Part shown: piece by piece, positions 1-64,000 of the stretch
How positions within the stretch are numbered: the first letter of the stretch is position 1
How the letters are laid out: each line of letters opens with the position of its first letter
Assembly: GCA_963837465.1 (NCBI GenBank)
Contig: CAWINB010000001.1
Coordinates: 139,915-203,914 of the forward strand
From: Candidatus Doudnabacteria bacterium
Lineage (GTDB): Bacteria > Patescibacteriota > Doudnabacteria > UBA920
Reading direction: 5' to 3'
Length of the DNA: 64,000 nucleotides
Notes under the pieces: generated by a model
Told to the model about the DNA's origin: nothing
Database searches by the model: none
Seen by the model: the letters and a program-made list of their open reading frames with translations, nothing else
Position numbers and translations under genes: made by a program

Positions 1-2
1 TG

Positions 3-635
3 ATGGGCATGATTTTCACCACTAAATTTTTGGACGGGCTGGACGGTCTTTGCGCCGGGGTGGCCTTTATCGGCGGTCTGACCATGTTCGCGCTGTCGCT
101 GGGGCCAAAAATCAACCAGCCCGAAACGGCCAGCATCGCCATAATTTTCAGCGGGGCGATATTGGGCTATTTAATTTACGCTTTTTATCCGGCCACTATT
201 TTTTTGGGCGAAGGCGGCAGTACTTTTTTGGGGTTTATGCTGGCCGTGCTGTCCATAATTTTAGGCGCCAAAATCGCCACCGCGCTTTTGGTTATGGGCA
301 TCCCGATATTGGATGTCGCCTGGGTCATAACGCTCAGGCTTTGGTACCACAGAAGCCCCTTTAAAGGCGACCGCCAGCATTTGCATTTTAGGCTGCTGGA
401 TATCGGCCTTAGCCAAAGACAAACTGTGCTGGTTTTATACGCTATTTCCGCTGTTTTTGGGGTCACGGCCGTGTTTTTGCAAAGCAGAGGCAAGCTTATT
501 GCCCTGCTAATTTTGCTGGGCGTAATGCTGGCCATGGCCATAACCGTAGTAATCCTGTTCAAAAAACGCCATCCCCACATTCCGGATTTGTTTGATTATC
601 GTTTGTCCCAAAAAAATGATAAAACCGGACGTTGA
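3..635 (+). CDS. Glycosyltransferase family 4 (MraY/WecA-like polyprenyl-phosphate N-acetylhexosamine-1-phosphate transferase), C-terminal part; 5' end outside window
   Basis: Multi-TM protein with GEGGSTFLGF and DRQHLHFRL motifs characteristic of the MraY/WecA family; ORF is open to the window edge. Confidence 0.6.
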   Translation: MGMIFTTKFLDGLDGLCAGVAFIGGLTMFALSLGPKINQPETASIAIIFSGAILGYLIYAFYPATIFLGEGGSTFLGFMLAVLSIILGAKIATALLVMGIPILDVAWVITLRLWYHRSPFKGDRQHLHFRLLDIGLSQRQTVLVLYAISAVFGVTAVFLQSRGKLIALLILLGVMLAMAITVVILFKKRHPHIPDLFDYRLSQKNDKTGR

Positions 636-753
636 CTAAATTGAGCATATTTGATAGAATATCAGGAGTTCGCTTAAATCTAATACATTTGTCCAGCAAA
701 AGATGCCAAATTAAAATTTTGGCTTCCAAGCAAAAACAAGGCCAAAATTTTAT

Positions 754-1041
754 ATGATAGCTATATTTGAATCCGGCGGAAAACAGTATCTGGTTTCCAA
801 AGGCGATAAAGTCCAGGTGGAAAAGCTGGAAGGCGAAGCCGGCAGTACTATTACTTTTGACAAAATTTTATTTTTTGACGGCACCATCGGCAAGCCTTAT
901 ATCAGCGGCGCCGCTGTTACAGCCAAAGTCCTAAAACAAGGCCGCGGCAAAAAAATCCACGTCCTGAAATACAAACCCAAAAGCAAATACCGCCGCAAAA
1001 TCGGCGCCAGACAGCACTTTACGGAAGTGGAGATTGCGTAA
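754..1041 (+). CDS. rplU: 50S ribosomal protein L21
   Basis: MIAIFESGGKQYLVSKGDKVQVEKL... is the canonical L21 N-terminus; ~95 aa. Confidence 0.9.
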   Translation: MIAIFESGGKQYLVSKGDKVQVEKLEGEAGSTITFDKILFFDGTIGKPYISGAAVTAKVLKQGRGKKIHVLKYKPKSKYRRKIGARQHFTEVEIA

Positions 1042-1043
1042 GC

Positions 1044-1077
1044 AAAAAAATCTCCGTCAACTGACGGAGATTTTTTT
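1044..1077 (+). terminator. Rho-independent terminator after rplU
   Basis: Perfect hairpin tctccgtca-ac-tgacggaga followed by a T7 tract. Confidence 0.65.
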
Positions 1078-1247
1078 ATGGATTAAGCATGCTTTAATGT
1101 CAGCTGCCTGACATCTTTTTGCAGCTGGACAATGTCTTTGGCAACGGCATTGCTGTTTTCTTTGCCGCGTTTGTCAATCCTGTTAACTTTTTCTTCAATA
1201 TTAGCCGTCTTGAATTTCAAAAAAACAAGATCTTCCTTATGCGGAAT

Positions 1248-1859
1248 TTAGTATTCCCTCCGCCCTTCCATCGCTCTCATTAAAGTAATGTCGTCCGCGT
1301 ATTCCAAGTCACCGCCCATAGGCAGGCCTCGGGCAATGCGGGTGATTTTTATTTCCGGGTTGGCGGATTTAATAAATTTTTGCAGGTGCATAGCGGTTGT
1401 TTCGCCTTCAAGGGACGGGTTCGTCGCGATAATGATCTCCATAATTCCTGATTCATAATTCCTGATTCTTTCCAGCAGACTTTCCACTTCCAAATTTTCC
1501 GGGCCAATCCCTTCCAGGGGATTGAGCACCCCGCCCAAAACGTGGAAAACGCCCTTAAACTGTCCGGACTTGTCTATGGCCTGGGCATCCAGCGGTTCTT
1601 CCACAACACAGACTATTGAATGGTCGCGTTTTGGATCGTTGCAGGTAGAACACGGATCAGCTTCGCCCATATTGTGGCAGACGGAACAAAAAACAATGCC
1701 GCTTTTTACCTGAGCCACCGCCTGGGACAGGTTCCCGATATCAATATCGTCTTTTTTCAGCAAATAAAAAGCCAGCCGCTGGGCGGTTTTTGGCCCAATG
1801 CCGGGAAGACGACTGAGCTCGTTGATTAATTTTTGGAGACTAGTTGGTAGTTTAGTCAT
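1248..1859 (-). CDS. recR: Recombination protein RecR
   Basis: HhH N-terminus (LPGIGPKTAQRLAF), C4 zinc finger CSVCHN...C, Toprim region. Confidence 0.9.
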   Translation of the reverse strand: MTKLPTSLQKLINELSRLPGIGPKTAQRLAFYLLKKDDIDIGNLSQAVAQVKSGIVFCSVCHNMGEADPCSTCNDPKRDHSIVCVVEEPLDAQAIDKSGQFKGVFHVLGGVLNPLEGIGPENLEVESLLERIRNYESGIMEIIIATNPSLEGETTAMHLQKFIKSANPEIKITRIARGLPMGGDLEYADDITLMRAMEGRREY

Positions 1860-1967
1860 TGTTCTTTAAAATTTTGCAGTTTTAATTTCAAATTTCCAAT
1901 TCCAAATATCAGATAAAGTCCTGATTCCTAAATTCAGCATTTGTCATTCATTTGAAATTTGAAATTA

Positions 1968-3356
1968 CTACCCCTGTTCCTCCGCGTTCATGCTCCCCAT
2001 AACCGTCTGCGGCGAAACGTCAAAAGTTTTATCCAGATTTTTAAATGATGTCTTGTCCGCGTCAAAGAACAAATCAATCTGGCCGGTGGGGCCGTTTCTG
2101 TGTTTTTTAATATGAATTTCCGCTATGTGCGGGCGCTGGGCATCCTTGCCTTTATACATTTCTTCGCGGTAAATGAACATAACCACGTCCGCGTCCTGTT
2201 CAATGGAACCGGATTCGCGCAAGTCCGCCAGCTGGGGAACTTTATCCGGACGGTTTTCCACTCCGCGCGACAACTGCGACAAAGCCAAAACCGGCACGTT
2301 TAATTCGCGCGCCAAAAGTTTCAGGGCCCGGGAGATTTCGGAAACCTCCTGCACGCGGTTTTCCTGGTTGCGTCCTTCCATTAGCTGCAAGTAGTCCACG
2401 ACTATCAGCCCGATATTATGCTCGCTGTGAAGCCGCCGGGCTTTGGTGCGGATTTCCATAATGTTGCTGCCCGCAGCATCGTCTATAAAAATGGGGGACT
2501 CGGACAATTCTCCCATGGCCTGTCCGATTTTTTCAAAATCGTCGTCATTTAAATTTCCGGTGCGGATTTTCCACAAATTAACATCGCTTTGGGAACTCAA
2601 TAAACGGTCAACTAATTGATCTTTGCTCATTTCCAGAGAAAAAATTCCCACCGGCGCTTTTAAATTTACGGCCACGTGGCGCATAATATCCAGCGCCAGC
2701 GAAGTTTTGCCCATAGACGGCCGGGCGGCCAAAATCACCAAATCCGATTTCTGCAACCCCCCGAGCAAATTATCCAAATCCACGTAACCGGTGGGCAGGC
2801 CGCGCAGCTTGCCTTTTTCGCGATGCAATTCGTCTATCCTTTCAAACGTGCTGTGCAGAATATTGCTGATGGAAATAAAATTCTGCTTGAGGTGTTTTTG
2901 GGAAATGTTAAACAATTTTTGTTCGGCCTGGTCTAAAATATCTTCAATCTCTCCTGCCTCGCCAAAACCCAAGTTGGTAATTTCGCCGGAGGCTTGGATG
3001 AGTTTTCTTAAGGTTCCTTTTTTGCGCACTATAAAAGCGTAGTGGCTGATGTGGGCGGCGCTTGGCACGCCGCTGACCAGCTGGGTTAAGTAACTGGCTC
3101 CGCCGACTTTTTCCAGCGTTTTATGCTCTTCCAGCCAGTTGGTGACGGTTAAAATATCCACGGAGGTATTTTTTTCGTACAAAGCCAGGGCGGCATCAAA
3201 AATTTGGGTGTGCCTTGGGTCGTAAAAATCATCGGACCTTATAACGTCGCCGATTTTTATAAACGCGTCTTTATCCAGCATCAAACAGCCCAAAACCGAC
3301 ATTTCGGCTTCCAGGCTTTGGGGCGGAATTCTTTGGATTGAAGTATTGTCCGGCAT
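1968..3356 (-). CDS. dnaB: Replicative DNA helicase DnaB
   Basis: Walker A ARPSMGKTSLAL, RecA-like C-terminal domain, DnaB N-terminal domain; 462 aa. Confidence 0.9.
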   Translation of the reverse strand: MPDNTSIQRIPPQSLEAEMSVLGCLMLDKDAFIKIGDVIRSDDFYDPRHTQIFDAALALYEKNTSVDILTVTNWLEEHKTLEKVGGASYLTQLVSGVPSAAHISHYAFIVRKKGTLRKLIQASGEITNLGFGEAGEIEDILDQAEQKLFNISQKHLKQNFISISNILHSTFERIDELHREKGKLRGLPTGYVDLDNLLGGLQKSDLVILAARPSMGKTSLALDIMRHVAVNLKAPVGIFSLEMSKDQLVDRLLSSQSDVNLWKIRTGNLNDDDFEKIGQAMGELSESPIFIDDAAGSNIMEIRTKARRLHSEHNIGLIVVDYLQLMEGRNQENRVQEVSEISRALKLLARELNVPVLALSQLSRGVENRPDKVPQLADLRESGSIEQDADVVMFIYREEMYKGKDAQRPHIAEIHIKKHRNGPTGQIDLFFDADKTSFKNLDKTFDVSPQTVMGSMNAEEQG

Positions 3357-3459
3357 ATATCGTCTTTGTATTATAGCTTGTTTTTGACTGCCGCGAAAGA
3401 TTAAAAATGCCCTGGTTTAGGGCATTTTGCGGGTTTGATGTGGAAGGACAGGGGATAGC

Positions 3460-4902
3460 TTAAGTTTTTATTATTTTACGGGTTTTCTGGCCCCCGGGCG
3501 TATCCATAATTTCGTAGCCCAGGTTTTGCGCTTGTTTCCTGAGTTCGTCGGCTTTTTTAAAATCTTTTTGTTCGCGGGCCTCCTGCCTTTGGCGGATTAA
3601 ATTTTTTATATCCCCGGGCAGTTCAATATCTTCGAAAATACTGGGCGAATCCGCCAAGTTAAAACCCAAAACCCGGTCCAGATTTTTTAAGATGGAATCC
3701 TGGGTATTTATATTAAGCTGTTTGTCGCCAACCGCTTCCCAAAGCAGCGCGGCCAAAGAGGGGATATTTAAATCATCGGCTAAAACCCCGGAAGCTTTAT
3801 CGGTATAATATTTCAGAAGCTCCTCCTGCGGCGGCTGGTTATCGCCGATGATTTTATGGGACTTAAGGATATTGTAGATTTTTTCCAGGGCCTTATAAGA
3901 AGCAATAAAGCTGTCCATTGTAAAATTCTGCCGGGCGCGATAGCCGCTCTGGCTGTATAAATGGCGCAAAACAATTCCGGCCAGCGGAACCTTGTCTTTT
4001 AAATCGCGGATGGTGTAAAAATTATTAAACCGTTTACCCATTCGCCCGCCATCCACCAAAATATGCTCGCTGTGCGTCCATTGGCGGACAAACTTCCCTT
4101 TGCCGAGCAGCCCCTGCGACTGCGCGATTTCGTTGGTATGGTGGGGGAATATCAAGTCCACTCCGCCGGTATGGATGTCCGTAACTTCGCCGCCGAACCC
4201 CATTTGGTTTATTGCCGAACATTCAATGTGCCAGCCCGGGCGCCCTCTGCCCAAAACCGGGTGCTCCCAAAAAATCTGTCCGTCGCTTTTTTCATCGCGC
4301 GCTTTCCACAAAGCAAAATCGCTGAGGTCGTCTTTGTCGTATTCGTCCACAGCTACCCGGGCGCCGACTTTTTTGCCCTCTATGAATTTTTGCCCCACCA
4401 GCTCGCCGTAGTCGCCAAAGTCCTTTTGGTATTTTTCAATGCTAAAGTAAGTGCTGCCGTCTTCGGCTTTGTAAGCGTATCCTTTGTCAATCAACCCCAC
4501 TACAAAATCCTGGATCCGCGGGATGACATCCGTTACCCGAATAAATTTTATTTCATCCTTTAAAACATTAACCTCAGCCAAATCATTTAAAAACTCTTTC
4601 AGATAAAAACCGGTAAATTCCCGCAAATCTTTTACGGTCGCGGAGGTCCCGTATTTGGCAACCGCCCCCTTAATGGTTTTATCGTCAACGTCAGTAATAT
4701 TCATTACCCAGCTGGGCTTATATCCCTGATGTTTTAAAGTCCGGTACAGAAAGTCGGCCGTAATGTAAGCCCGTAAATTGCCGATATGGGCGTAATTATA
4801 AACCGTCGGTCCGCAAGTATATAAATTTACTTTATTATCCTTAAGCGAATCAAACTGTTCATTTTTTTTTGTTAGAGTGTTATAAAGTTTTAACATAGAC
4901 AA
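3460..4902 (-). CDS. cysS: Cysteinyl-tRNA synthetase
   Basis: Class I aaRS HIGN motif (CGPTVYNYAHIGN), KMSKS-like GRMGKRF, CysRS zinc-binding Cys; 480 aa. Confidence 0.9.
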   Translation of the reverse strand: MSMLKLYNTLTKKNEQFDSLKDNKVNLYTCGPTVYNYAHIGNLRAYITADFLYRTLKHQGYKPSWVMNITDVDDKTIKGAVAKYGTSATVKDLREFTGFYLKEFLNDLAEVNVLKDEIKFIRVTDVIPRIQDFVVGLIDKGYAYKAEDGSTYFSIEKYQKDFGDYGELVGQKFIEGKKVGARVAVDEYDKDDLSDFALWKARDEKSDGQIFWEHPVLGRGRPGWHIECSAINQMGFGGEVTDIHTGGVDLIFPHHTNEIAQSQGLLGKGKFVRQWTHSEHILVDGGRMGKRFNNFYTIRDLKDKVPLAGIVLRHLYSQSGYRARQNFTMDSFIASYKALEKIYNILKSHKIIGDNQPPQEELLKYYTDKASGVLADDLNIPSLAALLWEAVGDKQLNINTQDSILKNLDRVLGFNLADSPSIFEDIELPGDIKNLIRQRQEAREQKDFKKADELRKQAQNLGYEIMDTPGGQKTRKIIKT

Positions 4903-5199
4903 ATTTTGGATGATAACTAAATTGGATGATTAATTGGCAGGGGAGTGAAAAATCAACGTTATTTCAATATATTCATCACGTCGCACAATGTATGTTCGGC
5001 GACTTCGTTGTAGTCTGATTACTGATAAATCCAGTTTTAACCCCAAACTAACAATTTAAGGCCTTTAACCGGAATTACTACCTTTTTATTTTACATCATT
5101 ATCTTTAAAACAAAAAGGGTTAAGCCTTATTTTAAATTTAAGCAGCTTAGCCTTTACTTACAGATACGCTGATTAAATACGTCCGCGCATCATTAAAAG

Positions 5200-6423
5200 T
5201 TATTTCGTTTCTCTAAGCTCCTTAACTATTTGTGGCAGAATTTTTACAAGGTAGTCCAGGTCGGCCTTGGTGCTGGCTTTGCCCAAACTAAACCTTATAC
5301 TGCTTTGCGCCTCTTGGCTTGTGCGGCCTATGGCTAAAAGCACGTGGGATGGGTCCAGGCTGCCTGTACTGCAGGCGCTGGCGGTTGAACAGGAAATGCC
5401 GTAAGCGTCCAGGTAAAGCATTAAGGCTTCGCCTTCCACGTTTTTGATTGTAAAATTAATATTGTTGGGCAGCCGTAAATTGCCGGCTTTAGATTTTAAT
5501 TCAGTGTTATCGGGACCATTTAAAAGTACATCCGGCACTTTCTGCTTTATTTTATTTATAAGATAGCAGGCTAATTCGTTAAGGCGAATATTCTCCGCGT
5601 CCTTATTTTTCTGAACCAACTCAAAAGCTTTGCTTAAGCCAACCGTTCCGGCCACATTTTGCGTGCCTGACCTTAAGCCCGATTCCTGGCCGCCGCCGTA
5701 AATTAGCGGTTTAATTTCAGTTCCCGATCGTAAGTACAAAAACCCCGTCTGTTTAGGGCCGTAAATTTTGCTGCCGTTTACGGACATTAAATCCACGCCA
5801 AGTTTTTCTACGTTAAGGTCCATAAACCCCGCGGCCTGGCAGGCATCGGTGTGGAAAAAAATTTTAGGCAGACCCTGGCTTAGCCTTTGGGCGTTTAGAT
5901 GTTTAAGCCATTTGCCGATTTCGGCTACGGGCTCAATAGCGCCGATTTCGTTATTGGCGAGCATTACCGAAACGAAAACAGTTTCCGGACGGACGGATTT
6001 TTTAAGCCCATCCAAATTTATAAATCCCCTGCCGTCAACTCCAATAAAAGTTGTTTCGCGGCCTTCCTGTTTTAGCGCGTTAAAAGAATTTATGACGCAG
6101 TGATGTTCAATGGCCGATGTTATAAAGCTCGCCGATGTTTTATGGCGGCGCGCCACGCCAAAAATTGCCAAATTTACGCTCTCGGTCCCGCCGGCGGTAA
6201 AAATAATTTCGGACGCTTTGGCATTTATTATGTCCGCGATGGTTTTTCTGGACGCGTCAATTGCCAGCTTTGCCTCCATCCCCTTTTGATAAAGCGCAAA
6301 CGGATTACCGAATTTTTCCGCCAAAAAAGGCGCCATGGCTTTTTTAACCGCCGGGACCAAATAAGTAGTCGCGGCGTGGTCCAGGTAAATATCTTTTTCC
6401 GATTTTTTTAGTTTGGGAAACAT
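5200..6423 (-). CDS. Cysteine desulfurase / class V aminotransferase (NifS/IscS/SufS-like)
   Basis: PLP fold-type I; lysine-containing SVNGSKIYGPKQ motif; ~407 aa. Confidence 0.8.
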   Translation of the reverse strand: MFPKLKKSEKDIYLDHAATTYLVPAVKKAMAPFLAEKFGNPFALYQKGMEAKLAIDASRKTIADIINAKASEIIFTAGGTESVNLAIFGVARRHKTSASFITSAIEHHCVINSFNALKQEGRETTFIGVDGRGFINLDGLKKSVRPETVFVSVMLANNEIGAIEPVAEIGKWLKHLNAQRLSQGLPKIFFHTDACQAAGFMDLNVEKLGVDLMSVNGSKIYGPKQTGFLYLRSGTEIKPLIYGGGQESGLRSGTQNVAGTVGLSKAFELVQKNKDAENIRLNELACYLINKIKQKVPDVLLNGPDNTELKSKAGNLRLPNNINFTIKNVEGEALMLYLDAYGISCSTASACSTGSLDPSHVLLAIGRTSQEAQSSIRFSLGKASTKADLDYLVKILPQIVKELRETK

Positions 6424-6471
6424 AGCGACATTATATATTAAAATACGCTCAAATCAAAAGCAAAGCCGCTT

Positions 6472-6631
6472 AGAGCCTGTTTAAAAATTCATTTTGGCCG
6501 CAATTTCAGGAATCCGGCCGCGAAAGCTTCATAAAAATTCACCGATACTTTGGCATCGCTTCATTTTCCTTCAGCTTTTTCGCTCGGATTCCTGAAATTT
6601 CGCTTCAAAAGCAATTTATTAAACAGGCTCT
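6472..6631. repeat. Nested palindromic intergenic element (agagcctgtttaa...ttaaacaggctct with inner gcaatttcaggaatccg/cggattcctgaaatttcgc)
   Basis: Perfect 13 bp outer and 17 bp inner inverted repeats read directly from the sequence; the gccgcaatttcag core recurs at 14938–14955. Confidence 0.55.
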
Positions 6632-6661
6632 GACGAAACAAAATCAGCGCCGCAAAAAAAG

Positions 6662-7087
6662 TCATCGCCTCGACTTTACAAACCCTGCCGCTTGCGCGGC
6701 CGTTTCCGTGCTAAAACACTGTTCCGGCTTTACTTTGGAGTAAAAAGCGCCCCCGGGAACGTGATAAATCTTTTTGCCCGAAGAAGCCGAAATATTGCCT
6801 TTTATTGGGCAATTATGGTCCGGAGCAGCGGATTTGGGGCTGGTTTTGGCCTTTGTACCGGTTCCCCGCGCCGGAGTTTGGTCGTTTTCCCTGGAAGTGT
6901 CGGGTAATGGCGCGACGTTTTGGTTTGTGGTATAATTAGCATATGTTTTTAAAACTGGCTCGGTGGATTTTTTATAATCCCCTGTCCCGAAACCAACCAA
7001 AAACACCAAAATAAAACTTACGCCAAGTACCAACTTATTTTTGTTCTCTTTTTGCGACAACCAGTCTTTTAAATTTTGATAATTCAT
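6662..7087 (-). CDS. Small membrane-anchored protein with a Cys-containing conserved C-terminal domain (CPIKGNIS...YH.PGG.Y...CF..E..A.AAGF)
   Basis: N-terminal TM helix, low-complexity linker, conserved C-terminal motif; function unknown. Confidence 0.45.
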   Translation of the reverse strand: MNYQNLKDWLSQKENKNKLVLGVSFILVFLVGFGTGDYKKSTEPVLKTYANYTTNQNVAPLPDTSRENDQTPARGTGTKAKTSPKSAAPDHNCPIKGNISASSGKKIYHVPGGAFYSKVKPEQCFSTETAAQAAGFVKSRR

Positions 7088-7174
7088 AGCTTGCTTAATT
7101 ATAGCAATAAAAAATTAATTCCGCAAGTTTAAGTAGTTTTAAGGGTTTGGTTATCTTAAACCCCTTTACTTTAT

Positions 7175-8542
7175 ATGCGTTACGCGTTTGTGTTGGGGAG
7201 GGTTTATACTTTGTCCGTTGCCGAACTGGCGGCTGTTTTGGAAGGCACGGACGTTTCTTTGGGCTTAACCGGCGAACCGGTTAAAATTTTGGAAGCTTCG
7301 GAAGAAATCCTGATCATCGAAGCTCAAAAACCTCTTAACGCCGAAAGGCTGCAAAAAAAACTGGGCGGCGTGATTAAAATTTTGGAAGTTGTGGATGTTA
7401 TAACCAAGCGCGAGCAGGACTCCATCAACTTCGCGCTTAAGCACTATTTTAAACCCGGCATTTTAAAGAAACATTTTTTCAAGGACTATAAAGGCAAGAC
7501 GCAGTTCGGCATCAGCGTTTACGTGCTGGATATGGATTTGCTAAAACGGCCGACTTTTGTACCTCCGGGCAAAGGGCAGCAAAACTCCCGCGGCTCATTT
7601 CCCCAATCTTTTAACTCGGTTTTCTCGGAGCCAAAAAGACTGGGTATGATGATAAAAAACGGCCTTACGGAAAGTGGTTTAAGCGTGCGCGTGGTTTTGC
7701 CGGAATTTAATTCCCTGTCGCTGGCTTCCGTAGTCGTAACCAAAAATTTATTGCTGCAAAAGGGCGCGGAAATTTGTATCTTAGCCGCCAAAGATAAAAT
7801 TTTTACGGCCAAGACTTTAACCGCGCAGGATTTTGAGGATTATGGACGCCGCGATTACCAAAGGCCGGCCAGGGATGAAAAACAGGGAATGATTCCGCCC
7901 AAGGTGGCGCAGATTATGCTTAACCTTTCGGGCTGTAAATCCGGCGAAACCATTTTGGATCCTTTCTGCGGCATTGGCACTCTGGTTCAGGAAGGTTTGC
8001 TGCTTGGTTTTAGGATGATAGGCAGCGACATCAATAAAACGGCCATAAAAGGCAGCGAGCAGAATTTGGAATGGTTCAGGAACCGCTATAAAGTCGCTCC
8101 GGGAAAATACGGTCTGGAAACCAGCGACGCCTGCAAAGTGGCGGAGCTGATAGAAAAATCCGGCCAAAAAATTAACGGTATTGTTACAGAGGGCACTTTG
8201 GGGCCTATTTATTCCCAATATCCAAAACCTGATGAAATTGCCAAAAACTTTAGGGATTTGGAAAGTTTGTATAAAAAAAGCTTTAAGGAATTCGCCAAAT
8301 TTCTGCCACAAAAAGCGCTGATTGTTATGTGTTTACCGGCCTATAAAAAAGGCCGCGAAGCTTATGAATACTTCCCCGGGCTTGACTTTGCCAAAGACTT
8401 AGGATATAATTTAGTGGATATTATTTCTCCGACGCTGGCTAAAAAGTTAAAGTTTTTACGGTTGACCGACAGGAAAACAGCAATCTACGATCGTAAAGAC
8501 CAGATAGTTGCGAGGGAAATAGTGATATTTGAAAAGAATTAA
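7175..8542 (+). CDS. Putative SAM-dependent RNA methyltransferase (Trm11/RlmL-like)
   Basis: Methyltransferase motif I DPFCGIGTL followed by an acidic motif II; 455 aa. Confidence 0.5.
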   Translation: MRYAFVLGRVYTLSVAELAAVLEGTDVSLGLTGEPVKILEASEEILIIEAQKPLNAERLQKKLGGVIKILEVVDVITKREQDSINFALKHYFKPGILKKHFFKDYKGKTQFGISVYVLDMDLLKRPTFVPPGKGQQNSRGSFPQSFNSVFSEPKRLGMMIKNGLTESGLSVRVVLPEFNSLSLASVVVTKNLLLQKGAEICILAAKDKIFTAKTLTAQDFEDYGRRDYQRPARDEKQGMIPPKVAQIMLNLSGCKSGETILDPFCGIGTLVQEGLLLGFRMIGSDINKTAIKGSEQNLEWFRNRYKVAPGKYGLETSDACKVAELIEKSGQKINGIVTEGTLGPIYSQYPKPDEIAKNFRDLESLYKKSFKEFAKFLPQKALIVMCLPAYKKGREAYEYFPGLDFAKDLGYNLVDIISPTLAKKLKFLRLTDRKTAIYDRKDQIVAREIVIFEKN

Positions 8543-8610
8543 TAAAGCGTTTAGCGGTTAGTACTTAACGTCTAGACGTTAACTCCCTAAACGCTAATCC
8601 CTACACCCAT

Positions 8611-8892
8611 ATGGCTCATAAAAAAGCAGGCGGCAGTACAGCTTTAGGCCGCGATTCAGTATCAAAAAGATTAGGCGTTAAAATTTTTGGCAACCAGGCC
8701 GTAAAAAAAGGCCAGGTTATTGTGCGCCAAAAAGGCACCAAATACCACCCCGGCAAAAACGTCGACATTGGCGGCGACAGCACTTTATACTCCCTGGCCG
8801 ATGGCTTAGTGCATTTTCAAAACAAGATGATGAAAAAATTCCACGGGAATTTACGCAGGACACGGATTGTGAATGTGGTAGCCGCAAAGTAA
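8611..8892 (+). CDS. rpmA: 50S ribosomal protein L27
   Basis: [16 protein letters not shown]...[19 protein letters not shown] is canonical L27. Confidence 0.9.
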
Positions 8893-8913
8893 ACCGCATC
8901 AATAAAAATTTTA

Positions 8914-8948
8914 AAACCCCGCCCATATGGGCGGGGTTTATTTTTCTA
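8914..8948. terminator. Rho-independent terminator (possibly bidirectional) after rpmA
   Basis: Hairpin ccccgcccatatgggcgggg followed by tttattttt. Confidence 0.65.
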
Positions 8949-9660
8949 TTAATTTAGATATCTTATCTCTCCATCTTCTAAGCTGAGCAAGTCGCATAGC
9001 ATCGTCTACAGGAGCTAAGACCTTTTTTAATTTATAATTCTTGGCCTTACCGGAGACCTGGCCTATGTCCACAAAATGAACTCTTTGCCCTGATTCAGAG
9101 CTCCCGTCCGATATTACAATATTCCCGGAGAACCTGGGGTTATGAAGAAAATTACCCAAAAAATATCTGGTATCGGAATATAAATCCGGAATTTTTCTAT
9201 CGGTTTCCCTTGCTTTTTTTATTATTTTTATACAGGCATTAACAAATTCTAGCAGCTCCGGGAGTAAGGTTGGATCACCATAAAGCTCTTGGTCACTTAA
9301 TGACTCTACCCTTTTACCCGAGATCGGCTTTTGGACTACGTAAGCCCGCGCGGGGTCAGATTCTTTATTCCTTGCTTTTATGAAACTGCTTTCTACGACA
9401 AATTTGCCGAAATCCGGATCGCCTTTATAAAATCGTAAAAAGCCTTAAGCTTCGGCATTTCTTTGTCATCCGCATATTCAGTGAGTCGATTTTCCTTTAA
9501 TATAATATCGACGTCCTTAGAAGTGCCACCCCTAACTTTAACTCCCAAAGAATAGACATCTGAGTCCTTCCCTGACTTTGCAAAAAGTTCAGAACTTTGG
9601 ATGTTAAAAGGTAACTTGTTTTCTGTCGGGTCTATTCCGCGATTTTTTTCGGGCGTAAAT
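8938..9660 (-). pseudogene. Decayed protein-kinase-like/phosphotransferase (Kdo/RIO/APH-like) gene remnant
   Basis: Only a 73-aa ORF (8938–9159) survives, carrying HNPRFSGNIVI...VHFVDIGQ (kinase catalytic loop and DFG-like motif); the remaining ~500 nt to pyrG lack a long ORF in any frame. Confidence 0.35.
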
Positions 9661-11358
9661 TTATTTCTTTAACTTTAACACAGCTTTCATAAACCCCGCG
9701 AACAAAGGATGCGGCGATAACGGGCGCGACAGGAATTCGGGGTGGAATTGGGTACCGATAAAAAAGGGATGGTTTTTGAGTTCAATTATTTCCACGAGTT
9801 TGCCGTCCGGAGTTGTACCCGCGATAGTTAGACCGGCTTTAACCAGCTGGTCGCGGTAGGCGTTGTTAAATTCAAAGCGGTGGCGGTGGCGCTCGCTTAT
9901 TTTTGGCTTGCCGGTTTTTTGTATCCATTTGCCTTCCAGGTAACATTTTTCCGTCAGCGTGCCGCGCTCCACCAGGCAATCCCAGGCGCCCAGGCGCATT
10001 GTCGCGCCGTATTCGCGGTTGAGCAATTTCTTTTCCTGGTCCGGCATAATGTGGATTACCGGATGCAGAGTATCGTCATCAACTTCGGTCGTGTTGGCGC
10101 CTTTAAGTCCGGCCACGTTGCGCGCGAATTCAATACTGGCCATTTGCATGCCGTAGCATAAACCTAAGTAAGGAATTTTATTTTCCCGCGCGTATTTTAT
10201 GGTTTCTATCATTCCTTCCGTGCCGCGCGTGCCGAAACCGCCCGGCACGACTATACCGTCAAAACCGGATAAAACCTTTTTGGCGCCCTGTTTTTCCACG
10301 TCAATGCTGGAGACCCACTCTAAATTTACCTTTACGTTATTGGCCCAGCTGCCGTGCTTAATGGCTTCCACCACTGAAACATAAACATCTCCAAGTTTGT
10401 AATCGCCTGTTTCGTAATATTTACCCACTACCGCTATGTTAATTTGGTCTTTATGGGAGTTAATTTTAGTTATTTTATCGGCCAGGTTTTTCCACTCGCC
10501 CAAGTTATTCTTTTTGGATTTCATGGAAAACTTAGCCAAAATTTTGTCCGTTAAATCCTGTTTGTCAAAATTCATCGGCACCTTATAGATACTGTCCGCG
10601 TTCGGAGCCGCGATAATATTTTCCGCCGGCACGTTGCAGGTCCAGGCCAAAGTTTCGCGCCTTCTGTCGTCTATGGGCAATTCGGCTCGGGCAATAATAA
10701 AATCGGGCTGGATGCCGCTGCCGATTAGCAGGCGTACGGAAGTTTGCGCCGGCTTGCTCTTCATTTCCCCCACGCTGGGCGGCGTTGGCAAATAGGCCAC
10801 ATGGACGTGGATAACGTCGCGGCCGTCGCGGTACTTCATTATCCGGTTGGCTTCCATAAACAAAATATTCTGGTACTCCCCCACCGTGCCGCCAATTTCG
10901 GCTATGACAAAATCCGCTTTTCTTTCCCGCGCGGCTTTTTCCAAACGCCGAATTATTTCTTCCGGCACATGCAAAGCCACCTCTACATCTTCTCCATCAT
11001 ACTCAAAATTCCGCTCTTTACGGATAATTTCCTGGTAAATTTGGCCGTTGGTCACGTAATTGGTGCTGGACAAATCGCTGTTTAAAAATCTTTCGTAATT
11101 TCCCACATCCTGGTCGGTTTCCACGCCATCTTTAGTTACAAAAACTTCCCCGTGTTCCTGCGGCCTTATGGTTCCGGCATCCACGTTTAAGTACATATCG
11201 CACTTAACCGGCGCCACTTTGTACCCGCGGCTTTCCAAAAGCGCGGCAATCGATGCCGTGGTAATCCCCTTGCCGACGGAACTAATAACTCCGCCGGAAA
11301 CAAAAATAAATTTAGTATCCAGCTTCTTGGCTTTGCGCGGTTTTATGTGATAGGACAT
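9661..11358 (-). CDS. pyrG: CTP synthase
   Basis: N-terminal synthetase domain (KFIFVSGGVISSVGKG) and C-terminal glutamine amidotransferase (GLCYGMQ, HPEF); 565 aa. Confidence 0.95.
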   Translation of the reverse strand: MSYHIKPRKAKKLDTKFIFVSGGVISSVGKGITTASIAALLESRGYKVAPVKCDMYLNVDAGTIRPQEHGEVFVTKDGVETDQDVGNYERFLNSDLSSTNYVTNGQIYQEIIRKERNFEYDGEDVEVALHVPEEIIRRLEKAARERKADFVIAEIGGTVGEYQNILFMEANRIMKYRDGRDVIHVHVAYLPTPPSVGEMKSKPAQTSVRLLIGSGIQPDFIIARAELPIDDRRRETLAWTCNVPAENIIAAPNADSIYKVPMNFDKQDLTDKILAKFSMKSKKNNLGEWKNLADKITKINSHKDQINIAVVGKYYETGDYKLGDVYVSVVEAIKHGSWANNVKVNLEWVSSIDVEKQGAKKVLSGFDGIVVPGGFGTRGTEGMIETIKYARENKIPYLGLCYGMQMASIEFARNVAGLKGANTTEVDDDTLHPVIHIMPDQEKKLLNREYGATMRLGAWDCLVERGTLTEKCYLEGKWIQKTGKPKISERHRHRFEFNNAYRDQLVKAGLTIAGTTPDGKLVEIIELKNHPFFIGTQFHPEFLSRPLSPHPLFAGFMKAVLKLKK

Positions 11359-11404
11359 AGGGAGTTTATGGTTTTAGATTTAGGATTGAAAATTAAAAAA
11401 AGGA

Positions 11405-12097
11405 TCATTCTGTAAATTTGAAACTGGAAAGCATTTGGTTTAAAATTTCATTGTTTATATTGATTGCCGCGGCTTGATCCTGTGTTTCCTGGGGCGTGGC
11501 ATCGCTTTTACCATTTTCCATTATCCCCAGATAGCCAGCCTCACGCCAATATATGTTGGAGTTCAAAATATAGCAATAACCATTGTGGATTATATGGTAT
11601 TCGCTTACAGTACCCCTGGCGCCGCCCATGGCATCGTCCGAAGTATTATCATATAAAACATAAAAGTTATTACCATTAATTTCCTTTGTCTCCGTTAAAT
11701 CTTTCGGATTGGCGCTGCCCGGATCGTCTTTTAGACACATGCTTAAGTTGACGCTGTTATTATCGGCAAAAACAGAAAATAAGGAGCTGTCAATATAGTT
11801 GCTTTTTCCGGAAAAACTCGCCACCTCAGAAATTTCATATTCAAAATACGGCTGTTTGCCTGGGCTGTCGTTTAACGAGTAGCTTGATGGGTACTTTAGC
11901 GTAAACCCATACTGGCTGTTGGTATAAGTTTTCCAATGGCTGGTTTCGCTCGGGACCTGGGTGTTCGCGGTTTCCAGTTCAATATCGGTTTTCTGCTCGT
12001 AGTACTCATTATAGTTTTTATAAACCAAAAGCCCAACGCCGCTGGTGAACAGGAAAACAATTACCAGGAAGAATATGGATTGTTGCCGGTTGGTCAT
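11405..12097 (-). CDS. Hypothetical secreted/membrane-anchored protein
   Basis: N-terminal TM helix; no recognisable domain. Confidence 0.4.
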   Translation of the reverse strand: MTNRQQSIFFLVIVFLFTSGVGLLVYKNYNEYYEQKTDIELETANTQVPSETSHWKTYTNSQYGFTLKYPSSYSLNDSPGKQPYFEYEISEVASFSGKSNYIDSSLFSVFADNNSVNLSMCLKDDPGSANPKDLTETKEINGNNFYVLYDNTSDDAMGGARGTVSEYHIIHNGYCYILNSNIYWREAGYLGIMENGKSDATPQETQDQAAAININNEILNQMLSSFKFTE

Positions 12098-12156
12098 AAT
12101 CAGTTAAAAGTTATCAAGTTGCGAGTTATAAAGTCTTGGAAAATTCATCTGATTAA

Positions 12157-12603
12157 CTACGAAGCTTCCACTTTAATGGTAATACCCGCGACAATATTCG
12201 GGCCCAGTTTCAGTTTAACTTTATGCTCGCCAAGCTCCTTAATGTGGCCGGTAATTTCCACTTGATTTTTCTCGATCATCGCGGACATTTTTTCGTTAAC
12301 CGCTTTGGCAATATCTTTTTCACGCACGCCGGAAAAAATCTGGCCCTTGTCCCCTACTTTGATTTTTACCGTAAAAGTGCGTTTTTCCAATTCCTGCTTC
12401 AACGTCCGTAATTTCTCAATATCCTTTAATATCTTAATATCCGCCTCTTTTTGCTCCTTGGCAATTTTAGCCTGAATTTCCGGCGTGGCCGTTTTAGCAA
12501 AGCCTTTGGCGATTAAAAAATTCATGGCGTAGCCGTCGCTTACGTCTTTAATTTCGCCCTTTTTACCAGTACCCGATAGCTCTTTTACAAAGATAACTTT
12601 CAT
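12157..12603 (-). CDS. rplI: 50S ribosomal protein L9
   Basis: [36 protein letters not shown] is the canonical L9 N-domain. Confidence 0.85.
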
Positions 12604-12724
12604 AAAATAAAAACTCTCCGATTATTTTCAGAGAGTCCTTTTGCCTTGTCTGCCCGTTGGCGGACCAAGGTTTTAACTACCCATTCTTGGGCTCTTTATA
12701 AGTATATTATATTGGGCTAAATTG

Positions 12725-13642
12725 TCAAATCTTAAGATACTTCCGTATAGCCAGCATTGTTGAAATAACCGACAAAATAATCGCTACAATAAAAAGCAGC
12801 AAAATCAGATACCAAAAGCTGAAAATATTGTGGCTGTAAACATTAACCTGCGGGTTAACATATTGCGTAACCTCGGGCAGGACTTTCGCGAACACGGGGA
12901 CAAATATCAGCCCCGTAATAATTGTCGAGCCTATGCTGTAAAGCAGGCTCTCCATTAAAAATGGCCCGCGGATGTACCAGTTGGTGGCGCCGACCAGCCG
13001 CATTATTTCCACCTCTTCTTTGCGGGTGTAAATAGTCAGGGTAATAGTGTTAAAAATAACCAGAACCGCGATAACCCCGAACACGGCCACCACTCCTATG
13101 CCAAAGGCGATAATAAATTTTAAAATCTGATCCAGCCGGTCTATAACCGCGCTGTTATCCTCGTAGTTGACCTTGTCTATAAAGTCCTTGTACTGGGCGC
13201 CGGACAGACTTTGGGCTATGGCCGGATAATCGCTCAGTCTGTAAGCCTTGACGTGCAGGGTGGCGGAGAGCGGGTTATTGTTAAGTTCGTTTAACGATTC
13301 GGAAATCAGCGGGTCGCTCTGGTGGCGGGCTTTAAAGTCGTCAAATGCCTGCTGGGCGGAAATGTAATCAACTTCCTCTACGCGCGGGTCTGCCGAGACA
13401 TCATTTTTAATCTGCGTAATTTGCCCTTCGTCCAGGCCGACTTTAAAGTAAACGCTGATATCCACGGTGTTTTGTATGGTGTGGATGGAATAAGTCGTCA
13501 GGACAAATACCAAAAACAGGGTGGCGAAAATGACCAGGGTTATAGTCATAACCATAGTGGCGGCCAAAGACAGCCAGATATTTCTGCCAAAATTTTTCAA
13601 TCCGGTTTTTATGATCCGCAAGAATGAAATGGAATCGAGCAT
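12725..13642 (-). CDS. ftsX: Cell division permease FtsX
   Basis: Four-TM FtsX topology with large periplasmic loop; sits next to ftsE. Confidence 0.85.
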   Translation of the reverse strand: MLDSISFLRIIKTGLKNFGRNIWLSLAATMVMTITLVIFATLFLVFVLTTYSIHTIQNTVDISVYFKVGLDEGQITQIKNDVSADPRVEEVDYISAQQAFDDFKARHQSDPLISESLNELNNNPLSATLHVKAYRLSDYPAIAQSLSGAQYKDFIDKVNYEDNSAVIDRLDQILKFIIAFGIGVVAVFGVIAVLVIFNTITLTIYTRKEEVEIMRLVGATNWYIRGPFLMESLLYSIGSTIITGLIFVPVFAKVLPEVTQYVNPQVNVYSHNIFSFWYLILLLFIVAIILSVISTMLAIRKYLKI

Positions 13643-13651
13643 GACGCAGAA

Positions 13652-13680
13652 CGATTAACAATTAACGATTTACGATTAAC
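13652..13680. repeat. 29 bp terminal inverted repeat (left) bounding the four-helix-bundle gene
   Basis: cgattaacaattaacgatttacgattaac is the reverse complement of 14068–14096 with one mismatch. Confidence 0.7.
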
Positions 13681-14066
13681 TAACTCTTTTTACCCTTGGA
13701 TAGATACACAGTAAACGCTGTAAGTTGTTTCGCGAGGTTTGAAGCTCTTACAAGAGAAGCCTCCAATTCTTGTTCGGGGATATAGTTATCATCTAACGCA
13801 CAATCAAGACAGGCAACAACCTCGTCTAAAGAGCAGTGACTCCTATTTATGTAAAGCCTCATATCTTTGTCAGAATTTTTATTTGTGCTTTCCGCGATAT
13901 TTAAGATAATTGAAGTTAAGGCCCTTTTAGCTTGGTCGCTTAATGCGTACTTTTCGTCGGATGGGAATTTTTTAATTAATTGGTTTATATCTTTACGAAA
14001 TTGCCTAGAATCTTTATACACCTGCCAATCCCTAAACCTAAATCCATGTTTGTCTTTTGTCTCCAT
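13680..14066 (-). CDS. Four-helix-bundle protein (TIGR02436-like; formerly 23S rRNA intervening-sequence protein)
   Basis: 128 aa, characteristic helical pattern; precisely fills the gap between the ftsE stop and the ftsX start. Confidence 0.75.
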   Translation of the reverse strand: METKDKHGFRFRDWQVYKDSRQFRKDINQLIKKFPSDEKYALSDQAKRALTSIILNIAESTNKNSDKDMRLYINRSHCSLDEVVACLDCALDDNYIPEQELEASLVRASNLAKQLTAFTVYLSKGKKS

Positions 14067-14067
14067 G

Positions 14068-14096
14068 GTTAATCGTCAATCGTTAATTGTTAATCG
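14068..14096. repeat. 29 bp terminal inverted repeat (right) bounding the four-helix-bundle gene
   Basis: gttaatcgtcaatcgttaattgttaatcg; partner of 13652–13680. Confidence 0.7.
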
Positions 14097-14098
14097 TA

Positions 14099-14800
14099 TT
14101 ACAGCTTATACTTTCCCTTTTCCTGTTCCATGGTAATTTTTCCGCCTTCTATGGTGATGACGCGTTTTTTTATTTTGTTAACCAGGTCAACGGCGTGGGT
14201 GGCTAAAATTACCGTTGTGCCGAGCTGGTTGATTTTCAGCAGCAAATCCAAAACTTCGGCCGCGTTCATTTCGTCCAGATTTCCGGTGGGCTCATCGGCC
14301 AAAAGCAGCACCGGTCTGTGCGAAAGCGCCCGGGCAATGGCAACTCTTTGTTTTTCGCCGCCCGACATTTCGTCCGGAAAGCTGTTTCGCTTATGCGCCA
14401 ATCCCACCAGTTCCAAAATTTTGGGCACGTCAACGGCAATTTTATCCCTTGAGTGACCGCAAACCTCCATGGCAAAAGCTATATTTTCAAAAGCCGTGGC
14501 TTTGGGCAAAAGTTTTATATCCTGGAACACCATACCGATTTTCCGGCGCAAATAAGGCAGGTCGCTTTTTTTGACTCTGGAGATGTCTATGTTATCAATT
14601 AAAATCTGGCCGCCGTCGATTTGCTCCTCGCCTATAATCAGCTTAAGCAAGGTGGATTTGCCCGCGCCCGAAAGCCCGACCAAAGAAATAAATTCTCCGT
14701 GGCGGATTTGCAGATTAATGCCGTCCAAAGCCGGTTGATGCCGGTCGTATTGTTTTATTACGTTTACGAACTTAATCATATTTCGATCCACGGAAGGCAC
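14099..14800 (-). CDS. ftsE: Cell division ATP-binding protein FtsE
   Basis: ABC ATPase: Walker A GLSGAGKST, signature MSGGEKQR, Walker B LLLADEPT. Confidence 0.9.
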   Translation of the reverse strand: MPSVDRNMIKFVNVIKQYDRHQPALDGINLQIRHGEFISLVGLSGAGKSTLLKLIIGEEQIDGGQILIDNIDISRVKKSDLPYLRRKIGMVFQDIKLLPKATAFENIAFAMEVCGHSRDKIAVDVPKILELVGLAHKRNSFPDEMSGGEKQRVAIARALSHRPVLLLADEPTGNLDEMNAAEVLDLLLKINQLGTTVILATHAVDLVNKIKKRVITIEGGKITMEQEKGKYKL

Positions 14801-14908
14801 GGATTAAATCGGATAACAACGATGTTAAAGGCGAATATTTGTACTAGCTTCAAATAAATTATTGCCTTTAAAGTATATCATAAAAAAAGGAATATAAAAA
14901 TTTTATCT

Positions 14909-14987
14909 AAAGAGGCTGTCCGAAAAGATCCGTTTCTGCCGCAATTTCAGAATTTCGCGACGAAAACGACTTTCCCGGCAGCCTCTT
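14909..14987. repeat. Palindromic intergenic element (aaagaggctg...cagcctctt) sharing the gccgcaatttcag core with 6472–6631
   Basis: Inverted repeat visible in sequence; core shared with the 6.5 kb element. Confidence 0.5.
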
Positions 14988-15106
14988 AACGGAGTCTTTG
15001 CCCGGATTCGGGATATTTTTTACGGCTGCCGAATCCATGTGACGTAAAAAATTTCCAGGACGACACATAGCCAGATTAGGTGTCGGTTCGGCGCAGGTAC
15101 CCGCGG

Positions 15107-16321
15107 CTAATCAGCGTTGTTTTCCAGGTATTTTTCCACAAACTCATCCAGTTCTCCGTTTAAGACGGATTCCGGGTCGGAGGTTTCCATTCCCGTGCGG
15201 TGGTCTTTGACCATTTTGTAGGGGTGGAGCACGTAACTGCGGATTTGGTTGCCCCATTCCGCGGACTTGAATTCGCCGCGGATTTCCTGTTTTTCTTTTT
15301 GCAGTTTTTGCTCTTCCAAAGTTTTTAGGCGGGACATTAAAATCTTCATAGCCAGTTCGCGGTTTTGGTGCTGGGAGCGTTCGTTTTGGATGCTGACTTT
15401 TATGCCGGAGGGGATGTGGGTTACGCGAATGGCCGAGTAGGTAGTGTTCACGCTTTGGCCGCCGTGGCCGCTGGCGGTGTTGGCTTCTATTTTCAAGTCC
15501 TTTTCATCCACCTTAAATTCCTCCTGTTGGTCCAAAAGCGGCAGCAGTTCCAAAAGCGCGAACGATGTCTCACGTGTATGCGCCGGATTAAACGGCGAAA
15601 GACGCACCAAGCGGTGCACCCCGGCCTCGCTTTTAAGCAAGCCGTAAGCGTACGGCCCGCGCGCTTCCACCACCGCGGTTTTTACGCCGCCCCTTTCGCC
15701 GCGCGACAGTTCAATAACGTCCGTGGAAAAGCCTTTTTTTTCACAATAGCGCAAAAACATCCGCAACAGCATATCGGCCCAATCCTGCGCGTCCACTCCC
15801 CCGGCGCCGGAATGGATGGAAAAGATGGCATTGTGATCGTCGTACTTTTTGCTTAATAAGGCAACAAAACGATTTTTACGATACAGAGTTTCCAGTTCAT
15901 CAAGTTTCTGTTTAAGATAGTCTTGGTCCGCGGGTTTTATACCACCTCCCCCCGCTTCGCGGGGTACTCCTCCTGTAAAAGGAGGAGAGCTCCGATGTTT
16001 ATCCCGGGATAACCGCGGAGCATCCCCTCCTGGTATAGGAGGGGTGGCCGCGTTAGCGGACGGGGCGGTAGAATCTTCCGCTAATTCCAAAGTCTCCTGA
16101 ACATCCTTTTCCAACCCCAGCCAAAAATCCACAAACTTTTTGAGCTGATTATATTCCTGGCTGACCTTTTGCGCGTTCTCGTTATCATTCCAAAAATCAC
16201 TTTCCCGCATCCTGCCTTCCATTTCCAAAATCCTCTGCTCCTTTTGCGGCAGGTTCAAATGGGATTTAAGATTTAAAATTTCCGATTTAAGGTTTTCTAA
16301 GCGCTTTATAAGGTCGTTCAT
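15107..16321 (-). CDS. prfB: Peptide chain release factor 2 (single continuous ORF, no +1 frameshift) carrying a ~40-aa low-complexity insertion
   Basis: SPF motif (RLSPFNPAH), GGQ motif (SGHGGQSVNTT); 404 aa versus ~365 typical; a GC-rich insertion lies in the inter-domain linker. Confidence 0.85.
   Translation of the reverse strand: MNDLIKRLENLKSEILNLKSHLNLPQKEQRILEMEGRMRESDFWNDNENAQKVSQEYNQLKKFVDFWLGLEKDVQETLELAEDSTAPSANAATPPIPGGDAPRLSRDKHRSSPPFTGGVPREAGGGGIKPADQDYLKQKLDELETLYRKNRFVALLSKKYDDHNAIFSIHSGAGGVDAQDWADMLLRMFLRYCEKKGFSTDVIELSRGERGGVKTAVVEARGPYAYGLLKSEAGVHRLVRLSPFNPAHTRETSFALLELLPLLDQQEEFKVDEKDLKIEANTASGHGGQSVNTTYSAIRVTHIPSGIKVSIQNERSQHQNRELAMKILMSRLKTLEEQKLQKEKQEIRGEFKSAEWGNQIRSYVLHPYKMVKDHRTGMETSDPESVLNGELDEFVEKYLENNAD
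15925..16080. repeat. GC-rich, multi-hairpin insertion inside the prfB reading frame
   Basis: Perfect hairpins ccccgcttcgcgggg, ctcctcctgtaaaaggaggag and cccctcctggtataggagggg in ~70% GC sequence embedded in ~40% GC coding DNA; encodes the ...PPIPGGDAPRLSRDKHRSSPPFTGGVPREAGGGG... stretch. Confidence 0.6.
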
Positions 16322-16411
16322 AAATGAATTATCGCAAAAATACAGGGACTAGTCCAGAAAAAATTAAGAACCGGCGAAAGAACAGTTAAGCCGGTTCACG
16401 ATTTTTTTTAT

Positions 16412-16609
16412 GGCTATTCATCGTGCATGCCGATGAATGGGCCTGTTGCCAAATGTCATTTTGGTTAAAAATTCATAATTTTGGTCATTCGACCAAAAAA
16501 ATTTATCAGCTTAACTAAAAGTTAAACGTCAAAATTTGTTTTGACCGACTGCCTCAAAATTCTTAATTTTTACCTCAAAAGCCCATTTGGCAACAGGCCC
16601 TGAATAGCC
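16412..16609. repeat. Long interrupted inverted repeat (ggctattca...gggcctgttgccaaatg / catttggcaacaggccc-tgaatagcc) enclosing ~125 nt; MITE-like or structured RNA
   Basis: 17 bp perfect plus 9 bp flanking inverted repeat read directly; lies between the stop of the thyX-like gene and the prfB start. Confidence 0.55.
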
Positions 16610-16674
16610 AGAGCAATGGGGCAAGTATATCAAAAAAGCCCCGGGAAATCCAGGGGCAATTTGTTTAAAGCAGG

Positions 16675-18360
16675 CTAATTTTTTTCAAATTTTTTATCCA
16701 GTCTTGCTTCCTTGACTCTTTGTTTTGCCTCACTGTCGGCACGGGACCAATAGTAGTCGTTATGGTCCACAAATTTCATTGCATCGGACATATTTGCGTT
16801 TCTTGATTCAATAAGCCTATGTATTTTTTGCGCGGCCAGACGATAATTAGGATGGCCTTGCGGAGTAGAGCGAAGCTCAAGCATATGCATAGCCTCACGA
16901 TCATTAAAAGCCATTGACCAGCGGACGTAGTGGCCGTGGAGAGCAGAGTACTGGGCAAGTAGCGGATTATGGGCAACTATAGCGTCAAAGAGCTCATCGG
17001 CTTTCTCCACGCATTTTTTTACCTGCTCCATCGCGCCAATTGCTTCCAGTTCCGGCGAATAATCAAAGCCAAGCTTCGTTGTAAATAGTTGCCTGGATTG
17101 GGTATTCATCCGATGTCGCGTTAAATCTTTATAAACTCCAAAATTAGTTACCATATCAAAAGTATAAGGATAGCCGTCTTCTAAAGCCCTGCCCGGACGG
17201 TCGCGGCGGGTTTTTCTTTGGCCGATGTAAGTGTGCGCCGCGCGGCTACGCTGATTGGAATCCATTTGCAATACTTTTTGGCGAAGATCGCCCATAGAAA
17301 TATTCGTATAGGGATAGAGCATGCAAGCCAGCATGGAAATTTCTTCATATTCGGTTAGCGCCTGCTTTGCGGAAACCCCTTCGCCGCGAATTCGTTTTTC
17401 CAAAAATTCTTCTCCCCTGTCCATTAAAACAAAATCAGGCAACTCCGGCGTTTGCGGTTTCACACCTTTAAATAATTCTTTTGCCAAAGCAAACATATTA
17501 TTTGTATTTTCGGCCGAGTACTCGCTACGCTGGGCGCGGCGGACATACTGCGGGATAATTTCCTTTAGCGCCATAGCGCACCCTTGGGCCATATTGTGGC
17601 TTTCGGGCAAGTCCGAAGTCAGCAAGTAGGATATCAGTCCCTGGTAAAAACGGCCGTTGCCGAACAGGCCTACGTTGGTTAATGTCGCTACCGGTAAAAG
17701 TGAGCGTAAAATATCACAGGCCTTGGCCCGCAAATCAAAAGTATAGGTTTGCTTAAAAGCTTTCTTTTGCTTATCGTCCGTCAGGTCGGCCATTTTTTCC
17801 TTTATACCATCGCCGTTTATATCGTACTCCGCTTCCAAAATTGGTTTTTGCGATTCCAAATGCTTTTTTAAAGGCTCAATCAGGTCCGCGTAAGTTTGGA
17901 AAATAAAATCCATGGTTTCAACATACTGCTCCCCAAAACCCGCTTCCATAACTTCGCTGCCACGATAGTAAAGCCACTGGCCCTGTTCATTTTTTTGATC
18001 ATACAAAACGTAACGGGTGGACTGCTCAATCGGGCTGCCGCCAATCCTGCGGTCCTCTATTTCCTTAGTAGCAAGCATGCTTATTTTTTCAAAACTAACA
18101 TGCGCGCCTTCTAATTCCCCTACACTATCATCTCCATAGGCAACTAACACACGCTGGATTAATTCGTCCGCGTGCTTTGGGTCAATATTCCCCCCCTCAA
18201 TAAATTCTTTCAGCAAAACTTCGCGGAAACCACCTTTAGCGCGGCTATACCTGGCGTAAGCCGCCCCCACCATACCCTCCATCCCTTTAACGGCAAAAAT
18301 ATTGGCCTCCGTTGATGTTACATATTTTTTTAGTATTTCTTTTTCCTGGTCTGTAAACAT
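16675..18360 (-). CDS. FAD-dependent thymidylate synthase ThyX-like, long form with tandem Thy1-like domains
   Basis: N-half has a degenerate ThyX motif (HVSFEKISMLATKEIEDRRIGGSPIEQSTRYV); C-half has TRHRMNTQSRQ (RHR...S motif); genomic context is tmk, dut and dCMP deaminase; 561 aa. Confidence 0.55.
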   Translation of the reverse strand: MFTDQEKEILKKYVTSTEANIFAVKGMEGMVGAAYARYSRAKGGFREVLLKEFIEGGNIDPKHADELIQRVLVAYGDDSVGELEGAHVSFEKISMLATKEIEDRRIGGSPIEQSTRYVLYDQKNEQGQWLYYRGSEVMEAGFGEQYVETMDFIFQTYADLIEPLKKHLESQKPILEAEYDINGDGIKEKMADLTDDKQKKAFKQTYTFDLRAKACDILRSLLPVATLTNVGLFGNGRFYQGLISYLLTSDLPESHNMAQGCAMALKEIIPQYVRRAQRSEYSAENTNNMFALAKELFKGVKPQTPELPDFVLMDRGEEFLEKRIRGEGVSAKQALTEYEEISMLACMLYPYTNISMGDLRQKVLQMDSNQRSRAAHTYIGQRKTRRDRPGRALEDGYPYTFDMVTNFGVYKDLTRHRMNTQSRQLFTTKLGFDYSPELEAIGAMEQVKKCVEKADELFDAIVAHNPLLAQYSALHGHYVRWSMAFNDREAMHMLELRSTPQGHPNYRLAAQKIHRLIESRNANMSDAMKFVDHNDYYWSRADSEAKQRVKEARLDKKFEKN

Positions 18361-18403
18361 AAATTTTCGTTAATGTAAGTTTATTGGTTAATTCAATCTT
18401 GAA

Positions 18404-19018
18404 TTATGTTTTTTTAACTGTTACTTTACCTGCTAACTCCTTGATTTTCTGCTCTGCCCGCGCGCGATCCCGTTCATAATTCAGTTCAGAAACTTTGGAG
18501 GATACGGGGGAATTAAATTCCGGCCGGGAAGAATCTAAAAACTTTCGATAAAGGCCAATGGCTTCAAAAGGACTTTCTTGTTCCACCGACTGTGCCAACA
18601 AAAAACATCCTTCGCCGTCACCCCCCAGTTCTACCGACTTCCTCAAATGCTCGATAAATTCCATTCTCCGGCCCGACATACCCGAATACATATTTGCCAG
18701 CTCGCCATAGGCGTTGGGGTTTTTTGGCTGAAGCTCCACTACTTTTTGCAAAAGTCTTTCGGCTATTGGATACATATCGCCAAAAGAGAGCGCTTGGCCA
18801 AGCTTAGTCAAGGCTTCAACATTGCCGGGGTTTTCCATAATAGATTCGGCGGCATCCAGATTTTCCCCCTTTAGCCGGGGAAGAGCCGAACGCAGTAAAT
18901 CTTCCATACTCATACCCTCTTGTTCTTGATCCCCGTTTCCACTTTCCGCTTCTATAAAATCCGCCTCTTGGGGTCCGTGGTAAAGTTCTATCGGACCATC
19001 TAAAAATTCTCCGTCCAT
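18404..19018 (-). CDS. Hypothetical acidic helical (TPR-like) protein
   Basis: No signal peptide or TM segment; helical repeats; no recognisable catalytic motif. Confidence 0.4.
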   Translation of the reverse strand: MDGEFLDGPIELYHGPQEADFIEAESGNGDQEQEGMSMEDLLRSALPRLKGENLDAAESIMENPGNVEALTKLGQALSFGDMYPIAERLLQKVVELQPKNPNAYGELANMYSGMSGRRMEFIEHLRKSVELGGDGEGCFLLAQSVEQESPFEAIGLYRKFLDSSRPEFNSPVSSKVSELNYERDRARAEQKIKELAGKVTVKKT

Positions 19019-19032
19019 AAAAATCTGAATAA

Positions 19033-19761
19033 TTATAATTTTAGCCCTTTTAAAGCAATACGGCGCGCCAATTCCCAGACTTTGTTATGGATTTCTTCGG
19101 GAGGCAATAGTTTGCCACTTTGCACGCATTCCACCAGTTTGGTATTGGGAAACAGTTTGGCGATTTCCAGGTAAATTTTTTCCGCGTTTTTTAAGTGGTC
19201 AATATCGGCTTCATGCAAATCTTTTTTTTTGTGGGCGGATTTTTCGTCCGCGTTTTCGCGCCGCTTATCCATCAGCTCCAGAGTTTTTTCCGCCGGGATG
19301 TGTAAAATAATATTCAGGTCCGGCTTTGGGATGCCAAAAATATCGTATTCCAGATTATTGAGCCACTTAAAGTATTTAAAGCGCTCAACGTCATCGGCGA
19401 TTTTACCGCCCTGGTGCCCGGCGTTGGCCGTAACATAGCGGTTTGAGATTACAATTTTTCCTTCCGTTAGCCACTGCCTTAATTTAAAAGAGGCGTCGAA
19501 CCTGTCTATGGCGTAAAAAATGGAAGCCGCCTGAGGATTTATCTGGCCGTACTTGCCGTCCAGATACTGCTCCACCATGCCCGCGGATTTTTGGCCGTAT
19601 TGAGGAAAATCCGTTTCCTCAACCTGGTAGCCGTTAAGCCGCATCTCGTCCACCAATAAAGCGGTCTGCGTGGCCTTACCGGTGCCATCGGTGCCGTCTA
19701 TAACAATAAACCGCCCGCGCTGGATTTGATTTTCCTTTTTGGTTTTGCCGAATTTTAACAT
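19033..19761 (-). CDS. tmk: Thymidylate kinase
   Basis: P-loop FIVIDGTDGTGKATQ, DR motif, LID region; carries a C-terminal extension. Confidence 0.85.
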   Translation of the reverse strand: MLKFGKTKKENQIQRGRFIVIDGTDGTGKATQTALLVDEMRLNGYQVEETDFPQYGQKSAGMVEQYLDGKYGQINPQAASIFYAIDRFDASFKLRQWLTEGKIVISNRYVTANAGHQGGKIADDVERFKYFKWLNNLEYDIFGIPKPDLNIILHIPAEKTLELMDKRRENADEKSAHKKKDLHEADIDHLKNAEKIYLEIAKLFPNTKLVECVQSGKLLPPEEIHNKVWELARRIALKGLKL

Positions 19762-19765
19762 ACTG

Positions 19766-20317
19766 TTAACGAAGTTTTTTAATAATCTCTTCCGCTTTTT
19801 GGTACAGCTCCTCCAGGCTGCCGGAATTATCTATTCTAAAATCCGCCAAAGCGCCCTGGCCGGGAATTTCTTTTTCTATCCATTCCTGTTCCTGGAGTAA
19901 AAATTGCTCCAAACTTTCCGTCCCATCTTCTTTTTTTTCTTTGCGCCGCAAAAATCTTTGGTAGCGAAGCTCCGGCGGCGCGGTAATATAAATAATTTTT
20001 CCGCCCAGGCTTTTGGCGTCGGCAAACTGGTCGGGACGGCGCAAGCCGTTAATAACCACCATGGGAGCGCCGGATTCAAGCGCCCTTTTTTTAACCGCCT
20101 CTCCGATGATATGCTGCCCGAACACCATTTCCATTCCGCGGCCGGCGTCTATCTCGTCGCGCCTGGTAACCGGCAATCGCAAAACGCCCAACAGTTCGTC
20201 TAAAATCTTACTGGCGCGAATATGTTCGGCGCCGTAGCGGCTGACCAAATATTCCGCCACCGTATCTTTGCCCGCGAGTTTTTCTCCCAAAATGCCAATA
20301 ACCATTTGCGGCGTCAA
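19766..20317 (-). CDS. P-loop nucleoside/deoxynucleoside monophosphate kinase-like protein
   Basis: Walker A GEKLAGKDT; small (183 aa) kinase fold; sits in the dTTP-supply cluster. Confidence 0.5.
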   Translation of the reverse strand: MTPQMVIGILGEKLAGKDTVAEYLVSRYGAEHIRASKILDELLGVLRLPVTRRDEIDAGRGMEMVFGQHIIGEAVKKRALESGAPMVVINGLRRPDQFADAKSLGGKIIYITAPPELRYQRFLRRKEKKEDGTESLEQFLLQEQEWIEKEIPGQGALADFRIDNSGSLEELYQKAEEIIKKLR

Positions 20318-20319
20318 AA

Positions 20320-20760
20320 TTAATTTTTATAACCCCCTGTTGACCCAATCCCGCCGCGGTCCACCGGCCGCAATTCCGAAACTTCTTCCCACTGTGCCTG
20401 CTCTACCGGCAAAAACAGCCCTTGCGCCAGGCGCTCCCCTTTTTTTACTTCCACTTCCTGCCTGCTGAAATTATGGACTATAATATGGATTTCGTCATTG
20501 GGGCCGGCGTAATCGGGGTCCACCACGCCAATGCCGTTGGCCATGTTCAGCCCTTTTTTAAAAGCCAGGCTGCTGCGGGCCGCTATAAGCAAAAAATGCC
20601 CCCTGGGCGCTTGTATAACCAATCCCGTGGGGACTTTTGCCACTTCTCCCGGCTGAATGACTACATCGCCGCTCGCGGCAATATCAAAGCCGGCGGATTC
20701 GGAGGTGTGATATTGGGGAAGCTGGATGTCAGGCGATTTTTTTTTAATAAGGACTATCAT
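20320..20760 (-). CDS. dut: dUTP diphosphatase
   Basis: dUTPase motifs AGFDI, GLVIQAPRG, GVVDPDYAG, RLAQGLF. Confidence 0.9.
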   Translation of the reverse strand: MIVLIKKKSPDIQLPQYHTSESAGFDIAASGDVVIQPGEVAKVPTGLVIQAPRGHFLLIAARSSLAFKKGLNMANGIGVVDPDYAGPNDEIHIIVHNFSRQEVEVKKGERLAQGLFLPVEQAQWEEVSELRPVDRGGIGSTGGYKN

Positions 20761-20777
20761 AGTGTTATCTCATGGCT

Positions 20778-20887
20778 TCCCATCCCGGAATTTTTCAGGG
20801 TTTTATCTGGAAAATATCCGGGATCCAGGTCGTCGCTTAGTTCTGAATCCCGGATATTTTTACAGCCCTAAAAATTCCGGGATGGGA
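20778..20887. repeat. Nested hairpin element (cccatcccggaatttttcaggg...ccctaaaaattccgggatggg with inner aaatatccgggat/atcccggatattt)
   Basis: Inverted repeats read directly; a half-copy recurs at 30736–30780. Confidence 0.55.
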
Positions 20888-20906
20888 ACACAACGCTTTG
20901 GCTTAT

Positions 20907-21464
20907 TTAAAAATTGATCGATTTCATTACCTCATCTATCCCCCCAAACAACTCCTCCAAACTTCCCTCATTGACAATCGTCCAGTCCGCGCGGGCGATT
21001 GGTCCCGCCTGGCGCAGATTTTCTATCTGGGAATAATCCCGCGATATTAATTGTTCGGAAGTCAGCGGGCGGAAAGGCCTTTTTTCCATGCGCGCGATCC
21101 GGGTTTTGGGGCTGGAATATATTGCCAGAACCTTAAAAGCATCGCCGAATTGTTTTTTTACCTCCAGATATTCCTCCCATGAGTACAGGCTTTCCAGGAT
21201 TACCGGCGATTTTTCAAACGCCGCTTTTATTTTCGGCATATTGGCGATTGCCATGGCCGCCAAACCATTTTTATCCCGGTACTCTTCGCGCACAGTTCTT
21301 TCGTTGGCCTCGTTCAGCGGCAGGTTTCTGTTCGCGACCTCGTCTATTATTGCCTGCCCGAAATAAATTTTGGGCCACATCACTTTTTTGATTAAATATT
21401 CCGTGGCTTCAGTCTTGCCAGCTCCGGGCAATCCGACAATGGCGAGAACTATTTTATCACTCAT
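20907..21464 (-). CDS. P-loop (d)NMP kinase-like protein (paralog of 19766–20317)
   Basis: Walker A GLPGAGKTE; 185 aa. Confidence 0.5.
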   Translation of the reverse strand: MSDKIVLAIVGLPGAGKTEATEYLIKKVMWPKIYFGQAIIDEVANRNLPLNEANERTVREEYRDKNGLAAMAIANMPKIKAAFEKSPVILESLYSWEEYLEVKKQFGDAFKVLAIYSSPKTRIARMEKRPFRPLTSEQLISRDYSQIENLRQAGPIARADWTIVNEGSLEELFGGIDEVMKSINF

Positions 21465-21505
21465 AAGTTTAAATTTAAAATGGATATTGAACCGGCTTCG
21501 TTGCT

Positions 21506-22123
21506 TTACGATTCACTCATTTTAACCTGCCCTTCATTTTCCCTTACGGGAATTTCTTCGCTAAAAATTTGGCCCAATTCGTCACGCCACCTGGAATTTT
21601 CGCCGTAAACTTCCACGCTGACTCCGGCCTCTTTAAGCATATCCAGGGCCTGGGGATTGCGGTAAACTTTGCCAATAACAACCCTTTTAACGCCGCAGGC
21701 GATAATGTATTTGGAGCAGTGGATGCAAGGGCTGTATTTGGTGTACATAGTTGACCCCTGGGTTGATGTGCCGCCCTGCCTCGCCGCCTGCAGAAGGGAA
21801 TTATGCTCGCCGTGAATGGTGCGCACGCAGTGGCCTTCTTCCAAAAGATGCCCCGCGTCGTCGCAGTGCGGCAGCCCGGCCGGAGAACCGTTATAACCGG
21901 TGGCGATTATCCGGTTATCCTTAACCAAAACCGATCCGGCGTACAGGCGGTCGCAGGTGCCGCGGGCGGCGATAATTTTGGCAATAGCCATAAAATAATC
22001 GTCCCAGGAAGGGCGGTAATGCTTTCTTTCTTCGGACATAAAGGACATAGTTAAAAGTTTCCGCTCAAGGCGGATCCGCCTTGGGCGGAAAAAGTAGAAA
22101 GTGAAAAGTGCCTTGATTGCCAA
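21506..22123 (-). CDS. dCMP deaminase (ComEB family); true start probably at the internal MSFMSEE Met (~22047)
   Basis: Zinc-binding HAEHNSL...PCIHCSKYI motifs. Confidence 0.85.
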   Translation of the reverse strand: MAIKALFTFYFFRPRRIRLERKLLTMSFMSEERKHYRPSWDDYFMAIAKIIAARGTCDRLYAGSVLVKDNRIIATGYNGSPAGLPHCDDAGHLLEEGHCVRTIHGEHNSLLQAARQGGTSTQGSTMYTKYSPCIHCSKYIIACGVKRVVIGKVYRNPQALDMLKEAGVSVEVYGENSRWRDELGQIFSEEIPVRENEGQVKMSES

Positions 22124-22234
22124 GTTAATCTATTTTACACCAATTTTACCGTGTTGACAAAAAGCCAAAGCAAAATCTATTACAACATACTTCTGCCAAA
22201 AACAAGGGGAATCCTTTTTTATATGTAGGCCAGA

Positions 22235-23987
22235 TTACGCAAACCCTCCCGCCTGTATCTGCCACAGTTTTTGGTAAGTCCCCTGCTCAACTTTCAGCAG
22301 TTCTTCGTGCCGGCCCTGCTCCGAAATTCTCCCGTTCTCCAACACCACAATCCTGTCCATTTGCATTATCGTAGATAGCCGGTGGGCGATGACCGCGACG
22401 GTTTTGCCGCTCATTAAATTTTTTAAAGCCTCCTGAATATACTGTTCGCTTTCGCTGTCCAAAGATGATGTGGCCTCGTCCAAAACCAAAATCGGGGCGT
22501 TTTTGAGTATTGCCCGGGCAATGGCCACGCGCTGGCGCTCGCCGCCGGAAAGTTTTACTCCCCGCTCCCCGACAAAAGTTTGGTAGTTTTGGGGAAATTT
22601 GGAAATAAATTCGTGGGCGCAGCGCCAGCCTGGCCGCCTGCAGAACCTCGTCGTCCGTGGCCGTCGGTTTGCCGTAACGGATATTTTCCATTAAGGAACG
22701 GTGGAATAAAATCGCCTCCTGCGGCACTAAGGCAATATTGGCGCGCAGGCTTTCCTGCGTGGCTTTGGCAATGTTTTGCCCGTCGATTAAAATTTCGCCG
22801 CCGTTAATGTCCACAAAACGCAAAAGCAATTTTACAATGGTGGATTTGCCGCCGCCGGAGGGGCCGATTAAAGCCACGCGTTCGCCCGGGTTTATTTTGA
22901 TGTTAAAATTTTCCAAAACCGGCGAATTATTTTCATAAGAAAAGCTGACATTTTTAAATTCCACCAGGCCTTTGGCCACTTTTAGTTCAAAGGCCTTGGG
23001 AGCGTCGGCGACTTCGTGCGGGGTTCGCAAAATCTCCGTCATCTCGTTGGCATCGGCCACGCTCTCATAAACGCGCCGCACAAAACGTCCAAAATTCCAG
23101 AGCTGGCTGAAAATCTGGATTAAGTAAGCTTGCAGCAAAGCAAAATCGCCAACAGTTAACTGGCCTTTTTTCCACAAAAGCACGGCGCCGTACATTACGC
23201 CGAATTCCAAAATTACCACCAAAAACCCCTGCACCGTTTCCGAAAGCGTGCCCAAATTCCAGCCCAGCCGCCTTAGCCGGAACAGCTCGTTGGTCTGGTC
23301 CTTAAAATCCCGCAGCTCTTTGCTAAAGCCGTTAAACAGTTTCAGGTTGATGTTGTTGCTCACGGTATCCGCCAGCTGTCCGCTGACTTTGGTATCCTGG
23401 GCGGCCCGCGCCACATCATATTTTATTTTCCAGATGGTAAAGCGGTAATTAAAATAAACGTAAATAGCCGACCAGATTAAAATTATCCAGGCCAAAGGCG
23501 GAAAATAAAAAAACAGCACGATGATTATGATGCCGATTTGCAGAGTGACCTGGCAGAGGTTTTGGAATAAAATATCGGCCAAATCCTCAAAGGTCCGGCT
23601 GTAGCGGTTGATTTTGCGCACCAGGCTGCCGGCAAAATTGTTGGAGAAAAAAGTATAGGAATGCTTTTGCATGTAGGCAAAGCAGGTGTTTAAAAGATCC
23701 GACATTACGCGGGCTTCGTACAAAGACAAAGCAAACCCCGAAAGCCTCCAGGCCGCCCAGGAGCCCAATCCCACCCAAAAAATCCACCAAACTATGCCAA
23801 GCATTTGCGGAACGGCAGATATATGGTTCGCTGCCAGCAAATTAAACAAATCCTTAAACAAAAACGGCTGATAAGTATCAAACCCCACCCCCACAGCCAA
23901 ACTCAAAAGCACCAAAGCCACAGTTTTGGCGTAAGGTTTAGAGTGTTCTTTGAATATGTTAAATGTCTGGCGGGTTAGGGACTGCAT
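22235..23987 (-). pseudogene. ABC exporter (fused permease and ATPase, MsbA-like) with a frameshift near 22610–22625
   Basis: The 566-aa ORF carries 6 TM helices plus Walker A (GPSGGGKST) and then runs into nonsense after QAARLA. The downstream frame continues correctly as [20 protein letters not shown]...[16 protein letters not shown]...VLDEATS...IAHRLST. Confidence 0.7.
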
Positions 23988-24405
23988 AAATAATCGGTGT
24001 TTAAAATATAGTTGATGACTAAAAAATTACAGTCATATAAAATTTCTTCATGTATCAAAATCTTAATGAGGATTCGGTGGTCGAAGAGGCCGCTGAAGAA
24101 TTTGAGAAAGAAGAAAAATCCGCTACCCGCCAACCCACCCTCATAGAACAATTTGTTAGTGGAGAACTAGGCGGGTCCTGTTACTCCGAGTAACATCCGG
24201 CGCAACACCTGCTCCATCATCTGCAATCATAATCATCTGCCGCTTTAACTTGATTAAGGCCCGCATATGAACATGAAGATGCTGGAGCAGGCATCACTTT
24301 ATTTACTATATATTGTAAAGGTTTTAACCATAAAATAAAAGCTCTAATTGACAGCCAATAAAAAAAGTTTATAATAAATATATAATTATTATTCAGCAAA
24401 TAAGT

Positions 24406-24624
24406 ATGCCTATATTAACAAAAGAATTTTTTGATGAACTGGAAGATGGACAAAAATTTAGTTACGGAAGCTCCCAATATATCAAAGGGGGGGGAGTTGT
24501 GAAAATGTTGGGTAAGTACCGGGCTGGAGCCGAAGGACCTTTTTCCGAATTACGCATAGAACAGCCCATGAGCCAATTACTGGGAAGGAATGTGGAGATC
24601 TTAACGGAATCTAAAAAAGATTAG
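24406..24624 (+). CDS. Small hypothetical protein (72 aa)
   Basis: Isolated ORF in an AT-rich intergenic region; weak support. Confidence 0.25.
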   Translation: MPILTKEFFDELEDGQKFSYGSSQYIKGGGVVKMLGKYRAGAEGPFSELRIEQPMSQLLGRNVEILTESKKD

Positions 24625-24691
24625 TTTGGCGTTAGAATTGTTGCTAATTACTGGCTCGCTCCCACTTTTATTTAGACCCTATATTAAGGCA

Positions 24692-25495
24692 TCAATTAAA
24701 CTTGAATCCACTTCTTAAAGTTTCATCAACCAACTCCCCTCTCAAATAATATATCCGGTTATTGTAAACGGCGGCGATGCCGTTGTTTTGTTGGGTGGTG
24801 GCGGAGAATTGGAGGGCCGGTTGGTTATTTAAAAATGTGTTGGAGATGCCGGTTACGTCGGGGCTGTTTTTTAGTTCGGCATAGATGTCAGTTAGAGTTT
24901 GGTTGGAAGTGTTGTTGTAAACTTCTATGTAGCCCACTTCCTGGCCGGTGGAGATGTCAAAAAAGTTAACCAGGTTGGGGCCGGAAGTTTGGGCTTGCCA
25001 GTCGGCAGGCAGAGTTATTTGGAAACCTAAAAGTGAATTTTGGTAAAGCGTTTGGCTGGGCTGCGATGGCGGCAAAACATAAGCCGGGGGTTTTTGCGGT
25101 AACGGAGAATTTGGGGTCAGGGGGCCGCGCGGCATTATGTAAGTATTGCCCGGCAAAGTTGCCGGAATGTAGGCCGGGGAAGACGTGGAAATCCCCTCCA
25201 CGGAACCGGTGGTGGATGTGCCGACCTGTAAAAAAATCTGGCGGATTTGGTTAATGCTCGGCAAGTTAACCGCTGAAGAAGATGAAGGTTGGGGTAAGGT
25301 AATTTTTCCGCCGCTTGTTACCCACGCGACCCCAAAAACCAAAACCAGCACAACCAAAGCGCCTGTGCCAAAAAGCAGCGCCTTGGATTTTTCGCTGGAC
25401 TTTGTAACCGTAACGACAGCCGGGTCCGAAGCGGGCCCGTCTGTTGTCTGCGCCTGGTCATCAATATTAGTTGGCGGAAGCGGGTGATCGGACAT
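24692..25495 (-). CDS. Hypothetical membrane-anchored Pro/Ser/Thr-rich protein
   Basis: N-terminal TM helix followed by a low-complexity extracellular region. Confidence 0.45.
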   Translation of the reverse strand: MSDHPLPPTNIDDQAQTTDGPASDPAVVTVTKSSEKSKALLFGTGALVVLVLVFGVAWVTSGGKITLPQPSSSSAVNLPSINQIRQIFLQVGTSTTGSVEGISTSSPAYIPATLPGNTYIMPRGPLTPNSPLPQKPPAYVLPPSQPSQTLYQNSLLGFQITLPADWQAQTSGPNLVNFFDISTGQEVGYIEVYNNTSNQTLTDIYAELKNSPDVTGISNTFLNNQPALQFSATTQQNNGIAAVYNNRIYYLRGELVDETLRSGFKFN

Positions 25496-25499
25496 AGTT

Positions 25500-27071
25500 T
25501 TATAATGCTATCAAACTCTCCCCTGTCATTGTTTCCGGTTTGGGGAGGTTAAGAAGTCGCAAAATTGTCGGAGCGATATCGGCCAGGGAACCTTTGGATT
25601 TAAGCGGGATTTTTTGCCCGGGTGCGTGGCCGGCTAAAATAAACGGCACTAAATTTAAAGTATGCGCCGTGTGCCTTTCGCCGGTTTCCGGATGCACATT
25701 GACCTCGGCGTTACCGTGATCAGCCGTAATTATAGCTGACCCGCCCAACGCCAGAACTTTTTCCGCCACCCTTTTAAGCTCCCTGTCCACGGTTTCCACG
25801 GCTTGGATGATTGCGGGTTTGTTGGCGCTGTGGCCGACCATATCGGCGTTGGCAAAATTAATCAAAATAAAATCATCGCCGTCATCCAGTCGTTTTAGGG
25901 CAGCATCCGCGATTTCCCGCGCGCGCATTTCCGGCGCCTGGTCGTGGGTTTTAATGTCCCTGCGGCTGTCGATTAAAATCTGTTCCTCGTTTTGGCAAGG
26001 CTCCCGGCGACCGCCGTTAAAAAAATAGGTTACGTGAGCGTATTTTTCCGTTTCGGCGATACGCGACTGTTTTAATCCGGCGGCTGAAATTTCCGCGGCC
26101 AGAGTGGTTTGGGGCAGGGCTTTGGGAAAAGCCACGCTGCTTTCTATGGCAGGGTCATATTCGGTCATGGTCACAAAATACAAATTTTGCTTTTTGGCCC
26201 GTTCGGCGATTTTTCGCGCAAGCTGGCGCGGTCGGTCGGTCCGGAAATTAAAAAAGAAGATGCCGTCATTGTCTTTTACAAAATCAGGCCGGCCGCCAGG
26301 ATCCAAAAAAATCGTCGGTTCCAGCAGTTCATCCACAACGCCCTGTTTATAAAATTCGGCCATGGCTTCCGAGGGATTTTTTTCCGAGACCTGTCCTTTT
26401 CCCGTAAAAACCGCGTCCTCGGCTTTTTGGGTACGGTCCCAGTTTTTGTCGCGGTCCATGGCAAAGTAACGTCCTGTTGCCGAGGCGATAAAGCCCACGC
26501 CAAGATCCCCAATTATTTTTTCAAGCTCCCGCAAATACTCCGCCGCCTTTTGCGGAGCCACGTCCCGGCCGTCGGTAAAAACATGGATGGTAATTTTTTT
26601 CAGGCCGGCTCGTTTGGCCGCGCGCAAAAACCCGTAAAGATGTTCGCTGTGGCTGTGCACGCCGCCGTCGCTTAATAATCCCGCAATATGCAAAACGGAA
26701 TCATATTTTTTTACATGCTCAAATAAAGCCGTAAAAGCCGGATTCGCGTCAAAGCCTCCATTGAGCATATTTTTGGTAATGCGGACCAAATCGGTGTCTA
26801 TTACTCTGCCGGAACCCATGGTCATATGGCCGATTTCGCTGTTGCCAATCACGCCTTCCGGCAAGCCCACAAACTCCTCGCTGGCGTTTAATAAAGTATG
26901 GGGGTAATTTTGCCAGAGCCGGTCAAAAAACGGCGTGCGCGCCTCAAAAATAGCATTATGTTCGTGCTCCGGCCTGTATCCCCAGCCGTCTAAAACTATC
27001 AAGCAAATTGGATGTTTTATTGGTTGCATTTTTATGATTATAGCAGGAATACAAAATCCTATAAACAACAA
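25500..27071 (-). CDS. gpmI: 2,3-bisphosphoglycerate-independent phosphoglycerate mutase
   Basis: Conserved iPGM N-terminus (PICLIVLDGWGY), metal-binding ADHGN motif; 523 aa. Confidence 0.9.
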   Translation of the reverse strand: MLFIGFCIPAIIIKMQPIKHPICLIVLDGWGYRPEHEHNAIFEARTPFFDRLWQNYPHTLLNASEEFVGLPEGVIGNSEIGHMTMGSGRVIDTDLVRITKNMLNGGFDANPAFTALFEHVKKYDSVLHIAGLLSDGGVHSHSEHLYGFLRAAKRAGLKKITIHVFTDGRDVAPQKAAEYLRELEKIIGDLGVGFIASATGRYFAMDRDKNWDRTQKAEDAVFTGKGQVSEKNPSEAMAEFYKQGVVDELLEPTIFLDPGGRPDFVKDNDGIFFFNFRTDRPRQLARKIAERAKKQNLYFVTMTEYDPAIESSVAFPKALPQTTLAAEISAAGLKQSRIAETEKYAHVTYFFNGGRREPCQNEEQILIDSRRDIKTHDQAPEMRAREIADAALKRLDDGDDFILINFANADMVGHSANKPAIIQAVETVDRELKRVAEKVLALGGSAIITADHGNAEVNVHPETGERHTAHTLNLVPFILAGHAPGQKIPLKSKGSLADIAPTILRLLNLPKPETMTGESLIAL

Positions 27072-27244
27072 GTTATCGCGAAAATTAATTTAAAATTAAG
27101 CTTAATGCGCTATGGTTTTTATGGGCAATTCGGAGGAGTTGGAGGGATTGCCCTTACTATACTATCATTATTATTTAGGTTTTACGGATAGTTATTTATT
27201 TTTGTTTTGACTCATCCTAAAATCCTAAAGAAAGGAAAAATTAT

Positions 27245-27433
27245 ATGTGGCAACAATGGATAAACGGCATTTTAGGTTTGTGGGTACTTATTGCCTCCTA
27301 TTTGTATGTACCGTCCGGAGGCGACCGTGTGGCAATGCTGATTACAGGCATTGTAGTGGCCCTATTGGGCTTTTGGGGAGCGGCGAGCTCGAACGAATCC
27401 CAAAGCTCCAGCCGAAACCAAATGCAGCATTAA
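27245..27433 (+). CDS. Small two-TM membrane protein
   Basis: 62 aa, two hydrophobic helices. Confidence 0.35.
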   Translation: MWQQWINGILGLWVLIASYLYVPSGGDRVAMLITGIVVALLGFWGAASSNESQSSSRNQMQH

Positions 27434-27505
27434 TTTACAGCCACATGAGCCCGCGTTACGCGAAAATCGTGCCCATCGGCACGATTTTCGCTATGCTGTT
27501 AGAAT

Positions 27506-28000
27506 CTATTTTCCATCCGGTGTTTTGTTTTCCGGTTCTTCCGCCAGCCGTTTAATGCCTTCCATCTGCTTTTTGATTAACCGGTTATACAGGGGCGACA
27601 GCGCGCGGACCAGCATTTTGCTTCCGGGGCCGCCGTCAACAACTTCCAAGTTCAGCACGAGTTTGGTCGTGTTCTCGTCGACTTCGGTAAAGTGGTAAAA
27701 AACAGTGTTTTTCAGCTTGCCATGCCTTTGGCCTACGCCGAGTAATTCCGGTTTTTTATAGGCGATAACCTCGCCCTCAACTTCAATAACGCCGTTAATT
27801 TTTTGGCGGTATCTTGTTCCCACGGGGTTTTCGGGGTCCTTGAGGTTTTCATAAACCGTGTGCAGGTCCCCGCCCATCCAGCGCCTGATTTTATCGTCGT
27901 CATCCACACAGGCAAACGCCTTTCCTATGGGCGCGTTTATGATAATACTGTATTTTTTTTCCATAAAATAAGCGTAATAAGTAATGACTTTATCCCCCAC
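27506..28000 (-). CDS. SRPBCC (START/Bet v1/AHSA1-like) domain protein
   Basis: Size and beta-rich pattern typical of SRPBCC ligand-binding proteins. Confidence 0.5.
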   Translation of the reverse strand: MGDKVITYYAYFMEKKYSIIINAPIGKAFACVDDDDKIRRWMGGDLHTVYENLKDPENPVGTRYRQKINGVIEVEGEVIAYKKPELLGVGQRHGKLKNTVFYHFTEVDENTTKLVLNLEVVDGGPGSKMLVRALSPLYNRLIKKQMEGIKRLAEEPENKTPDGK

Positions 28001-28105
28001 TCTGGCTACAGTATACCAAAAAAATTCCCAAATAGAAAAATAAAGCCTTGGCAGCAGGCGGAGCCGCGGCCTTTCCCGGTTTATGGCTTATGTTTGCGGT
28101 TAGCT

Positions 28106-28495
28106 CTACTTTATTAAGCTATAAGGCCAAGGTACGGATAGCATGTACATCATAAGAACGGCTCCCAGCAGAGCCAGGTTTTTGTAGAAATTCACCCGGT
28201 TGCCCATTTTCATGTTTGGGTCGGTATCATTCCAATAAGCGTGCATCATAAAAGTTACGGGCAGCAGGAAAATTACCAACAGGGCCAGAGCGAAGCGCGC
28301 GTAAGCGCCGAGTAAAACTCCCAACCCTCCAAGGAGCAGCAACAAGCCGGTAAATCCTATGGCCAGCTTGGGCATTGGCACTTTTTTTGAAGCGGCGTAG
28401 CCGCTCATGCTGTTCAAGTTCTTAAAATGACCATAGCCGCTCATTATGAAAAAGCCGCCGAACAGCGCTCTTCCCAGGAGAAAAATGTATTCCAT
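28106..28495 (-). CDS. DoxX family membrane protein
   Basis: Four-TM, 129 aa; DoxX-like N-terminus (LGRALFGGFFIMSGYGHF). Confidence 0.65.
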   Translation of the reverse strand: MEYIFLLGRALFGGFFIMSGYGHFKNLNSMSGYAASKKVPMPKLAIGFTGLLLLLGGLGVLLGAYARFALALLVIFLLPVTFMMHAYWNDTDPNMKMGNRVNFYKNLALLGAVLMMYMLSVPWPYSLIK

Positions 28496-28622
28496 AAATT
28501 TATTTTATTTGCTAATGGATTAATACGTACATTACGGTGGTTGCGAAACTATAGTTTGACCCGATAAAATCGGCCGCTTAATGAGTTTTGCAACCATCTA
28601 ATATTGCGGAGATTCAATTATT

Positions 28623-29099
28623 CTAGCTCCGCTCGTCGGCGGAGGGGCCGTAAATAGAGGGTACTTTGGCTCCCATGGCCCGAAGGTAAGTTGTCAGCTG
28701 GCCGCGGTGGTGGATGGCGTCAAACAAAAAACCCCAGGCCATATCATACTTTTTTGTTTTCCATATTTCCCCCATATTGGCTTCGCCGTTCTCCCAGTCG
28801 CTTTCGGAAATGGCCGCAACGTCGTTCTGCAATTGATTTATTCCTTGGTCAAACTTGGCCAGCATATCAGCTTTACTTTGAGAACCCATTTCATGCGGAT
28901 TGAAGTCCGGGGCTCCTTTGGTTAAAATACCGGAAACAGCTTTCCATTGCGCGGCAATTTGCGCGGCAATATTTCCCGCTTCGCGGGATTTTTCATGGAC
29001 CTTATGGGTATGCTTGTCTTCCGGCAAAGCCTCTATGGCTTTTCTGAACCTTGGCGCTTCGTCTTTTAGCACCTTGGCAAAAAAATCTTTTGTCGTCAT
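28623..29099 (-). CDS. DinB/YfiT-like metal-dependent hydrolase superfamily protein
   Basis: Helical bundle with conserved His residues (H..H...HHRGQ). Confidence 0.5.
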   Translation of the reverse strand: MTTKDFFAKVLKDEAPRFRKAIEALPEDKHTHKVHEKSREAGNIAAQIAAQWKAVSGILTKGAPDFNPHEMGSQSKADMLAKFDQGINQLQNDVAAISESDWENGEANMGEIWKTKKYDMAWGFLFDAIHHRGQLTTYLRAMGAKVPSIYGPSADERS

Positions 29100-29432
29100 A
29101 TATTGTTGCTTTCTCGATTAATTTTTAGACTACCTTCATCCTAACAAATCCGGCCTCTCCTGCCAAGAAAACAAACTAAAACCTTACCAGCCAGAACTGC
29201 CTCCGGAGCAGTTAACACTTTTCCCAAAAAAAGATAATAAGGTACAATTTAAAAACTTCAAAAAATAAAGCTGTGTCCGTCCTTGCTCAAAGGCTTGGAG
29301 CGGAACACGGCATGGCATACGGTTGCATTTTACTTGAGTCTTCGAAAGACCCAAATCATGAGCAATCCGCCAGCGGCATCAACAATAAGGTTAGACTCTG
29401 CTATTGACTTTCGCCAATTAGATTGAATAGTC

Positions 29433-29906
29433 TTAAACATAGAGTACCGAGGCTCTCAGAAATCCCCGTAACAGTTCCCGGTCATTCCTGATTTTACGAT
29501 AACTCCTGCCAACCGCGGCCTTTAACAGCGGCAAGCCTTTGGGCCGCAGGTTGCATAAATGTTTGTTCTTCATAGCGGACCACAGGTATTCGGCCGGGTT
29601 GAGTTCCGGCGCGTAAGCCGGAAACCGCTCCACCTTCAGCCAATGCTTTTGAGTTTTGAGGTATTCTATCGTCGCTTTAGCCTTATGCGCCGATAGTCCG
29701 TCCCAAAACAACAACAGCTTCTTACCCTTTAAGTGGCGTTTCAGTTCTTTTAAATAGTCAATAACATCGGGAAATTTGACGCTATGGGGCAGGCTTTTTA
29801 AAAACAACCGGGGATTATTGCCTTTAGGGGTACAAACAATTGTCCCGGAAAGGCTCATTGTCGCCCAAGAGCCCGTGGATTGTATTATCGGCGTCCTGCC
29901 CACCAC
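29433..29906 (-). CDS. IS630 transposase, C-terminal DDE part (orfB)
   Basis: DDE_3 motifs (LLFWDGLSAHK...ERFPAYAPELNPAEYLW). Confidence 0.8.
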   Translation of the reverse strand: MVGRTPIIQSTGSWATMSLSGTIVCTPKGNNPRLFLKSLPHSVKFPDVIDYLKELKRHLKGKKLLLFWDGLSAHKAKATIEYLKTQKHWLKVERFPAYAPELNPAEYLWSAMKNKHLCNLRPKGLPLLKAAVGRSYRKIRNDRELLRGFLRASVLYV

Positions 29907-29982
29907 AGACCAGGTTCTTCTGACAGTAGGTTTTTCAGAAATTCCCGACTCATCGTGGAAGCCCAGTAAATACAGGTGTTTA

Positions 29983-30480
29983 TCAGCCCATTTTTTTTAA
30001 GGCCGGAAAGCTTTGAACTTTCCAGGCTTTGATGGCTGACTCATCGCGTTCTTTGGCTCTGGTTTCAGGCTTTTGGCAGGAAAAGCCCAAAGAGATGAGA
30101 ATTTTCCAGACATGGCCCGGGTGGTAGTTAACCTTACTGATGCTTTTAATTACCTTGCCGATCCTTTGAAGTGTCCATAAGTCGGTGGAATAACCCAGGG
30201 CTTTGGGGCCCTTTAAGATAGCGGCTTTGAGCTTTCTCCGGTCTTCATTATCCAGTTGAGGCTTGGGGCCGGGCCTGCCCTTGCTTTTTAAGCCCTCTAA
30301 ACCGCCATCTTTATAGAGCTCCACCCAGTTACTGACCGCCTCAAAGCTGACTTTTAGCTTTTTGGCTATAAAATACTGGCTTTTGCCCTGGCTATGGAGC
30401 CTGATGGCTTGTCTGCGGCGCGACTCCAGCGCCTGTGGATCCCGTTTGCGAGACCCTGAAGATATATGTTTGTTTTTCAT
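29983..30480 (-). CDS. IS630 transposase, N-terminal HTH part (orfA)
   Basis: HTH/winged-helix transposase N-domain; frameshift-coupled to the downstream DDE ORF. Confidence 0.8.
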   Translation of the reverse strand: MKNKHISSGSRKRDPQALESRRRQAIRLHSQGKSQYFIAKKLKVSFEAVSNWVELYKDGGLEGLKSKGRPGPKPQLDNEDRRKLKAAILKGPKALGYSTDLWTLQRIGKVIKSISKVNYHPGHVWKILISLGFSCQKPETRAKERDESAIKAWKVQSFPALKKMG

Positions 30481-30735
30481 ATACCTTCATGGTAGCACAA
30501 AATTAATCCATATTCAAGCTAATTGGCGAAGGTCAATAGGAGATTGAACGGCATCGGATTTTCCAGCAGAGGGTGCTTAACATCAAGGAGAAAATTGACG
30601 TCAAAGATGTTGAGCTAAAAAGCTACACAAAATATGTGTTGGAGCATGGCAGTATTGTTGAGAAGCGGAATATTTTAAGCTGCTTAAAATCAAGACTAAT
30701 TTTTAAAGACAAAATTGTAACATTACTGTGATCTG

Positions 30736-30780
30736 GATCCCGGATATTTTTCAGATAAAGCCCTGAAAAATTCCGGGATG
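30736..30780. repeat. Half-copy of the 20778–20887 hairpin element (atcccggatatttttcag...ctgaaaaattccgggat)
   Basis: Near-identical to the right half of the 20.8 kb element; forms a hairpin. Confidence 0.5.
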
Positions 30781-30913
30781 ACGCCATCAGGCATAAACAA
30801 AAATACGGCCATCGCTGGTCGTACTTTTGTTTTCGGTAAAGGCATCTTTTATCGAGCTTAGGTCTAGAACTTAAAACTCCGCGCGCGCCTCGATAACTCG
30901 ATAAAAAATGTCT

Positions 30914-30987
30914 TGGCAGGGGCGGTAGGAATCGAACCTGCGCTAACGGTTTTGGAGACCGTTGTACTGCCATTATACGACGCCCCT
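30914..30987 (-). tRNA. tRNA-Trp (anticodon CCA), CCA encoded
   Basis: Cloverleaf folded by hand: acceptor AGGGGCG/CGCCCCT, anticodon stem ACGGT/ACCGT with loop CTCCAAA, T-loop TTCGATT. Confidence 0.75.
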
Positions 30988-31317
30988 ATACAAACATTTG
31001 ACCTTTGACTTTTAACAATTAACTTTTCGGTCAAATGTCAGGCGTCAAAGGTCAAATGTTGCTAAACTATTTCGTTTCCTTGTGCAAAGTTTTCTTTTTG
31101 CAGAATTTGCAGAATTTTTGGAGTTCCAGGCGTTTTTGCGTGTTCTTTTTGTTCTTTTTGCTCTGGTAGTTCAGATTGTGACAAATTGCGCACTCCAGGT
31201 TTATGAGATGATCTTGGGACATTTTTTAAGAACCTTTGACATATGACATTTAACATTTAACCCTCTGCAGCGACAGGCGTTAATTGTTAATTGTCAATGA
31301 TTAATTGTTTGCTATAT

Positions 31318-31393
31318 TGGAGCCGGCTGTCGGACTTGAACCGACCACCTACGGTTTACAAAACCGTTGCTCTACCAGATGAGCTAAGCCGGC
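31318..31393 (-). tRNA. tRNA-Thr (anticodon TGT), CCA encoded
   Basis: Acceptor GCCGGCT/AGCCGGC, D-stem GCTC/GAGC, anticodon loop TTTGTAA, T-arm GTCGG-TTCAAGT-CCGAC. Confidence 0.8.
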
Positions 31394-31592
31394 ATTGGTT
31401 ACCTTAAACAGCAGGTAACTCAAAATATTTTACCATAAACCCAAAAAAAAATCCAGCGGTTCGTATAAAGACCAAAAACTGGATAAAACCGCCCCAATAT
31501 GATAAAATTGCCTATATTGTTAGGTTAATTGTTTCCGTCAAAGGCGGATCCGCCTTTGACGGAAAAGATAAAAGATTAAGGATAATTTTTAC

Positions 31593-31667
31593 GGCGCTAT
31601 CGTCTAACGGTTAGGACAAGTGGTTCTCATCCACTAAATCGGAGTTCGATTCTCCGTAGCGCTACCA
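31593..31667 (+). tRNA. tRNA-Glu (anticodon CTC), CCA encoded; 3' end overlapped by the recombinase gene
   Basis: Acceptor GGCGCTA/TAGCGCT, anticodon stem AGTGG/CCACT with loop TTCTCAT, T-arm CGGAG-TTCGATT-CTCCG. Confidence 0.8.
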
Positions 31668-33153
31668 AGACCAAACTTTCAGACAATTTAGATTTGTTCA
31701 CAAGGGCTGCCTTAAGGGCAGCCCATTGTGTTTGTGGGACAAATTCTATTTTTTGATTTTTTAAAAACAGGTTCGAACCGAAGATTTTTTGTGCAGCCGA
31801 TTTTTTGGGGTGCAATTCTGCGCCCTGCGTGATTGCGCCCAGGTTTTCTGCGTCTTTGAGCCATTGTGTCAGGGGTTCAAACCAGGCATCCCGCTTTTGT
31901 TCAAGACGGGCAATTTGCTCCTCCAAAGACTTCTTTTCCAAGACGAGCTTATTCTTTTCTTCTCGGTACTTCTCCCTCTCAATATCCTGGTCTAAATACA
32001 TATTCTGTAGTCTTTGGAGCCTGCGGTCAATGCCCTCAATTTTTGACCGCAGGTCTTTGACAAAAGCCGACGTGGACTGTGCGGACTGCTGCCGTTTCTG
32101 CTGGGCCATAGCTAAAAGCTTTTCTGCCCAGCCCTTGGGCATAATAAATTGTTTTAATGTTTCTGACAGCTGGTTGATTAAAACCTCGTCCCTAACAAAG
32201 GGCTGTGAGCAGACAACGTTTCTCTTGGTGCAATGGTAATAAACATAACGGTGAACGTTGCCGTTTTTTTGGCGCTTTTCCCTTTGCTCAGCAGTAACAC
32301 CCCGGCCGCACTCTCCGCAGTGGAATAATCCACAAAGCAATTGGGGGTTATTTTTAGTTTCCTTGTGCGGCCTGCCCCGATACTTTAAAACTTCTTGGAC
32401 TTTATCAAACAATTGCTTGCTAACGATTGGCTCGTGCTTGCCTTGATACAATTCGCCACCAAAGCGGAATAGTCCACAGTATATAGGGTTAGAAAGCATG
32501 TAGGAAATTTTATCCCGTTTGAAAAGTTTGCTGCCACGGGAAATTAATCCCTGACTTTTAAAAAATTCTCCTACATCCTCCAAACGGTACTGGTCTTTGG
32601 CATACAGCTCAAAAGCGGCTTTGACGATTGGCGCTTTGTTTTTATCAACAGCTATAGTTTTAGTCCTTAAGTCATTAATGTAGCCGATTGGAGCGAGGCC
32701 TGGGTATTCACCGCGCTTGGCTTTTTCGTACATGCCGCGTTTTGTGTTAGTGCTTAAATCTCTAACATACTGATTGGCAATACCAAACTCCATTTGCATC
32801 ATCAAAACATTATCAGCAGAATAATAACTTTTGTCATGGGTTTGAATATGCTGGATTGTGCCCTCTTGCAGCATCCAGCTAATTTGAGCAGCGTCCACAG
32901 GATTACGAGCTAATCTATCCAACTTCCAGCAGACTATGCCTTGGGCTTCACCTTTGTTAATACGGGCAAGCATATCAGTAAATACAGGGCGCCCGGGTCT
33001 TTTGGCCGACTGTTTTTCAACAAATTCGGAGGCAATATTTAAGCCCTGTTCTTTTGCTAAGGTCCTCAAAACAGCAAGCTGATCTTCAATAGACCGGACT
33101 TGCTTGTCTTCTACATCTGTGGATTTACGGGCGTATAAAAAGTAGCCTGGCAT
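31627..33153 (-). CDS. Large serine recombinase (integrase), intact
   Basis: N-terminal resolvase catalytic motif YARKSTD...Q, recombinase domain, zinc-ribbon cysteines (C..C...C..C), coiled-coil; the stop lies 40 nt inside tRNA-Glu. Confidence 0.9.
   Translation of the reverse strand: MPGYFLYARKSTDVEDKQVRSIEDQLAVLRTLAKEQGLNIASEFVEKQSAKRPGRPVFTDMLARINKGEAQGIVCWKLDRLARNPVDAAQISWMLQEGTIQHIQTHDKSYYSADNVLMMQMEFGIANQYVRDLSTNTKRGMYEKAKRGEYPGLAPIGYINDLRTKTIAVDKNKAPIVKAAFELYAKDQYRLEDVGEFFKSQGLISRGSKLFKRDKISYMLSNPIYCGLFRFGGELYQGKHEPIVSKQLFDKVQEVLKYRGRPHKETKNNPQLLCGLFHCGECGRGVTAEQREKRQKNGNVHRYVYYHCTKRNVVCSQPFVRDEVLINQLSETLKQFIMPKGWAEKLLAMAQQKRQQSAQSTSAFVKDLRSKIEGIDRRLQRLQNMYLDQDIEREKYREEKNKLVLEKKSLEEQIARLEQKRDAWFEPLTQWLKDAENLGAITQGAELHPKKSAAQKIFGSNLFLKNQKIEFVPQTQWAALKAALVNKSKLSESLVLVALRRIELRFSG
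31663..31790. repeat. IR-a, copy 1 (~120 bp; encodes the recombinase C-terminus and ends exactly at the tRNA-Glu 3' tACCA)
   Basis: Reverse complement is near-identical to 33590–33709. Confidence 0.8.
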
Positions 33154-33244
33154 AGCTTTTTGGTTTAAATGTTAAAATCTGTTATCATGATATTGATAGA
33201 ATATCATAACATTATCATACTATCAAATTAATAATATTACCGCA

Positions 33245-33445
33245 ATGCAAAATACTATTGGAGACAACATTAAAAAGAGACGTCTAAAACTCAAACTATC
33301 TCAAGAAGAGTTTGCCCAAAAGTCCGGCGTTAAATATACAACTCTAACAAAAATTGAGAGCGGGGTCATTAAAACTCCTTCGGTTTTAATTGCTGCTAAA
33401 ATAGCAAAAGGCCTAGCAATTTCTATTGAGGAGTTAATAAAGTAA
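33245..33445 (+). CDS. XRE-family HTH transcriptional regulator
   Basis: 66 aa; canonical HTH_3 (LSQEEFAQKSGVKYTTLTKIE). Confidence 0.75.
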   Translation: MQNTIGDNIKKRRLKLKLSQEEFAQKSGVKYTTLTKIESGVIKTPSVLIAAKIAKGLAISIEELIK

Positions 33446-33589
33446 CTTCTACAATTTTTTTATCAGGGAGCCCATAGCCTAAAGCTGCGCGAACTGGGAG
33501 GGTGGGTTAGCGGCTTTTCATTACTTAATTTTTTTGTTTCCTCTGCGTCTTGCGTTCTTGCGCCCTGCGTCCCCCAAAAAATCTTCCCT

Positions 33590-33709
33590 GGTTCCGAACC
33601 TGCTTTTAAAAAATCAAAAAATTGAATTTGTCCCACAAACACAATGGGCTGCCCTTAAGGCAGCCCTTGTGAACAAATCTAAATTGTCTGAAAGTTTGGT
33701 CTTGGTACC
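33590..33709. repeat. IR-a, copy 2 (inverted); gives rise to a 72-aa chimeric ORF at 33534–33752
   Basis: Near-identical inverted copy of 31663–31790; abuts IR-b at ggta/ccc. Confidence 0.8.
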
Positions 33710-34061
33710 CTTATTCGATATTTTACAAACCTATTATACCCAAAACAGCTGACCTTGGCTACCCTAAAACAGCTCTTGCTTAGGGCTGTTTTTTGATTTA
33801 AAATGGGGGTACAAACTAGTTGAACAGCTAGTTGAATCCGGGTTCAACTAGTAAAGTTCCTAAACACCCTAATTCCATTACCTTTTCTTAAACCACAAAC
33901 CTTGACTATCACCACGATTTCCACTGGCAGACAAAGAAAAATAATGGAAAGAAATACTAACTACTAAAATACTTAAAATACTACTATCTATATACTCTAA
34001 AAATATACTAAAATACCAAACTAAAAACTAACCAAAAACAGAAACAAAACAGGGTGCAAAA
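33706..34061. repeat. IR-b, copy A (~357 bp)
   Basis: Exact reverse complement of 45832–46189 over its full length as far as could be read. Confidence 0.85.
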
Positions 34062-34116
34062 TGGGGGTGGAAAAATTTTTGTGTCTTAACCGCCGCGATG
34101 AGCGGCGGGACAGGGG

Positions 34117-36909
34117 GTGGAAAAAACTAAGTTTGCTTTTATGTCAATCCCAAAACTCGCCTTGGCTTATCCGACAACTCACCCTGTAGCCCACAAAGTT
34201 CTATCCCCCGCAGCTAGCACCAAGGGTGCCGATTTTTTCACCGGTCCCCTGTATGCCAGTACCATTGGCAACCTTCCTGCGTGGGAGCGGACGACTTCAA
34301 ACATAGCGGGCTGCCTGTTCCTCGTAGTGATTGGCTACACTGTGCTCCACAAACTTGGCTTCTTCCCCAAACACGCCTTTGAAAAGATAAAGCTAAAAAG
34401 CAAGGACGTAGACAAATGGCTAGAGAACACTGTGTACTTTGAAATCACCATCCCCAAGAACTCCCAGGCCACGGCCTTTCAAATCCAGCAAAAGATATTA
34501 AAGGCCTTCCACTCAATATATATTGATCCGGTGGAAGGCGCACATAACTTTAGCAGCCTTTGGGAGTTTGTCTACTACTTCCAAAAGCTCTGGAGAAGAA
34601 GCAAAGTCAAACGCTCCCAAAAGACTTTCTTTAGTATGCAAATCTGGGCCCAGCACCCGTTCATTTCTTTTAGGCTCCAAGTCCACGAAGCTGACTTTAC
34701 CCGGGTGGAAAAAGCCATTTTTAACGCCTACCCAGCGGCAGAGATTACCATGTTAGACAAGTCCCAACCCCTTAAGGAAATTACCCAATTTTCCCAAGAC
34801 TTTTTAGCATATGGGGAGACAACTATAGAGGGGCCATTTTACCACAGACTGAAAACCTTTAAGGACGTATCTAGCGAGCCTGTAGATTCTATGGTCTCGG
34901 TCATGGAAGGCCTAAAGAAGGGCGAGTTTATGGTCTACAATGTCCTAATTTCTCCCTCTTCCCATTACTTTAACCAAATCCTCCATTACCTCATAGAAGA
35001 GCAGGAACAAATGGGAGCGGTAGATATGGGCAGACGCAGGTTGACTATCCAAAAGCGGGGCTCAGGCTCGGAATTGGCCAACGCTTTAAACTCGGCCATG
35101 ATTGAAAAGATGAAAGCTCCACTGTTCCAAACCATAATATCCTACTGGACGATAGCCGAAACCAAGAACGAGGCTGAGAATAAACTCCGCAGCATCCAAG
35201 GGGCTTTGACCGAGCTGAACCAAAAAAATATGAACACGCTTAAGTCTAAGCTGCTGTTTACCAAGCAGGTACAGAAACTTGAGCGTAAGGGCAAGCTGGC
35301 TGGCATAGTCAGCCAAAAGCCGGTGTTCAAGTTAAGACGTTTTCCGTTTTGGCCCTTTGCTAAGTTTAAAAACTATGGGCAAAAAATTTCTGACGGGGAG
35401 CTTTACTCCTTTTGGCATTTGCCTAATACCCAAGATGGGACGGTATCGTCCATTAACCTAACCAGATTTAAAAAGCTCCCGGCCAGTCAGCAAATCAGGC
35501 GCTACCCTAAGGACTTCTTTCTGTCCTTAGGCCATAGTAATTTCCGTATGCAGGATAACGCCCCCATTGGCATTGCCACTTGGGATGACTTAAAAAAGCA
35601 CGTTTACATCTTAGGGGGAACAGGAGCGGGGAAGTCCGAAACCTTGAAAACTATCTTAAATAGCCTGTTACAAAAACAAGGCCAGGAAAAGTGTGCCCTG
35701 CTCATCGTCGACCCCAAGAATGACTTTGCCACGGATTTGCTAACTATGATACCGGAAGACCGCAAAGCTGACGTAGTATATTTTAACCCCCAGAGACAAA
35801 AAGACCGCCCGTTGGCTTTTCCGTTCTTCTCCAAGTTTTCAGGACAAAAGACCGATGACGAAAAACTGGAGTTTTTAATCTCCATAATGAAAAGGTTTGT
35901 CCAGATAGATTCCGCTTTTTCCTGGGGGCCGGAGCTCGAAAATATCCTGCGCCAATTATTTGCTACGGCCTACATACTGCCCCAGCAGTCCCTGTCCGGC
36001 CTTGACCTGCTCCTGCACCAACCCGAGCAAATCGGCAGGATGATTCCCTTTTTACCCCCAAGACTTCAAAACTTCTGGTCTAACTCCATATTAAAGCGCA
36101 GCAGCAATGATTTGGCTAAGTATCTAGCCACTACCAACAACAAGCTGGGTAAGTTTTTGGATTACCCGGAGTTTATGAATATCGTGGACAGGCAAAACAC
36201 TAAAATTTCCTTTGAGGATATGATTAACCAAGGCAAGATATTTATCGCAAACCTTGGCTCCAGTAGCGAGCAGATGAAAAAATATTATTCTGTTTATCTC
36301 TCTGCCCACATTGCCGAGGCTATCTTTGGGCAGGCCAGACTTTCCAGCGAAAACAGAAAACCCACGGTCTTTGTGGTGGACGAGTTTCAAAGGGTGGCCA
36401 GTGATATCTTTGAAACCCTATTTTCCGAAGTTAGAGCTTTCAATACTGCTTTGGTAATCAGCAACCAATTCATGGGACAATTAGACCCAAGAATCCAAAA
36501 ATCCATAGAGTCCAACATTGCCACTAAAATCTTTATGCGTACCCAGTCGGTGGATGACGCAGAGATTGCCGAAAAGATTTTAGGCGGCAAGGCCTTAGTG
36601 GAGGACATTATCAACCTGCCCACTGGCACGGCTTACATTAAAACCTTAGTTTCGGGTGTGCCGCAGGACGCAATGTCGATAAACATTAAAAAGACCGAGC
36701 ACCACAGGGAAAACGCCAAAGAAACCGAGGATTATTTTATTCAGCAGACTATGGAAAAATACGGCACGCCGCAGGACGATATTATCTGGGAACGCACCGC
36801 CGTAAATTCCATATACTATTCAGGTGACAACGAGGAACAGTTTAGTAAAGCTATGAGTCAAAAAAAGACGACTGCCGAGACGGCAGGTGAAGCGGAGAAG
36901 CAGCCTTAA
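34117..36909 (+). CDS. Membrane-anchored P-loop ATPase, TraD/VirD4/TcpA-like (AAA-like/DUF87) conjugative coupling-type protein
   Basis: N-terminal TM helices; Walker A ILGGTGAGKSE; Walker B VFVVDEFQRV; 930 aa. Confidence 0.5.
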   Translation: MEKTKFAFMSIPKLALAYPTTHPVAHKVLSPAASTKGADFFTGPLYASTIGNLPAWERTTSNIAGCLFLVVIGYTVLHKLGFFPKHAFEKIKLKSKDVDKWLENTVYFEITIPKNSQATAFQIQQKILKAFHSIYIDPVEGAHNFSSLWEFVYYFQKLWRRSKVKRSQKTFFSMQIWAQHPFISFRLQVHEADFTRVEKAIFNAYPAAEITMLDKSQPLKEITQFSQDFLAYGETTIEGPFYHRLKTFKDVSSEPVDSMVSVMEGLKKGEFMVYNVLISPSSHYFNQILHYLIEEQEQMGAVDMGRRRLTIQKRGSGSELANALNSAMIEKMKAPLFQTIISYWTIAETKNEAENKLRSIQGALTELNQKNMNTLKSKLLFTKQVQKLERKGKLAGIVSQKPVFKLRRFPFWPFAKFKNYGQKISDGELYSFWHLPNTQDGTVSSINLTRFKKLPASQQIRRYPKDFFLSLGHSNFRMQDNAPIGIATWDDLKKHVYILGGTGAGKSETLKTILNSLLQKQGQEKCALLIVDPKNDFATDLLTMIPEDRKADVVYFNPQRQKDRPLAFPFFSKFSGQKTDDEKLEFLISIMKRFVQIDSAFSWGPELENILRQLFATAYILPQQSLSGLDLLLHQPEQIGRMIPFLPPRLQNFWSNSILKRSSNDLAKYLATTNNKLGKFLDYPEFMNIVDRQNTKISFEDMINQGKIFIANLGSSSEQMKKYYSVYLSAHIAEAIFGQARLSSENRKPTVFVVDEFQRVASDIFETLFSEVRAFNTALVISNQFMGQLDPRIQKSIESNIATKIFMRTQSVDDAEIAEKILGGKALVEDIINLPTGTAYIKTLVSGVPQDAMSINIKKTEHHRENAKETEDYFIQQTMEKYGTPQDDIIWERTAVNSIYYSGDNEEQFSKAMSQKKTTAETAGEAEKQP

Positions 36910-36955
36910 TTTTTTTCAAATTTAATTTTAAAATTTTTACTCATTTAAAACAAAT

Positions 36956-37837
36956 ATGGAACTTCAACTGACCCCGCGACAGGAACTTAAAGCCTACAAC
37001 ATCAGGCTCAACCAAGGCACCTTGGAAATTTTGACTTTGGTGTTTGAATTTAAAATTGCGGCAGCGTGGCACATTTCCAGGCTTCTGTCCGGGCGTGACC
37101 AAAGCAAGTATGTTTATCTCAAGCTCCGCCGGATGTGGCAGGCTGGCTACTTGGACAGCTTTAAACTATTTACCGGCTCTATGGCAGGAGTGCCTTTGTA
37201 CTACATGCTCTCAAAATCTGGCCTAAAAGTTTTACTTAAAGAAAACCTCTACAGTCCTAGCCAAATATCCAAGTACCCGTCTCCCCAGATTTTGTTTTCT
37301 TCCGGGCTATTTGAGCATGAAAAGGATGTGGTGGAACTGGCCAGCAAGGAAGCCAAAAATCAGACCAAGGATTTAAAGATTAAGTTTAAGGGCGAGATAG
37401 CCTCTCAAGGCACGGACTTTATGGACGACAAGACCATTGAAGCCTTAACCCCCGACTATACGGTGCTATATACTTATCCAAACCAAACACAAATCGTTTA
37501 CAGCGAACTGGAACGCACCCAAAAGGGCAAGCAGGCCATGCTCCGCAAGGTAGAGCGTTACAAAAATTTCCTGAAACCCGAGCAGCTTAAAAACAGAACT
37601 TTAAGGCTTATTTTTCAAACGCCAGAAATGGAAGCCAGCTTTTGGCTGAACATTTATACTAACCGACCCGGGCTTTTAAATACCATTAGGCTAGTAACCA
37701 CCAATACTTTACTGCTTAAAGACCATAACAAATTTGTGGAAGAAATTTATGCTACCCACAAAACAATTAAGCTATCCAAGCCTGTGAGGTTAGTAGTAGA
37801 CACTTCTAAAAGGATAAAGCTGTTTGAGTTTTTGTAA
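36956..37837 (+). CDS. Hypothetical protein, possibly replication-relaxation family (winged-helix N-terminus)
   Basis: Weak resemblance only; adjacent to the coupling-type ATPase. Confidence 0.3.
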   Translation: MELQLTPRQELKAYNIRLNQGTLEILTLVFEFKIAAAWHISRLLSGRDQSKYVYLKLRRMWQAGYLDSFKLFTGSMAGVPLYYMLSKSGLKVLLKENLYSPSQISKYPSPQILFSSGLFEHEKDVVELASKEAKNQTKDLKIKFKGEIASQGTDFMDDKTIEALTPDYTVLYTYPNQTQIVYSELERTQKGKQAMLRKVERYKNFLKPEQLKNRTLRLIFQTPEMEASFWLNIYTNRPGLLNTIRLVTTNTLLLKDHNKFVEEIYATHKTIKLSKPVRLVVDTSKRIKLFEFL

Positions 37838-37952
37838 AGACGTTAGGTTAAAAAATTTTAATCAGTTTTTTAACGCCCAAACTAATTGCTCTATTATCTT
37901 ATCGCCCATGAATTTAGCCACCCTTTTCAGAGTGGCTAAATCTTGTATAGGA

Positions 37953-38114
37953 TTAAACTTCAAAGTATTTTTTGATGTTTAAATTGCTGGGGCCGCAACC
38001 CGGACAGGTAACGGTGTCCAGGTCAATGACTTCTTCCCGGCTGGCGCTCCAGCAATTCTGGCAGTTAGGGCAAGTGATTAAATACTGAAAGTAAGCTGTT
38101 AGTGTTTTTAGCAT
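37953..38114 (-). CDS. Small zinc-ribbon protein (53 aa; CPNC...CPGC)
   Basis: Translated by hand from the minus strand; too short for the ORF track; two CxxC pairs. Confidence 0.35.
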   Translation of the reverse strand: MLKTLTAYFQYLITCPNCQNCWSASREEVIDLDTVTCPGCGPSNLNIKKYFEV

Positions 38115-38224
38115 TGTTTTAAAGTTAGTTGTTTAAGAAAGATTTTTGTTTTGGTATTAGTTTAAATTGTGTATCATTCTCCTTTCCTTTGGCTTAATTA
38201 TCATGGCCAAATAGCACTGGCCGA

Positions 38225-38320
38225 AAGTTTTAGGTGTCAACGGGATTGAAAATATTTTATGCCCCACGGGAAATAAATTATTTTCACCCTTGAGCATCCT
38301 AAAAACCGGACAGTATAATG
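38225..38320. repeat. Promoter-bearing ~96 bp repeat, copy 1 (ggtgtcaacggga...tataat)
   Basis: Shares ggtgtcaacggga, the tttatg stretch, gataaa and the -35/-10 layout with 39603–39698. Confidence 0.5.
38290..38319 (+). promoter_or_regulatory. Sigma70-like promoter (TTGAGC-18-TATAAT) inside repeat copy 1, upstream of the 229-aa ORF
   Basis: -35 and -10 hexamers read directly. Confidence 0.45.
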
Positions 38321-38379
38321 AGGGCAGATAAGGAAGCAAAGGAAAAGCTGTTCCCATTTAGTTTTATTTTTGATATATT

Positions 38380-39069
38380 TTGAACATGAATACATTACCA
38401 ACAATGCACACTGGCGGAGTAGAATTTTTTAGGTTTGCCGACCTGCAGTCGCTAGACGAGGCCAGGTATTTTGAATGCATGGATTCGCTAAGGCCGCTTT
38501 TTGAAAATCCTGATTTCAAAAATTCAACCCCGGGGTTTTACATAAACTACATTTCCAACCAGCCGGACGACGGCTTAATTTCCTTACGCCTAACTTACTA
38601 CACCATCGACCCTGCCAAAACCCAAGAGAATATAACAAAATTTGTTAGCAATAACAAAAACGGCCTCGCTCTGTTTGACTCCAAATGGACTGGTCGTCCC
38701 GAAGCAAATCAAATTTTGAGCATGCCCGAAAAGGAGGAGATGGATTTTAGAAATTTTTTAAACCGCAATACCCAAATCGCTTTAGAGGTATTAAAAAGTT
38801 TTGGGGTAAAACAATTTCGGGACTTAGTTTTAAACTATCGCCATAGGCAATTACTGCAAGGAGTACCACCCGCGGTCATCTTTAAGCAAGTCTTTGAACA
38901 GCATAGCGGCTATTACAGCCAGCTAAAAAAAGACTTCTTGGCAAGCGAATATTGGACTGGCTTGATCCGACTTTTCCATGGGCAAAATCCAGGGCTACAT
39001 TTTTTGGTAAATATGCTAGCCTTACCTGAAGCCCAATATTATTCAGCTTCTCCCGAAGCCATTTTATAA
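38380..39069 (+). CDS. Hypothetical protein (229 aa)
   Basis: No recognised domain. Confidence 0.4.
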   Translation: MNMNTLPTMHTGGVEFFRFADLQSLDEARYFECMDSLRPLFENPDFKNSTPGFYINYISNQPDDGLISLRLTYYTIDPAKTQENITKFVSNNKNGLALFDSKWTGRPEANQILSMPEKEEMDFRNFLNRNTQIALEVLKSFGVKQFRDLVLNYRHRQLLQGVPPAVIFKQVFEQHSGYYSQLKKDFLASEYWTGLIRLFHGQNPGLHFLVNMLALPEAQYYSASPEAIL

Positions 39070-39073
39070 TTTT

Positions 39074-39556
39074 CTACATCAGCCCTTTATCTCTAAAGCT
39101 GGCATAAAATTCAGCTGTTACAATCACGTGATCTAAAACTTCTATGCCAAGAAGTTTTCCGGCATCTTTCAGACGCTTGGTAACTGCGAGGTCTTCGTCA
39201 GATGGCTCCAGACTGCCGCTGGGATGGTTGTGAGCAACAATCACTGAGCAGCAGTTTTTTAATATAGCTGTCCTGAATGTTTCCCTTGGATGAATTAAGC
39301 TGGCGTTTAATGTGCCAATGCTTATTACTTCCTTACCTGTTATTTTGTTTTGAGTGTCAAGAAAAAAGACGCAAAAGTATTCTTTTTTAGCTTTTCTGAA
39401 ACTCTTGCATTTTTCAGCCACTTGAGCTGGGCTGTAAACACCTTCTGGCATAGGCTTAATTTGCAAGTTTTCGTTAACATAATTTTTGGCTTTTTCGTTA
39501 GCCTCGGATTCGTTCTCCGCGGTAAACTGATAATTGATGTTAATTTGGTATTCCAT
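39074..39556 (-). CDS. RadC-like JAB/MPN-domain protein
   Basis: JAMM motif HNHPSGSLEPSDED, conserved Ser and Asp; 160 aa. Confidence 0.85.
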   Translation of the reverse strand: MEYQININYQFTAENESEANEKAKNYVNENLQIKPMPEGVYSPAQVAEKCKSFRKAKKEYFCVFFLDTQNKITGKEVISIGTLNASLIHPRETFRTAILKNCCSVIVAHNHPSGSLEPSDEDLAVTKRLKDAGKLLGIEVLDHVIVTAEFYASFRDKGLM

Positions 39557-39602
39557 AAAACTCCTTTTTGTTTACTTGTTATGGAGCAAGCAAACCGACC
39601 GC

Positions 39603-39698
39603 AGGTTTTTGGTGTCAACGGGACTAAAACCGATTTTATGGCTTACGGCAGATAAAGAGGTTTTACCCTTGCACACCCAAAAAACGGCCGGTATAATC
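39603..39698. repeat. Promoter-bearing ~96 bp repeat, copy 2 (TTGCAC-17-TATAAT), followed ~70 nt later by a terminator
   Basis: As copy 1; near-consensus sigma70 spacing. Confidence 0.5.
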
Positions 39699-39767
39699 TA
39701 AAACCCACAAGGAAACAAAAAGTTTTTGGTTTAAATTGGCGCGCCTAATGCTTTATCATTGAAATAG

Positions 39768-39799
39768 AAAAAACCATCCAGCAAATTGGATGGTTTTTT
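39768..39799. terminator. Bidirectional rho-independent terminator (aaaaaaccatccagcaaattggatggtttttt)
   Basis: Perfect 8 bp stem with A- and T-tracts on both sides; lies 3' of the giant minus-strand gene. Confidence 0.7.
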
Positions 39800-39835
39800 C
39801 TTACGCGCTCGAGCGAGGACGTTTTTGTAGTTCTT

Positions 39836-42800
39836 TTACTTTAGGCTGTTAATAAAGTTCCGGGTTAAGGTATCTAGCGCGCCAGTAGCGGCACTAATAC
39901 CGATTTGAGTTTTGTATTGGCTCTGAAATTTCTTTAAAGCGGCTTTGGTTGCAAGACCAAACAAAGTGGTTTCGTGGCCTGGGGAGCCAATTACTCCATT
40001 TGGCGCGACTGGGAAATTATTTTGGTTTAAAAATTGCTGCAAGGCAGTGACGTCTGCGCCTTTGCTTAAGTAACCAAGATTTCTGGCAAAGGTCATGGAC
40101 GGAGGAACGAGGCCGGTTGCCTGATTGGTTGCAGAAGTAGCAGAACTGGAAGTTTGACCCAGTATTTGGCCAGCAATTTGAGATTGTATTGTGTAAGGGG
40201 CTTTAGTGCCTTTTAGTACGGTTAACTTCTCCCCACTCTGGCCTTGGTAGGTTTGGAAGCTTGAAAAAGTATCAAAAGGATACAAACCACTTGGCTTAAC
40301 CAGGTAAATGGTAGGATTTCCTTTAAACTGCAATAACTGCCCATCGTGAACATTATAGGGCAGAACTATGGTAACAGTACTTGGGTTATTGGTAGTTGGT
40401 AGGGTAATCCCTATGGGTGGAAATGGTAATGTCTGTGGTGGGGTTGATGTAGGGGTGGAAGTTGAAGCAGGTGGCAAGGTTACCACAGTTCCTGCCGCGG
40501 CTAGAGTGGTAAATATGTAATCCCCTGAGGCATTAAACTGTAAGTTAGGGTCTTTAACCCTAAAATGGTAAGTGGTGGCAGGGTTTAGGCTGGTTAGGGC
40601 AAGACTGTGGTTTGTTACAGATGTAGAACTGGAAACTATGGAGCCGTAACTATTAGTTAAACCATAGTCTATGGCAGAGCCAATTTGGTAATTAGTCTGC
40701 CAAGTAACAATGGTTGATGTTGCCGTTGTGGAAGCAACCGTAACATTACTAAAGCTGGCATAGGTCGCTCCGCCTCCGCCTCCTGAGCTGACAACATTGG
40801 TAGTGCAGGAAACGGATACATTGGTAATGTTAGATGAGGCTACTGTACCGGTGCCGTTAGTGATATTGCAAGTCTGGCCGGACGGCTGAGTTAAAACCGT
40901 GACGCTATATGTACCGCCGGTGCTAGTGGCCGTGGCGAAAATAAAGCTAGTATTAGTTGTGGTGCTTATATTATCCCCGCCATTGTTTTGCAAAACCACG
41001 GTGCCGGTTAAGCCAGAAATACTGCCGCCAATTGTGTAAGTTGGATTATTGGAACACGAAACTGAAACATTGCTAACATTTGCCGAAGACACTGTACCGC
41101 TGCCGTTAGTTACATTACAGGTCTGTCCAGAAGGCTGCGTTAAAACCGTAACGGAGTAACTGGCACTATTATTTAAAGCTGTAGCAAAAGTAAAAGTACC
41201 ATTAGTCGAAGTGCTATAGTTATCGCCACCGTTATCTTGCAACACCACTGTACCCGAGAGACCCGATATGGTGCCGCCGATAGTGTAAGTTGTTAGCGCT
41301 ACATATTGATACGCGCCCATGTCCCAAGGTCCTGTTGTTGGTCGACTATTGCCAGCCGCATCGGTTGTGGGCAGCCCTGCTGATGTTAATACACTAGTAA
41401 GATTTGTTCCTGTTTGGTAGGCTGGCGAAGCAGAGGAAGATAATTGTAAATTGGTAGAACTAATAAATTTTGGATCCGCGTTAGCCCCGTGTGACTCTTG
41501 ACTATTACAGGTCGCAGATAAATATAAGGGCCAATTTCCCCAGCAACCAGTCAACCCGGTCAAACGAACTGGATTACTTATATTTGTCCATCCATAAAAA
41601 TCATCATAATCAGATGACCAACCTGCGGTGGTGGTTGCGTCTTCAGAATATATAGCAGCTTGAGAGCCAGCGAAAATGTTATTCCTAACAGTGAGACTGG
41701 GAACAGGCCCGCCTGCAAGGCCAGCTGTTATAAGTCCTTGCCAAGCAGCCTGGGGGCTACTGGTGTCCATGTTGAAAGAATTATTATAAATATAGGCTTG
41801 TCCACCAGGAACAGTATAAATATTCATATAATTCATCTCAATCACAGTTCCTCCATTTGAAGCGGAATCCCATCCATGATTATTATAAATGTAGACCGGT
41901 CCTGCCGTACCAGAAAAATACATAAAAGCAGTCACGCCAGTTTCCGCAGGAGGATTGGCTCCAGAGGTGGAAATACTAGAAGATTGTGTCCAGCTTGTAC
42001 CCGTTGTTATTGGCGTGGAATTTTGTTTATAAAGCGTACTGCTCTCCCCCGCGGTACTAAAATACACATTCCATCCTGAAACTGGTGAACATTCCGGAGG
42101 AGAAGAAACTTGGATGGCCTGATTCGGAGCGGATGTGGTAATTGAAGCCTCGGGAGAAAAATTACTTTCACTTACGCCTACGCAGGTCGTCTCAACATAA
42201 TAAGTTCCAGCAACAGGAGCTGCTCCGGAAACACTAATAAGCGCTGGCGTAGTTGTTGGGAACTGTACATAGTTGCTCCAGTTCCCATAAAAATAATTAT
42301 TATAAATAAACTCATTTGTAGTGTAAGACGATGGGTCGTTTGACACAGAAGAGAAAGTAAAAATACCGTCAGTATGATATCCCGCGCTGGCCATCTGATT
42401 GTGAAAATCGTGAATTAAGTTATCATGAATAGATACCCCATTTATTACGGTATTGGCATAAGGAGTTGAGATTGCGATACCCCACGTACAGTTTGAAATA
42501 TCGTTGCCACTAAATGTGATGTTTTGTAACGTTTTTGAAGTACCGTCACCGGGTCGGTAATAAATAGCAATCCTTGCGTATACTGACAAAACCATATTCT
42601 TCACTGTTATATTTGAGCTGGAGCCTTGAATTACGACAGCTTCATTGCCTTGGTTTATTCCTACCACTCCGATATTTTGCAGTTGTAGATTGTCCATTGT
42701 AATATATGAGCCCGTGATCAAAAAGTACCCGTTCATTTGCGAAGGAGATACGGTATTTTGGCTTCCTCCATCAAAAATAGGCCGTGTCCAAGAACCTCCT

Positions 42801-45229
42801 GAATACCAGCTTTTGTTTATACCATAATAATCCGGCGTCCCGGATGCTCCAGAATTAGTTATATTCCACGGTGCAATAGTGTTATCCCAAGTTATTCCAC
42901 CCCTGAATATAAATTGGTCGCCAGGATTATGTGTGTAGGTTCCGGAAAATCCCTGCATACCAGGCGCGCGCTGCCAGGGCGTGGAGGTAGAAGTCCCATT
43001 ATTTGAGTCACTTCCGTTTTGAAAATCAATATAATAAATTCTTGCCTGTGTTGTTGCAGTTGCTGTAGTGCTGCTCGCAGATGTATTTCCAATTGCATCA
43101 AAAGCATCCACATAATAACTATAAGTGGTGCTGGCATTAAGTCCGGTGTCAGAATAAGAGGTTAGCGAGGTAGTGGCTATGTGTAAATTGTTTCGGTAGA
43201 TATCATAACCGGTCACGCCAACATTATCCGTAGAGGCGTTCCAAGTAATATTAATTTGGCTGGCGGATGTTGTTGAAGCGGTAAGGCTAGCGGGAACGGA
43301 TGGAGGCTGAGTATCTATATAAAATGTGCCATCAGTCGTGGTGGCAACATTACTTTGGGCATCAGTTGAGGAAATTTGGTAATGATAGGTGGTATTATTA
43401 GTAAGACCGGTTAAGGTAATGGAATGGCTAGTCACCAGAGCCGGAGTGGACGAAGACGAACCATAACCTGAACTAGTACCATAATTTATTAGCGAGTTAG
43501 CGGAATGATTTGTGGTCCAGCTAAAAGTGGCCGTGGATGATGCGGTGGTAGTGGAAACACCTGAAATTATAATCGGATTTTCAATATTGACCGTCGTTGA
43601 GGCGGTGGAAGTATTGCTTGAGGTATCGGTAGATAAAGCCCAGAGAGTGGTTGAGCCATTGGCAACAGCAGTTGTGTTCCAAAGTATGGAATAAAGATTA
43701 CCACTTGGGGTAGTAGTTGAATTTATTAGAGTACTGGAGGCAAATGTGCCGCCATAACTCCCGTAGTAGAAAGCCACGCTCCCTACCGCTACGTTATCTG
43801 TAGAAGAAGCGGTTAAGGTAGTCGAACCTGAAATAAGGGCGTTATTGGCAGGAGAAGTCCAGGCAACATTAGGAGCCGTAAGGTCTGGCACAAAATATTG
43901 GTCAGCGCCAATGTCCCATGTACTGCCGCGGCTTTGACCGTCTATGTCTGTGGTAAAATTTAATGGAGATGAATCACCAGAAGTATTAGTACCCACACCT
44001 TTTAGAGCCGAACCAGATGTTATGTGATAATCTTCACTCCCAGGAGTAACATTTATAAATGTGGCAGTGCTGGTAGCAATTCCGGTTAAGCCTGCTGTTC
44101 CACTAGCATCTCGACTTGCACAGGTGGTTTTTGTAATCGTCCCAAAATAATCACTAAGCGCCCCTCCGCCAGCATAAGTGTTTTTGCATACTACTGTTCC
44201 GCCCGTTTGCCTTATGCCAACACGGGCATTAATCACAGTTGAGCTATAAATGTTAACGGAATTTGAACTGCTTGTAAGAATCCCAGTCTCGTTAGATAAA
44301 TTTGGTACAAAGTTGAATAGGATTGTATTCCAAATATTTACTTTAGCATTTGCAGCACTAATATTTATACCGTTTTGATTATAGGTTGGGTCACCGCTTG
44401 CTTTAATAATAGAATTTGATAAATCGGCTTCGTTAAATGCGCCATTATCCAAAAAATTTAAAATATTGCGGTTTACGACTGTAGGACTTACATTTGTTAA
44501 TTGTAATCCATCTAGTTTTATAAAGTCTATGCTTCCAACGTTGATAGCATAATTATCCGTCGGTGACAAATACCATTTAGTTGTATCCCATTTTCCGGCG
44601 GCTCGCTGGCTTTGATTGACTTCAGCCGTAGTGCTTGTTGGTGTATAAATTCGAATGTAATGGGTAGCATCGGTGGTTAAACTTTGAGCATTCACTCCTG
44701 TTGTGTCCGGTCCGGTATCATAATAAACAGGAACATTCAAAACCACATCAGCGGAAACAAGGCTTGTGGTCGCTATATGATTAGTATCAGAAGCCTTAGG
44801 CGTTCCATTGAATACATTGTTCAAACTAGAAAATGCGTGGGCAATAGAATTTACAGTGGCGTTACTTACATTACTGCAAGGAGCGCCCAGGGCTGTAACT
44901 AAATTCCAGACAGAAGTGGATGTTTTAGAAGCTATGTAACAGATGGAAGAAGTGTTAAAGGTGACCTGATCTCCTACACCGAGGTTGGTGGCAGTCTGAG
45001 CATAGTTGAAAGTAGCTTGCCCCGCTCCTCCGGCAATAGTCATGGTGCAGGCACCCGTGGTTGAACAAGTGGCTCCTCCAGCTCCAATACTATGGTCGCT
45101 GGTATTTTGCCCGACAGAATAATATACATTGGCCGTGGCAGAGGCTTTCCCAGCCAGAGAAAAACCACACCCTATAAACACCACAAAAAATGCCAGTAAG
45201 GTTAATTTGTTTTTTAAAAATTTAGTCAT
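39836..45229 (-). CDS. Giant secreted surface protein (1797 aa): signal peptide, parallel beta-helix (pectate-lyase-like) region, Ig/FN3-like repeats, C-terminal peptidoglycan-binding domain
   Basis: N-terminal signal/TM (LLAFFVVFIGCGFSLAG); repeated TYTIGG(T/S)ISGL(S/T)GTVVLQ(D/N)NGGDN modules; beta-helix style N..I..N repeats; C-terminal GADVTALQQFL...PNGVIG...T..A..KFQ (PG_binding_1-like). Confidence 0.8.
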   Translation of the reverse strand: MTKFLKNKLTLLAFFVVFIGCGFSLAGKASATANVYYSVGQNTSDHSIGAGGATCSTTGACTMTIAGGAGQATFNYAQTATNLGVGDQVTFNTSSICYIASKTSTSVWNLVTALGAPCSNVSNATVNSIAHAFSSLNNVFNGTPKASDTNHIATTSLVSADVVLNVPVYYDTGPDTTGVNAQSLTTDATHYIRIYTPTSTTAEVNQSQRAAGKWDTTKWYLSPTDNYAINVGSIDFIKLDGLQLTNVSPTVVNRNILNFLDNGAFNEADLSNSIIKASGDPTYNQNGINISAANAKVNIWNTILFNFVPNLSNETGILTSSSNSVNIYSSTVINARVGIRQTGGTVVCKNTYAGGGALSDYFGTITKTTCASRDASGTAGLTGIATSTATFINVTPGSEDYHITSGSALKGVGTNTSGDSSPLNFTTDIDGQSRGSTWDIGADQYFVPDLTAPNVAWTSPANNALISGSTTLTASSTDNVAVGSVAFYYGSYGGTFASSTLINSTTTPSGNLYSILWNTTAVANGSTTLWALSTDTSSNTSTASTTVNIENPIIISGVSTTTASSTATFSWTTNHSANSLINYGTSSGYGSSSSTPALVTSHSITLTGLTNNTTYHYQISSTDAQSNVATTTDGTFYIDTQPPSVPASLTASTTSASQINITWNASTDNVGVTGYDIYRNNLHIATTSLTSYSDTGLNASTTYSYYVDAFDAIGNTSASSTTATATTQARIYYIDFQNGSDSNNGTSTSTPWQRAPGMQGFSGTYTHNPGDQFIFRGGITWDNTIAPWNITNSGASGTPDYYGINKSWYSGGSWTRPIFDGGSQNTVSPSQMNGYFLITGSYITMDNLQLQNIGVVGINQGNEAVVIQGSSSNITVKNMVLSVYARIAIYYRPGDGTSKTLQNITFSGNDISNCTWGIAISTPYANTVINGVSIHDNLIHDFHNQMASAGYHTDGIFTFSSVSNDPSSYTTNEFIYNNYFYGNWSNYVQFPTTTPALISVSGAAPVAGTYYVETTCVGVSESNFSPEASITTSAPNQAIQVSSPPECSPVSGWNVYFSTAGESSTLYKQNSTPITTGTSWTQSSSISTSGANPPAETGVTAFMYFSGTAGPVYIYNNHGWDSASNGGTVIEMNYMNIYTVPGGQAYIYNNSFNMDTSSPQAAWQGLITAGLAGGPVPSLTVRNNIFAGSQAAIYSEDATTTAGWSSDYDDFYGWTNISNPVRLTGLTGCWGNWPLYLSATCNSQESHGANADPKFISSTNLQLSSSASPAYQTGTNLTSVLTSAGLPTTDAAGNSRPTTGPWDMGAYQYVALTTYTIGGTISGLSGTVVLQDNGGDNYSTSTNGTFTFATALNNSASYSVTVLTQPSGQTCNVTNGSGTVSSANVSNVSVSCSNNPTYTIGGSISGLTGTVVLQNNGGDNISTTTNTSFIFATATSTGGTYSVTVLTQPSGQTCNITNGTGTVASSNITNVSVSCTTNVVSSGGGGGATYASFSNVTVASTTATSTIVTWQTNYQIGSAIDYGLTNSYGSIVSSSTSVTNHSLALTSLNPATTYHFRVKDPNLQFNASGDYIFTTLAAAGTVVTLPPASTSTPTSTPPQTLPFPPIGITLPTTNNPSTVTIVLPYNVHDGQLLQFKGNPTIYLVKPSGLYPFDTFSSFQTYQGQSGEKLTVLKGTKAPYTIQSQIAGQILGQTSSSATSATNQATGLVPPSMTFARNLGYLSKGADVTALQQFLNQNNFPVAPNGVIGSPGHETTLFGLATKAALKKFQSQYKTQIGISAATGALDTLTRNFINSLK

Positions 45230-45315
45230 CGTAAAAAAATAAAAAGCCCGTCAAAAACGGAGCTTAATTAGAAATATTAAGTTTGTATAATCGCAAAACT
45301 GGCGAGCGTGTTTTA

Positions 45316-45337
45316 CTCTCTCTCTCTCTCTCTCTCT
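45316..45337. repeat. (CT)11 dinucleotide microsatellite in the 5' region of the giant surface-protein gene
   Basis: ctctctctctctctctctctct read directly, ~90 nt upstream of the start at 45229 (minus strand). Confidence 0.9.
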
Positions 45338-45364
45338 GCTAGCGCGTTTAAGATTTTGGACATT

Positions 45365-45667
45365 TTAGTTTTTTTCTGGTAATTTTTGTAAGGCTCGGGC
45401 TTTAATCTCTTCTAGGGTGTCGGCCGGTACTGACTTGCCGAGAATCCTTTCAGCCAGTTCCAGCATTTTATTTAAGCTTGGTTGACTTTTAAATTTATCC
45501 GCTATGATTTCCTGAGCACCTTCTTGGGCAGGAGTTTTATCCTCAACAGTTATCCCGGATAAGTGAAGCATTGAGACATAGGCGGATAAAAGTCTGGCAC
45601 ATTCTTCCAGATAAGCCGGGCTGTCTTCGGGCTTAGGGACCAATTCTAGTCTATTAGGATAATCCAT
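45365..45667 (-). CDS. Hypothetical protein (100 aa)
   Basis: No recognised domain. Confidence 0.4.
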   Translation of the reverse strand: MDYPNRLELVPKPEDSPAYLEECARLLSAYVSMLHLSGITVEDKTPAQEGAQEIIADKFKSQPSLNKMLELAERILGKSVPADTLEEIKARALQKLPEKN

Positions 45668-45831
45668 AATTACTACAGCTCTTTATACAAATATTATAGT
45701 ATATTTTACGATTTAAAGCCAGGATTGACTAAGTATTAGATTTGCTAGACATTTTGGGCCTTGTTTATTGGTCAGTTTTCCCGTATTTTTCTATGTTTTT
45801 TGCTTTTCTCCACCACCCCCACCCCCCCTGT

Positions 45832-46189
45832 TTTTGCACCCTGTTTTGTTTCTGTTTTTGGTTAGTTTTTAGTTTGGTATTTTAGTATATTTTTAGAGTA
45901 TATAGATAGTAGTATTTTAAGTATTTTAGTAGTTAGTATTTCTTTCCATTATTTTTCTTTGTCTGCCAGTGGAAATCGTGGTGATAGTCAAGGTTTGTGG
46001 TTTAAGAAAAGGTAATGGAATTAGGGTGTTTAGGAACTTTACTAGTTGAACCCGGATTCAACTAGCTGTTCAACTAGTTTGTACCCCCATTTTAAATCAA
46101 AAAACAGCCCTAAGCAAGAGCTGTTTTAGGGTAGCCAAGGTCAGCTGTTTTGGGTATAATAGGTTTGTAAAATATCGAATAAGGGTACC
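45832..46189. repeat. IR-b, copy B (inverted); overlaps the last 30 codons of the second recombinase
   Basis: Reverse complement of 33706–34061. Confidence 0.85.
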
Positions 46190-47703
46190 ATCGGCGATTT
46201 TAGAGCGGGTTGCAATCAGATCGAAGGGAGAACTCGGCGTGATCTCCAGGAGTTTTCCGTTCAGTACCCGGTTCGAGGTCAGAGAATCTACCATTTCGCG
46301 TTTTTCCGGCATGATGCCGACTTTGTACGCTGAATACGCGGTGTTCGCGCGTTCGAGAATTTCTAGCAGCTCATCGGCGACATTGCGGTTGCCGCTTTCC
46401 CAGCCAGAGAGTGTTTCCGACGTTTCCAGGCGCTCCGTGAGGAGCGCCGTTTTTCGTTGCTCGAACAGATCCTTTTCGACCAGCCGGTCGATGTAGGCAT
46501 CGGTGAGGCGGTTCAGCCGGTCGTCAATCTGGCCGAGCTTCAGCTTGAGGGCGGCGATGGCATCCTCGGTTTGCTTGTGACTGTCAGCTTTCAACCGGCG
46601 GAGTTCCTGCCAGCAGTATTGCTGCTCATCGGGAAGCAGCCGTAGTTGAAGGAGGGTTTCGAGAAATGAATTCTCGGCAACCTCTTCCCGGATCGCTGTT
46701 GTGGGACACTCGCGAGTTTGGCAGCGGTAGTAGACGAACCCCTTGTGAGTTTCGCCGATCAGGGTATGGCCGCAACCTTTGCAACTCAGCCTGCGGCGAA
46801 ACAGAAAATCATGGCGGTTGGTCCGCGTGTTGGTTTTTCCGTGGAGCACATCCTGGACGCGCTGAAAGAGCGCCTTGGAGATTAGAGGCTGGTGAGCTCC
46901 GAGGAAGGACTGACCGGAAACCTTGATGTGGATGAGGCCCATGTAGAAAGTATTGTTCAGCAATTTGGTCAGGCCGTTCATGGTGACCTGCTTGCCACTG
47001 CGCCCGCGCAAGCCGATGCGTTCGGCTTCGTGAAGTAGATCGTGAAAATTGGCCGTGCCGGTGGAATACTTTTCAAACAGATGGCGCACCAGGGGCGCAG
47101 TCTTGGGGTCTGGCTCCTTAGGTTTGCCGCTGCTGATGTTCCGATACCCCAGCGGGGCTGGCATGGGCAATATGCCTTGCTTGAGCCGTCCATAGAATCC
47201 CTTCTTGGTTTCTTCTTTGAGGTTGCGGATGAAATCGGATGCCACAACCGCTTGGATGTCCGCCGAGAGTCGTCCGCCGCGAGAATTGAGGTCCAGACCT
47301 TCGTTGGCGAAGTGGACTTCGACGCCACGGTCGATGATTTCGCCGAGGTCAGCCCAATCCTTGAGGTTGCGGGCGGAGCGGTCGATCTTGTGAATGACCA
47401 CACCGCGAACCGTGCCAGATCTCAGCCGCCTGATCATCTGGGTGAACACCGGGTGTCGGACGGCAAGAGGAAGCCATCACAGTCCCAGCAATCCGGCGTA
47501 GTCGCTCCGGGTGGCAACACGTACGGGGAAGTATCGAAAATAGACCGCTCCCTCTCATGCTTCGGGCCGTAAACGACCAAGTGCTCTGCGGTCTGATTTG
47601 TGCACTGGCCCCAGCCGCGTCCGCGGAGAATACGGAATGGCGGACGAATCAGGTCTCCATAATCCAGATCGAACAACAGCATGTCCTCCGCTCGGCACTT
47701 CAT
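46097..47703 (-). pseudogene. Second large serine recombinase with a disrupted N-terminal catalytic region
   Basis: The 450-aa ORF (46097–47449) starts inside the resolvase domain (GVVIHKIDRSARNL) and keeps the recombinase, zinc-ribbon (C..C...C...C) and coiled-coil parts. The upstream catalytic segment is scattered across three frames (...VRVATRSDYAGLLGL* ; ...DCDGFLLPSDTRCSPR*). Confidence 0.55.
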
Positions 47704-47754
47704 GCTTCGCTCTCAGATCACCGATCATATTGCTACGGACGAGTCGTCGCGTGG

Positions 47755-48471
47755 CTAAGGTTGCCACCGCCAGTTGGACCGGTATACATCAACGACGCCA
47801 AATTCTTTACCTGGGCTCCAACTACGTGACTCCCACATGAGCTGGCGAGCGCTACCGCCAAATTTACTACTGTCCAACATCACGTCGAATACTGCCTTGG
47901 TAATGTATGTAGAGAAGCCGACCTCCCGGATCGCGCTGAGCTTCGCCGCAATGTTCGGGGCTCGGCCTACCCACACCAGATCATTATTATTGCGAATTCC
48001 GCTCCGAACTACCATTATTTTGCTCGTGTCTATGCCAACGGTTTGACTCAATGGCAGGCCAGAGGGAAACGACCCCTTATAGAACGCATTAAATTCCGGG
48101 GTCAAAATTTGATTAAAAAAATAATTGATCTTGAGGCCCGCTTCGACCGCGTTCGTATTTTTCGCGCCCTCGATAAAGACGCCCATAACCCGGTCACCGT
48201 CAAAGCTTCGAATCTCACCCCCCAGCGCACGAATAATTCTCGTAGTGCCCATTAGATACGCCTTGAACACTTCAGCCGCGACCGACTGGTTAGCAATGGC
48301 CAGCCGAGTGGAGTCGTGCAGATCAGCATAAACGAAGGTAGCATCCAGGTTGACGCCCTCGTTGCCAAGGGCGAGGTCTTCGGTCTCAGGAACCACCGTC
48401 CCGTCCCGGCGTGTCCAGGCATCATGGACGACTTTGGCGGTTTCATTCTTAAGATCGTCGAGAAGAGTCAT
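47755..48471 (-). CDS. Class III nucleotidyl cyclase (CHD) domain protein, candidate Pycsar PycC-like cyclase
   Basis: Motifs ATFVYADLHDST and GDRVMGVF typical of the adenylyl/guanylyl cyclase catalytic domain; ~238 aa from the internal Met; one-nucleotide gap to the upstream TM gene. Confidence 0.55.
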   Translation of the reverse strand: MTLLDDLKNETAKVVHDAWTRRDGTVVPETEDLALGNEGVNLDATFVYADLHDSTRLAIANQSVAAEVFKAYLMGTTRIIRALGGEIRSFDGDRVMGVFIEGAKNTNAVEAGLKINYFFNQILTPEFNAFYKGSFPSGLPLSQTVGIDTSKIMVVRSGIRNNNDLVWVGRAPNIAAKLSAIREVGFSTYITKAVFDVMLDSSKFGGSARQLMWESRSWSPGKEFGVVDVYRSNWRWQP

Positions 48472-48472
48472 A

Positions 48473-48988
48473 TTAGTGAAATAGGGTTGAACGGGTTGGA
48501 GCTGTATACGCCGCAAATAACGCGAGCGCGGCAAGCCATGGAAGGAGAGCCAGCGCGAGAAACGTGAAGGCCGCTTTTAGCGCATCAAACTTTGCTGTCA
48601 GTATTTCCGAATTCCGCCACACCTGTGCCAAGAGATCGTTAACGTGCCCGTCTTCATTCTGCTGCTTGAATTGTTCGATAAAGTGGTGCTCCGTACGACC
48701 TGCTATCTGTCGAAAATAAACCAAGGACGAATTGCCTCCCTTAAGACTGGGGAATGCGCCACGATACAAAAACACAATGCTCACGCCCAAGAGAACCACA
48801 CAGATACCGGCGGACGTTGACATCGGCCAGGTTAACGCTTTGAGTGGTGGTGCGTCGGTAGCCAACACGGCTAACATTCCCGTATCTACCGCGAGTATCA
48901 CAGAAAGCTTTGAATCTACACGCGGGAAAAAGCTCAATACTCGATCGAGTTGATCTTTGCTCGCAGCGTATATAGTTTCAGTCTTCAT
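48473..48988 (-). CDS. Small transmembrane protein (2 to 3 TM), candidate cyclic-nucleotide-activated effector
   Basis: 171 aa; hydrophobic helices at ~30–75 and 140–165; translationally coupled to the cyclase. Confidence 0.45.
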   Translation of the reverse strand: MKTETIYAASKDQLDRVLSFFPRVDSKLSVILAVDTGMLAVLATDAPPLKALTWPMSTSAGICVVLLGVSIVFLYRGAFPSLKGGNSSLVYFRQIAGRTEHHFIEQFKQQNEDGHVNDLLAQVWRNSEILTAKFDALKAAFTFLALALLPWLAALALFAAYTAPTRSTLFH

Positions 48989-49153
48989 ATAGGCTTGGGG
49001 CGCAGCCTAGCAAATGCGTCTGCGCAGTAAATATGTTAAATTGCGCTCAGACAAAAGATATTATTAGAATCATAACTCTCGAATTCCGAGGCGTCAAGAA
49101 CTCAAGGCCGCATATTTGAAAGGCGAACTCGCTCGAAGTCCCGCTGGGTTCAC

Positions 49154-49477
49154 TCATGTCCGAGGAATAAACACGCCGAAAATCTTTACGATGTCCGAAC
49201 GTTCAAGCGGCTTGTCGGTCAAGTTGAACACATGCATGATGGTCGACCAGTGACACGCGAGGTTGTCCGCGAGCAACTGGGCTTGAGTGGCGAATGGCTC
49301 AAAGGGCACGCTGCGACGACTCAGAGCCGAGACACGCGTTTCAGCCAAGTGCCACTGGCCATATAGATCCTCGGGAGGACGCACGAGGACCAGATTCCAG
49401 CCTTCCCGATCCCGCGCGTTTTCGTTGATCTCAATATAACCACCATGTGCGACATGACGCCGCTCCAAAGTTGTCAT
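49154..49477 (-). CDS. Hypothetical protein (107 aa), operon gene 3
   Basis: Start overlaps the stop of the upstream gene. Confidence 0.4.
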   Translation of the reverse strand: MTTLERRHVAHGGYIEINENARDREGWNLVLVRPPEDLYGQWHLAETRVSALSRRSVPFEPFATQAQLLADNLACHWSTIMHVFNLTDKPLERSDIVKIFGVFIPRT

Positions 49478-49893
49478 CCTGCCAGGAACAATAGGATTTG
49501 CAAACAGCTCGCCACGATGAAAGAACCGGACACGTAAGGCCCGCCCACCAAAGCGGTATTTTTTCCGTCCGCAGCGGTAGCTGTGACGATCTTGGTTTCC
49601 GCGAGATGCCTATTGATCTCCTCGACGATCTCGTCAACCATCGCAATCAACTCCTCTTCTTTGTATCGATTCCTAGCAGCCGTGTCCCTTTCGGACTTCG
49701 CAATCCGCTGCTGCTCAAGTGTCGCCGCTTCGACCGCGTCGTGGTGTTGGCGCATCCTGGCGGCTAGCGCACCGATGGCGGATTCCCTTGGGGCCGGAGC
49801 AGTCTCCAGGCATCCAGAACCTCCCGCGCTGTTTGGTGACGGGCACGCGGATCCTTGGTCAAGAGCCTCTTGCCCAACTTTCCGGTTAAACAT
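49474..49893 (-). CDS. Hypothetical protein (139 aa), operon gene 2
   Basis: Overlaps the downstream gene by 4 nt (translational coupling). Confidence 0.4.
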   Translation of the reverse strand: MFNRKVGQEALDQGSACPSPNSAGGSGCLETAPAPRESAIGALAARMRQHHDAVEAATLEQQRIAKSERDTAARNRYKEEELIAMVDEIVEEINRHLAETKIVTATAADGKNTALVGGPYVSGSFIVASCLQILLFLAG

Positions 49894-49941
49894 TCACCAA
49901 TCATAAGATTTTTCTAAAAGATAGCAGCACAAGGCCCGACG

Positions 49942-51015
49942 TCAATCCCCCCTTTCGGCGCCGCCATCGAAACAAACACTGCCGTTCGAAGCCAGGGTAT
50001 CTCTAAAGTATGTTGCCAGATCGGCATTCCACACGAAGAAAGCCTGTGCTATAAGGCTGAAGGCGTCGCGATCAATCGGCTCGTCGATCCTGAAGATTTT
50101 CATCCGTACTCCGGTTTTCCCGAGTTTTCTGAGATGATCTTTCTGCCGTTCTTCAAATTGCTCGCCGTTGTAAATCCTCAGCGCCCCGTCGAAATGCGTA
50201 ATGGATTGGCTGCCCGGATCGTAAATCGCGTGAAGGTAACGGGCACCGGCGAATGGGATACGATCCCTGGGTGGAAGCTCCTCACAGACGAAATGGATTC
50301 CATCGCCACGTGGGCTCCAGCAGAATTCGGTAACTTGACTCCTGTCCCACGGCTTATCGGCCCGCATTTGCCCGAAGTGCTGTTCTCTCAATCGACCTAT
50401 GTCGTTCCAGGTCAGCGGCGCGGCATACACAATCATCTTGTACATGGTCTGCGGGAAAGAATCGCACGGACCCCAAAGAAATGGGTCGAGCCGGACGCTG
50501 ACGGAATTGGCGACACCCTGCTCATAAAACGACCGTAGTAGCCAATAAGTTGAATTGGGAGATTCGGTAGTTGTACAGACCGTGAAGTCGAACCCGTTGG
50601 CCTCAAGGGTTGAATTGTTGTAACTAAACTCCGCCAGTCTGACCATACCTTCACCATCCACGGTGACGCCGCGCAGACAATCGGCGGTGTAAGGTAGTGT
50701 CTGCGCGGAAGAGAAGGTTTCCGCTAGGATCTCCAATCGGCGGCGCGCCGCTTCATTGGTGAGGAGCGCATCTGCGACCCAGATCCGTGCAAGGCGTTCA
50801 TTCTTTCCGTGAAGTGCAAGGAAGGTCGGGTCCTGGAAGGCGGCCTCGACCGCCTTCGTCGGCAAACTCGAAAGTAACCGCGACAGGTCGGGATACAGGG
50901 ACCACGTCGACTCATTTGAGTTTTTAAGCAATTTGTCGAACGGGGCGAGCGGATCGGAAGCAAAGTCGCGCACGAGATCTTCCGGAAGCTTCACCCGTAT
51001 CCCATTGAACTGCAT
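49942..51015 (-). CDS. Hypothetical protein (357 aa), first gene of an unknown three-gene operon
   Basis: High GC; no recognised motif. Confidence 0.4.
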   Translation of the reverse strand: MQFNGIRVKLPEDLVRDFASDPLAPFDKLLKNSNESTWSLYPDLSRLLSSLPTKAVEAAFQDPTFLALHGKNERLARIWVADALLTNEAARRRLEILAETFSSAQTLPYTADCLRGVTVDGEGMVRLAEFSYNNSTLEANGFDFTVCTTTESPNSTYWLLRSFYEQGVANSVSVRLDPFLWGPCDSFPQTMYKMIVYAAPLTWNDIGRLREQHFGQMRADKPWDRSQVTEFCWSPRGDGIHFVCEELPPRDRIPFAGARYLHAIYDPGSQSITHFDGALRIYNGEQFEERQKDHLRKLGKTGVRMKIFRIDEPIDRDAFSLIAQAFFVWNADLATYFRDTLASNGSVCFDGGAERGD

Positions 51016-51199
51016 AGTCTTCTTGCCTTTCTAGTTCCAGCATATCCTGGACGCGTCCCGCTGTCCAGAAGAGCTCTAAACGGCAGTTCAACATCGCGTT
51101 TGTCGATACCTCCATCGAACACGCCCGTTCATTTGACAAGACTTCTAGGGCGGACCATTATATAAGTAGAATTAGAATATCTATTAACGTCAGCGTTTT

Positions 51200-51649
51200 A
51201 TGGTCGCTCTCGAATTTACATTAGGACACGTACACCTCAAGGTGAAAGACGTTGAAAGGGCAACTGCCTTCTATACAAATGTTTTCGGGCTTAAGGTTGC
51301 CGAGCGGGTCGGCAACTATGTATTCCTCTCGTTTGGCCAGAGGTATCATCACGACTTGGCCATACACGAAGTTCCGGCGGACGCGGCAGTGCCCGGCCTT
51401 AAAGATGTAGGCCTTTATCATTTTGCCCTTGAAGTTGCCGACATTCGGCAACTCGCATTGTTGTACCGCAAGCTAAAGCAATTAAATGTGGCCGTCAAGC
51501 CGGTTGATCACGGAATCAGCAAGGTGATATATTTCAGCGACCCCGACGGCAATGGCATAGAGGTCTACGTTGACACACGAAGTGAAACCGGACAGCAGGA
51601 ATGGCAAGGAAAATCCACGCCGCTAAACCTTGAGGATGTCATGGTGTGA
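51200..51649 (+). CDS. VOC (glyoxalase / bleomycin-resistance / dioxygenase) superfamily protein
   Basis: HVHLKVKDVERATAFYTNVFGL...HHDLA...HFALEV pattern. Confidence 0.7.
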   Translation: MVALEFTLGHVHLKVKDVERATAFYTNVFGLKVAERVGNYVFLSFGQRYHHDLAIHEVPADAAVPGLKDVGLYHFALEVADIRQLALLYRKLKQLNVAVKPVDHGISKVIYFSDPDGNGIEVYVDTRSETGQQEWQGKSTPLNLEDVMV

Positions 51650-52428
51650 GAAGAAAAACTGTAATAAACCTCGCCACCGGCCTTGGCTTTTTTGGGTTTT
51701 CTACCCTATCTGGCTGGGCGCTTCACTCGCCCGTCGCGGCACTCGTAACGGGTTTCGGCATTGTAATCATCCGTCTTCTAGTAGACATCAGGCTGAATCT
51801 ACATACAAAGATTCCGGTGGAGGTATCTTTCCTCAATAGCTACACTAAGCTGCGAGAGAGCCAATGTGAACTCTTTCGGGAGGCGGCAGCCGTAAAGCTA
51901 CGGTCTGTGACTGCCTACTTCGACAGTTTGGCAGGTGGCCATTTGCCGGTTGACAATCAGAATGAGGTCTTCGATTTACTTGAGCTTTTGTTCTGTGACA
52001 TTGATTTTGTAAGACAAATTCGTACGACTAGCTTTGGGGAAATTGAAGAGTGGGGAAATTGGTGGGGCAAGCGATATTTGGGTATCCACAAAGAGGCGAA
52101 GAAGAGAGGAGTGAAGGTACATCGCGTTTTCATCCTTCAGTCCGACGACGACGTTCAGGCGGGAGCCGATATCATGCGCGCCAACGCTGCTGAGGGCGTG
52201 GCGGTAAAGTATGTATCGCGGCGTGTGATTTCTCTGGGAGATTTCAATACCGGCAACAACTGTATGCTGTTCTATGACCGAAACGGGGTTCCAGTATATG
52301 CTCTCACGGCCGTGCACGACGAAAAAGGCGGATTTTTGGCAGCGATAATCTATAACGACGCAGCCCACATCAAACCCGTAGTTGATGCATACAGCCATAT
52401 CGATGCCCTTGCCGTCGAGTTTAGATAA
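51646..52428 (+). CDS. Hypothetical membrane protein (260 aa); start overlaps the VOC gene stop
   Basis: N-terminal TM segments; unknown C-terminal domain. Confidence 0.4.
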   Translation: MRRKTVINLATGLGFFGFSTLSGWALHSPVAALVTGFGIVIIRLLVDIRLNLHTKIPVEVSFLNSYTKLRESQCELFREAAAVKLRSVTAYFDSLAGGHLPVDNQNEVFDLLELLFCDIDFVRQIRTTSFGEIEEWGNWWGKRYLGIHKEAKKRGVKVHRVFILQSDDDVQAGADIMRANAAEGVAVKYVSRRVISLGDFNTGNNCMLFYDRNGVPVYALTAVHDEKGGFLAAIIYNDAAHIKPVVDAYSHIDALAVEFR

Positions 52429-52479
52429 CGGTGGACTTGGGACAAGCTTGTCCACCGTCTCGCAGAAAAAATGGACTTC

Positions 52480-52700
52480 CCGCCAAGTTTTCCCTCCTAT
52501 ACAAACCTTTAAGTTCTGCTATTCTATCTTTGCCACGATCAAAGCCGCCGAGCGGGGTGCTGGCCGCGCGGCAGGCTTGATCGATGAGCAAACTCATGCC
52601 GCAATCTTTTCTTTCGACTCTTGTTTGCGTTGGAGCAAATCCATTATCGCGGGCAGAAGGCGCTTCCACGTTCGATGTATGTCCCGTCTCGGGCTACCAA
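52480..52700. repeat. R-family ~230 bp repeat, copy 1 (core ctattctayctttgccacgatcaaagc...gcttccacgttcgatgtatgtcccgtctcgggctacca)
   Basis: Copies at ~55195–55430, ~59085–59345 and a truncated one at ~60105–60235. Confidence 0.75.
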
Positions 52701-52874
52701 AATGATTCAGCAGCGTAAAGCTGCTGTTTTTATTTGCTAAAACGATTCAAGGAAAACGAACCATGCGGAGGGAGAAATTCCGGTCCGCATATTTAAAAGG
52801 CAAAATCGTTCGATTCCCCAATGGGGTCGAAATTAATTCCAGTAAGTAAGAACACAATACGGGCGACATCTTAG

Positions 52875-54290
52875 TTACTTAGCGACCGCCATCAGATTGC
52901 TTGGCGGGGGGAGTGTGGAGGGTGACGTAGAACCTTTTACCATCGCATCTGTGATAATCAAAGAACTACATGTAGACCCTGGGCACGTTAGGAGCGACGC
53001 AGGCACCGGAAACGCATCGGTAAATACGTAGCCCAGTGAAGTAAATGCCGTAGCAGTAGCGAAACCCGCAATTTGACCGTCCGACACGACATAATAGGTG
53101 CTATTGGTTGCGCATCCGTGCCCGCTCGAATCGAGAGTGCAAAGAATCGAACCTTCGCGATATGGCAACGTATAGTTCCGGAACGTTGGATCTTCCAGCA
53201 ATGTGGCCGTCGACTGTTGTTGTATATCACTCCAGCGAAATCCCACGCCGTCGAATATCAATTGTGACGTGATACCTCGCTTATAATGCTGATCGGTTAC
53301 CTCGTAGATGGTACCGCCATCATTCACCAAGAACGCTGCCGGCGGCGGCCCTAACAGACTTCCTTGGGGAAGCGCCTGAATCTCTTGAAGCCCCACACTT
53401 ATGACTTTGCCGAAATCAAAGCCGTACGCGTAGAACACGGCGGGCGACGGTATCCCGCGAAGTTTACCGGCCTGTATGAGGTACACCGTGCCATTGTAAG
53501 AAACCAGCGAACCGTCGGGGTGCCAGATTACGTTTGGCGCGGCCGTTCTCGCCGGTGCCCAAAGAGTGGTGCTTCGGACTGTCCTCGGGTCCAGATACCT
53601 CCCTTGCCACCCATAGGGGTCAACCGGAACTCCGTTATAGCGTACCTCGAAGTGGAGGTGCGGGCAGGGAGAGTCCGTGGTACAGACTCCAACGCTACCG
53701 CTAACCCCGATCATATCTCCTGCGCTCACTGCCCGTCCTTCGACGGTGTTTGGATCAACCCAACTGGAGAGGTGCAAATAATATGTTTTATAGCAATTGC
53801 CATGGTCAATGTAAAGTGCATGGCAGCACTTTTCACCGGTATCCACGTGCAGTGTGCCGCTGGCGGCGGCATAGACTGGTATTTCGCCACTAGGGTCCTG
53901 ATCCGTAGTTTTGTAATCGATTCCGGGGTGCCCATCATAGTTGAGAAATGTTGGCGTGCCCGCGCCGATATACTGTCCGTTTATCACGAAAGGGATTCCA
54001 GGCATGTTCTGAAAGGAGAAGAACGTTTGGCCGTTGATCGTCGTAGCATACTCGGGATTTAGATTGGCCAACTCGCCGGTGAATCCAATCACCACGTTGT
54101 CAGATGTGTAGGAGTTGGTCATGGAGTGATCCATGACCGAGTTGATGCTCGCGGAATAGGCGGTTCTGTTTGGCAAGGGGAACTTTGACAAGTAGAACGC
54201 TGAAGAGGGTTGCGAGGGGCAGGTAGACTGAGCAAGGAGCAGTACGTCTGCGTGCAGTGCGCAAATCGCGAAACAAAGCCAAAAACGCAT
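52875..54290 (-). CDS. Secreted M23 (LytM) family metallopeptidase
   Basis: Signal peptide (MRFWLCFAICALHA); HPGIDY...D and HLHFEV zinc-binding motifs. Confidence 0.8.
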   Translation of the reverse strand: MRFWLCFAICALHADVLLLAQSTCPSQPSSAFYLSKFPLPNRTAYSASINSVMDHSMTNSYTSDNVVIGFTGELANLNPEYATTINGQTFFSFQNMPGIPFVINGQYIGAGTPTFLNYDGHPGIDYKTTDQDPSGEIPVYAAASGTLHVDTGEKCCHALYIDHGNCYKTYYLHLSSWVDPNTVEGRAVSAGDMIGVSGSVGVCTTDSPCPHLHFEVRYNGVPVDPYGWQGRYLDPRTVRSTTLWAPARTAAPNVIWHPDGSLVSYNGTVYLIQAGKLRGIPSPAVFYAYGFDFGKVISVGLQEIQALPQGSLLGPPPAAFLVNDGGTIYEVTDQHYKRGITSQLIFDGVGFRWSDIQQQSTATLLEDPTFRNYTLPYREGSILCTLDSSGHGCATNSTYYVVSDGQIAGFATATAFTSLGYVFTDAFPVPASLLTCPGSTCSSLIITDAMVKGSTSPSTLPPPSNLMAVAK

Positions 54291-54408
54291 GGTAACTCCA
54301 GTTGCCACCAGCGTACTACAGGCCTCGCCGAAAATCAAAGGGGCTCCCCGCTCCGCCCTACCCATCAGACCAGCAAGCTTGACCGGCTCTCCGACGTTTG
54401 TAATAATG

Positions 54409-55070
54409 CAATGGCTTCAATAATTAATCTGATTGTTCTAATGAAGAGGTACTTGTTTATCTTTGTAATGAGCTGTCTTTCTGCGGGTTGCAGTCGGGTA
54501 AACGTGGCGACAAATGAACCGGCGGTTCAGCCCGACGTTCGACTGAACCCGCCCCGGAACGCTTCTAAATCGCCGGTCAGCTTGATGGGTGTAACAGCCA
54601 ATGGCACCACTACGCAGGACTCTCAACCCGGCGATTGGACTACATACACGGACACTGCTTATGGCTTTAGCCTGAACATTCCAGCCGGATACGTTTATGC
54701 CACGTCGACAGCGGAGCGCGGATGGTCGCCTGTGCTAATTGTCTACGACCCAGAGAATTTACCCATAGCCAGTGAGCCAGCTGTTACTGTTTATGTTTCA
54801 ACAATCACTAGCAAGGAGCAGGAATCGCCTTCTTATCTGCTTCAGCAAGAAGGCATACCCCCGGCAGCGGCTACAGTCACCCCAACAAGGTTTGCGGGAT
54901 GCCTAGCCACCCAAATTATTATCGAGAACACGGACGGAGGATACCCGGTTGAGGACCAGATGTTCGTAGCCCACGACGGTCTTGAATATTCAATCAGATA
55001 TACCGCGCGCGACAATACGACATTCGCAAGGATTGCTTCGTCCTTTGTATTCCTCGCAACTGGTTGTTGA
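54409..55070 (+). CDS. Putative lipoprotein (lipobox LSAGC)
   Basis: Signal peptide plus lipobox; the 3' 240 nt is duplicated at 59751–59987. Confidence 0.5.
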
Positions 55071-55282
55071 CTCTTAGCTTGATACTCCGCTTCACCTTCA
55101 AAGGATGATGGCGTTTTCGTGGGGTTGAGTCCGATTAGCCCAGAGCGAAAAGAATTGGCAAGAGCTCAAGATATCCACCGAGCGGGTCAATTCTTGGAAG
55201 TTGAGCCAATGTTTCCCTCCTTTGCAAGCGTCTGAGTTCTTGCTATTCTACTTTTGCCACGATCAAAGCAGCCGCGCAGGGT
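54835..55282. repeat. ~448 bp direct repeat, copy D1 (3' end of the lipoprotein gene plus downstream R repeat)
   Basis: Near-identical to 59751–60199 apart from a diverged ~70 nt patch. Confidence 0.8.
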
Positions 55283-55430
55283 GCTGGCCGCACGGCATGC
55301 TTGATCGAGGAGAACCATTTAGGCCGCAATCTTTTCTGTAGACTCTTGTTTGCGTTGGAGCAAGCTCAGCATCCTGGGCAGAAGACGCTTCCACGTTCGA
55401 TGTATGTCCCGTCTCGGGCTACCAGGAATC
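55195..55430. repeat. R-family repeat, copy 2
   Basis: See copy 1. Confidence 0.7.
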
Positions 55431-55650
55431 CCATTCAACTTTTCCCTCCCTAAAAGAAGAATTCACCCGCAGAAATGCGGGTTTTTCATTGGCGCAGATT
55501 CAGCCCTTGGCCAGAATTGTCCACAGGCCATTGGGGAATCGAACTGACAGGCGGTTTCCCGCATGGGAAAGCGTAGTAGTGGTGCAGATTTGACACCCAC
55601 ACAAAAGGTGTGTAAACTACAAATATAAGATCATTAACCTAGAAACTTCC

Positions 55651-55920
55651 ATGAGCAAACGTATTAACATCATGCTGCCGGAAAGAACCCTGGCCGTGCT
55701 GGACCGGGTGGCTTCCAAAGGCAACCGCAGCCAGTTTGTGTCTAGGGCCGTGCTCCACTACGTGGAAATCCAGGGCAAACAAAGCCTGCGCCAGCAGCTT
55801 AAAGCCGGCTATATGGCCAATGCCGATGAGAACCTAAAGATTGCCGCGGAGTGGTTTCCCCTTGAGGAACAAGCATGGCAAAAGTCCCGCACCAGCCAAA
55901 AGGCCAAAAGCAAAAAGTAG
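55651..55920 (+). CDS. Ribbon-helix-helix (CopG-like) antitoxin
   Basis: KRINIMLPERTLAVLDRVASKGNRSQFVSRAV is the RHH fold signature. Confidence 0.7.
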   Translation: MSKRINIMLPERTLAVLDRVASKGNRSQFVSRAVLHYVEIQGKQSLRQQLKAGYMANADENLKIAAEWFPLEEQAWQKSRTSQKAKSKK

Positions 55921-56273
55921 AAGGCATCCGAAGGGGTGAAGTCTACCTCTGCTCTTTTGACCCGACGGTCGGCCACGAAATCAAGAAGACCCGGCCCGCC
56001 CTGGTCGTCCAAAACGATGTCGGCAATCGCTATGGTCCCCTGACGATTGTCGCGGCAATCACTTCCAGCGTTTCCCCTGTCCCCTATCCGGTCGAGGTTG
56101 TCGTTGAACCGACCGCCGCCAACGGCCTGGATGTCCGCTCTTCCGTTCGCCTGGACCAGATCCGCACCATAGACCGGCAGCGCCTGATTCGTCATTTGGG
56201 CGTAGTGGATTCCGCCACCATGGCCAGGGTCGATGAGGCCATCAAGATTAGCTTGGGGCTGATTAGAGTTTAG
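55875..56273 (+). CDS. MazF/PemK-family endoribonuclease toxin
   Basis: RGEVYLCSFDPTVGHEIKKTRPALVVQNDVGN is the PemK/MazF signature; overlaps the antitoxin gene. Confidence 0.8.
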   Translation: MAKVPHQPKGQKQKVEGIRRGEVYLCSFDPTVGHEIKKTRPALVVQNDVGNRYGPLTIVAAITSSVSPVPYPVEVVVEPTAANGLDVRSSVRLDQIRTIDRQRLIRHLGVVDSATMARVDEAIKISLGLIRV

Positions 56274-56278
56274 TATCT

Positions 56279-56995
56279 ATGTCGATTCACTCATTGGTCC
56301 CGGACGCGCCGACGCTCCTTGCCCTTGAACCGGAAGAACTCGCAGGCGTAGTGCTGCAATATCTAAACTCGCTACCGCCCGACGCCTCTGAGTTAAACCG
56401 ACACAACTTCAGTTTGCCCCATACGGTTCAGGAGTATCCCAGGGAATATCAGCGACAGTTGAGGAGCGCACTTATGGAAGCCTGGGTATGGCTGGAGCGG
56501 GAAGGACTTATCGCTCCGAACCCAGAACAAGGCACTGATTGGCGGTTTATTACAAGGCGCGGCCGACTACTGAAGACGGCGCCCGAGGTCGCGGCATACC
56601 GGAAGGCCGAGATGCTGCCAAAGGCGCTCTTGCATCCTACTATCGCGACTAAGGTTCATGCGGCCTTTCTGCGCGGCGAATATGACACTGCCGTATTTCA
56701 GGCTTTTCGAGAAGTCGAAATCGCCGTACGCACCGCCGGCAAGTTTAAGGCCACGGACCTTGGAGTGGATCTAATGGATAAGGCCTTCAACAAGACCAGC
56801 GGCCCGTTAACGGATTTGGCCGTCCCCGACAGTGAACGAGAAGCGACGCGGCTCATGTTTCGAGGCATAATCGGTCGTTACAAAAACCCTCATAGCCACC
56901 GGGCCGTGGCAATCATTGATCCGTCCGAAGCCATCGAACTCTTGATGCTGGCCACGCATTTACTCCGCATCATTCAGGCCGCCGCCGTGGCTTAG
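56279..56995 (+). CDS. Hypothetical protein with an Abi-associated (TIGR02391-like) C-terminal domain
   Basis: C-terminal FRGIIGRYKNPHSHR resembles the conserved motif of the TIGR02391 abortive-infection-associated family; tentative. Confidence 0.35.
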   Translation: MSIHSLVPDAPTLLALEPEELAGVVLQYLNSLPPDASELNRHNFSLPHTVQEYPREYQRQLRSALMEAWVWLEREGLIAPNPEQGTDWRFITRRGRLLKTAPEVAAYRKAEMLPKALLHPTIATKVHAAFLRGEYDTAVFQAFREVEIAVRTAGKFKATDLGVDLMDKAFNKTSGPLTDLAVPDSEREATRLMFRGIIGRYKNPHSHRAVAIIDPSEAIELLMLATHLLRIIQAAAVA

Positions 56996-57009
56996 CAGGA
57001 ATTAACCTT

Positions 57010-57879
57010 ATGATTGACGATCCAGGCGAACAATTCAAAGAGCAGCTCGACAATGCAATGAGTCACGGTAATGGTCCGAAAGCCGCCCGTTTTGCGTTGG
57101 CCTGCCTAGGCGTGATTCCCGGCGTCGGCGGGGCAATCGCCGGCATTGCTGGCTCGTGGTCAGAACGAGAGCAGGCCGAGTTTAACCGTATCTTTTCCGC
57201 TTGGCTCAAGCTCCAAGAGGATGAAATTCGGGAGATCGGCATGACCATATTCGAAGTCATGAACCGTCTCGACCAAAATGATGAAGAAATCCGAAAGCGC
57301 ATTGAAAGCCCGGAATACCTCAAGCTGGTTAAAAAATGCTTCCGGGATTGGTCGGCAGCCGAAAGTGAAGAGAAGCGCGCCCTAATCAGAAATCTTCTCA
57401 GTAATGCGGCAGCGACCAAGCTCTGCTCCGATGACGTCATTCGAATGTTCATCGAGTGGATCGATAAATATTCTGAACCGCATTTTGCGGTCATCAGGCA
57501 CATTTTTAAGACACCCGGCTCGACGCGCCGTGAAGTTTGGGCTGAAATCCACGGTGCCGACGTTCGCGAGGATTCTGCTGAGGCCGACCTCTTCAAGCTC
57601 TTGGTTCACGATTTGAGTACCGGCCATGTGATTCGTCAGCACCGGGAGAAGGATTACTATGGCAACTTCGTTAAAAGAGAACCACAGAGGAAGGGCCGCG
57701 GGGAGGCAAGCCGCGTCATGACATCTGCATTCGATGACGACAAACAATACGAACTCACGGAACTCGGCAAGCAGTTCGTACACTACACGATGAATGAAAT
57801 CGTGCCGAAGATTGCCGCTCCGAGCGCAAATCCAGTGGCGAGCGAGCAAGGCCGCGCCGCCGCACCAAGCCAGTCATAG
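57010..57879 (+). CDS. Hypothetical protein (289 aa)
   Basis: No recognised domain; adjacent to the Abi-like gene. Confidence 0.4.
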   Translation: MIDDPGEQFKEQLDNAMSHGNGPKAARFALACLGVIPGVGGAIAGIAGSWSEREQAEFNRIFSAWLKLQEDEIREIGMTIFEVMNRLDQNDEEIRKRIESPEYLKLVKKCFRDWSAAESEEKRALIRNLLSNAAATKLCSDDVIRMFIEWIDKYSEPHFAVIRHIFKTPGSTRREVWAEIHGADVREDSAEADLFKLLVHDLSTGHVIRQHREKDYYGNFVKREPQRKGRGEASRVMTSAFDDDKQYELTELGKQFVHYTMNEIVPKIAAPSANPVASEQGRAAAPSQS

Positions 57880-57907
57880 AATATTAAACTTCCTACACAG
57901 AGGCAAT

Positions 57908-58837
57908 ATGAATTCATCATTGAAACAACAACCTCTAATAGCGGAGGTCCTTCCTGGCCTCGCCGTGCTGGCGGTTCTCGCTGTATCATATTGCGTCACC
58001 CACCCTCAGCAGCTGAGCGAGCTCTTGCACCTGCCGAGCGCTGGCGTGATCGTGACCGGGATCGGTGTTGGAGGATTCTTTTTATCCTGGATCATCGGGA
58101 CCTTTTTGGACGCGGTTAGAAATGCTTGCGAAGCACTTTTGGACATGCGCTGGCCCATCGACTGGAGTTTCCTGTTTACGGCCTCAGTAGATGAAATCAA
58201 GAAACTCGACGATTCTTTTCTTGCATACTATTTTCTTGACGGGAACTATGTAGCCGGATTTGCCATTCTCCTCATCCTCAAGGGCCTTGGCCTGGTTCAC
58301 ATCCCGCTACTGCCACTCGGTATTGTTTTCCTCATCTTTCTAGCCAATGCCACATTCCTTAGAATCGAAATCAAAAATCTGATAGACCGCCAAAACGAGC
58401 AACGCGGCAATGTAGGGCCTCATTGGCCCCACATTGGGGTCTATACCCGGTTGGCACCGTCGCAGATACACCAGGGTGGAATCGGGGTGATGGCCATTCG
58501 GGACATCAAAGAAGGCACCTCTGTATTTGAACCCGATGACGACGATATGGTCTGGGTTGAGTCTGGGGTCGTAGGCGCATTGCCGGCACAGTTGCGGAAA
58601 CTCTATGACGACTTCGCGGTTATCCACGACCACCGTTACGGATGTCCCCGCAGTTTCAACAAGCTTACAATCGCCTGGTACTTAAATTCATCGAAGAATC
58701 CCAATGTGGCAAGCGATGCGGATTATAAGTTTTATGCAGTTCGTGATATTGCTCAGGGTGAAGAATTGACCGCAGACTACGATACTTATAGCGATGCACC
58801 GGAATCACTTCCAAAAACGCCCGCCAGTGTTGAGTGA
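57908..58837 (+). CDS. Membrane-anchored SET-domain protein
   Basis: 4 to 5 N-terminal TM helices, then SET motifs (GIGVMAIRDIKEGTSVFEP; YLNSSKNPN; EELTADYD). Confidence 0.6.
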   Translation: MNSSLKQQPLIAEVLPGLAVLAVLAVSYCVTHPQQLSELLHLPSAGVIVTGIGVGGFFLSWIIGTFLDAVRNACEALLDMRWPIDWSFLFTASVDEIKKLDDSFLAYYFLDGNYVAGFAILLILKGLGLVHIPLLPLGIVFLIFLANATFLRIEIKNLIDRQNEQRGNVGPHWPHIGVYTRLAPSQIHQGGIGVMAIRDIKEGTSVFEPDDDDMVWVESGVVGALPAQLRKLYDDFAVIHDHRYGCPRSFNKLTIAWYLNSSKNPNVASDADYKFYAVRDIAQGEELTADYDTYSDAPESLPKTPASVE

Positions 58838-59084
58838 GCCAAAAACCTGTAACCATAGGGGCTATTCCAGAATTTCGTCGTTTCGCTGGGATGCCGGCCA
58901 TTCCTTACCCTCTACCTTGAGCCGGTCGTAGATCCTAACGATCACGGCCAGGTACCGCCTGAGGTTGTCGCGGGCAATCCGCAGCTTGTCATCGGTCATG
59001 TGTGGGTAGAGTTTACGGATGTCGTCTAGATTGTCTTCTTCATATGGGACCATTCCGGGAGCCTACAGGAATGTCCCCCGTCTA

Positions 59085-59345
59085 GGCAAGATATCCACCG
59101 CATAAGCAAAGGTTACGGAACTTCCGCCAACTTTTCCCTGTTATTCAAAACCTTTGAGTACTGCTATTCTACTTCTGCCACGATCAAAGCCGCCATGCGG
59201 AAATGTTGTCGCACAGCGTGCTTGATCTAAGAAATAAAATCAGGCCGCAATCTCTTCTGTAGACTCTTGTTTGCGTTGAAGCAAGCTCAGCATCCTGGGC
59301 AGAAGACGCTTCCACGTTCGATGTATGTCCCGTCTCGGGCTACCA
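59085..59345. repeat. R-family repeat, copy 3
   Basis: See copy 1. Confidence 0.7.
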
Positions 59346-59525
59346 CGAGTTTCCGTTATCGAGGGATGTTGAAGCATCAAGCTGCCTAGAAAAGTTCTAG
59401 TCGTTGATGCGTCACAAAATCCAATCAATAGTGTAAGCTCGCAAAAACACGACCAACGTTGATCATGTTTTTGTTAAAATAATTACAAAATTTTAAAATT
59501 GTGGGTTTGACAAACAAGCCAGATT

Positions 59526-59987
59526 TTGGTAAACTATATATACAAAGTGCTATTTCGGCACTTTCTTTTTTTAAGAAACAAAATGCCTAACTCTTTATCA
59601 CAAGTCGCTGTAAAAGAGATTGTTCCTACAGGTCTAACCAAGCTCGACTATGGAACTTTTGACATATTGCTGGAAAAGTCCAATCCCTTTTCTGCCGAGA
59701 ACCCAGTTTTTGATTTAACGGGAATTACCAGGACCAGGAATCACCCTCATATCTGCTTCAGCAAGAAGGCATACCCCCGGAAGCGGCTACAGTCACCCCA
59801 ACAAGGTTTGCGGGATGCCCGGCCACCGAAATTATCGCCAAAAACACTGCCGGAAGGATACCCGGTTGAGGACCAGATGTTCGTAGCCCACGACGGTCTT
59901 GAATATTCAATCAGATATACCGCGCGCGACAATACGACATTCGCAAGGATTGCTTCGTCCTTTGTATTCCTCGCAACTGGTTGTTGA
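59526..59987 (+). pseudogene. Duplicated 3' fragment of the 54409–55070 lipoprotein gene fused to an unrelated 5' leader
   Basis: The last ~45 aa are identical to the lipoprotein (GYPVEDQMFVAHDGLEYSIRYTARDNTTFARIASSFVFLATGC); upstream reading is frame-shifted relative to D1. Confidence 0.5.
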
Positions 59988-60199
59988 CTCTTAGCTTGAT
60001 ACTCCGCTTCACCTTCAAAGGATGATGGCGTTTTCGTGGGGTTGAGTCCGATTAGCCCAGAGCGAAAAGAATTGGCAAGAGCTCAAGATATCCACCGAGC
60101 GGGTCAATTCTTGGAAGTTGAGCCAATGTTTCCCTCCTTTGCAAGCGTCTGAGTTCTTGCTATTCTACTTTTGCCACGATCAAAGCAGCCGCGCAGGGT
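59751..60199. repeat. ~448 bp direct repeat, copy D2 (includes the truncated R copy 4)
   Basis: See D1. Confidence 0.8.
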
Positions 60200-60236
60200 A
60201 CTCTGTGCGCGCGGCAAGCTTGATCGATGAGCAAAC

Positions 60237-60575
60237 TTGGGAGTGGCAAAATCTTTTATGAAAACTATTATAAAAACCGCCCTGTTTAATTCTCTCTCAA
60301 CGGCAGTTTATGTAGCGCTGGTAGGGTCGTTTTTTTACTTAGCCGGGCAAAAAAAATTCGGCGATGGACATACTGTGTTTATCCCTATTTTCCTTTTAAT
60401 GCTCTTGGTATTTTCCGTCGCGCTAACGGGAGCGTTAATTTTTGGCCGGCCCGTGCTTTGGTATTTGGAAGGCAAAAAGCAAGACGCTCTGTCGCTACTG
60501 GTTTATACCTTAGGAAGCTTTTTTATTATCACATTGCTCGCGTTCCTTGGTATGATAATCTTTATACACCCATAG
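60237..60575 (+). CDS. Small three-TM membrane protein
   Basis: 112 aa; host-like AT-rich composition. Confidence 0.45.
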   Translation: MGVAKSFMKTIIKTALFNSLSTAVYVALVGSFFYLAGQKKFGDGHTVFIPIFLLMLLVFSVALTGALIFGRPVLWYLEGKKQDALSLLVYTLGSFFIITLLAFLGMIIFIHP

Positions 60576-60803
60576 TGGATTGGGAAAATTAATTAAGAAC
60601 CTAATTCTTAAATTCCGCCTACGAATTATTTTTTTAAATAGGTTCTATTTTTTTGGGCTAATTGTCAATCGTAAATTGTCAATTGTTGTTTACTCGTGGC
60701 TGGCTTCAGGGAGTTTCAGACTATATTAATTAAACTTAAACTAAAACCCTGCTAATCTTTTGGCCGGATTTTATGGTATCAAGATTACGCTTTTGCAATA
60801 AAT

Positions 60804-63467
60804 TTACTGCAGCCTGGCATCGTTTAAAGTCATCAGCGGGAGCATGGGGAAGGACAGGTCGTAGCTGTTGGCCGGGACTATGTAACCGGCTTGGCCGCCG
60901 TTGCTTAGGAATATGGCCCAGCTTGGGACAGGGATAAGGCCATTGGGAGTGATAAAGTAAACAGTGGAGCCGCTAAGCAACCAGCTGCCGCGGGGGTGGG
61001 CGCCGTCGGCCGTTACCACAATTTTACCGGATAAAGGCAACCCGGAGTTGCTGACAGTTCGCACGTTGGCAAAACTGAAACCCAATCCCAAAAATGCCGG
61101 GGCGTTGGCAAAGGGAGTCTTGGTATTTTGGTAGACAATGGAGATGGTGCCGTTTTCGTTAATCAACTCGCCATTGTTGTATGTAGTGGGCGCGCTGCCG
61201 ACCGCGGGAACAGACAGGCTGGGGGCGCCGGGAATGGTTAAAGAGCCGGCCGGATTTACGGCAAGGGTGAAGTTTAAACTTTGGTTGGTGCCGCCGCTGT
61301 CCGCTACTTCCAGAGTAAAACTGTAACTACCCTCAACGGTTGGCGTGCCCGTAATAAGTCCGCCGGACGAAAGAGTCAGCCCGGCCGGCAAAGCGCCGGA
61401 AGTTAAGGAATAATTATAACTGCCCAAGCCGCCCTGGGCCGCCAGCTGGAAACTGTAACTTTGGTTTAAAGTCGCGGCCGACAGGCTGGCGCTGGTAAAA
61501 CTTACCGAACCCGAACTGGTTGCGGATGTTCCGGTAGTGTTTACCGTTACGTTTAAACTGGCGCAGGCGGAACCGCCCGTTTGGCATATGCTTACGGACG
61601 AACTTCCAAGACTTGTGCCCGTAAGATTAAGCAGTGAACCGCTTAAATTTAAACTGACCACGCCGGGATTGCTGATGCTGGAAATGTAGTAACTGCTGCT
61701 GTTGCCGCCGCTGATAGTAATGCTTTGGCTCTGGCCCACGGTCATTACCGGAGCGCTGTTGCTAAAGCTGATAATTCCCGTGCCCGTAGATGAAGTGCCT
61801 ACTGTTACCAATAAAGTGCTGCAAATGGAACTGTTGCTGTTATCGCAAACACTAACACTGCTTGAACCGGAATTAAGCCCCGTAGTATAAATGTTCGCGC
61901 CCTGTATGGAAACAGCCGCCGCGGAAGGATTGGTATTACTGGAAACGTAATAAGTCCCGCTGCCGCCCGTAATGGTTACCGTGGAACTTTGGTTTTGCGC
62001 CACATTGAGGCTGCTGGGGTTAAGGGTTAAGCCGCTGCCGGACCCGTTGACCGTCACATACAAAGTTCCACAAACAGTGCTTGAGGTCTGGCAAATTGTG
62101 ATGCTGCTGCTGCCGAGATTTTGCCCGACTAAATAAAGTGAGCTTCCGCTCAGGCTCAAGCTGGCAACATTGGCGCTGGAGTTGTTGGAAACAGAATAAG
62201 TGCTGACGCCGTTTGTGGAATAAATGGCAATGCTCTGGCTTTGCCCAATCGTCATTACCGGATTCGGTACGCTAAAACTAATGCCGCCGCTTGAACTGCC
62301 GCTGCTGTTGCTGCCGACTTGGACATAAAGGTAAACACATCCCGAGGAACTGCCTACCGGGCAAATAGTCAGCGTACTGCTGCCGGGAGCCTGGGCGTAA
62401 ACCGTAACGGTTTGGGAGGTCTGGCCGCTTACATTGCTGACGCTGGCGGAAACTTCGGAGGAATTGGAATTGTTGGTAATGGCTACAGCTCCAACAGTAT
62501 TGCTGATCGTGGCGCTGCCTGTGTTGCCGACCGTTAAAGTCAGCGTGTTCGGACTTATACTCATTCCGCCGGAGCCGTTACTTCCCACAGTCACCGTAAC
62601 CGTGCCGCAATAACTTGGGTTGGATTGGCAAATGGTAAGGGTAGAAGTACCCGGCACGCCTCCGGAAAAATAAAGGGTCGACCCGGAAATACTCGGGCTT
62701 GTCACAACGTTGGAATTGGAATTACTGGAAATATAGTAGTTTGAGGAATTGGTGTTGCTCGGGCTGAAAATAGTGATGTTGGAACTTTGGCCGGCTATAA
62801 CAATCGGGTTTTGGTTGCTGAAATTTAATGTAGTGGAACTGCCGCCGTTAACAGATACAAAAATACTGCCGCACTGGCTTGTTGAAGTTGTGGAGCATAC
62901 AGTCACGGTCGTACTGCCGGTAACCTCTCCGGTGATAATAATGGAATCACTGCTGGCAAAAACATTGGCTACCGAACTGTTGGTATTGCCGGTAACGTAA
63001 ACACTGCCGCCGCCGGACGGGGAAGCGGTAACGGTTATACTGCTCGGACTGTTTATGGCAACACTGGTCTGGCTTAAGCTCAGGGTGCCCGAGGCGCAGC
63101 CAGACGCGCAGGTGCCGGGAGGGATTTGCAGGGGCGTGCTCGGGTTTGGAAACGAAACCCCGTTAACCATCACATACAAAAGCACCGGATTGGGACTGCC
63201 GTCAAAATTAATGGTCTGGGACGGACTGGTAAAATTACCGTTGCCGTCGGTACTGCCCAAGCTGGCGCTCTCGGTAAAATTAGAGGCGCTTTGGCGCTGG
63301 AACAAATAAACCGGGGAGCCAGCTCCGGCGCCGCTTATGGATAAAGTTATGGAATTGCCGTTTTGGGTAACCGAAAGCACGGGTGTGGAGGCCAAAGCTA
63401 CCCCCGCTCCTGTCAGCAAAGGAGCCAAAAGAACCGCGGCGGCCAGGATTTTTGTCAATTTTTTCAT
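60804..63467 (-). CDS. Secreted Ser/Thr/Gly-rich surface protein with Ig-like repeats (887 aa)
   Basis: Signal peptide; repeated (S/T)VT(I/V)...GSSSV...C modules; C-terminal region resembles the tail region of the 1797-aa protein. Confidence 0.7.
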   Translation of the reverse strand: MKKLTKILAAAVLLAPLLTGAGVALASTPVLSVTQNGNSITLSISGAGAGSPVYLFQRQSASNFTESASLGSTDGNGNFTSPSQTINFDGSPNPVLLYVMVNGVSFPNPSTPLQIPPGTCASGCASGTLSLSQTSVAINSPSSITVTASPSGGGSVYVTGNTNSSVANVFASSDSIIITGEVTGSTTVTVCSTTSTSQCGSIFVSVNGGSSTTLNFSNQNPIVIAGQSSNITIFSPSNTNSSNYYISSNSNSNVVTSPSISGSTLYFSGGVPGTSTLTICQSNPSYCGTVTVTVGSNGSGGMSISPNTLTLTVGNTGSATISNTVGAVAITNNSNSSEVSASVSNVSGQTSQTVTVYAQAPGSSTLTICPVGSSSGCVYLYVQVGSNSSGSSSGGISFSVPNPVMTIGQSQSIAIYSTNGVSTYSVSNNSSANVASLSLSGSSLYLVGQNLGSSSITICQTSSTVCGTLYVTVNGSGSGLTLNPSSLNVAQNQSSTVTITGGSGTYYVSSNTNPSAAAVSIQGANIYTTGLNSGSSSVSVCDNSNSSICSTLLVTVGTSSTGTGIISFSNSAPVMTVGQSQSITISGGNSSSYYISSISNPGVVSLNLSGSLLNLTGTSLGSSSVSICQTGGSACASLNVTVNTTGTSATSSGSVSFTSASLSAATLNQSYSFQLAAQGGLGSYNYSLTSGALPAGLTLSSGGLITGTPTVEGSYSFTLEVADSGGTNQSLNFTLAVNPAGSLTIPGAPSLSVPAVGSAPTTYNNGELINENGTISIVYQNTKTPFANAPAFLGLGFSFANVRTVSNSGLPLSGKIVVTADGAHPRGSWLLSGSTVYFITPNGLIPVPSWAIFLSNGGQAGYIVPANSYDLSFPMLPLMTLNDARLQ

Positions 63468-63551
63468 AAAATCAGGTTAATGTTTATTTTGGTTTATTAT
63501 AGCATAAATTATACGATAATGGTTGGTTTTTGGTGCGGAACAGCTCATAAA

Positions 63552-63596
63552 AATAAAAAGGATTCCCCTTACAACAAAGGGGAATCCTTTTTATTT
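63552..63596 (-). terminator. Rho-independent terminator after the FMN-reductase-like gene
   Basis: Hairpin aaaggattcccctt-acaaca-aaggggaatccttt followed by a T-tract on the minus strand. Confidence 0.6.
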
Positions 63597-63602
63597 TCAG
63601 GT

Positions 63603-63959
63603 TTATAATTTTCCGGCTAATTGTCCAAGCTTATCCACCATGGCGTTGGCGTTTTTGGCGTGGAAATCCCCGTTAACCAAAACTCCTTTTTCATCAAAGG
63701 CTTGCCAGACAGTGGGGATAAGAACCTGGTCGCGAATATCGTACATTTGCAGTTCCGCGGCCACCTGGCGCAGGTGTTCCGCGGCTCTGGAGCCGCCAGC
63801 GTAACCTCCGTAAGCCACAAAACCCACGGGCTTGCCGTTCCATTGTTTGTAGCCGTAATCAATGGCGTTTTTTAAAACCGAAGAATAACTGTGATTGTAT
63901 TCGGGAGTAATAATTACAAAACCCCGGGCCGCGCTGACTTTTTCCAGCCACTGTTCCAC
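63603..63959 (-). CDS. NAD(P)H-dependent FMN reductase / flavodoxin-like fold protein; N-terminus outside window
   Basis: Flavodoxin-like motifs (GFVAYGGYAGG); ORF runs to the window edge. Confidence 0.55.
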   Translation of the reverse strand: MEQWLEKVSAARGFVIITPEYNHSYSSVLKNAIDYGYKQWNGKPVGFVAYGGYAGGSRAAEHLRQVAAELQMYDIRDQVLIPTVWQAFDEKGVLVNGDFHAKNANAMVDKLGQLAGKL

Positions 63960-64000
63960 TGTCTGGTTGGGATGTTTGCCCGCGCGGTTTTTTACTTCAT

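Follow-up and report, generated by a model that had tools for sequence, protein, structure and literature searches.

A putative intervening-sequence-type cassette with inverted heptad arrays between ftsE and ftsX, and similar cassettes in operon spacers of CPR bacteria and cyanobacteria

Organization of the ftsE-ftsX locus

The 64-kb stretch of DNA analyzed in this work (hereafter the window) carries on its minus strand the genes of both FtsEX subunits, and the 456-nt spacer between the two, measured from stop to start codon, is occupied by a cassette of 447 nt (13651-14097). The upstream gene, ftsE (14099..14779), encodes the ATP-binding subunit and was recognized by the TIGR02673 FtsE model (268 bits); the gene call comprises 226 aa, and in the ORF listing the frame reaches an alternative GTG start at 14800. 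Read along the sense strand, the TAA stop codon of ftsE (14101-14099) is followed after 1 nt by the 5′ arm of an inverted repeat (14068..14097; ACGATTAACAATTAACGATTGACGATTAAC, 4.3 heptads), which ends 1 nt before the ATG of a gene for a 128-aa four-helix-bundle (4HB) protein (13680..14066; PF05635/TIGR02436). The last base of the TAG stop codon of this gene is at the same time the first base of the 3′ arm (13651..13680; GTTAATCGTAAATCGTTAATTGTTAATCGT, 4.4 heptads), and this arm ends 8 nt before the ATG of ftsX (12725..13642), the gene of the permease-like subunit (PF02687 and PF18075). The original prediction had placed a four-helix-bundle gene between ftsE and ftsX, and the minus-strand matches to PF05635/TIGR02436, FtsE and FtsX agree with it in full.

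The called neighbours of the 4HB gene are prfB, ftsE, ftsX and rplI, and a terminator-like hairpin (12640-12609, minus strand) lies 3′ of ftsX. From ftsE to ftsX, the interior of the cassette included, the minus strand shows no promoter- or terminator-like sites. The 4HB gene of the window is not preceded by a Shine-Dalgarno sequence, which is unremarkable, since an SD-like core was present in only 10 of the 57 long ORFs of the window. The Rfam matches within the window were three tRNAs only, with no rRNA. The FtsX relatives named by NCBI point to Candidatus Doudnabacteria, and the relatives as a whole are Patescibacteria/Doudnabacteria.

Inverted repeats flanking the four-helix-bundle gene

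The repeat search showed that the two arms (13651-13680 and 14068-14097), situated 387 nt apart, are 30 nt long and complementary at 29 of 30 positions (97%, one mismatch). This is the same feature that had been described earlier as 29 bp inverted repeats with one mismatch (13652-13680 and 14068-14096), one base shorter at each end. Each arm is itself a tandem array of 4.3-4.4 heptads of the AACGATT/GTTAATC type (TRF, period 7). The earlier description had missed this heptad make-up.

Among the inverted repeats of at least 30 nt listed for the 64-kb window (arms at most 700 nt apart), this pair is the most complementary, and the only longer ones among those listed are of 44 nt at 73% and of 33 nt at 82%. 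The energy of the arm duplex is -36.5 kcal/mol, and in the ensemble of a 491-nt transcript most pairs of the stem have a probability of ~1.0, which bears out the long stem expected from folding of the transcript. The fold of the region has a z-score of -2.8, and none of 100 shuffles was as good. Given the rank in complementarity, the stem energy and pair probabilities, and the fold z-score against shuffles, a chance origin of the inverted repeat is excluded.

The four-helix-bundle protein

The 4HB protein matched PF05635 over profile positions 1-105 of 106 with 87.7 bits (cut-off 33.8; E=7.4e-25) and TIGR02436 with 78.4 bits (cut-off 24; E=4.2e-22), and its closest solved structure is XCC0516 (PDB 2GSC; E=2e-6, and 1.7e-12 with a profile). 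The conserved motif of this family is GxxRxxxSxxxNxxE (PMC3936711). In the window protein it takes the form Q45-AK-R48-ALT-S52-IIL-N56-IA-E59, in which Q replaces G and the residues of the R-x3-S-x3-N-x2-E core (R48, S52, N56 and E59) are in register.

Hundreds of homologues with 55-84% identity were found, and those with a named source come from Patescibacteria (CPR). Against the closest of them, pN is 0.12-0.14 and pS is 0.82-0.93, i.e., strong purifying selection acts on the protein. Even the closest copies are saturated at synonymous sites and are thus anciently diverged.

The search for a defence-system link gave no PADLOC match, and no match was found in the phage collection; the only phage-related result was a weak match to the PHROG 'Avd' (E=8e-6). 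The protein shares the four-helix-bundle superfamily with Avd, the DGR accessory protein, to which it is weakly similar. It cannot be assigned to Avd, since both models scored below their cut-offs (NF033474, 25.4 bits against 80; PF22296, 19.8 bits against 40) and no reverse transcriptase was called beside the 4HB gene.

Cassettes of the same build in CPR bacteria and cyanobacteria

The comparative analysis was based on 3 genome loci and 80 metagenome loci homologous to that of the window, giving 65 non-redundant CPR loci. Inverted arrays of 6-8-nt units flank the 4HB gene at nearly all of these 65 loci; of the 78 loci whose flanks were adequate, 58 had an array called by TRF on the 5′ side and 61 had one on the 3′ side. 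The unit sequences vary by cassette (TTAACNA, ATGACN, TGACTAT, ATCCTTA, TAACTAAA and others). The pairing score of a cassette's own 5′ and 3′ flanks was 14.5 on average, compared with 8.9 when foreign 3′ flanks were used (z=14), a value reached by 0 of 5000 permutations, which shows that complementarity is conserved without sequence conservation in the arms. The dimensions are uniform, with medians of 31 nt for the array and 445 nt for the whole element (interquartile range 441-462), and the cassettes fill their spacers, the median distance being 3.5 nt from the upstream ORF stop to the 5′ arm and 11 nt from the 3′ arm to the next start. The window copy is a typical member of this general pattern, and the original prediction of a family of related elements was borne out in that every other 4HB gene examined also has inverted arms; no 4HB gene devoid of such repeats, which had been named as contrary evidence, was encountered among them.

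Open in-frame ATGs occur in 14 of 18 period-6 (ATGACN) arrays, 3 of 32 period-7 ones and none of 8 period-8 ones, and the in-frame ATGs of the period-6 ATGACN arrays give rise to N-termini such as MTMTMT. Since such ATGs are found mainly in period-6 arrays, an arm that overlaps the coding sequence has a period that is a multiple of three. A single locus may harbour several different arms: in a Liptonbacteria locus (L077), three paralogues with ~30% mutual identity lie within 4.4 kb, and each is flanked by another unit, i.e., GTAGCAA (43 nt, 86% complementary), ATGACNN (37 nt, 81%) and GAATGAG. A further protein (P0413), considered as a possible array of 4HB domains because of its 12 matched stretches, turned out to be a low-complexity repeat protein.

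The arms also vary in length. Differences of +7 and -28 nt were seen in the 3′ array within one Jorgensenbacteria population, whose members are identical in the protein and in the rest of the flanks. Heptad slippage of this type has also been reported for Coxiella burnetii, where the heptamer number differs between strains (PMC4990558).

The association of PF05635 genes with inverted short-unit arrays also holds on plasmids of cyanobacteria (Picosynechococcus, Aulosira, Nostoc, Anabaena, Pseudanabaena and Calothrix), where arrays of mostly 7-nt units abut the ORF in all eight copies examined, the best pairs being 29-54 nt long. The gene orders cas10|4HB|cmr3 and cas6|4HB|cas4 are among the examples found on these plasmids.

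Arrays of short tandem units with so constant an overall length (median 31 nt) might also be read as iterons or operator-like double-stranded DNA sites, bound cooperatively by the 4HB protein or by another factor and thereby regulating the cassette or the operon, with their inversion incidental to RNA folding. Uniform tandem short units are typical of cooperative protein-binding sites, for example the heptad operators of the omega repressor, and heptads of the ATTAACR type are retained in homologues of at least 68% identity despite the saturation of synonymous sites. We nevertheless regard such a role as very improbable: the units vary widely from cassette to cassette, including those of a single genome, at protein identities of 55-84%, the conserved trait is the complementarity of a cassette's own arms, which binding sites do not need, and gene-less hairpins occupy the same spacer in relatives (see below).

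Genomic context and mobility

The genes adjacent to the 4HB cassettes fall into 73 families among 141 proteins. These comprise LivH/LivM-type permeases, FtsE/FtsX, a PrgI-like type IV secretion gene and radical SAM enzymes, as well as MraY, NusA, ribosomal proteins L21 and S20, RmuC and split transketolase genes. Stable-RNA contexts are represented, too: one cassette lies inside a tRNA cluster (L021), one after a tRNA (L047), and one precedes a 23S rRNA gene by ~470 nt in the same orientation (L026). ORFs annotated as 23S_rRNA_IVP have been found inside 16S and 23S genes of CPR bacteria in a published survey (PMC11270868).

The 4HB gene points the same way as its upstream neighbour at 68 of 70 loci and as its downstream neighbour at 56 of 64. 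The baseline of co-orientation among adjacent ORF pairs of these loci is 81% (upstream side, Fisher p=6e-4). This co-orientation, together with the tRNA- and 23S-adjacent copies, suggests that the cassette depends on a transcript. At two cyanobacterial loci the 4HB gene is antisense to the flanking operon, so that expression by read-through is not universal. An invertible element (inverton) was rejected, as all ftsE|4HB|ftsX loci have the same orientation and 68 of 70 genes are co-oriented with the upstream neighbour.

The diversity of contexts raises the question of movement. In 54 of 79 cases, the nearest homologue of less than 95% identity has another gene context, which points to cassettes that relocate or are exchanged over longer times. 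Identical proteins, on the other hand, always occur in one context: three identical-protein look-ups each gave a single one, which led us to reject recent transposition. As identical proteins share one context and synonymous sites are saturated, no recent transposition is documented. The mobility proposed in the original prediction thus stands on evolutionary time scales, with presence/absence and changes of context as its traces, and does not extend to copies with identical proteins.

These data bear on a reading of the cassette as a mobile element at the DNA level, in which the arms would be terminal inverted repeats or hairpin/cruciform sites, the 4HB protein a mobility or maintenance factor, and solo heptad hairpins possibly its non-autonomous derivatives, in a manner similar to REPINs and RAYTs. 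We consider this unlikely as the main explanation, though it is compatible with the RNA model proposed below. The changes of context, the 73 neighbour families and the presence or absence of the cassette at ftsE|ftsX among close relatives are what such an element would produce. However, no transposase, integrase or reverse transcriptase is found beside the cassette, no target-site duplication or direct repeat is visible at the arm ends, identical proteins keep one context, the saturated synonymous sites leave even the closest copies without documented recent movement, and the strong co-orientation is not what random insertion predicts. An IS or a MITE with terminal inverted repeats was rejected on the absence of a transposase and of direct repeats at the arm ends and on the single contexts.

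ftsE-ftsX spacers in related genomes

Apart from the window, the 4HB gene is situated between ftsE and ftsX at loci L005, L012/L013, L051 and L060, with FtsX proteins 32-68% identical to that of the window. All these ftsE|4HB|ftsX relatives carry arms, and the closer ones (L005 and L013) share the ATTAACR type of the window; relatives with the gene in this spacer and no repeats, which would have spoken for an ancestral fixed gene, were not found among them. The recurrence of the gene at ftsEX in several lineages might suggest that the 4HB protein is a dedicated accessory of FtsEX in cell division, the repeats being ordinary intercistronic structure. We find this scarcely credible and rejected it because of the diversity of contexts: of the 80 homologous loci, no more than ~6 are ftsEX loci, the rest being at livH/livM-type permeases, type IV secretion, radical SAM, split transketolase, cas, tRNA and further genes, and the closest FtsX relatives of the window are without the 4HB gene.

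The latter are four relatives with 73-79% FtsX identity, whose gene-less ftsE-ftsX spacers of 72-191 nt are all strong hairpins. In three of the four, the spacer consists of unrelated short tandem units, namely ATCCTTA in L087 (-23.6 kcal/mol, z -5.7), ACTAATN in L085 (-33.4 kcal/mol, z -5.5) and AATTAAAT in L086 (-35.0 kcal/mol, z -5.3); the spacer of L088 is not built of tandem units (-43.6 kcal/mol, z -3.5). Structured spacers in these gene-less relatives suggest that the stem comes first and show that the gene is optional, and we think it rather likely that the stem, a heptad hairpin of the type named STRR in cyanobacteria, is the constant feature of such spacers, with the gene as cargo in its loop.

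Similarity to rRNA intervening sequences and a model of the cassette

Elements with an S23p/PF05635 ORF are known as intervening sequences (IVSs) of 23S rRNA in Leptospira and Coxiella burnetii. The IVS in the 23S rRNA gene of C. burnetii is 444 nt long and is closed by a terminal 28-bp stem that is interrupted by one mismatch and one bulge, tandem heptamers lie directly upstream of the ATG of its S23p ORF, the SD is poor, and RNase III cuts the stem in the middle in vitro (PMC4990558). The window cassette shares each of these anatomical traits. The sizes are alike (447 and 444 nt, i.e., about 440 nt in total), both have terminal inverted repeats able to form a stem of 28-30 bp with one mismatch (30 nt with 29 of 30 paired in the window, where ~28 bp would be expected of an IVS), both have a PF05635 ORF in the loop, no good SD and tandem heptamers immediately 5′ of the ATG, and in both the copy number varies between strains or populations. 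The window anatomy is the Coxiella IVS anatomy and only the host site differs, as the window cassette is situated between two protein-coding cistrons, ftsE and ftsX, and not within a helix of 23S or 16S rRNA. The anatomy agrees point by point, and the original prediction of an IVS-like unit in an mRNA operon is supported. A second difference concerns the protein, which is under purifying selection in the window, whereas the Coxiella ORF has been reported as decaying and untranslated (PMC4990558).

Taken together, region 13651-14097 is probably an IVS-type cassette with a functional 4HB gene framed exactly by the two arms; it would be co-transcribed with ftsEX, its arms pairing as an RNA stem that loops out the gene. 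Having no promoter or terminator of its own, the cassette would be transcribed within an ftsE-cassette-ftsX message, in which the arms would pair into a 30-bp A-U-rich helix with the 4HB ORF in its loop. The base of this helix would bring the stop codon of ftsE to within ~10 nt of the start codon of ftsX, and its inner end would bury or mask the start region of the 4HB gene. The helix is a likely substrate of RNase III, as in rRNA IVSs, which this enzyme excises from the precursor with no religation; cleavage would set free a 4HB mRNA whose short ends are paired and would split the message of ftsE from that of ftsX, and with the stem uncleaved, translation of ftsE and ftsX could stay coupled. 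The arms would evolve by heptad slippage with their complementarity kept. Both the co-transcription of the cassette and its cleavage by RNase III are inferred. The signature of an RNase III gene was sought in the 64-kb window and in ~0.5 Mb of related loci and was not found, in samples that are small and uninformative in this matter.

Selection on the RNA stem would be expected to leave an excess of G·U over A·C mismatches in the sense orientation. This signature is absent and the opposite was found: the sense strand of the arms has 21 G·U against 40 A·C mismatches overall, and 13 against 30 when only the arms not of the ATGACN type are counted (p ~0.01-0.02). At 43 of 65 loci the antisense arm duplex also has a slight advantage in stability. 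The strand test thus counts against selection at the RNA level or is, at best, confounded, and it may be at the DNA level that the inverted repeats are maintained. The lack of a G·U excess agrees with the mobile-element reading discussed above, and it is because of this test and of the two antisense cyanobacterial copies that the DNA-level explanation is a serious rival or complement of the RNA model.

Relation to other repeat systems and gene-less heptad arrays

The PF05635 family, the rRNA IVSs, the STRR repeats of cyanobacteria and the 23S_rRNA_IVP genes in cas operons are all known already. In the literature we found no description of a PF05635 gene with inverted heptad arrays in mRNA spacers and no link between STRR-type hairpins and PF05635 genes, prior mention of either being possible. 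What we class as new is an IVS-type element outside rRNA, seated seamlessly in operon spacers across phyla.

In cas operons, 23S_rRNA_IVP genes have been read as functionally associated with CRISPR (PMC3936711, PMC10910872). They are of the same family as the 4HB gene, with the same R-x3-S-x3-N-x2-E motif, and occupy the same kind of position, between two cas genes, which suggests that they represent a cassette able to occupy the spacers of many operons. This calls for caution against annotating the 4HB gene by guilt of association as CRISPR-, FtsEX- or T4SS-associated.

The STRR (short tandemly repeated repetitive) sequences of filamentous cyanobacteria are hairpins of 7-bp tandem repeats between co-transcribed genes, for which a role in transcript stability or translational coupling has been proposed (PMC2670836). 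The resemblance lies in 7-nt tandem units with hairpin potential between genes, which are present in the window, and in the abundance of period-7 arrays in the window and in the CPR loci. The window cassette differs in having two arrays 387 nt apart around a gene, in its phylum (its relatives are Patescibacteria/Doudnabacteria and not heterocystous cyanobacteria) and in its unit, AACGATT, which is presumably distinct from the unit sequences described for STRR.

In REP/RAYT systems, a single gene is flanked by inverted short repeats that are also dispersed as hairpins in the same genome. The cassettes share with them the gene between inverted repeats and the dispersed hairpin repeats, but only in part: the 4HB protein is without the Y1 transposase domain of RAYTs, and there is limited similarity between its flanking repeats and the dispersed ones, with arms that differ between cassettes of one genome, whereas in REP/RAYT the flanking and the dispersed repeats are the same.

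A speculative and, in our judgment, quite unlikely extension is that PF05635 proteins and STRR-like heptad hairpins are two halves of a single cross-phylum system of CPR bacteria, cyanobacteria and proteobacteria. The protein might, at a long stretch, bind, protect, copy or seed heptad stems, as Avd acts with nucleic acids or RAYT with REPINs, and with the same strong reservation the gene-less heptad hairpins of operon spacers, tRNA clusters and rRNA might be its non-autonomous derivatives. If this were true, one mechanism would account for the rRNA IVSs, the cyanobacterial STRR and the 'CRISPR-associated' 23S_rRNA_IVP genes. At the level of the module itself, three oddities that were described separately and left without explanation, i.e., IVSs with S23p ORFs, STRR hairpins and 23S_rRNA_IVP genes in cas operons, appear to be one, namely a PF05635 gene between inverted heptad arrays with access to many transcribed spacers, and a common, unstudied layer of operon architecture in Patescibacteria is indicated. 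The same module is carried by cultured, genetically tractable cyanobacteria (Nostoc punctiforme, Anabaena sp. 90 and Picosynechococcus PCC 7003), which makes the 30-year-old question of the role of the IVS and its protein directly testable.

Gene-less arrays related to the cassette arms are present in the window itself. The motif TAATTGTYAATCG (at most one mismatch) occurs five times, compared with 0.25 expected, including 31281-31293 and 60659-60671. Both of these matches lie in regions (31265-31310 and 60655-60700) where related motifs had been noted in the original prediction. The motifs are confirmed, but neither region holds a second 4HB unit: the first is an arm of a local heptad hairpin by rpmG, and the second is a solo array with no partner. 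The former belongs to an array of GTTAATT/GTCAATG heptads (31279..31311, minus strand), which has 51% of its 6-mers in common with the cassette arms and pairs with 31232-31261 as a local hairpin between tRNA-Thr and rpmG. The latter belongs to an array of AATTGTC/AATCGTA heptads (60660..60686, with no strand assigned), which shares 58% of its 6-mers with the arms and, within the window, has no partner arm and no significant or stable fold. Across the data, the 6-mer sharing of cassette arms is 0.21 with other arrays of their own locus, compared with 0.066 across loci (permutation p ~5e-4), and this local kinship, exemplified by 31279-31309 and 60660-60686, is a further point in favour of a DNA-level mobile element.

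Local heptad hairpins were found in the window at 1870-1975 (z -3.4), 30988-31065 (z -8.8) and 31222-31317 (z -3.7), the last two flanking rpmG between tRNA-Thr and tRNA-Trp. A long-range bracket around rpmG (30991-31023/31279-31311) was also considered and rejected; the repeat is real, but the minimum-energy fold prefers the two local hairpins. Of the 144 short arrays that lie outside cassette flanks in the window and the related CPR loci, 87 have a period of 7, and in the loci examined there is approximately one such array per few kilobases outside the cassettes.

Cassettes within host operons

In cyanobacterial plasmids, the four-helix-bundle gene (23S_rRNA_IVP family) framed by inverted heptad arrays (tandem 7-nt units) was found at three loci, i.e., L089 (1486-1842), L092 (1483-1851), and L107 (792-1151), all within cas operons, in the gene orders cas10, four-helix-bundle gene, cmr3 and cas6, four-helix-bundle gene, cas4. 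This suggests that the published "CRISPR-associated" 23S_rRNA_IVP genes are cassettes of this kind and not cas accessories. At two further cyanobacterial loci, L106 (786-1154) and L108 (792-1172), the cassette separates two genes of a single operon, nrdB/nrdA-like at the former and HlyD-like/ABC exporter at the latter. Both are oriented opposite to the host operon and, despite this reverse orientation, retain inverted heptad arrays of 29-40 nt.

Another copy, at locus L026 (192-548), lies on the same strand as a 23S rRNA gene (1021-3123), which begins about 470 nt downstream of the cassette. The Rfam 23S match ends inside the locus, at model position 2044 of 2925, and this early end may reflect an insertion in the rRNA gene.

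Variation and coding potential of the arms

In a Jorgensenbacteria population (loci L109-L116, about 1885-2080), an identical four-helix-bundle protein is encoded between split transketolase genes, and the (CTAACTA)n array of the 3' arm is 7 nt longer in L110 and L116 and 28 nt shorter in L115, while no difference was found in anything else compared.

In two gene calls, P0361 (311 aa) and P0363 (745 aa), the four-helix-bundle domain is joined in frame to a downstream prepilin-like protein, with the translated 3' arm as the connecting stretch. These calls represent either read-through annotation or real fusions arising from arms without a stop codon.

Other repeats and translation starts in the window

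Outside the cassette, rpmG (L33; 51 aa, minus strand), which has tRNA-Thr on one side and tRNA-Trp on the other, is flanked by heptad arrays at 30991-31023, 31030-31060, 31232-31254, and 31279-31311, all four of which are compatible with one another. Their minimum-energy fold consists of two local hairpins; an alternative pairing gives a long-range double bracket enclosing the gene, with paired arms of 33 nt (82%) and 23 nt (83%). Another heptad hairpin, AATTTCA/TGAAATT (1883-1900/1950-1967), separates the co-oriented minus-strand ORFs 1248-1859 and 1968-3356; its 18-nt arms are 94% complementary, and its fold has z=-3.4.

Among other inverted repeats, a 368-nt pair (33703-34070 and 45823-46190; 99% complementary) encloses an 11.75-kb segment containing ORFs of 930 aa (34117-36909, plus strand) and 1797 aa (39836-45229, minus strand). 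Inward-facing genes stand downstream of each copy, and the pair could be a duplicated promoter/leader or could bound an invertible segment. The spacer 5' of prfB (15107-16321, minus strand) holds a 44-nt inverted repeat (16439-16482/16557-16600; 73% complementary, 74-nt loop).

The genome is Shine-Dalgarno-poor, and an SD-like 4-mer at -20 to -4 precedes only 10 of the 57 window ORFs of at least 100 aa.

Follow-up and report, generated by a model that had tools for sequence, protein, structure and literature searches.

How did the gene for release factor 2 (RF2) come to carry a GC-rich run of hairpins within its reading frame? The initial annotation of the window, by which we mean the whole 64-kb stretch of DNA that was analysed, had noticed that RF2 is about 40 aa too long and read the extra region as a palindromic mobile element inserted in frame. 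The gene itself is a single ORF, without the programmed +1 frameshift as judged from the ORF list.

15107..16321, minus strand: prfB (peptide chain release factor 2), 404 aa, a single ORF (ORF list)

The prfB product matches the Pfam models PCRF (3e-43) and RF-1 (2.7e-36), aligns with RF2 chains in the PDB at 8e-89 and contains the GGQ region (...SGHGGQSVN...); by homology alone, it is a bacterial class I release factor RF2. The excess length is real: the protein has 404 aa compared with 360–366 aa in most orthologs. BLASTP alignment with a 361-aa ortholog (P0005) leaves a single gap of ~45 aa (residues 85–129), and once one block of 44–45 aa is removed the window RF2 aligns gaplessly with 361-aa orthologs. 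The peptide encoded by the block is Pro/Gly-rich, as had been reported (8 P, 8 G and 6 A among 45 residues). The initial annotation had placed it in the domain 1–2 linker. The structural model instead puts the insert site within domain 1, where a loop joins two long helices (residues 47–85 and 130–156), corresponding to a point between about residues 80 and 85 of Thermus thermophilus RF2. Both helices are modeled with confidence, while the insert forms a low-confidence coil between them (pLDDT 43–53) and is predicted to be disordered.

Ortholog alignment upheld the presence of the insert and showed that most orthologs lack it, but its ends are narrower than the 15925–16080 first assigned. Setting them from an alignment of 17–20 copies of the element yielded the following features, listed in the order in which prfB is read.

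15939..16070, minus strand: full-length palindromic repeat element in its 'doublet' form, 132 nt = 44 codons, 63% GC, located by nhmmer and copy alignment
15939..16070, minus strand: putative translation of the element (window copy), about TAPSANAATPPIPGGDAPRLSRDKHRSSPPFTGGVPREAGGGGI
RF2 product: junction peptides of the insert, SSPPFTGGVPR and EAGGGGIKPADQDYLK
16061..16070, minus strand: left terminal inverted repeat (TIR), TACCGCCCCG; family consensus TACCACCCCG; base-paired to the right end in the consensus fold
16047..16060, minus strand: hairpin E, TCCGC-TAAC-GCGG(C); stem sequence varies across the family, pairing always kept
16024..16046, minus strand: hairpin A, CA-CCCCTCC-TATACCA-GGAGGGG; almost unchanged across the family
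15989..16021, minus strand: central hairpin D, GCTCCGCGG-TTATCCCGGGATAAACAT-CGGAGC; one subfamily only, other copies having ACTGCAGCTGCAGT there
15967..15988, minus strand: hairpin B, T-CTCCTCC-TTTTACA-GGAGGAG
15950..15966, minus strand: hairpin C, TA-CCCCGC-GAA-GCGGGG; includes the GCGAAGC mini-hairpin motif
15939..15949, minus strand: right TIR, GGAGGTGGTAT; Shine-Dalgarno-like

Three hairpins quoted in the initial annotation proved exact on the plus strand (ccccgc-ttc-gcgggg, 15950–15964; ctcctcc-tgtaaaa-ggaggag, 15967–15987; cccctcc-tggtata-ggagggg, 16024–16044). Its figure of ~70% GC was too high; we measured 62–63% for the insert, versus 48% for the remainder of prfB, 47% for the window and about 46% for the genome, so that the element is GC-rich by contrast. 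The motif CCTCC-N3-9-GGAGG has two occurrences in the 64 kb, both within the insert, against 0.24 expected. Folded as RNA, 166 nt around the insert reach −84.2 kcal/mol (z = −5.7, equaled by none of 200 shuffles), and the 132-nt element folded as single-stranded DNA reaches −42.7 kcal/mol (z = −6.05). After GC correction, the region ranks within the top three 150-nt segments of the window for structure. Rfam gave no match to the insert at gathering scores and, at an E-value threshold, only generic long-hairpin (miRNA precursor) matches far under the cut-offs. A protein search with the insert peptide returned a single candidate with shared sequence words and none that scored, and no match to the element was found in viral contigs.

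The suggestion that more copies of the hairpin modules might exist held only outside the window. Within the 64 kb, blastn-short, mismatch pattern searches and an nhmmer profile revealed no second copy, the profile recovering the prfB element as its sole locus there (score 95.7, E = 1.5e-27). By contrast, a pattern of 20 specified bases, spanning hairpin C and the right end of the insert, retrieved 83 metagenome stretches. Hairpin B lies outside this pattern and is nevertheless present in nearly all of them; a longer motif of 37 nt is matched by 38 stretches, and 17 were aligned over their full length. Because the scan was seeded on the most conserved module, the contexts of the copies constitute a biased sample. 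Family members measure 106–166 nt and share an architecture of terminal inverted repeats (TACCACCCCG...GGAGGTGGTA) around four or five hairpins with covarying stems, the termini reading TACCACC...GGTGGTA or CTCCAACCACC...GGTGGTTGGAG. A single contig holds at most 3 matches to the pattern and 6 hits to the profile, counted on both strands. Profile searches were positive for the window, for the RF2 locus L001 and for pattern-selected loci, with 0 matches in L002–L087, loci taken for their RF2 genes (about 1.4 Mb). The window copy is 72–84% identical to copies in unrelated genes; its hairpin E recurs unchanged in a copy within an alanyl-tRNA synthetase gene (AlaRS, L141), and the center of hairpin D is also found in L162, L109, L098, L146 and L166. 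The prfB insert is therefore a full-length member of a dispersed repeat family. Most element-bearing contigs are only loosely tied to Patescibacteria by taxonomy, and the closest named relatives of the hosts are Candidatus Doudnabacteria. Our search of the literature on element sequences, peptides and REP/MITE repeats found no published description of such an element in Patescibacteria/CPR.

The nearest relative of the window locus is L001, on an independent JGI contig, in which a homologous element occupies the same prfB codon position and thyX lies upstream of prfB as it does here. The two RF2 proteins are 81% identical, yet the elements as a whole are only 64–68% identical, below their flanks, because the center and hairpin E differ. 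Extra sequence is present at this RF2 loop in 33 of the 120 closest orthologs and is of several unrelated hairpin-forming types; most orthologs have no insert there. A lineage-wide homologous insert, which the initial annotation had said would refute an insertion, is thus not what we see. A neighbor-joining tree of the 120 RF2 sequences was too poorly resolved to count gains and losses. We found no empty site in a close relative, so a target-site duplication cannot be defined; TA is present at both ends of most copies and may be part of the repeat. At the only orthologous intergenic site compared (L096/L129 versus L009), a different palindromic element occupies the L009 site.

In the consensus structure 96.9% of cells are paired, compared with 51–65% in slid controls, and changes on both sides of a stem affect 46 cells, a count that none of 500 shuffles reached (18.7 ± 2.9). 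Both sides of hairpin E have changed in 7–10 of 20 copies at each of three stem pairs, and hairpin C shows the compensatory variants CCCTGCG..CAGGG (L098) and CCCAGCG..CTGGG (L142). In three of six orthologous pairs carrying an element, it is more conserved than the coding flanks (92% versus 63–66%, 96% versus 77–83% and 87% versus 78–80% identity). The block spanning hairpins B and C is 94% identical in DNA between the window and L001 but is read in different frames, giving SPPFTGGVPREAGGGG in the former and SPPLQEEYPAIAGGGG in the latter. As termini and stems are conserved or covary while copies are read in differing frames, the element is constrained as nucleic acid and not as protein.

This bears directly on the possibility that the 44-aa Pro/Gly loop, whatever its origin (a mobile one would still be possible), has been exapted for a function of its own such as contacting the ribosomal stalk or another partner. 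Domain 1 of ribosome-bound release factors faces the L11 region, which would favor such contacts, and the insert has been kept in two lineages whose RF2 sequences are 81% identical. The frame difference between the window and L001 nevertheless means that the peptide encoded by their common DNA is not conserved. Together with the predicted disorder of the segment, and with other lineages having unrelated peptides or none, this makes a protein-level function unlikely.

Full-length copies lie inside ORFs in 27 of 31 cases in our biased sample. Pfam confirmed PolA, GrpE, IleRS, AlaRS, ArgRS, MnmA, Mur ligase, RecG and Dus as hosts, as well as GT2, WecG, Wzy_C, RimK, Pyr_redox_2, PseudoU_synth_2 and DUF6580. 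Independent metagenome contigs carry the element in frame in at least 16 unrelated protein families, and in each of six host genes two independent contigs share its site. The PolA copy sits between the 5'-nuclease and 3'-5' exonuclease domains. This breadth supports the original proposal of an in-frame palindromic mobile element, although transposition itself has not been shown.

It also weakens the case for a cis-acting regulatory RNA selected in prfB, either as a translational pause or roadblock or as a stand-in for the +1 frameshift autoregulation that is missing here. The mRNA structure is very stable (−84 kcal/mol), a frameshift site is absent from the window prfB, the ORF contains strong Shine-Dalgarno-like GGAGG motifs, and other lineages repeatedly show unrelated hairpin-forming inserts at this position of prfB. 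Yet an element present in many functionally unrelated genes and in intergenic DNA has features that are not specific to prfB, close orthologs mostly lack any insert, and no Rfam family matches. We regard a regulatory origin as very unlikely.

Removal of the element before the mature protein forms, as an intron-like RNA or an intein-like peptide, would fit its compact, covarying multi-hairpin fold and a terminal stem that brings the flanks together. However, the host frame stays open and stop-free through 27 of 31 full-length copies, which splicing would make unnecessary. One sense frame is nearly free of stops (0.15 per copy) compared with about 1 in each of the other two, and neither Pfam nor Rfam matched an intein or intron family to the window RF2 or its insert. 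Such removal is highly improbable.

The variable length of the loop in 33 of 120 orthologs could also suggest that a lineage-specific RF2 loop grew in place, through slippage or palindrome-generating replication errors, and was never mobile or dispersed. An 8-bp complement between native upstream sequence (TTAGCGGA) and the insert (TCCGCTAA) had first hinted at templated synthesis. We rejected that idea: TCCGCTAA belongs to the canonical hairpin E, identical in the AlaRS copy L141, so the complement is coincidental. The same 110–165-nt element, with unchanged termini and hairpin order, is found between genes and in no fewer than 16 other protein families, which leaves growth in place barely tenable. 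Finally, an artefact of assembly, or foreign DNA joined to prfB, is suggested only by the GC step (63% versus 48% in the rest of the gene) and can be dismissed almost outright: the insert is exactly in frame, L001, assembled independently, carries a homologous element at that codon position and has thyX upstream as well, and contigs from different projects, dozens in all, show the same design; misassembly, too, had been named in advance as fatal to the insertion reading.

Comparison of loci revealed that the family arranges the same pair of half-units in two ways. The doublet, the intragenic form, has the order left TIR, hairpin E, hairpin A, center, hairpin B, hairpin C, right TIR, and its halves pair with each other (TIR with TIR, arms of hairpin E with arms of hairpin C). 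The permuted form has the order hairpin B, hairpin C, right TIR, spacer or DUF559 gene, left TIR, hairpin E, hairpin A, and is intergenic in 10 of 11 cases. It often encloses the DUF559 gene; hairpin units also flank such a gene in L001, L006 and L081, and in other loci the right terminal end lies 3–10 nt before the DUF559 start codon. A longer version of the element thus carries the gene, and short-spacer versions resemble its deletion derivatives.

The link to DUF559 is observed repeatedly. The family (PF04480, 5e-26 to 3e-35) is present in 9 of 83 element loci, compared with 1 of the 80 loci listed from the genome scan. One DUF559 gene lies at 13175–13525 of L105. Among 81 ORFs adjoining elements it is the sole recurring family, with 6 members; unrelated families have at most 2 members each, and no transposase family, Y1 or RAYT-like types included, is among the 25 most frequent. 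Five of the six members also match MTES_1575, a related restriction-endonuclease-like model whose hits on these proteins overlap those of DUF559. DUF559 proteins are small Vsr/EDxHD-like nucleases of the PD-(D/E)XK fold and are not known as transposases. From positional association only, we infer that the DUF559 nuclease is a candidate mobilizing enzyme; the hairpin units could instead be the terminator, ribosome-binding site or homing site of the DUF559 gene. A broader proposal is that DUF559 proteins are mobilizing or homing enzymes of a family of multi-hairpin palindromic repeats, that the non-autonomous doublets colonized, in frame, essential genes of streamlined Patescibacteria genomes, and that palindromic inserts attract new ones. 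We put this forward only tentatively, as less likely than not. If palindromic inserts do attract others, this would explain why this RF2 loop and shared intergenic sites are occupied by differing palindromic elements from lineage to lineage.

Our preferred reading, which we hold with considerable confidence, is that prfB carries a complete, non-autonomous palindromic element, in frame in an RF2 loop, translated and tolerated, from a family that we infer to be DUF559-driven. The element would have inserted, in frame, into the loop capping the helical hairpin of domain 1 in a common ancestor of the window and L001 lineages, before they split. Carried within prfB, it would be read through by the ribosome, adding 44 residues rich in Pro, Gly and Ala; the added segment is predicted to be disordered, and RF2 may tolerate it because ortholog length varies freely at that position. 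Membership of the family, the in-frame position, conservation of the structure and the linkage with DUF559 are observed directly. Translation is inferred from ORF continuity alone, and neutrality is likewise an inference. The DUF559 nuclease of the permuted form is inferred to recognize the folded ends and drive copying; mobility as such is inferred, transposition not having been observed. With neither a second copy nor a DUF559 gene in the 64 kb, the window copy would be an immobile relic, and the insert is probably inherited, translated and tolerated as such.

In-frame palindromic selfish DNA in essential genes has, to our knowledge, so far been treated largely as a peculiarity of Rickettsia. 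An independent and structurally more elaborate family would mean that such elements persist even in very small, streamlined genomes, where core proteins (release factor, DNA polymerase I, aminoacyl-tRNA synthetases) gain disordered loops. It would account for a class of puzzling Pro/Gly-rich 'insertions' in CPR-predicted proteins, which make proteins look more diverged than they are and can lead alignment and structure prediction astray, and an element profile could flag them automatically during annotation. The large orphan family DUF559 would also acquire a concrete, testable role as the partner of a repeat element.

Several known systems share parts of this design. Bacterial MITEs with intragenic copies include QMITE1 of Coxiella (PMC5896051) and ERIC, BOX and Nezha (reviewed in PMC10969869). 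Our element resembles them in being small, non-coding as an element, folded, bounded by terminal inverted repeats and sometimes fused in frame to a host, but its intragenic share (27 of 31 doublets, biased sample) is far above the usual, and we found no parent insertion sequence with a recognized transposase for this family. Vsr/EDxHD/DUF559 homing endonucleases are free-standing or intron-borne (PMC3424549), and DUF559 is grouped with Vsr and a group I intron homing endonuclease (Taylor et al. 2011, cited in PMC9403480). The gene between the element ends belongs to the same PF04480 (DUF559) family, but here it lies inside a short palindromic repeat and not in an intron or intein. We know of no homing site or activity for the element-borne DUF559 genes.

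In REPIN-RAYT and BIME systems, REP doublets are mobilized by a REP-associated tyrosine transposase, and REPs and REPINs are extragenic (PMC3116915, PMC3337134). The likeness extends to short hairpin-forming units arranged as inverted doublets that make a long hairpin, to head-to-head and tail-to-tail arrangements, and to a small nuclease gene between inverted repeat units. In contrast, the doublet here is mostly intragenic and only the permuted form mostly intergenic, no GTAG or CGTC tag was seen in this family, and the flanked gene is DUF559 (PD-(D/E)XK, Vsr-like) rather than a Y1/HUH RAYT. The proposed DUF559-repeat partnership would thus be analogous to RAYT-REPIN, with an unrelated enzyme.

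The Rickettsia palindromic elements (RPEs) come closest. They are dispersed palindromic repeats of about 100–150 bp, frequently in frame in unrelated and often essential genes, where translation adds a surface peptide considered compatible with the host fold, and their intragenic copies have no transposase (Ogata et al. 2000, summarized in PMC10969869). Size class, palindromic folding, in-frame insertion into essential genes and transposase-less intragenic copies are all shared. The differences are the host phylum (Patescibacteria/CPR versus Rickettsiales), the GC-rich sequence with defined termini (TACCACC...GGTGGTA) and four or five separate covarying hairpins, and a family that also has a permuted intergenic form and a neighboring DUF559 nuclease gene. 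The hosts are Patescibacteria-like, and common descent with RPEs is unlikely; viewed as an analogy, the element is a close parallel to the Rickettsia palindromic elements in ultra-small (Patescibacteria/CPR) bacteria.

The window carries prfB as a single ORF without a programmed frameshift, and its product matches solved RF2 chains (8e-89).

15107–16321, minus strand: prfB, single ORF, 404 aa, Pfam PCRF and RF-1 domains
15939–16070, within prfB: element copy, 132 nt (44 codons), all canonical parts present, central hairpin included

The 120 closest RF2 proteins are from Patescibacteria (nearest named, Candidatus Doudnabacteria) and are mostly 360–366 aa long. The initial annotation had described RF2 as ~40 aa longer than usual, in agreement with these lengths and with a BLASTP alignment to a 361-aa ortholog, P0005 (77% identity), which is interrupted by one ~45-aa gap at residues 85–129. 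In an AlphaFold2 model the insert residues form a low-confidence coil (pLDDT 43–53) flanked by confident helices 47–85 and 130–156, and the site corresponds approximately to residues 80–85 of T. thermophilus RF2. The model and this mapping therefore place the insert in a predicted loop of domain 1, rather than in the domain 1–2 linker to which it had first been assigned.

Three hairpins quoted in the initial annotation are present in the window letter for letter; its figure of ~70% GC was an overestimate, as the insert region measures 62%, against 48% for the remaining prfB and 47% for the window. The motif CCTCC-N3-9-GGAGG occurs twice in 64 kb, both times inside the insert region (0.24 expected). 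The insert segment folds into a single long imperfect hairpin with local hairpins, reaching −84.2 kcal/mol for the region as RNA (z = −5.7) and −42.7 kcal/mol for the 132-nt element as single-stranded DNA (z = −6.05), and a GC-corrected ranking of 150-nt segments in the window puts the region in the top three for structure.

A family-profile search of the window returned one locus (score 95.7, E = 1.5e-27), so the window holds a single element copy, and the same search of L002–L087, ~1.4 Mb fetched for RF2 genes, gave no match. Simple CCCCTCC-loop-GGAGGGG units were found in relatives' intergenic DNA. The decisive scan was of metagenome contigs with the pattern TACCCCGCG-N2-4-GCGGGGGGAGG, representing hairpin C and the right end, and it recovered 83 stretches; hairpin B lies directly upstream in nearly all of them, though absent from the pattern, which nevertheless biases this sample of copies. 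Metagenome loci L096 and L129 are near Doudnabacteria-type loci, and the best matches of the other element contigs are various Patescibacteria, a loose assignment. By aligning full copies we derived a canonical element.

Canonical element, in order, from the alignment of full copies
Left terminus: TACCACCCCG (or CTCCAACCACCCCG)
Hairpin E: stem sequence free
Hairpin A: CACCCCTCC-loop-GGAGGGG
Centre: ACTGCAGCTGCAGT, or hairpin GCTCCGCGG...CCGCGGAGC
Hairpin B: CTCTCCTCC-loop-GGAGGAG
Hairpin C: TACCCCGCG-loop-GCGGGG
Right terminus: GGAGGTGGTA (or GGAGGTGGTTGGAG)

ORFs extending at least 25 codons to either side span 27 of 31 full-length copies. Hosts identified by Pfam include DNA polymerase I, where the element occupies the linker between the 5'-nuclease and 3'-5' exonuclease domains; GrpE, IleRS, AlaRS, ArgRS, MnmA, Mur ligase and Dus; RecG, in reverse orientation; a family-2 glycosyltransferase, WecG/TagA and an O-antigen-ligase-like protein; and RimK-like, thioredoxin-reductase-like, pseudouridine synthase and DUF6580 proteins. 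In RF2, PolA, GrpE, MnmA, AlaRS and Mur ligase alike, two independent contigs share the element's position in the gene. The window copy is 72–84% identical to copies in unrelated host genes, and the peptide TTPSANAATPP is common to PolA and AlaRS, with a near-identical TAPSANAATPP in RF2. One reading frame of the element is nearly always stop-free (0.15 stops per copy), and from ORF continuity we infer that the insert is translated. The proposal of a palindromic mobile element thus holds as far as a dispersed family inserted in frame in unrelated genes; mobility itself was unobserved.

A consensus structure of 20 copies (alignment A3) comprises a terminal stem around hairpins E, A, B and C, with 96.9% of cells paired; sliding the 3' partners as a control lowers pairing to 51–65%. 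Both sides are changed in 46 cells, against 18.7 ± 2.9 in shuffles (0 of 500 as high). Three pairs of the hairpin E stem covary, with both sides changed in 7–10 of 20 copies, and the fourth is C-G in 19 of 20; hairpin C has two independent compensatory variants. Of six orthologous gene pairs, three show the element conserved above flanking coding DNA (in two of these, 92% versus 63–66% and 96% versus 77–83% identity). This excess points to folded or duplex recognition, gene conversion among copies, or repeated insertion, and does not point to peptide selection.

Extra sequence of several unrelated types sits at the identical RF2 loop in 33 of 120 orthologs. We compared the insert DNA of seven, L001–L007; every insert forms hairpins (z from −1.7 to −6.4), that of L005 being a 22-bp hairpin of unrelated sequence. 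In L001, whose RF2 is 81% identical to the window's and which likewise has thyX upstream of prfB, a homologous element lies at the matching position (alignment A1). The block from hairpin B through hairpin C to the right end is 94% identical as DNA, and the hairpin B–hairpin C peptide is SPPFTGGVPREAGGGG in the window versus SPPLQEEYPAIAGGGG in L001, in different reading frames; the block is conserved as DNA and not as peptide. That the same element occupies the same site implies that it was inherited from a common ancestor, after which the centre, hairpin E and reading frame diverged. The window copy is most likely an immobile relic that ribosomes read through and that RF2 tolerates in a permissive loop.

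In two other relatives the same loop of prfB holds a simpler doublet (L002 3127–3213 and L003 740–822), ordered ACCCCTCCCTAA, hairpin, CTGCAG, hairpin, CTAGGGGAGGGT; it has the CTGCAG centre and A/B-type hairpins in common with the family, whereas hairpins E and C are missing. A copy of it lies between genes at L006 4360–4393. A ~150-nt MITE-like element occurs twice in locus L036 (700–880 and 3180–3340); its central hairpin unit shares a 21-nt identity with the 'NPHPDPLP...KGEG' RF2 insert of L004, so that the simpler inserts in the RF2 of other lineages also come from dispersed repeats.

Many loci carry the halves of the element in swapped order, a permuted form that is intergenic in 10 of 11 cases.

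Permuted form, in order
First half: TGCAGT (or CGCGGAGC), hairpin B, hairpin C, GGAGGTGGTA
Middle: AT-rich spacer of 15–25 nt, or a gene
Second half: TACCACCCCG, hairpin E, hairpin A, ACTGCA

When the middle is a gene, this encodes a ~116-aa DUF559 protein (PF04480, 5e-26 to 8e-35), with a start codon 3–10 nt past the Shine-Dalgarno-like right terminus. Of 83 element-selected loci, 9 have DUF559 genes, versus 1 of 80 genome-scan loci; the 64-kb window has none. Among 81 element-adjacent ORFs DUF559 is the only recurrent family (six members, five also matching MTES_1575, a related model overlapping DUF559 on the same proteins); unrelated families have at most two, and the 25 families listed for these ORFs include no transposase. 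Degraded DUF559 genes lie between inverted hairpin units in L001 and L006. At L081 12880–13460 (Candidatus Wirthbacteria) inverted variant hairpin units, CCCTCTCC...GGAGAGGG plus CAGGGTGAGGTA, enclose an intact DUF559 gene, so the link between DUF559 and hairpin units reaches distant Patescibacteria lineages. DUF559 is grouped in the PD-(D/E)XK superfamily with Vsr and with a homing endonuclease of a group I intron (PMC3424549; PMC9403480). That DUF559 mobilises the element is our inference, without activity data.

At one intergenic site upstream of an L11-like gene, L096 (10052–10175) and L129 (1244–1367) have a permuted element and L009 (48–125) an unrelated multi-hairpin palindrome, GTAGAGCC...GGCTCTAC. 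This suggests that palindromic elements turn over at fixed sites. As lineages differ in their palindromic elements both here and at the RF2 loop, it also suggests, speculatively, that palindromic sites attract further palindromic insertions. The window contains additional features.

16439–16600: 162-nt inverted-repeat element close upstream of the prfB start, ends GGGCCTGTTGCCAAATG and CATTTGGCAACAGGCCC, AT-rich interior
20777–20888: 112-nt near-perfect palindrome separating dut from a kinase-like ORF, folding as RNA to −75.7 kcal/mol (z = −9.1)
22235–23987, minus strand: two overlapping ORFs, 566 aa and 97 aa
30730–30780: second, partial copy of the 112-nt palindrome, 10 kb off, 94% identity over 51 nt
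46000–58000: GC climbing from ~44% to 52–54% across ~12 kb

The inverted-repeat element looks like a MITE of a family other than the prfB element's, and a 171-aa ORF takes its place in the L001 thyX–prfB spacer. The palindrome and its partial copy are a second palindromic repeat family of the genome, with no sequence relationship to the prfB element. The overlapping ORFs look like one ABC-transporter (MsbA-like) gene with a frameshift near 22530, either a pseudogene or a sequencing error. Given its GC rise and the absence of rRNA detectable by Rfam, 46000–58000 may be an acquired region.

The literature searched holds no account of such elements in Patescibacteria or of the element's sequences, and Rfam has no matching family. 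Functionally, the prfB element family matches the Rickettsia palindromic elements, characterized as ~150-bp repeats that frequently sit in frame within unrelated genes and are regarded as compatible with the fold of the host protein (PMC10969869); membership in those families by sequence is unlikely, given the host phylum. The element also fits a loose definition of a MITE, although neither a target duplication nor a parent insertion sequence has been defined for it. It is no REPIN-RAYT system: its doublets lie within genes, and the gene linked to it does not encode a Y1 transposase. In those systems REPs flank RAYT genes and REPIN doublets are the mobile unit (PMC3116915), and it is the REP-flanked RAYT layout that the permuted element around the DUF559 gene resembles.

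Follow-up and report, generated by a model that had tools for sequence, protein, structure and literature searches.

The 3′ end of a tRNA-Glu gene in a Candidatus Doudnabacteria contig is overlapped by a large serine recombinase gene, and one short core recurs at three junctions around it. One of these lies in the interior of the integrated DNA, in inverted orientation. The question raised by this locus is what that interior junction represents: an attachment site kept by the element, the debris of a duplication, the boundary between two mobile units, one end of an invertible segment, or an error of assembly. The window, meaning the whole stretch of DNA that was analysed, is 64,000 nucleotides long, and the features needed at the outset are these.

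31593-31667, forward strand, tRNA-Glu(CTC), the integration target (ARAGORN; Rfam tRNA, 60.6 bits)
31627-33153, reverse strand, Rec1, intact large serine recombinase, 508 aa (Pfam PF00239, PF07508, PF13408)
31663-31667, J1 core TACCA, tRNA positions 72-76, attR-type, where the tRNA meets the P arm of element A
31668-31791, reverse strand, P1 arm, the Rec1 3′ coding end and left att arm
31668-46185, element A, which carries Rec1
33245-33445, forward strand, Cro/CI-type HTH gene, divergent from Rec1, in the integrase module (Pfam HTH_3; PHROGs repressor families)
33575-33702, forward strand, P2, an inverted relic of the Rec1 3′ end, non-coding
33703-33707, J2 core TGGTA, internal, attP-type, joining P2 to Q in the orientation opposite to that of J1 and J3
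33708-34061, forward strand, Q arm, proximal copy
34062-45831, cargo module Y (Pfam, PHROGs, ORFs)
34117-36909, TraG/FtsK-like ATPase, cargo Y
36956-37837, nicking-type Rep/relaxase-like protein, cargo Y
39074-39556, RadC, cargo Y
39836-45229, 1797-aa surface protein, cargo Y
45832-46185, reverse strand, distal copy of the Q arm, inverted, 100% identical to the one at 33708-34061
46186-46190, J3 core TACCA, attL-type, where the Q arm of A meets the Rec2 body (U) of unit B1

In the recombinase reading direction, J1 is AAAGTTTGGTCT-TGGTA-GCGCTACGG, J2 is AAAGTTTGGTCT-TGGTA-CCCTTATTCGAT, and J3 is AATCGCCGA-TGGTA-CCCTTATTCGAT. Base-level alignment bore out the three-junction pattern claimed in a preliminary description of this DNA, and J2 is indeed a perfect hybrid of J1 and J3, base by base. 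The core had been given there as GGTA; it is shared by all three junctions as stated, and its actual length is 5 nt, TGGTA or TACCA, equal to tRNA-Glu positions 72-76. Rec1 does end inside tRNA-Glu, with an overlap of 41 nt, and its 3′-end segment recurs inverted at 33595-33707, where it abuts a second repeat as had been described. The first inverted repeat (31663-31775 and 33595-33707) covers 113 nt at 98% identity and is degenerate out to 31791 and 33575. The second (33703-34061 and 45832-46190) covers 359 nt at 100% identity, and the two repeats overlap in the 5 nt TGGTA at 33703-33707. These lengths and identities are far beyond chance. At J2 and J3 the core lies in a palindromic GGTACC, and in 1-kb windows the G+C content steps from ∼0.40 to 0.52-0.57 at about J3. 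A scan of 29-64 kb against Rfam returned three tRNAs only and no other RNA family. The junction pattern is as conservative exchange would give, in line with the earlier proposal of strand exchange by a serine recombinase at a short core at the tRNA-Glu 3′ end. Judged by sequence, J1 and J3 are the attR and attL of element A, and J2 has the sequence of an un-recombined attP. That composition is read directly from the alignment; from it, we infer that J2 would also be active as an attP.

Rec1 contains Resolvase, Recombinase, and Zn_ribbon_recom domains (Pfam), with the PF00239 match spanning residues 5-149 (E 1.6e-23), and its R9, K10, and S11 are invariant in a family alignment of 32 sequences. 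Its nearest solved relatives are the A118/LI integrase, whose C-terminal domain 4KIS it matches at E 1.5e-10, and the SPbeta integrase; its closest relative, P0001, encoded on an 868-kb contig, is 90% identical. The final 12 codons of Rec1 are antisense tRNA-Glu. The P1 arm includes a GC hairpin and the palindrome GGTTCGAACC (31770-31779), and P2 equals P1 over the 84 nt adjoining the core, becoming degenerate with indels further out. The T-arm of the tRNA reads AGTTCGA at 31643-31649, 13 nt from the core. In the proximal Q arm, a T-arm-like ACAAACC stands at 33725-33731, 17 nt from the core; next come a stop codon and then a terminator hairpin.

Rec1 has a single neighbor, the small HTH gene at 33245-33445, and no candidate directionality factor was identified. 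By tblastn, an HTH gene next to the integrase is also present in three related loci (L064, L078, and L066).

Two other ideas about the P2 region were rejected. A small protein consisting of the integrase C-terminal domain does not fit P2, given a frame-breaking length difference of 5-12 nt and a motif disrupted in many loci. A single-stranded hairpin attP, as in CTX phage, was prompted by the nicking Rep-like gene and the coupling-type ATPase; it fails on mechanism, since a serine recombinase cuts all four strands and the reaction of a hairpin stem with attB would yield a broken chromosome and two hairpin caps.

Element A is the first unit of a longer array, whose other parts are as follows.

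31668-59345, the island, a tandem array at tRNA-Glu(CTC)
46184-47452, reverse strand, Rec2, a 5′-truncated large serine recombinase pseudogene (Pfam, three-frame translation, tblastn)
46191-52699, unit B1, with the Rec2 remnant, Pycsar PycC and PycTM, and others
52700-55424, unit B2, without a recombinase, with an M23 peptidase
55425-59345, unit B3, without a recombinase, with a Hypoth_Ymh protein and a SET-domain protein
59346-59476, forward strand, original tRNA-Glu 3′ trailer with terminator (blastn, 85% identity to locus L003)

B1 to B3 belong to a second family, in which every unit closes with a ∼225-nt direct repeat plus GCTACCA, and carry a recombinase in B1 only. Each terminates in a QB arm (about 52475-52692 in B1) followed by GCTACCA, at 52693-52699 in B1, 55418-55424 in B2, and 59339-59345 in B3. 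These further junctions of the same kind, the four stacked units of the island, and the conservation of the inverted J2 copy across a whole family go beyond the preliminary description. A search of the window for the 24-nt tRNA 3′ pattern with up to 3 mismatches found a single occurrence; the tRNA sequence that is repeated amounts to just 5-7 nt.

Rec2 gave a different result from the one first described. In tblastn, it matches residues 71-493 of a 511-residue reading frame in the Doudnabacteria locus L060. About 57 N-terminal residues after the first Met of that frame, including the catalytic Ser, have no counterpart in Rec2, and its catalytic-domain Pfam match begins only at profile position 52; it also carries PF07508 and PF13408. 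The second recombinase had been thought to be joined to its own C terminus. This does not stand: homology to the L060 protein ends at 46184, adjoining the core, and the listed ORF (46097-47449) terminates in codons encoded by Q. The reciprocal U-core-T junction, raised earlier as an alternative combination, is the normal arrangement in L060, where a full-length Rec2 homologue (48% identical) terminates in tRNA-Glu in the predicted frame. An unoccupied tRNA-Glu site was likewise found in a relative, Doudnabacteria L003, in which the tRNA is directly joined to sequence resembling 59346-59476. Gene synteny between L003 and the window is absent, the tRNA and the 130-nt trailer alone being in common.

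We consider it probable that 31668-59345 is a tandem array of elements inserted by large serine recombinases and that J2 is a conserved second, inverted attP. Such recombinases would insert elements successively into the 3′ end of tRNA-Glu(CTC), B3 and B2 presumably first, then B1 with Rec2, and element A last. Before the arrival of A, Rec2 would have ended inside the tRNA, as its L060 homologue still does. Rec1 would then have recombined the attP of A (P-core-Q) with the tRNA-proximal U-core-T, yielding J1 (P-core-T) and J3 (U-core-Q). The family attP appears to span the integrase gene end, so that integration would swap the last few Rec1 codons for antisense tRNA. In J2, P2 (the relic of the integrase 3′ end, which does not code) meets a second Q arm. 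As a second inverted attP, J2 would leave the excised circle with two inverted attP sites, dividing an integrase module from a cargo module, and integration could use either. In the integrated state each module would be bracketed by inverted repeats and potentially invertible, with the repeats perhaps held identical near the cores by gene conversion, selection, or both.

The loci related to Rec1 bear directly on whether J2 is kept or is simply decaying. The family comprises 4916 matches at E≤1e-20. In the family alignment, the C termini of 31 homologues become ..LV|xxGIEPxx, which is antisense tRNA, and a convergent tRNA lies at the integrase 3′ end in 48 of the 61 loci that have at least 80 nt beyond the integrase match, with 13 amino acid specificities represented. 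In about 40-50 of 80 loci, the final 90-170 nt of the integrase gene recur in inverted orientation, the copy ending 3-9 nt inside the tRNA (P2 relics were detected in 43 of the 80 by tblastn). Since so many related loci carry the inverted integrase 3′ end, the inverted copy at J2 is not an accident. The whole three-junction layout, with both abutting inverted repeats, occurs in L088 (tRNA-Gln) and L138 (tRNA-Asn). The identity block at the crossover measures 5 nt in the window, 3 nt in L088, 4 nt in L138, and 7 nt in the B units. On these sequence comparisons, an inverted attP layout is common to dozens of related Patescibacteria elements. The elements themselves are not catalogued as viruses: exact patterns of the J2 flanks had no match in a viral collection, and in a family profile scan of it the best match, at 33% identity, was no close relative.

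Read differently, J2 could be a functionless remnant in decay, left when part of the integrase end and of the sequence downstream was duplicated in inverted orientation, or when a second copy of the element inserted head-to-head. P2 is non-coding and frameshifted, and a 7-10-nt insertion recurs in it in many loci. The inverted copy is also not universal, several loci with at least 4 kb of upstream sequence having none and L172 having a truncated relic of 61 nt only. Against this, the relic spans lineages that target 13 types of tRNA, and its conservation is concentrated near the core: P1 and P2 are 95% identical within 40 nt of the core and reach background by 160 nt. The median P1/P2 identity is 0.94 within an element and 0.51 between elements, a pattern that has the appearance of concerted evolution. 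The Q arm motif stays at the same +4 offset in every one of the 15 loci compared, and in L097 a relic P2 is joined to the 3′ end of tRNA-Leu, P2 having recombined with a tRNA. A neutral relic should not give such a pattern of P2 and Q conservation together with the L097 junction, and we regard decay as an unlikely account of J2.

The Q offset also bears on how these sites are read. The Q arm is conserved, and its TCGAACC is displaced outward by exactly 4 nt relative to the tRNA arm in those 15 loci; in the window the motif distances from the core are 13 nt in the tRNA arm and 17 nt in the Q arm. The LI/A118 integrase likewise has the same motif shifted by 5 bp between attB and attP (PMC3783163). 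In its spacing the T-arm mimic resembles serine integrase sites, and the offset matches their attP/attB logic as far as sequence can indicate. The enzyme may thus read the universal tRNA T-arm (TCGAACC, antisense) as an attB-type half-site and the mimic in Q, 4 nt further from the crossover, as an attP-type half-site. The rule of a closer-in motif in attB holds for one arm only. The left arms look non-conserved and are motif-free, and the P arms have neither a conserved motif nor dyad symmetry with Q. Inspection by eye for P-Q symmetry and for a mirrored TCGA in the native left arm gave matches that were weak or out of register. P arms of this kind are unusual for the attP of a large serine recombinase, and they give no reason for P2 to track P1.

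The modular layout suggests another alternative, in which the integrase module (P′..Rec1..P) and the cargo module (Q..Y..Q′) are separate mobile units. Each would have a circular form closed by a palindromic P|P′ or Q′|Q site, and the two would enter the tRNA site one after the other, or fuse into a cointegrate and resolve again, with recombinase-less cassettes mobilized in trans as in an integron. Each module lies between the two copies of an inverted repeat of its own, which ends at a core, and related integrase modules accompany wholly different cargo, restriction-modification in L088, L138, and L098 and an ATPase, Rep, and adhesin here. Identity is higher for the Q repeat than for the P repeat in the three complete examples (100 versus 98% here, 100 versus 76% in L088, and 94 versus 86% in L138). 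L088 pairs the integrase of one lineage with the P2|Q of another, and the second family has its recombinase-less B2 and B3. The palindromic GGTACC at J2 and J3 would also suit such units. A palindromic crossover dinucleotide, TA within GGTACC, enabling module excision is not general, however, since the permitted tRNA positions 72-74 give GT/TA here and GC/CT in L088 and L138. The crossover must fall in those positions, and they offer no single dinucleotide that is a palindrome in all three of these loci, which means that antiparallel exchange is not generally allowed. The P arms, moreover, have no recognizable half-site motif, and a P|P′ or Q′|Q junction was absent from all loci inspected. Separate mobile units therefore seem to us an improbable origin for this arrangement.

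Inversion is a further candidate function, with Rec1 acting on J1 and J2, and on J2 and J3, to flip either the integrase module, altering its own expression relative to the convergent tRNA, or the cargo, as phase variation. The geometry is that of an invertible segment with its own recombinase gene, and a flipped arrangement is seen in L097 and probably in L105. Unrelated left arms at tRNA junctions, including those of tandem insertions, suggest that the left arm is not read, in which case J1 would be a competent partner for J2. However, the orientation across related loci is strongly biased, canonical over alternative by roughly 48 to 2-7, which makes free flipping unlikely, and the terminator in Q directly after the core makes read-through control of the cargo unlikely. 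In the standard model for large serine recombinases, attR is inert without a directionality factor (PMC3783163). Rec1 as an invertase is accordingly a reading that we rate as quite unlikely.

An assembly artefact, in which reads from an excised circle (P-core-Q) were mis-threaded into the contig alongside the integrated form, would account for a perfect J1/J3 hybrid and for 100% identical Q copies, and it is highly implausible given that beyond 113 nt P2 shows divergence and indels of its own that no artefact would create, that the two Q copies run into different unique sequence, and that the same layout recurs in independent assemblies, including a 693-kb contig.

The conserved second attP thus remains our preferred reading of J2. 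Other loci show sites of the kinds at issue: the integrase 3′ end is joined to a Q arm in five loci, and L098 has two inverted P|Q sites on one contig. A terminal-overlap test of 24 short family contigs found no circular ones. For the spare attP we infer a role, and we offer one version of it tentatively, as a possibility on the doubtful side: a cassette system anchored at tRNA genes and resembling an integron. In any att site only one arm would be sequence-specific, either the T-arm or its mimic shifted outward by 4 nt, and integration, excision, and inversion would be one reversible reaction without a directionality factor. With the spare attP and the paired Q arms, an element could pick up recombinase-less cassettes (Y; B2 and B3; the restriction-modification cargo in L088, L138, and L098), turn them around, and trade them with other elements.

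Serine integrases are the tools chiefly used to place large DNA in genomes, and what is known of their site rules derives from only a handful of phage enzymes. The present family seems to locate its targets by way of the universal tRNA T-arm and to carry a built-in T-arm mimic at a fixed offset, tolerating unrelated sequence on the other side. If confirmed, this would make the family well suited to testing how the spacing of half-sites marks a site as attP or as attB. An inverted attP conserved inside the element, of which we found no description in the literature searched, would be a new architecture. The locus also illustrates how defence and transfer genes become stacked beside a tRNA gene in the reduced genomes of Patescibacteria, with Pycsar here and restriction-modification in relatives.

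Several known systems share parts of this layout. Hin and Gin are small serine invertases with a C-terminal HTH that act on 26-bp sites with an enhancer. Their segments resemble the integrase module in placing a serine recombinase gene between inverted recombination sites, whereas Rec1 is a 508-aa large integrase, its sites are attR- and attP-type, and one orientation is strongly dominant. The mycobacteriophages BPs and Brujita show integration-dependent immunity, which involves tyrosine integrases together with a degradation tag that has a regulatory role. As here, the att core lies in the 3′ end of an element gene whose tail differs between the free and integrated states; unlike in those phages, nothing suggests that Rec1 tails of 12 versus 15 residues matter. 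The yeast 2-micron plasmid has FLP and FRT within two long inverted repeats, FLP being a tyrosine recombinase acting on identical sites, and attP x attP recombination is normally not done by large serine recombinases. The circle predicted to arise from A by J1 x J3 excision would likewise have two long inverted repeats, each with a recombinase target, dividing it into a recombinase-bearing segment and a second unique segment. An amplification role for the predicted circle would be pure analogy.

Classical tRNA islands and the tycheposons of Prochlorococcus share with this array the integration at a tRNA 3′ end that leaves the tRNA intact, an apparent position of the newest element next to the tRNA (which here is deduced), repeated scars at unit boundaries, and a defence-rich cargo (10.1101/2020.12.28.424599). 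A search of that paper for selected terms gave no passage on the present architecture. In contrast to islands made by tyrosine integrases, both recombinases here are of the serine type, and the boundaries consist of 5-7 nt of tRNA plus a conserved element arm, with no displaced tRNA fragment. A further comparison is with the phage-type large serine integrases (A118/LI, SPbeta, phiC31, and Bxb1), which have the same resolvase catalytic, recombinase, and zinc ribbon domains as Rec1 and a similarly short identity block at the crossover, here 3-7 nt. The distal motif offset between half-sites is 5 bp for LI integrase (PMC3783163) and +4 nt for the Rec1 family. The family differs from those enzymes in targeting the 3′ ends of tRNA genes of many specificities via the T-arm, in having one arm per site that looks sequence-specific, in an attP that spans the integrase gene end, and in keeping what appears to be a second, inverted attP inside the integrated element.

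Two inverted repeats meet beside tRNA-Glu. In the repeat search, inverted repeat 1 pairs 31663-31775 with 33595-33707 (113 nt, 98% identity), and inverted repeat 2, which abuts it, pairs 33703-34070 with 45823-46190; by local alignment the latter is 100% identical over 359 nt (33703-34061 versus 45832-46190). The two overlap by 5 nt, TGGTA (33703-33707), the complement of tRNA positions 72-76, and this core lies at three junctions, J1 to J3. In the features that follow, P is the arm formed by the 3' end of the recombinase gene Rec1 (P1 the coding copy, P2 its inverted relic), Q is the arm beyond the core at J2 and J3, and U is the body of a second recombinase, Rec2.

31593-31667, plus strand, tRNA-Glu(CTC) (ARAGORN, Rfam)
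31627-33153, minus strand, Rec1 open reading frame
31663-31667, J1, in recombinase sense ..AAAGTTTGGTCT-TGGTA-GCGCTACGG, P-core-tRNA
33703-33707, J2, in recombinase sense ..AAAGTTTGGTCT-TGGTA-CCCTTATTCGAT, P-core-Q
46186-46190, J3, in recombinase sense ..AATCGCCGA-TGGTA-CCCTTATTCGAT, U-core-Q

The preliminary description had given this layout with a GGTA core. Compared base by base, all three junctions have the layout described and the same core, which is the 5-nt TGGTA and not GGTA. In the contig, the cargo module and the integrase module could each stand in either orientation with every junction sequence unchanged. Just upstream of tRNA-Glu lies a 24+24-nt near-perfect palindrome (31525-31572; TTAATTGTTTCCGTCAAAGGCGGA / TCCGCCTTTGACGG..), with related inverted repeats around tRNA-Trp and tRNA-Thr (30991-31311). 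The chromosomal part of the window also holds three long imperfect palindromes (6472-6631, 16439-16600, and 20777-20888; ~110-165 nt, 74-76%) and a 63-nt inverted repeat (20769-20831 versus 30730-30790, 89%).

The 508-aa Rec1 product carries a resolvase catalytic domain, a recombinase domain, and a recombinase zinc ribbon, and so is an intact large serine recombinase; its frame ends inside tRNA-Glu, as had been described, with an overlap of 41 nt. Rec2 is a pseudogene, in which the resolvase-domain match begins only at profile position 52 and all upstream frames are closed. A scan for the tRNA-Glu 3' end with one genome per species gave 63 Patescibacteria loci, and two of these, both from Ca. 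Doudnabacteria, supplied the unoccupied site and the reciprocal U-core-tRNA junction that had been sought. At L003, the tRNA end ..GTAGCGCTACCA is directly continuous with CGAGTTTCCGTTATCGAGGG..., sequence that is present in the window at 59346-59476 with 85% identity, and by this comparison the locus is an unoccupied tRNA-Glu site. The genome is related and not syntenic, sharing only the tRNA and the 130-nt trailer with the window, while the neighboring genes differ. At L060, the reciprocal junction is the normal state: a full-length Rec2 homolog (48% identity, catalytic motif YVRVSTQRQ) enters tRNA-Glu as ..FTSG|SATENRTPIT. Of that frame, only residues 71-493 have a counterpart in the window's Rec2, whose aligned part ends at 46184, beside the core. 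The Q-encoded tail is thus foreign to Rec2, which removes the earlier view of a second recombinase joined to its own C terminus; Rec1 and Rec2 read Q in different frames. The trailer itself (59346-59476; L003 5519-5648) ends in a terminator hairpin and is 85% conserved between otherwise nonsyntenic genomes. It had no Rfam match; a co-transcribed small RNA is one possible explanation, simple conservation of a terminator region another.

The island beyond the tRNA is a tandem array. In 1-kb windows, G+C rises from ~0.40 to 0.52-0.57 at about J3 and stays high until ~59 kb. A ~225-nt arm ending ..CGTTCGATGTATGTCCCGTCTCGG-GCTACCA occurs there in three direct copies, so the high-G+C region itself consists of three stacked units, B1 to B3. 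What follows each copy differs, and after the last comes the native trailer. The order across 31668-59345 is therefore tRNA, element A (which carries Rec1), B1, B2, B3, and trailer.

52475-52699, B-type arm, GCTACCA end at 52693-52699
55196-55424, B-type arm, GCTACCA end at 55418-55424
59117-59345, B-type arm, GCTACCA end at 59339-59345
47755-48534, minus strand, PycC cyclase (PADLOC, E 1.8e-82)
48473-48988, minus strand, 2TM/PycTM effector (E 5e-54)

Only B1 among these units keeps a recombinase gene, and that one is dead; B2 and B3 have none. B1 carries a complete Pycsar anti-phage system (47755-48988, minus strand), B2 an M23 peptidase, and B3 a Hypoth_Ymh protein and a SET-domain protein. 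Because Rec2 is dead and A is tRNA-proximal, we infer that the B units inserted first and A last; insertion in the opposite order would leave an identical map. Two more pieces are found past the native trailer: a direct repeat (502 nt, 95%) of the B2 end (54814-55312 versus 59730-60231) and a partial, coreless B-type arm (60113-60237). The right flank thus holds a further remnant, probably a decayed unit. At L083 (8150-17358), ~9 kb separate the integrase end from a tRNA-Glu(ttc)/tRNA-Ser(cga) pair to which related integrases lie immediately adjacent; this locus, too, is probably a tandem array, in which the newer element sits beside the tRNA.

Rec1 is a member of a very large family of Patescibacteria recombinases whose targets are tRNA 3' ends. 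A homolog search gave 4916 matches at an E value of at most 1e-20, and in an alignment of 32 sequences the C termini were conserved to '..ILV' and then '..GIEPxx', the antisense translation of the tRNA T-arm. We surveyed 80 metagenome loci, 61 of which had at least 80 nt beyond the integrase match. A convergent tRNA gene overlapped the integrase end in 48 of the 61, with 13 amino-acid specificities, and four further loci had tRNA-like arms missed by ARAGORN. At L101, L126, and L131, the integrase ends adjoin tRNA-like acceptor and T-arm sequences uncalled by ARAGORN, which may be intron-containing tRNA genes; such genes have been reported for Patescibacteria (PMC13011429).

The J2 layout is not accidental, since an inverted copy of the attP arm is conserved in this family. 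In about 50 of the 80 loci, the final 90-170 nt of the integrase gene recur in inverted orientation some 0.3-9 kb upstream of the gene, at 73-100% identity, with the match extending 3-9 nt (mode 5) into the tRNA 3' end; a peptide search found P2-type relics in 43 of 80. The whole layout recurs in L088 (tRNA-Gln) and L138 (tRNA-Asn), where the integrase module lies between inverted P repeats and 5-6 kb of cargo between inverted Q repeats (252 nt, 100%, and 244 nt, 94%, respectively), with P meeting Q at a core of 3-4 nt, GCT or GCTC. The cargo comprises restriction-modification genes in both and a type III-like system in L098. In element A it comprises a TraG/FtsK-like ATPase, a nicking Rep-like protein, RadC, and a 1797-aa surface protein; ATPase homologs lie beyond the inverted copy in L139 and L084 and are also present in L071. 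The inverted copy was absent from the B units and from other recombinase families beside tRNA-Glu, except possibly L018, where a different serine recombinase family has its tRNA-proximal arm repeated ~6.6 kb away (6781-6977, 197 nt, 93%). In the literature covered, subscription journals excepted, we found no description of the Rec1 family or of a retained inverted attP.

Several of these elements have further features. L088 is a hybrid element: its integrase gene is 90% identical to the L082 lineage, and its relic P2 and Q arm are 93% identical to the L140 lineage (8054-8346 versus 10010-11571), which points to module exchange between related elements. L172, a 68%-identical family member at tRNA-Lys, has a relic of just 61 nt (7612-7672 versus 11365-11425, 100%) that lacks the core-proximal part and adjoins a DNA polymerase III delta-like gene (PF21694); this element is decayed and probably immobile. 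In element A, a direct repeat of ~100-130 nt (38188-38319 and 39566-39697, 70-75%) flanks a 229-aa open reading frame and RadC, and the surface protein gene has an internal tandem duplication (40806-41043 and 41055-41292, 71%).

P1 and P2 evolve in concert. Their identity falls with distance from the core:

P1/P2 identity by distance from the core, 37 loci
0-40 nt: 95%
80-100 nt: 84%
100-160 nt: 66-73%
beyond 160 nt: background

Over the proximal 100 nt, median identity is 94% within an element versus 51% between elements; in the window, 84 identical nt are followed by two mismatches and then indels. Most of ten aligned loci have a recurrent 7-10-nt insertion in distal P2 that breaks the frame and disrupts the P1 codons GGC TCG AAC CTG (FGSNL). 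Together with the core-proximal identity, this insertion marks P2 as an old noncoding paralog whose core-proximal part is still homogenized with P1. The gradient would result either from gene conversion that starts at the cores or from selection that keeps the left arm functional. The FGSNL codons, at 31770-31779 in the window and correspondingly placed in about 10 related loci, have the sequence GGTTCGAACC or GGCTCGAACC; this T-arm-like motif lies about 105-115 nt from the core and is disrupted in the relic. The Ser codon is TCG in 9 of 11 genes read off alignments. In all P arms inspected, the W-A-A-L-x-A-A codons, 45-65 nt from the core, contain a GC-rich hairpin (31703-31723 in the window) whose sequence varies by lineage and which may act as a terminator toward the convergent tRNA.

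Some loci suggest that the spare site is used. At L097, P2 with its typical insertion is joined directly to a tRNA-Leu 3' end, with the integrase gene co-directional downstream, and L105 is similar. The integrase 3' end is joined to the Q arm in place of a tRNA at five loci. L117 and L140 have near-identical P and Q arms, with the integrase end on Q in one and on the tRNA in the other, and a single contig of L098 holds a pair of P|Q sites in inverted orientation whose Q arms have diverged. The canonical arrangement outnumbers the alternative roughly 48 to 2-7, and this dominance makes free flipping unlikely. J2 is plausibly a working second attP, and an excised circle would then hold two inverted attP sites separating the integrase module from the cargo module. 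The second attP could be kept for integration via either site, module inversion, cassette exchange, or a 2-micron-like role, each of which we consider improbable taken singly.

The arms indicate what the recombinase may read. Family-wide, the Q arm runs core, 15-17 nt, and (G)CTCGAACCTATTT.., and the tRNA arm runs core, 11-13 nt, and TCGAACC; the Q motif was exactly 4 nt farther from a common anchor in all 15 loci with both scorable. The window conforms, with spacings from the core of 13 nt for TCGAACT in the tRNA and 17 nt for ACAAACC in Q. As a single observation, the B-type arm has GTTCGAT 16 nt from GCTACCA, versus 10 nt in the tRNA itself. The cores cover tRNA positions 72-76 in the window, 72-74 in L088, and 71-74 in L138, which combined place the crossover at 72-74. 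Since these positions hold no dinucleotide that is palindromic in all three, the att sites probably have polarity, which would make J2 truly inverted relative to J1 and J3. The P arms have no conserved motif, and tRNA-type sites have unrelated left arms (the native trailer, the Rec2 end, or other elements), which suggests that only the right arm is read specifically; this would explain tandem insertion beside foreign elements, here and probably at L083. The T-arm and its mimic in Q are candidates for recognition by Rec1. For the LI/A118 integrase, the zinc-ribbon motif is the same in attP and attB and lies 5 bp nearer the center in attB (PMC3783163). By that precedent, Q is an attP-type half-site and the T-arm an attB-type half-site, and J2 (P2-core-Q) has the sequence of a complete attP.
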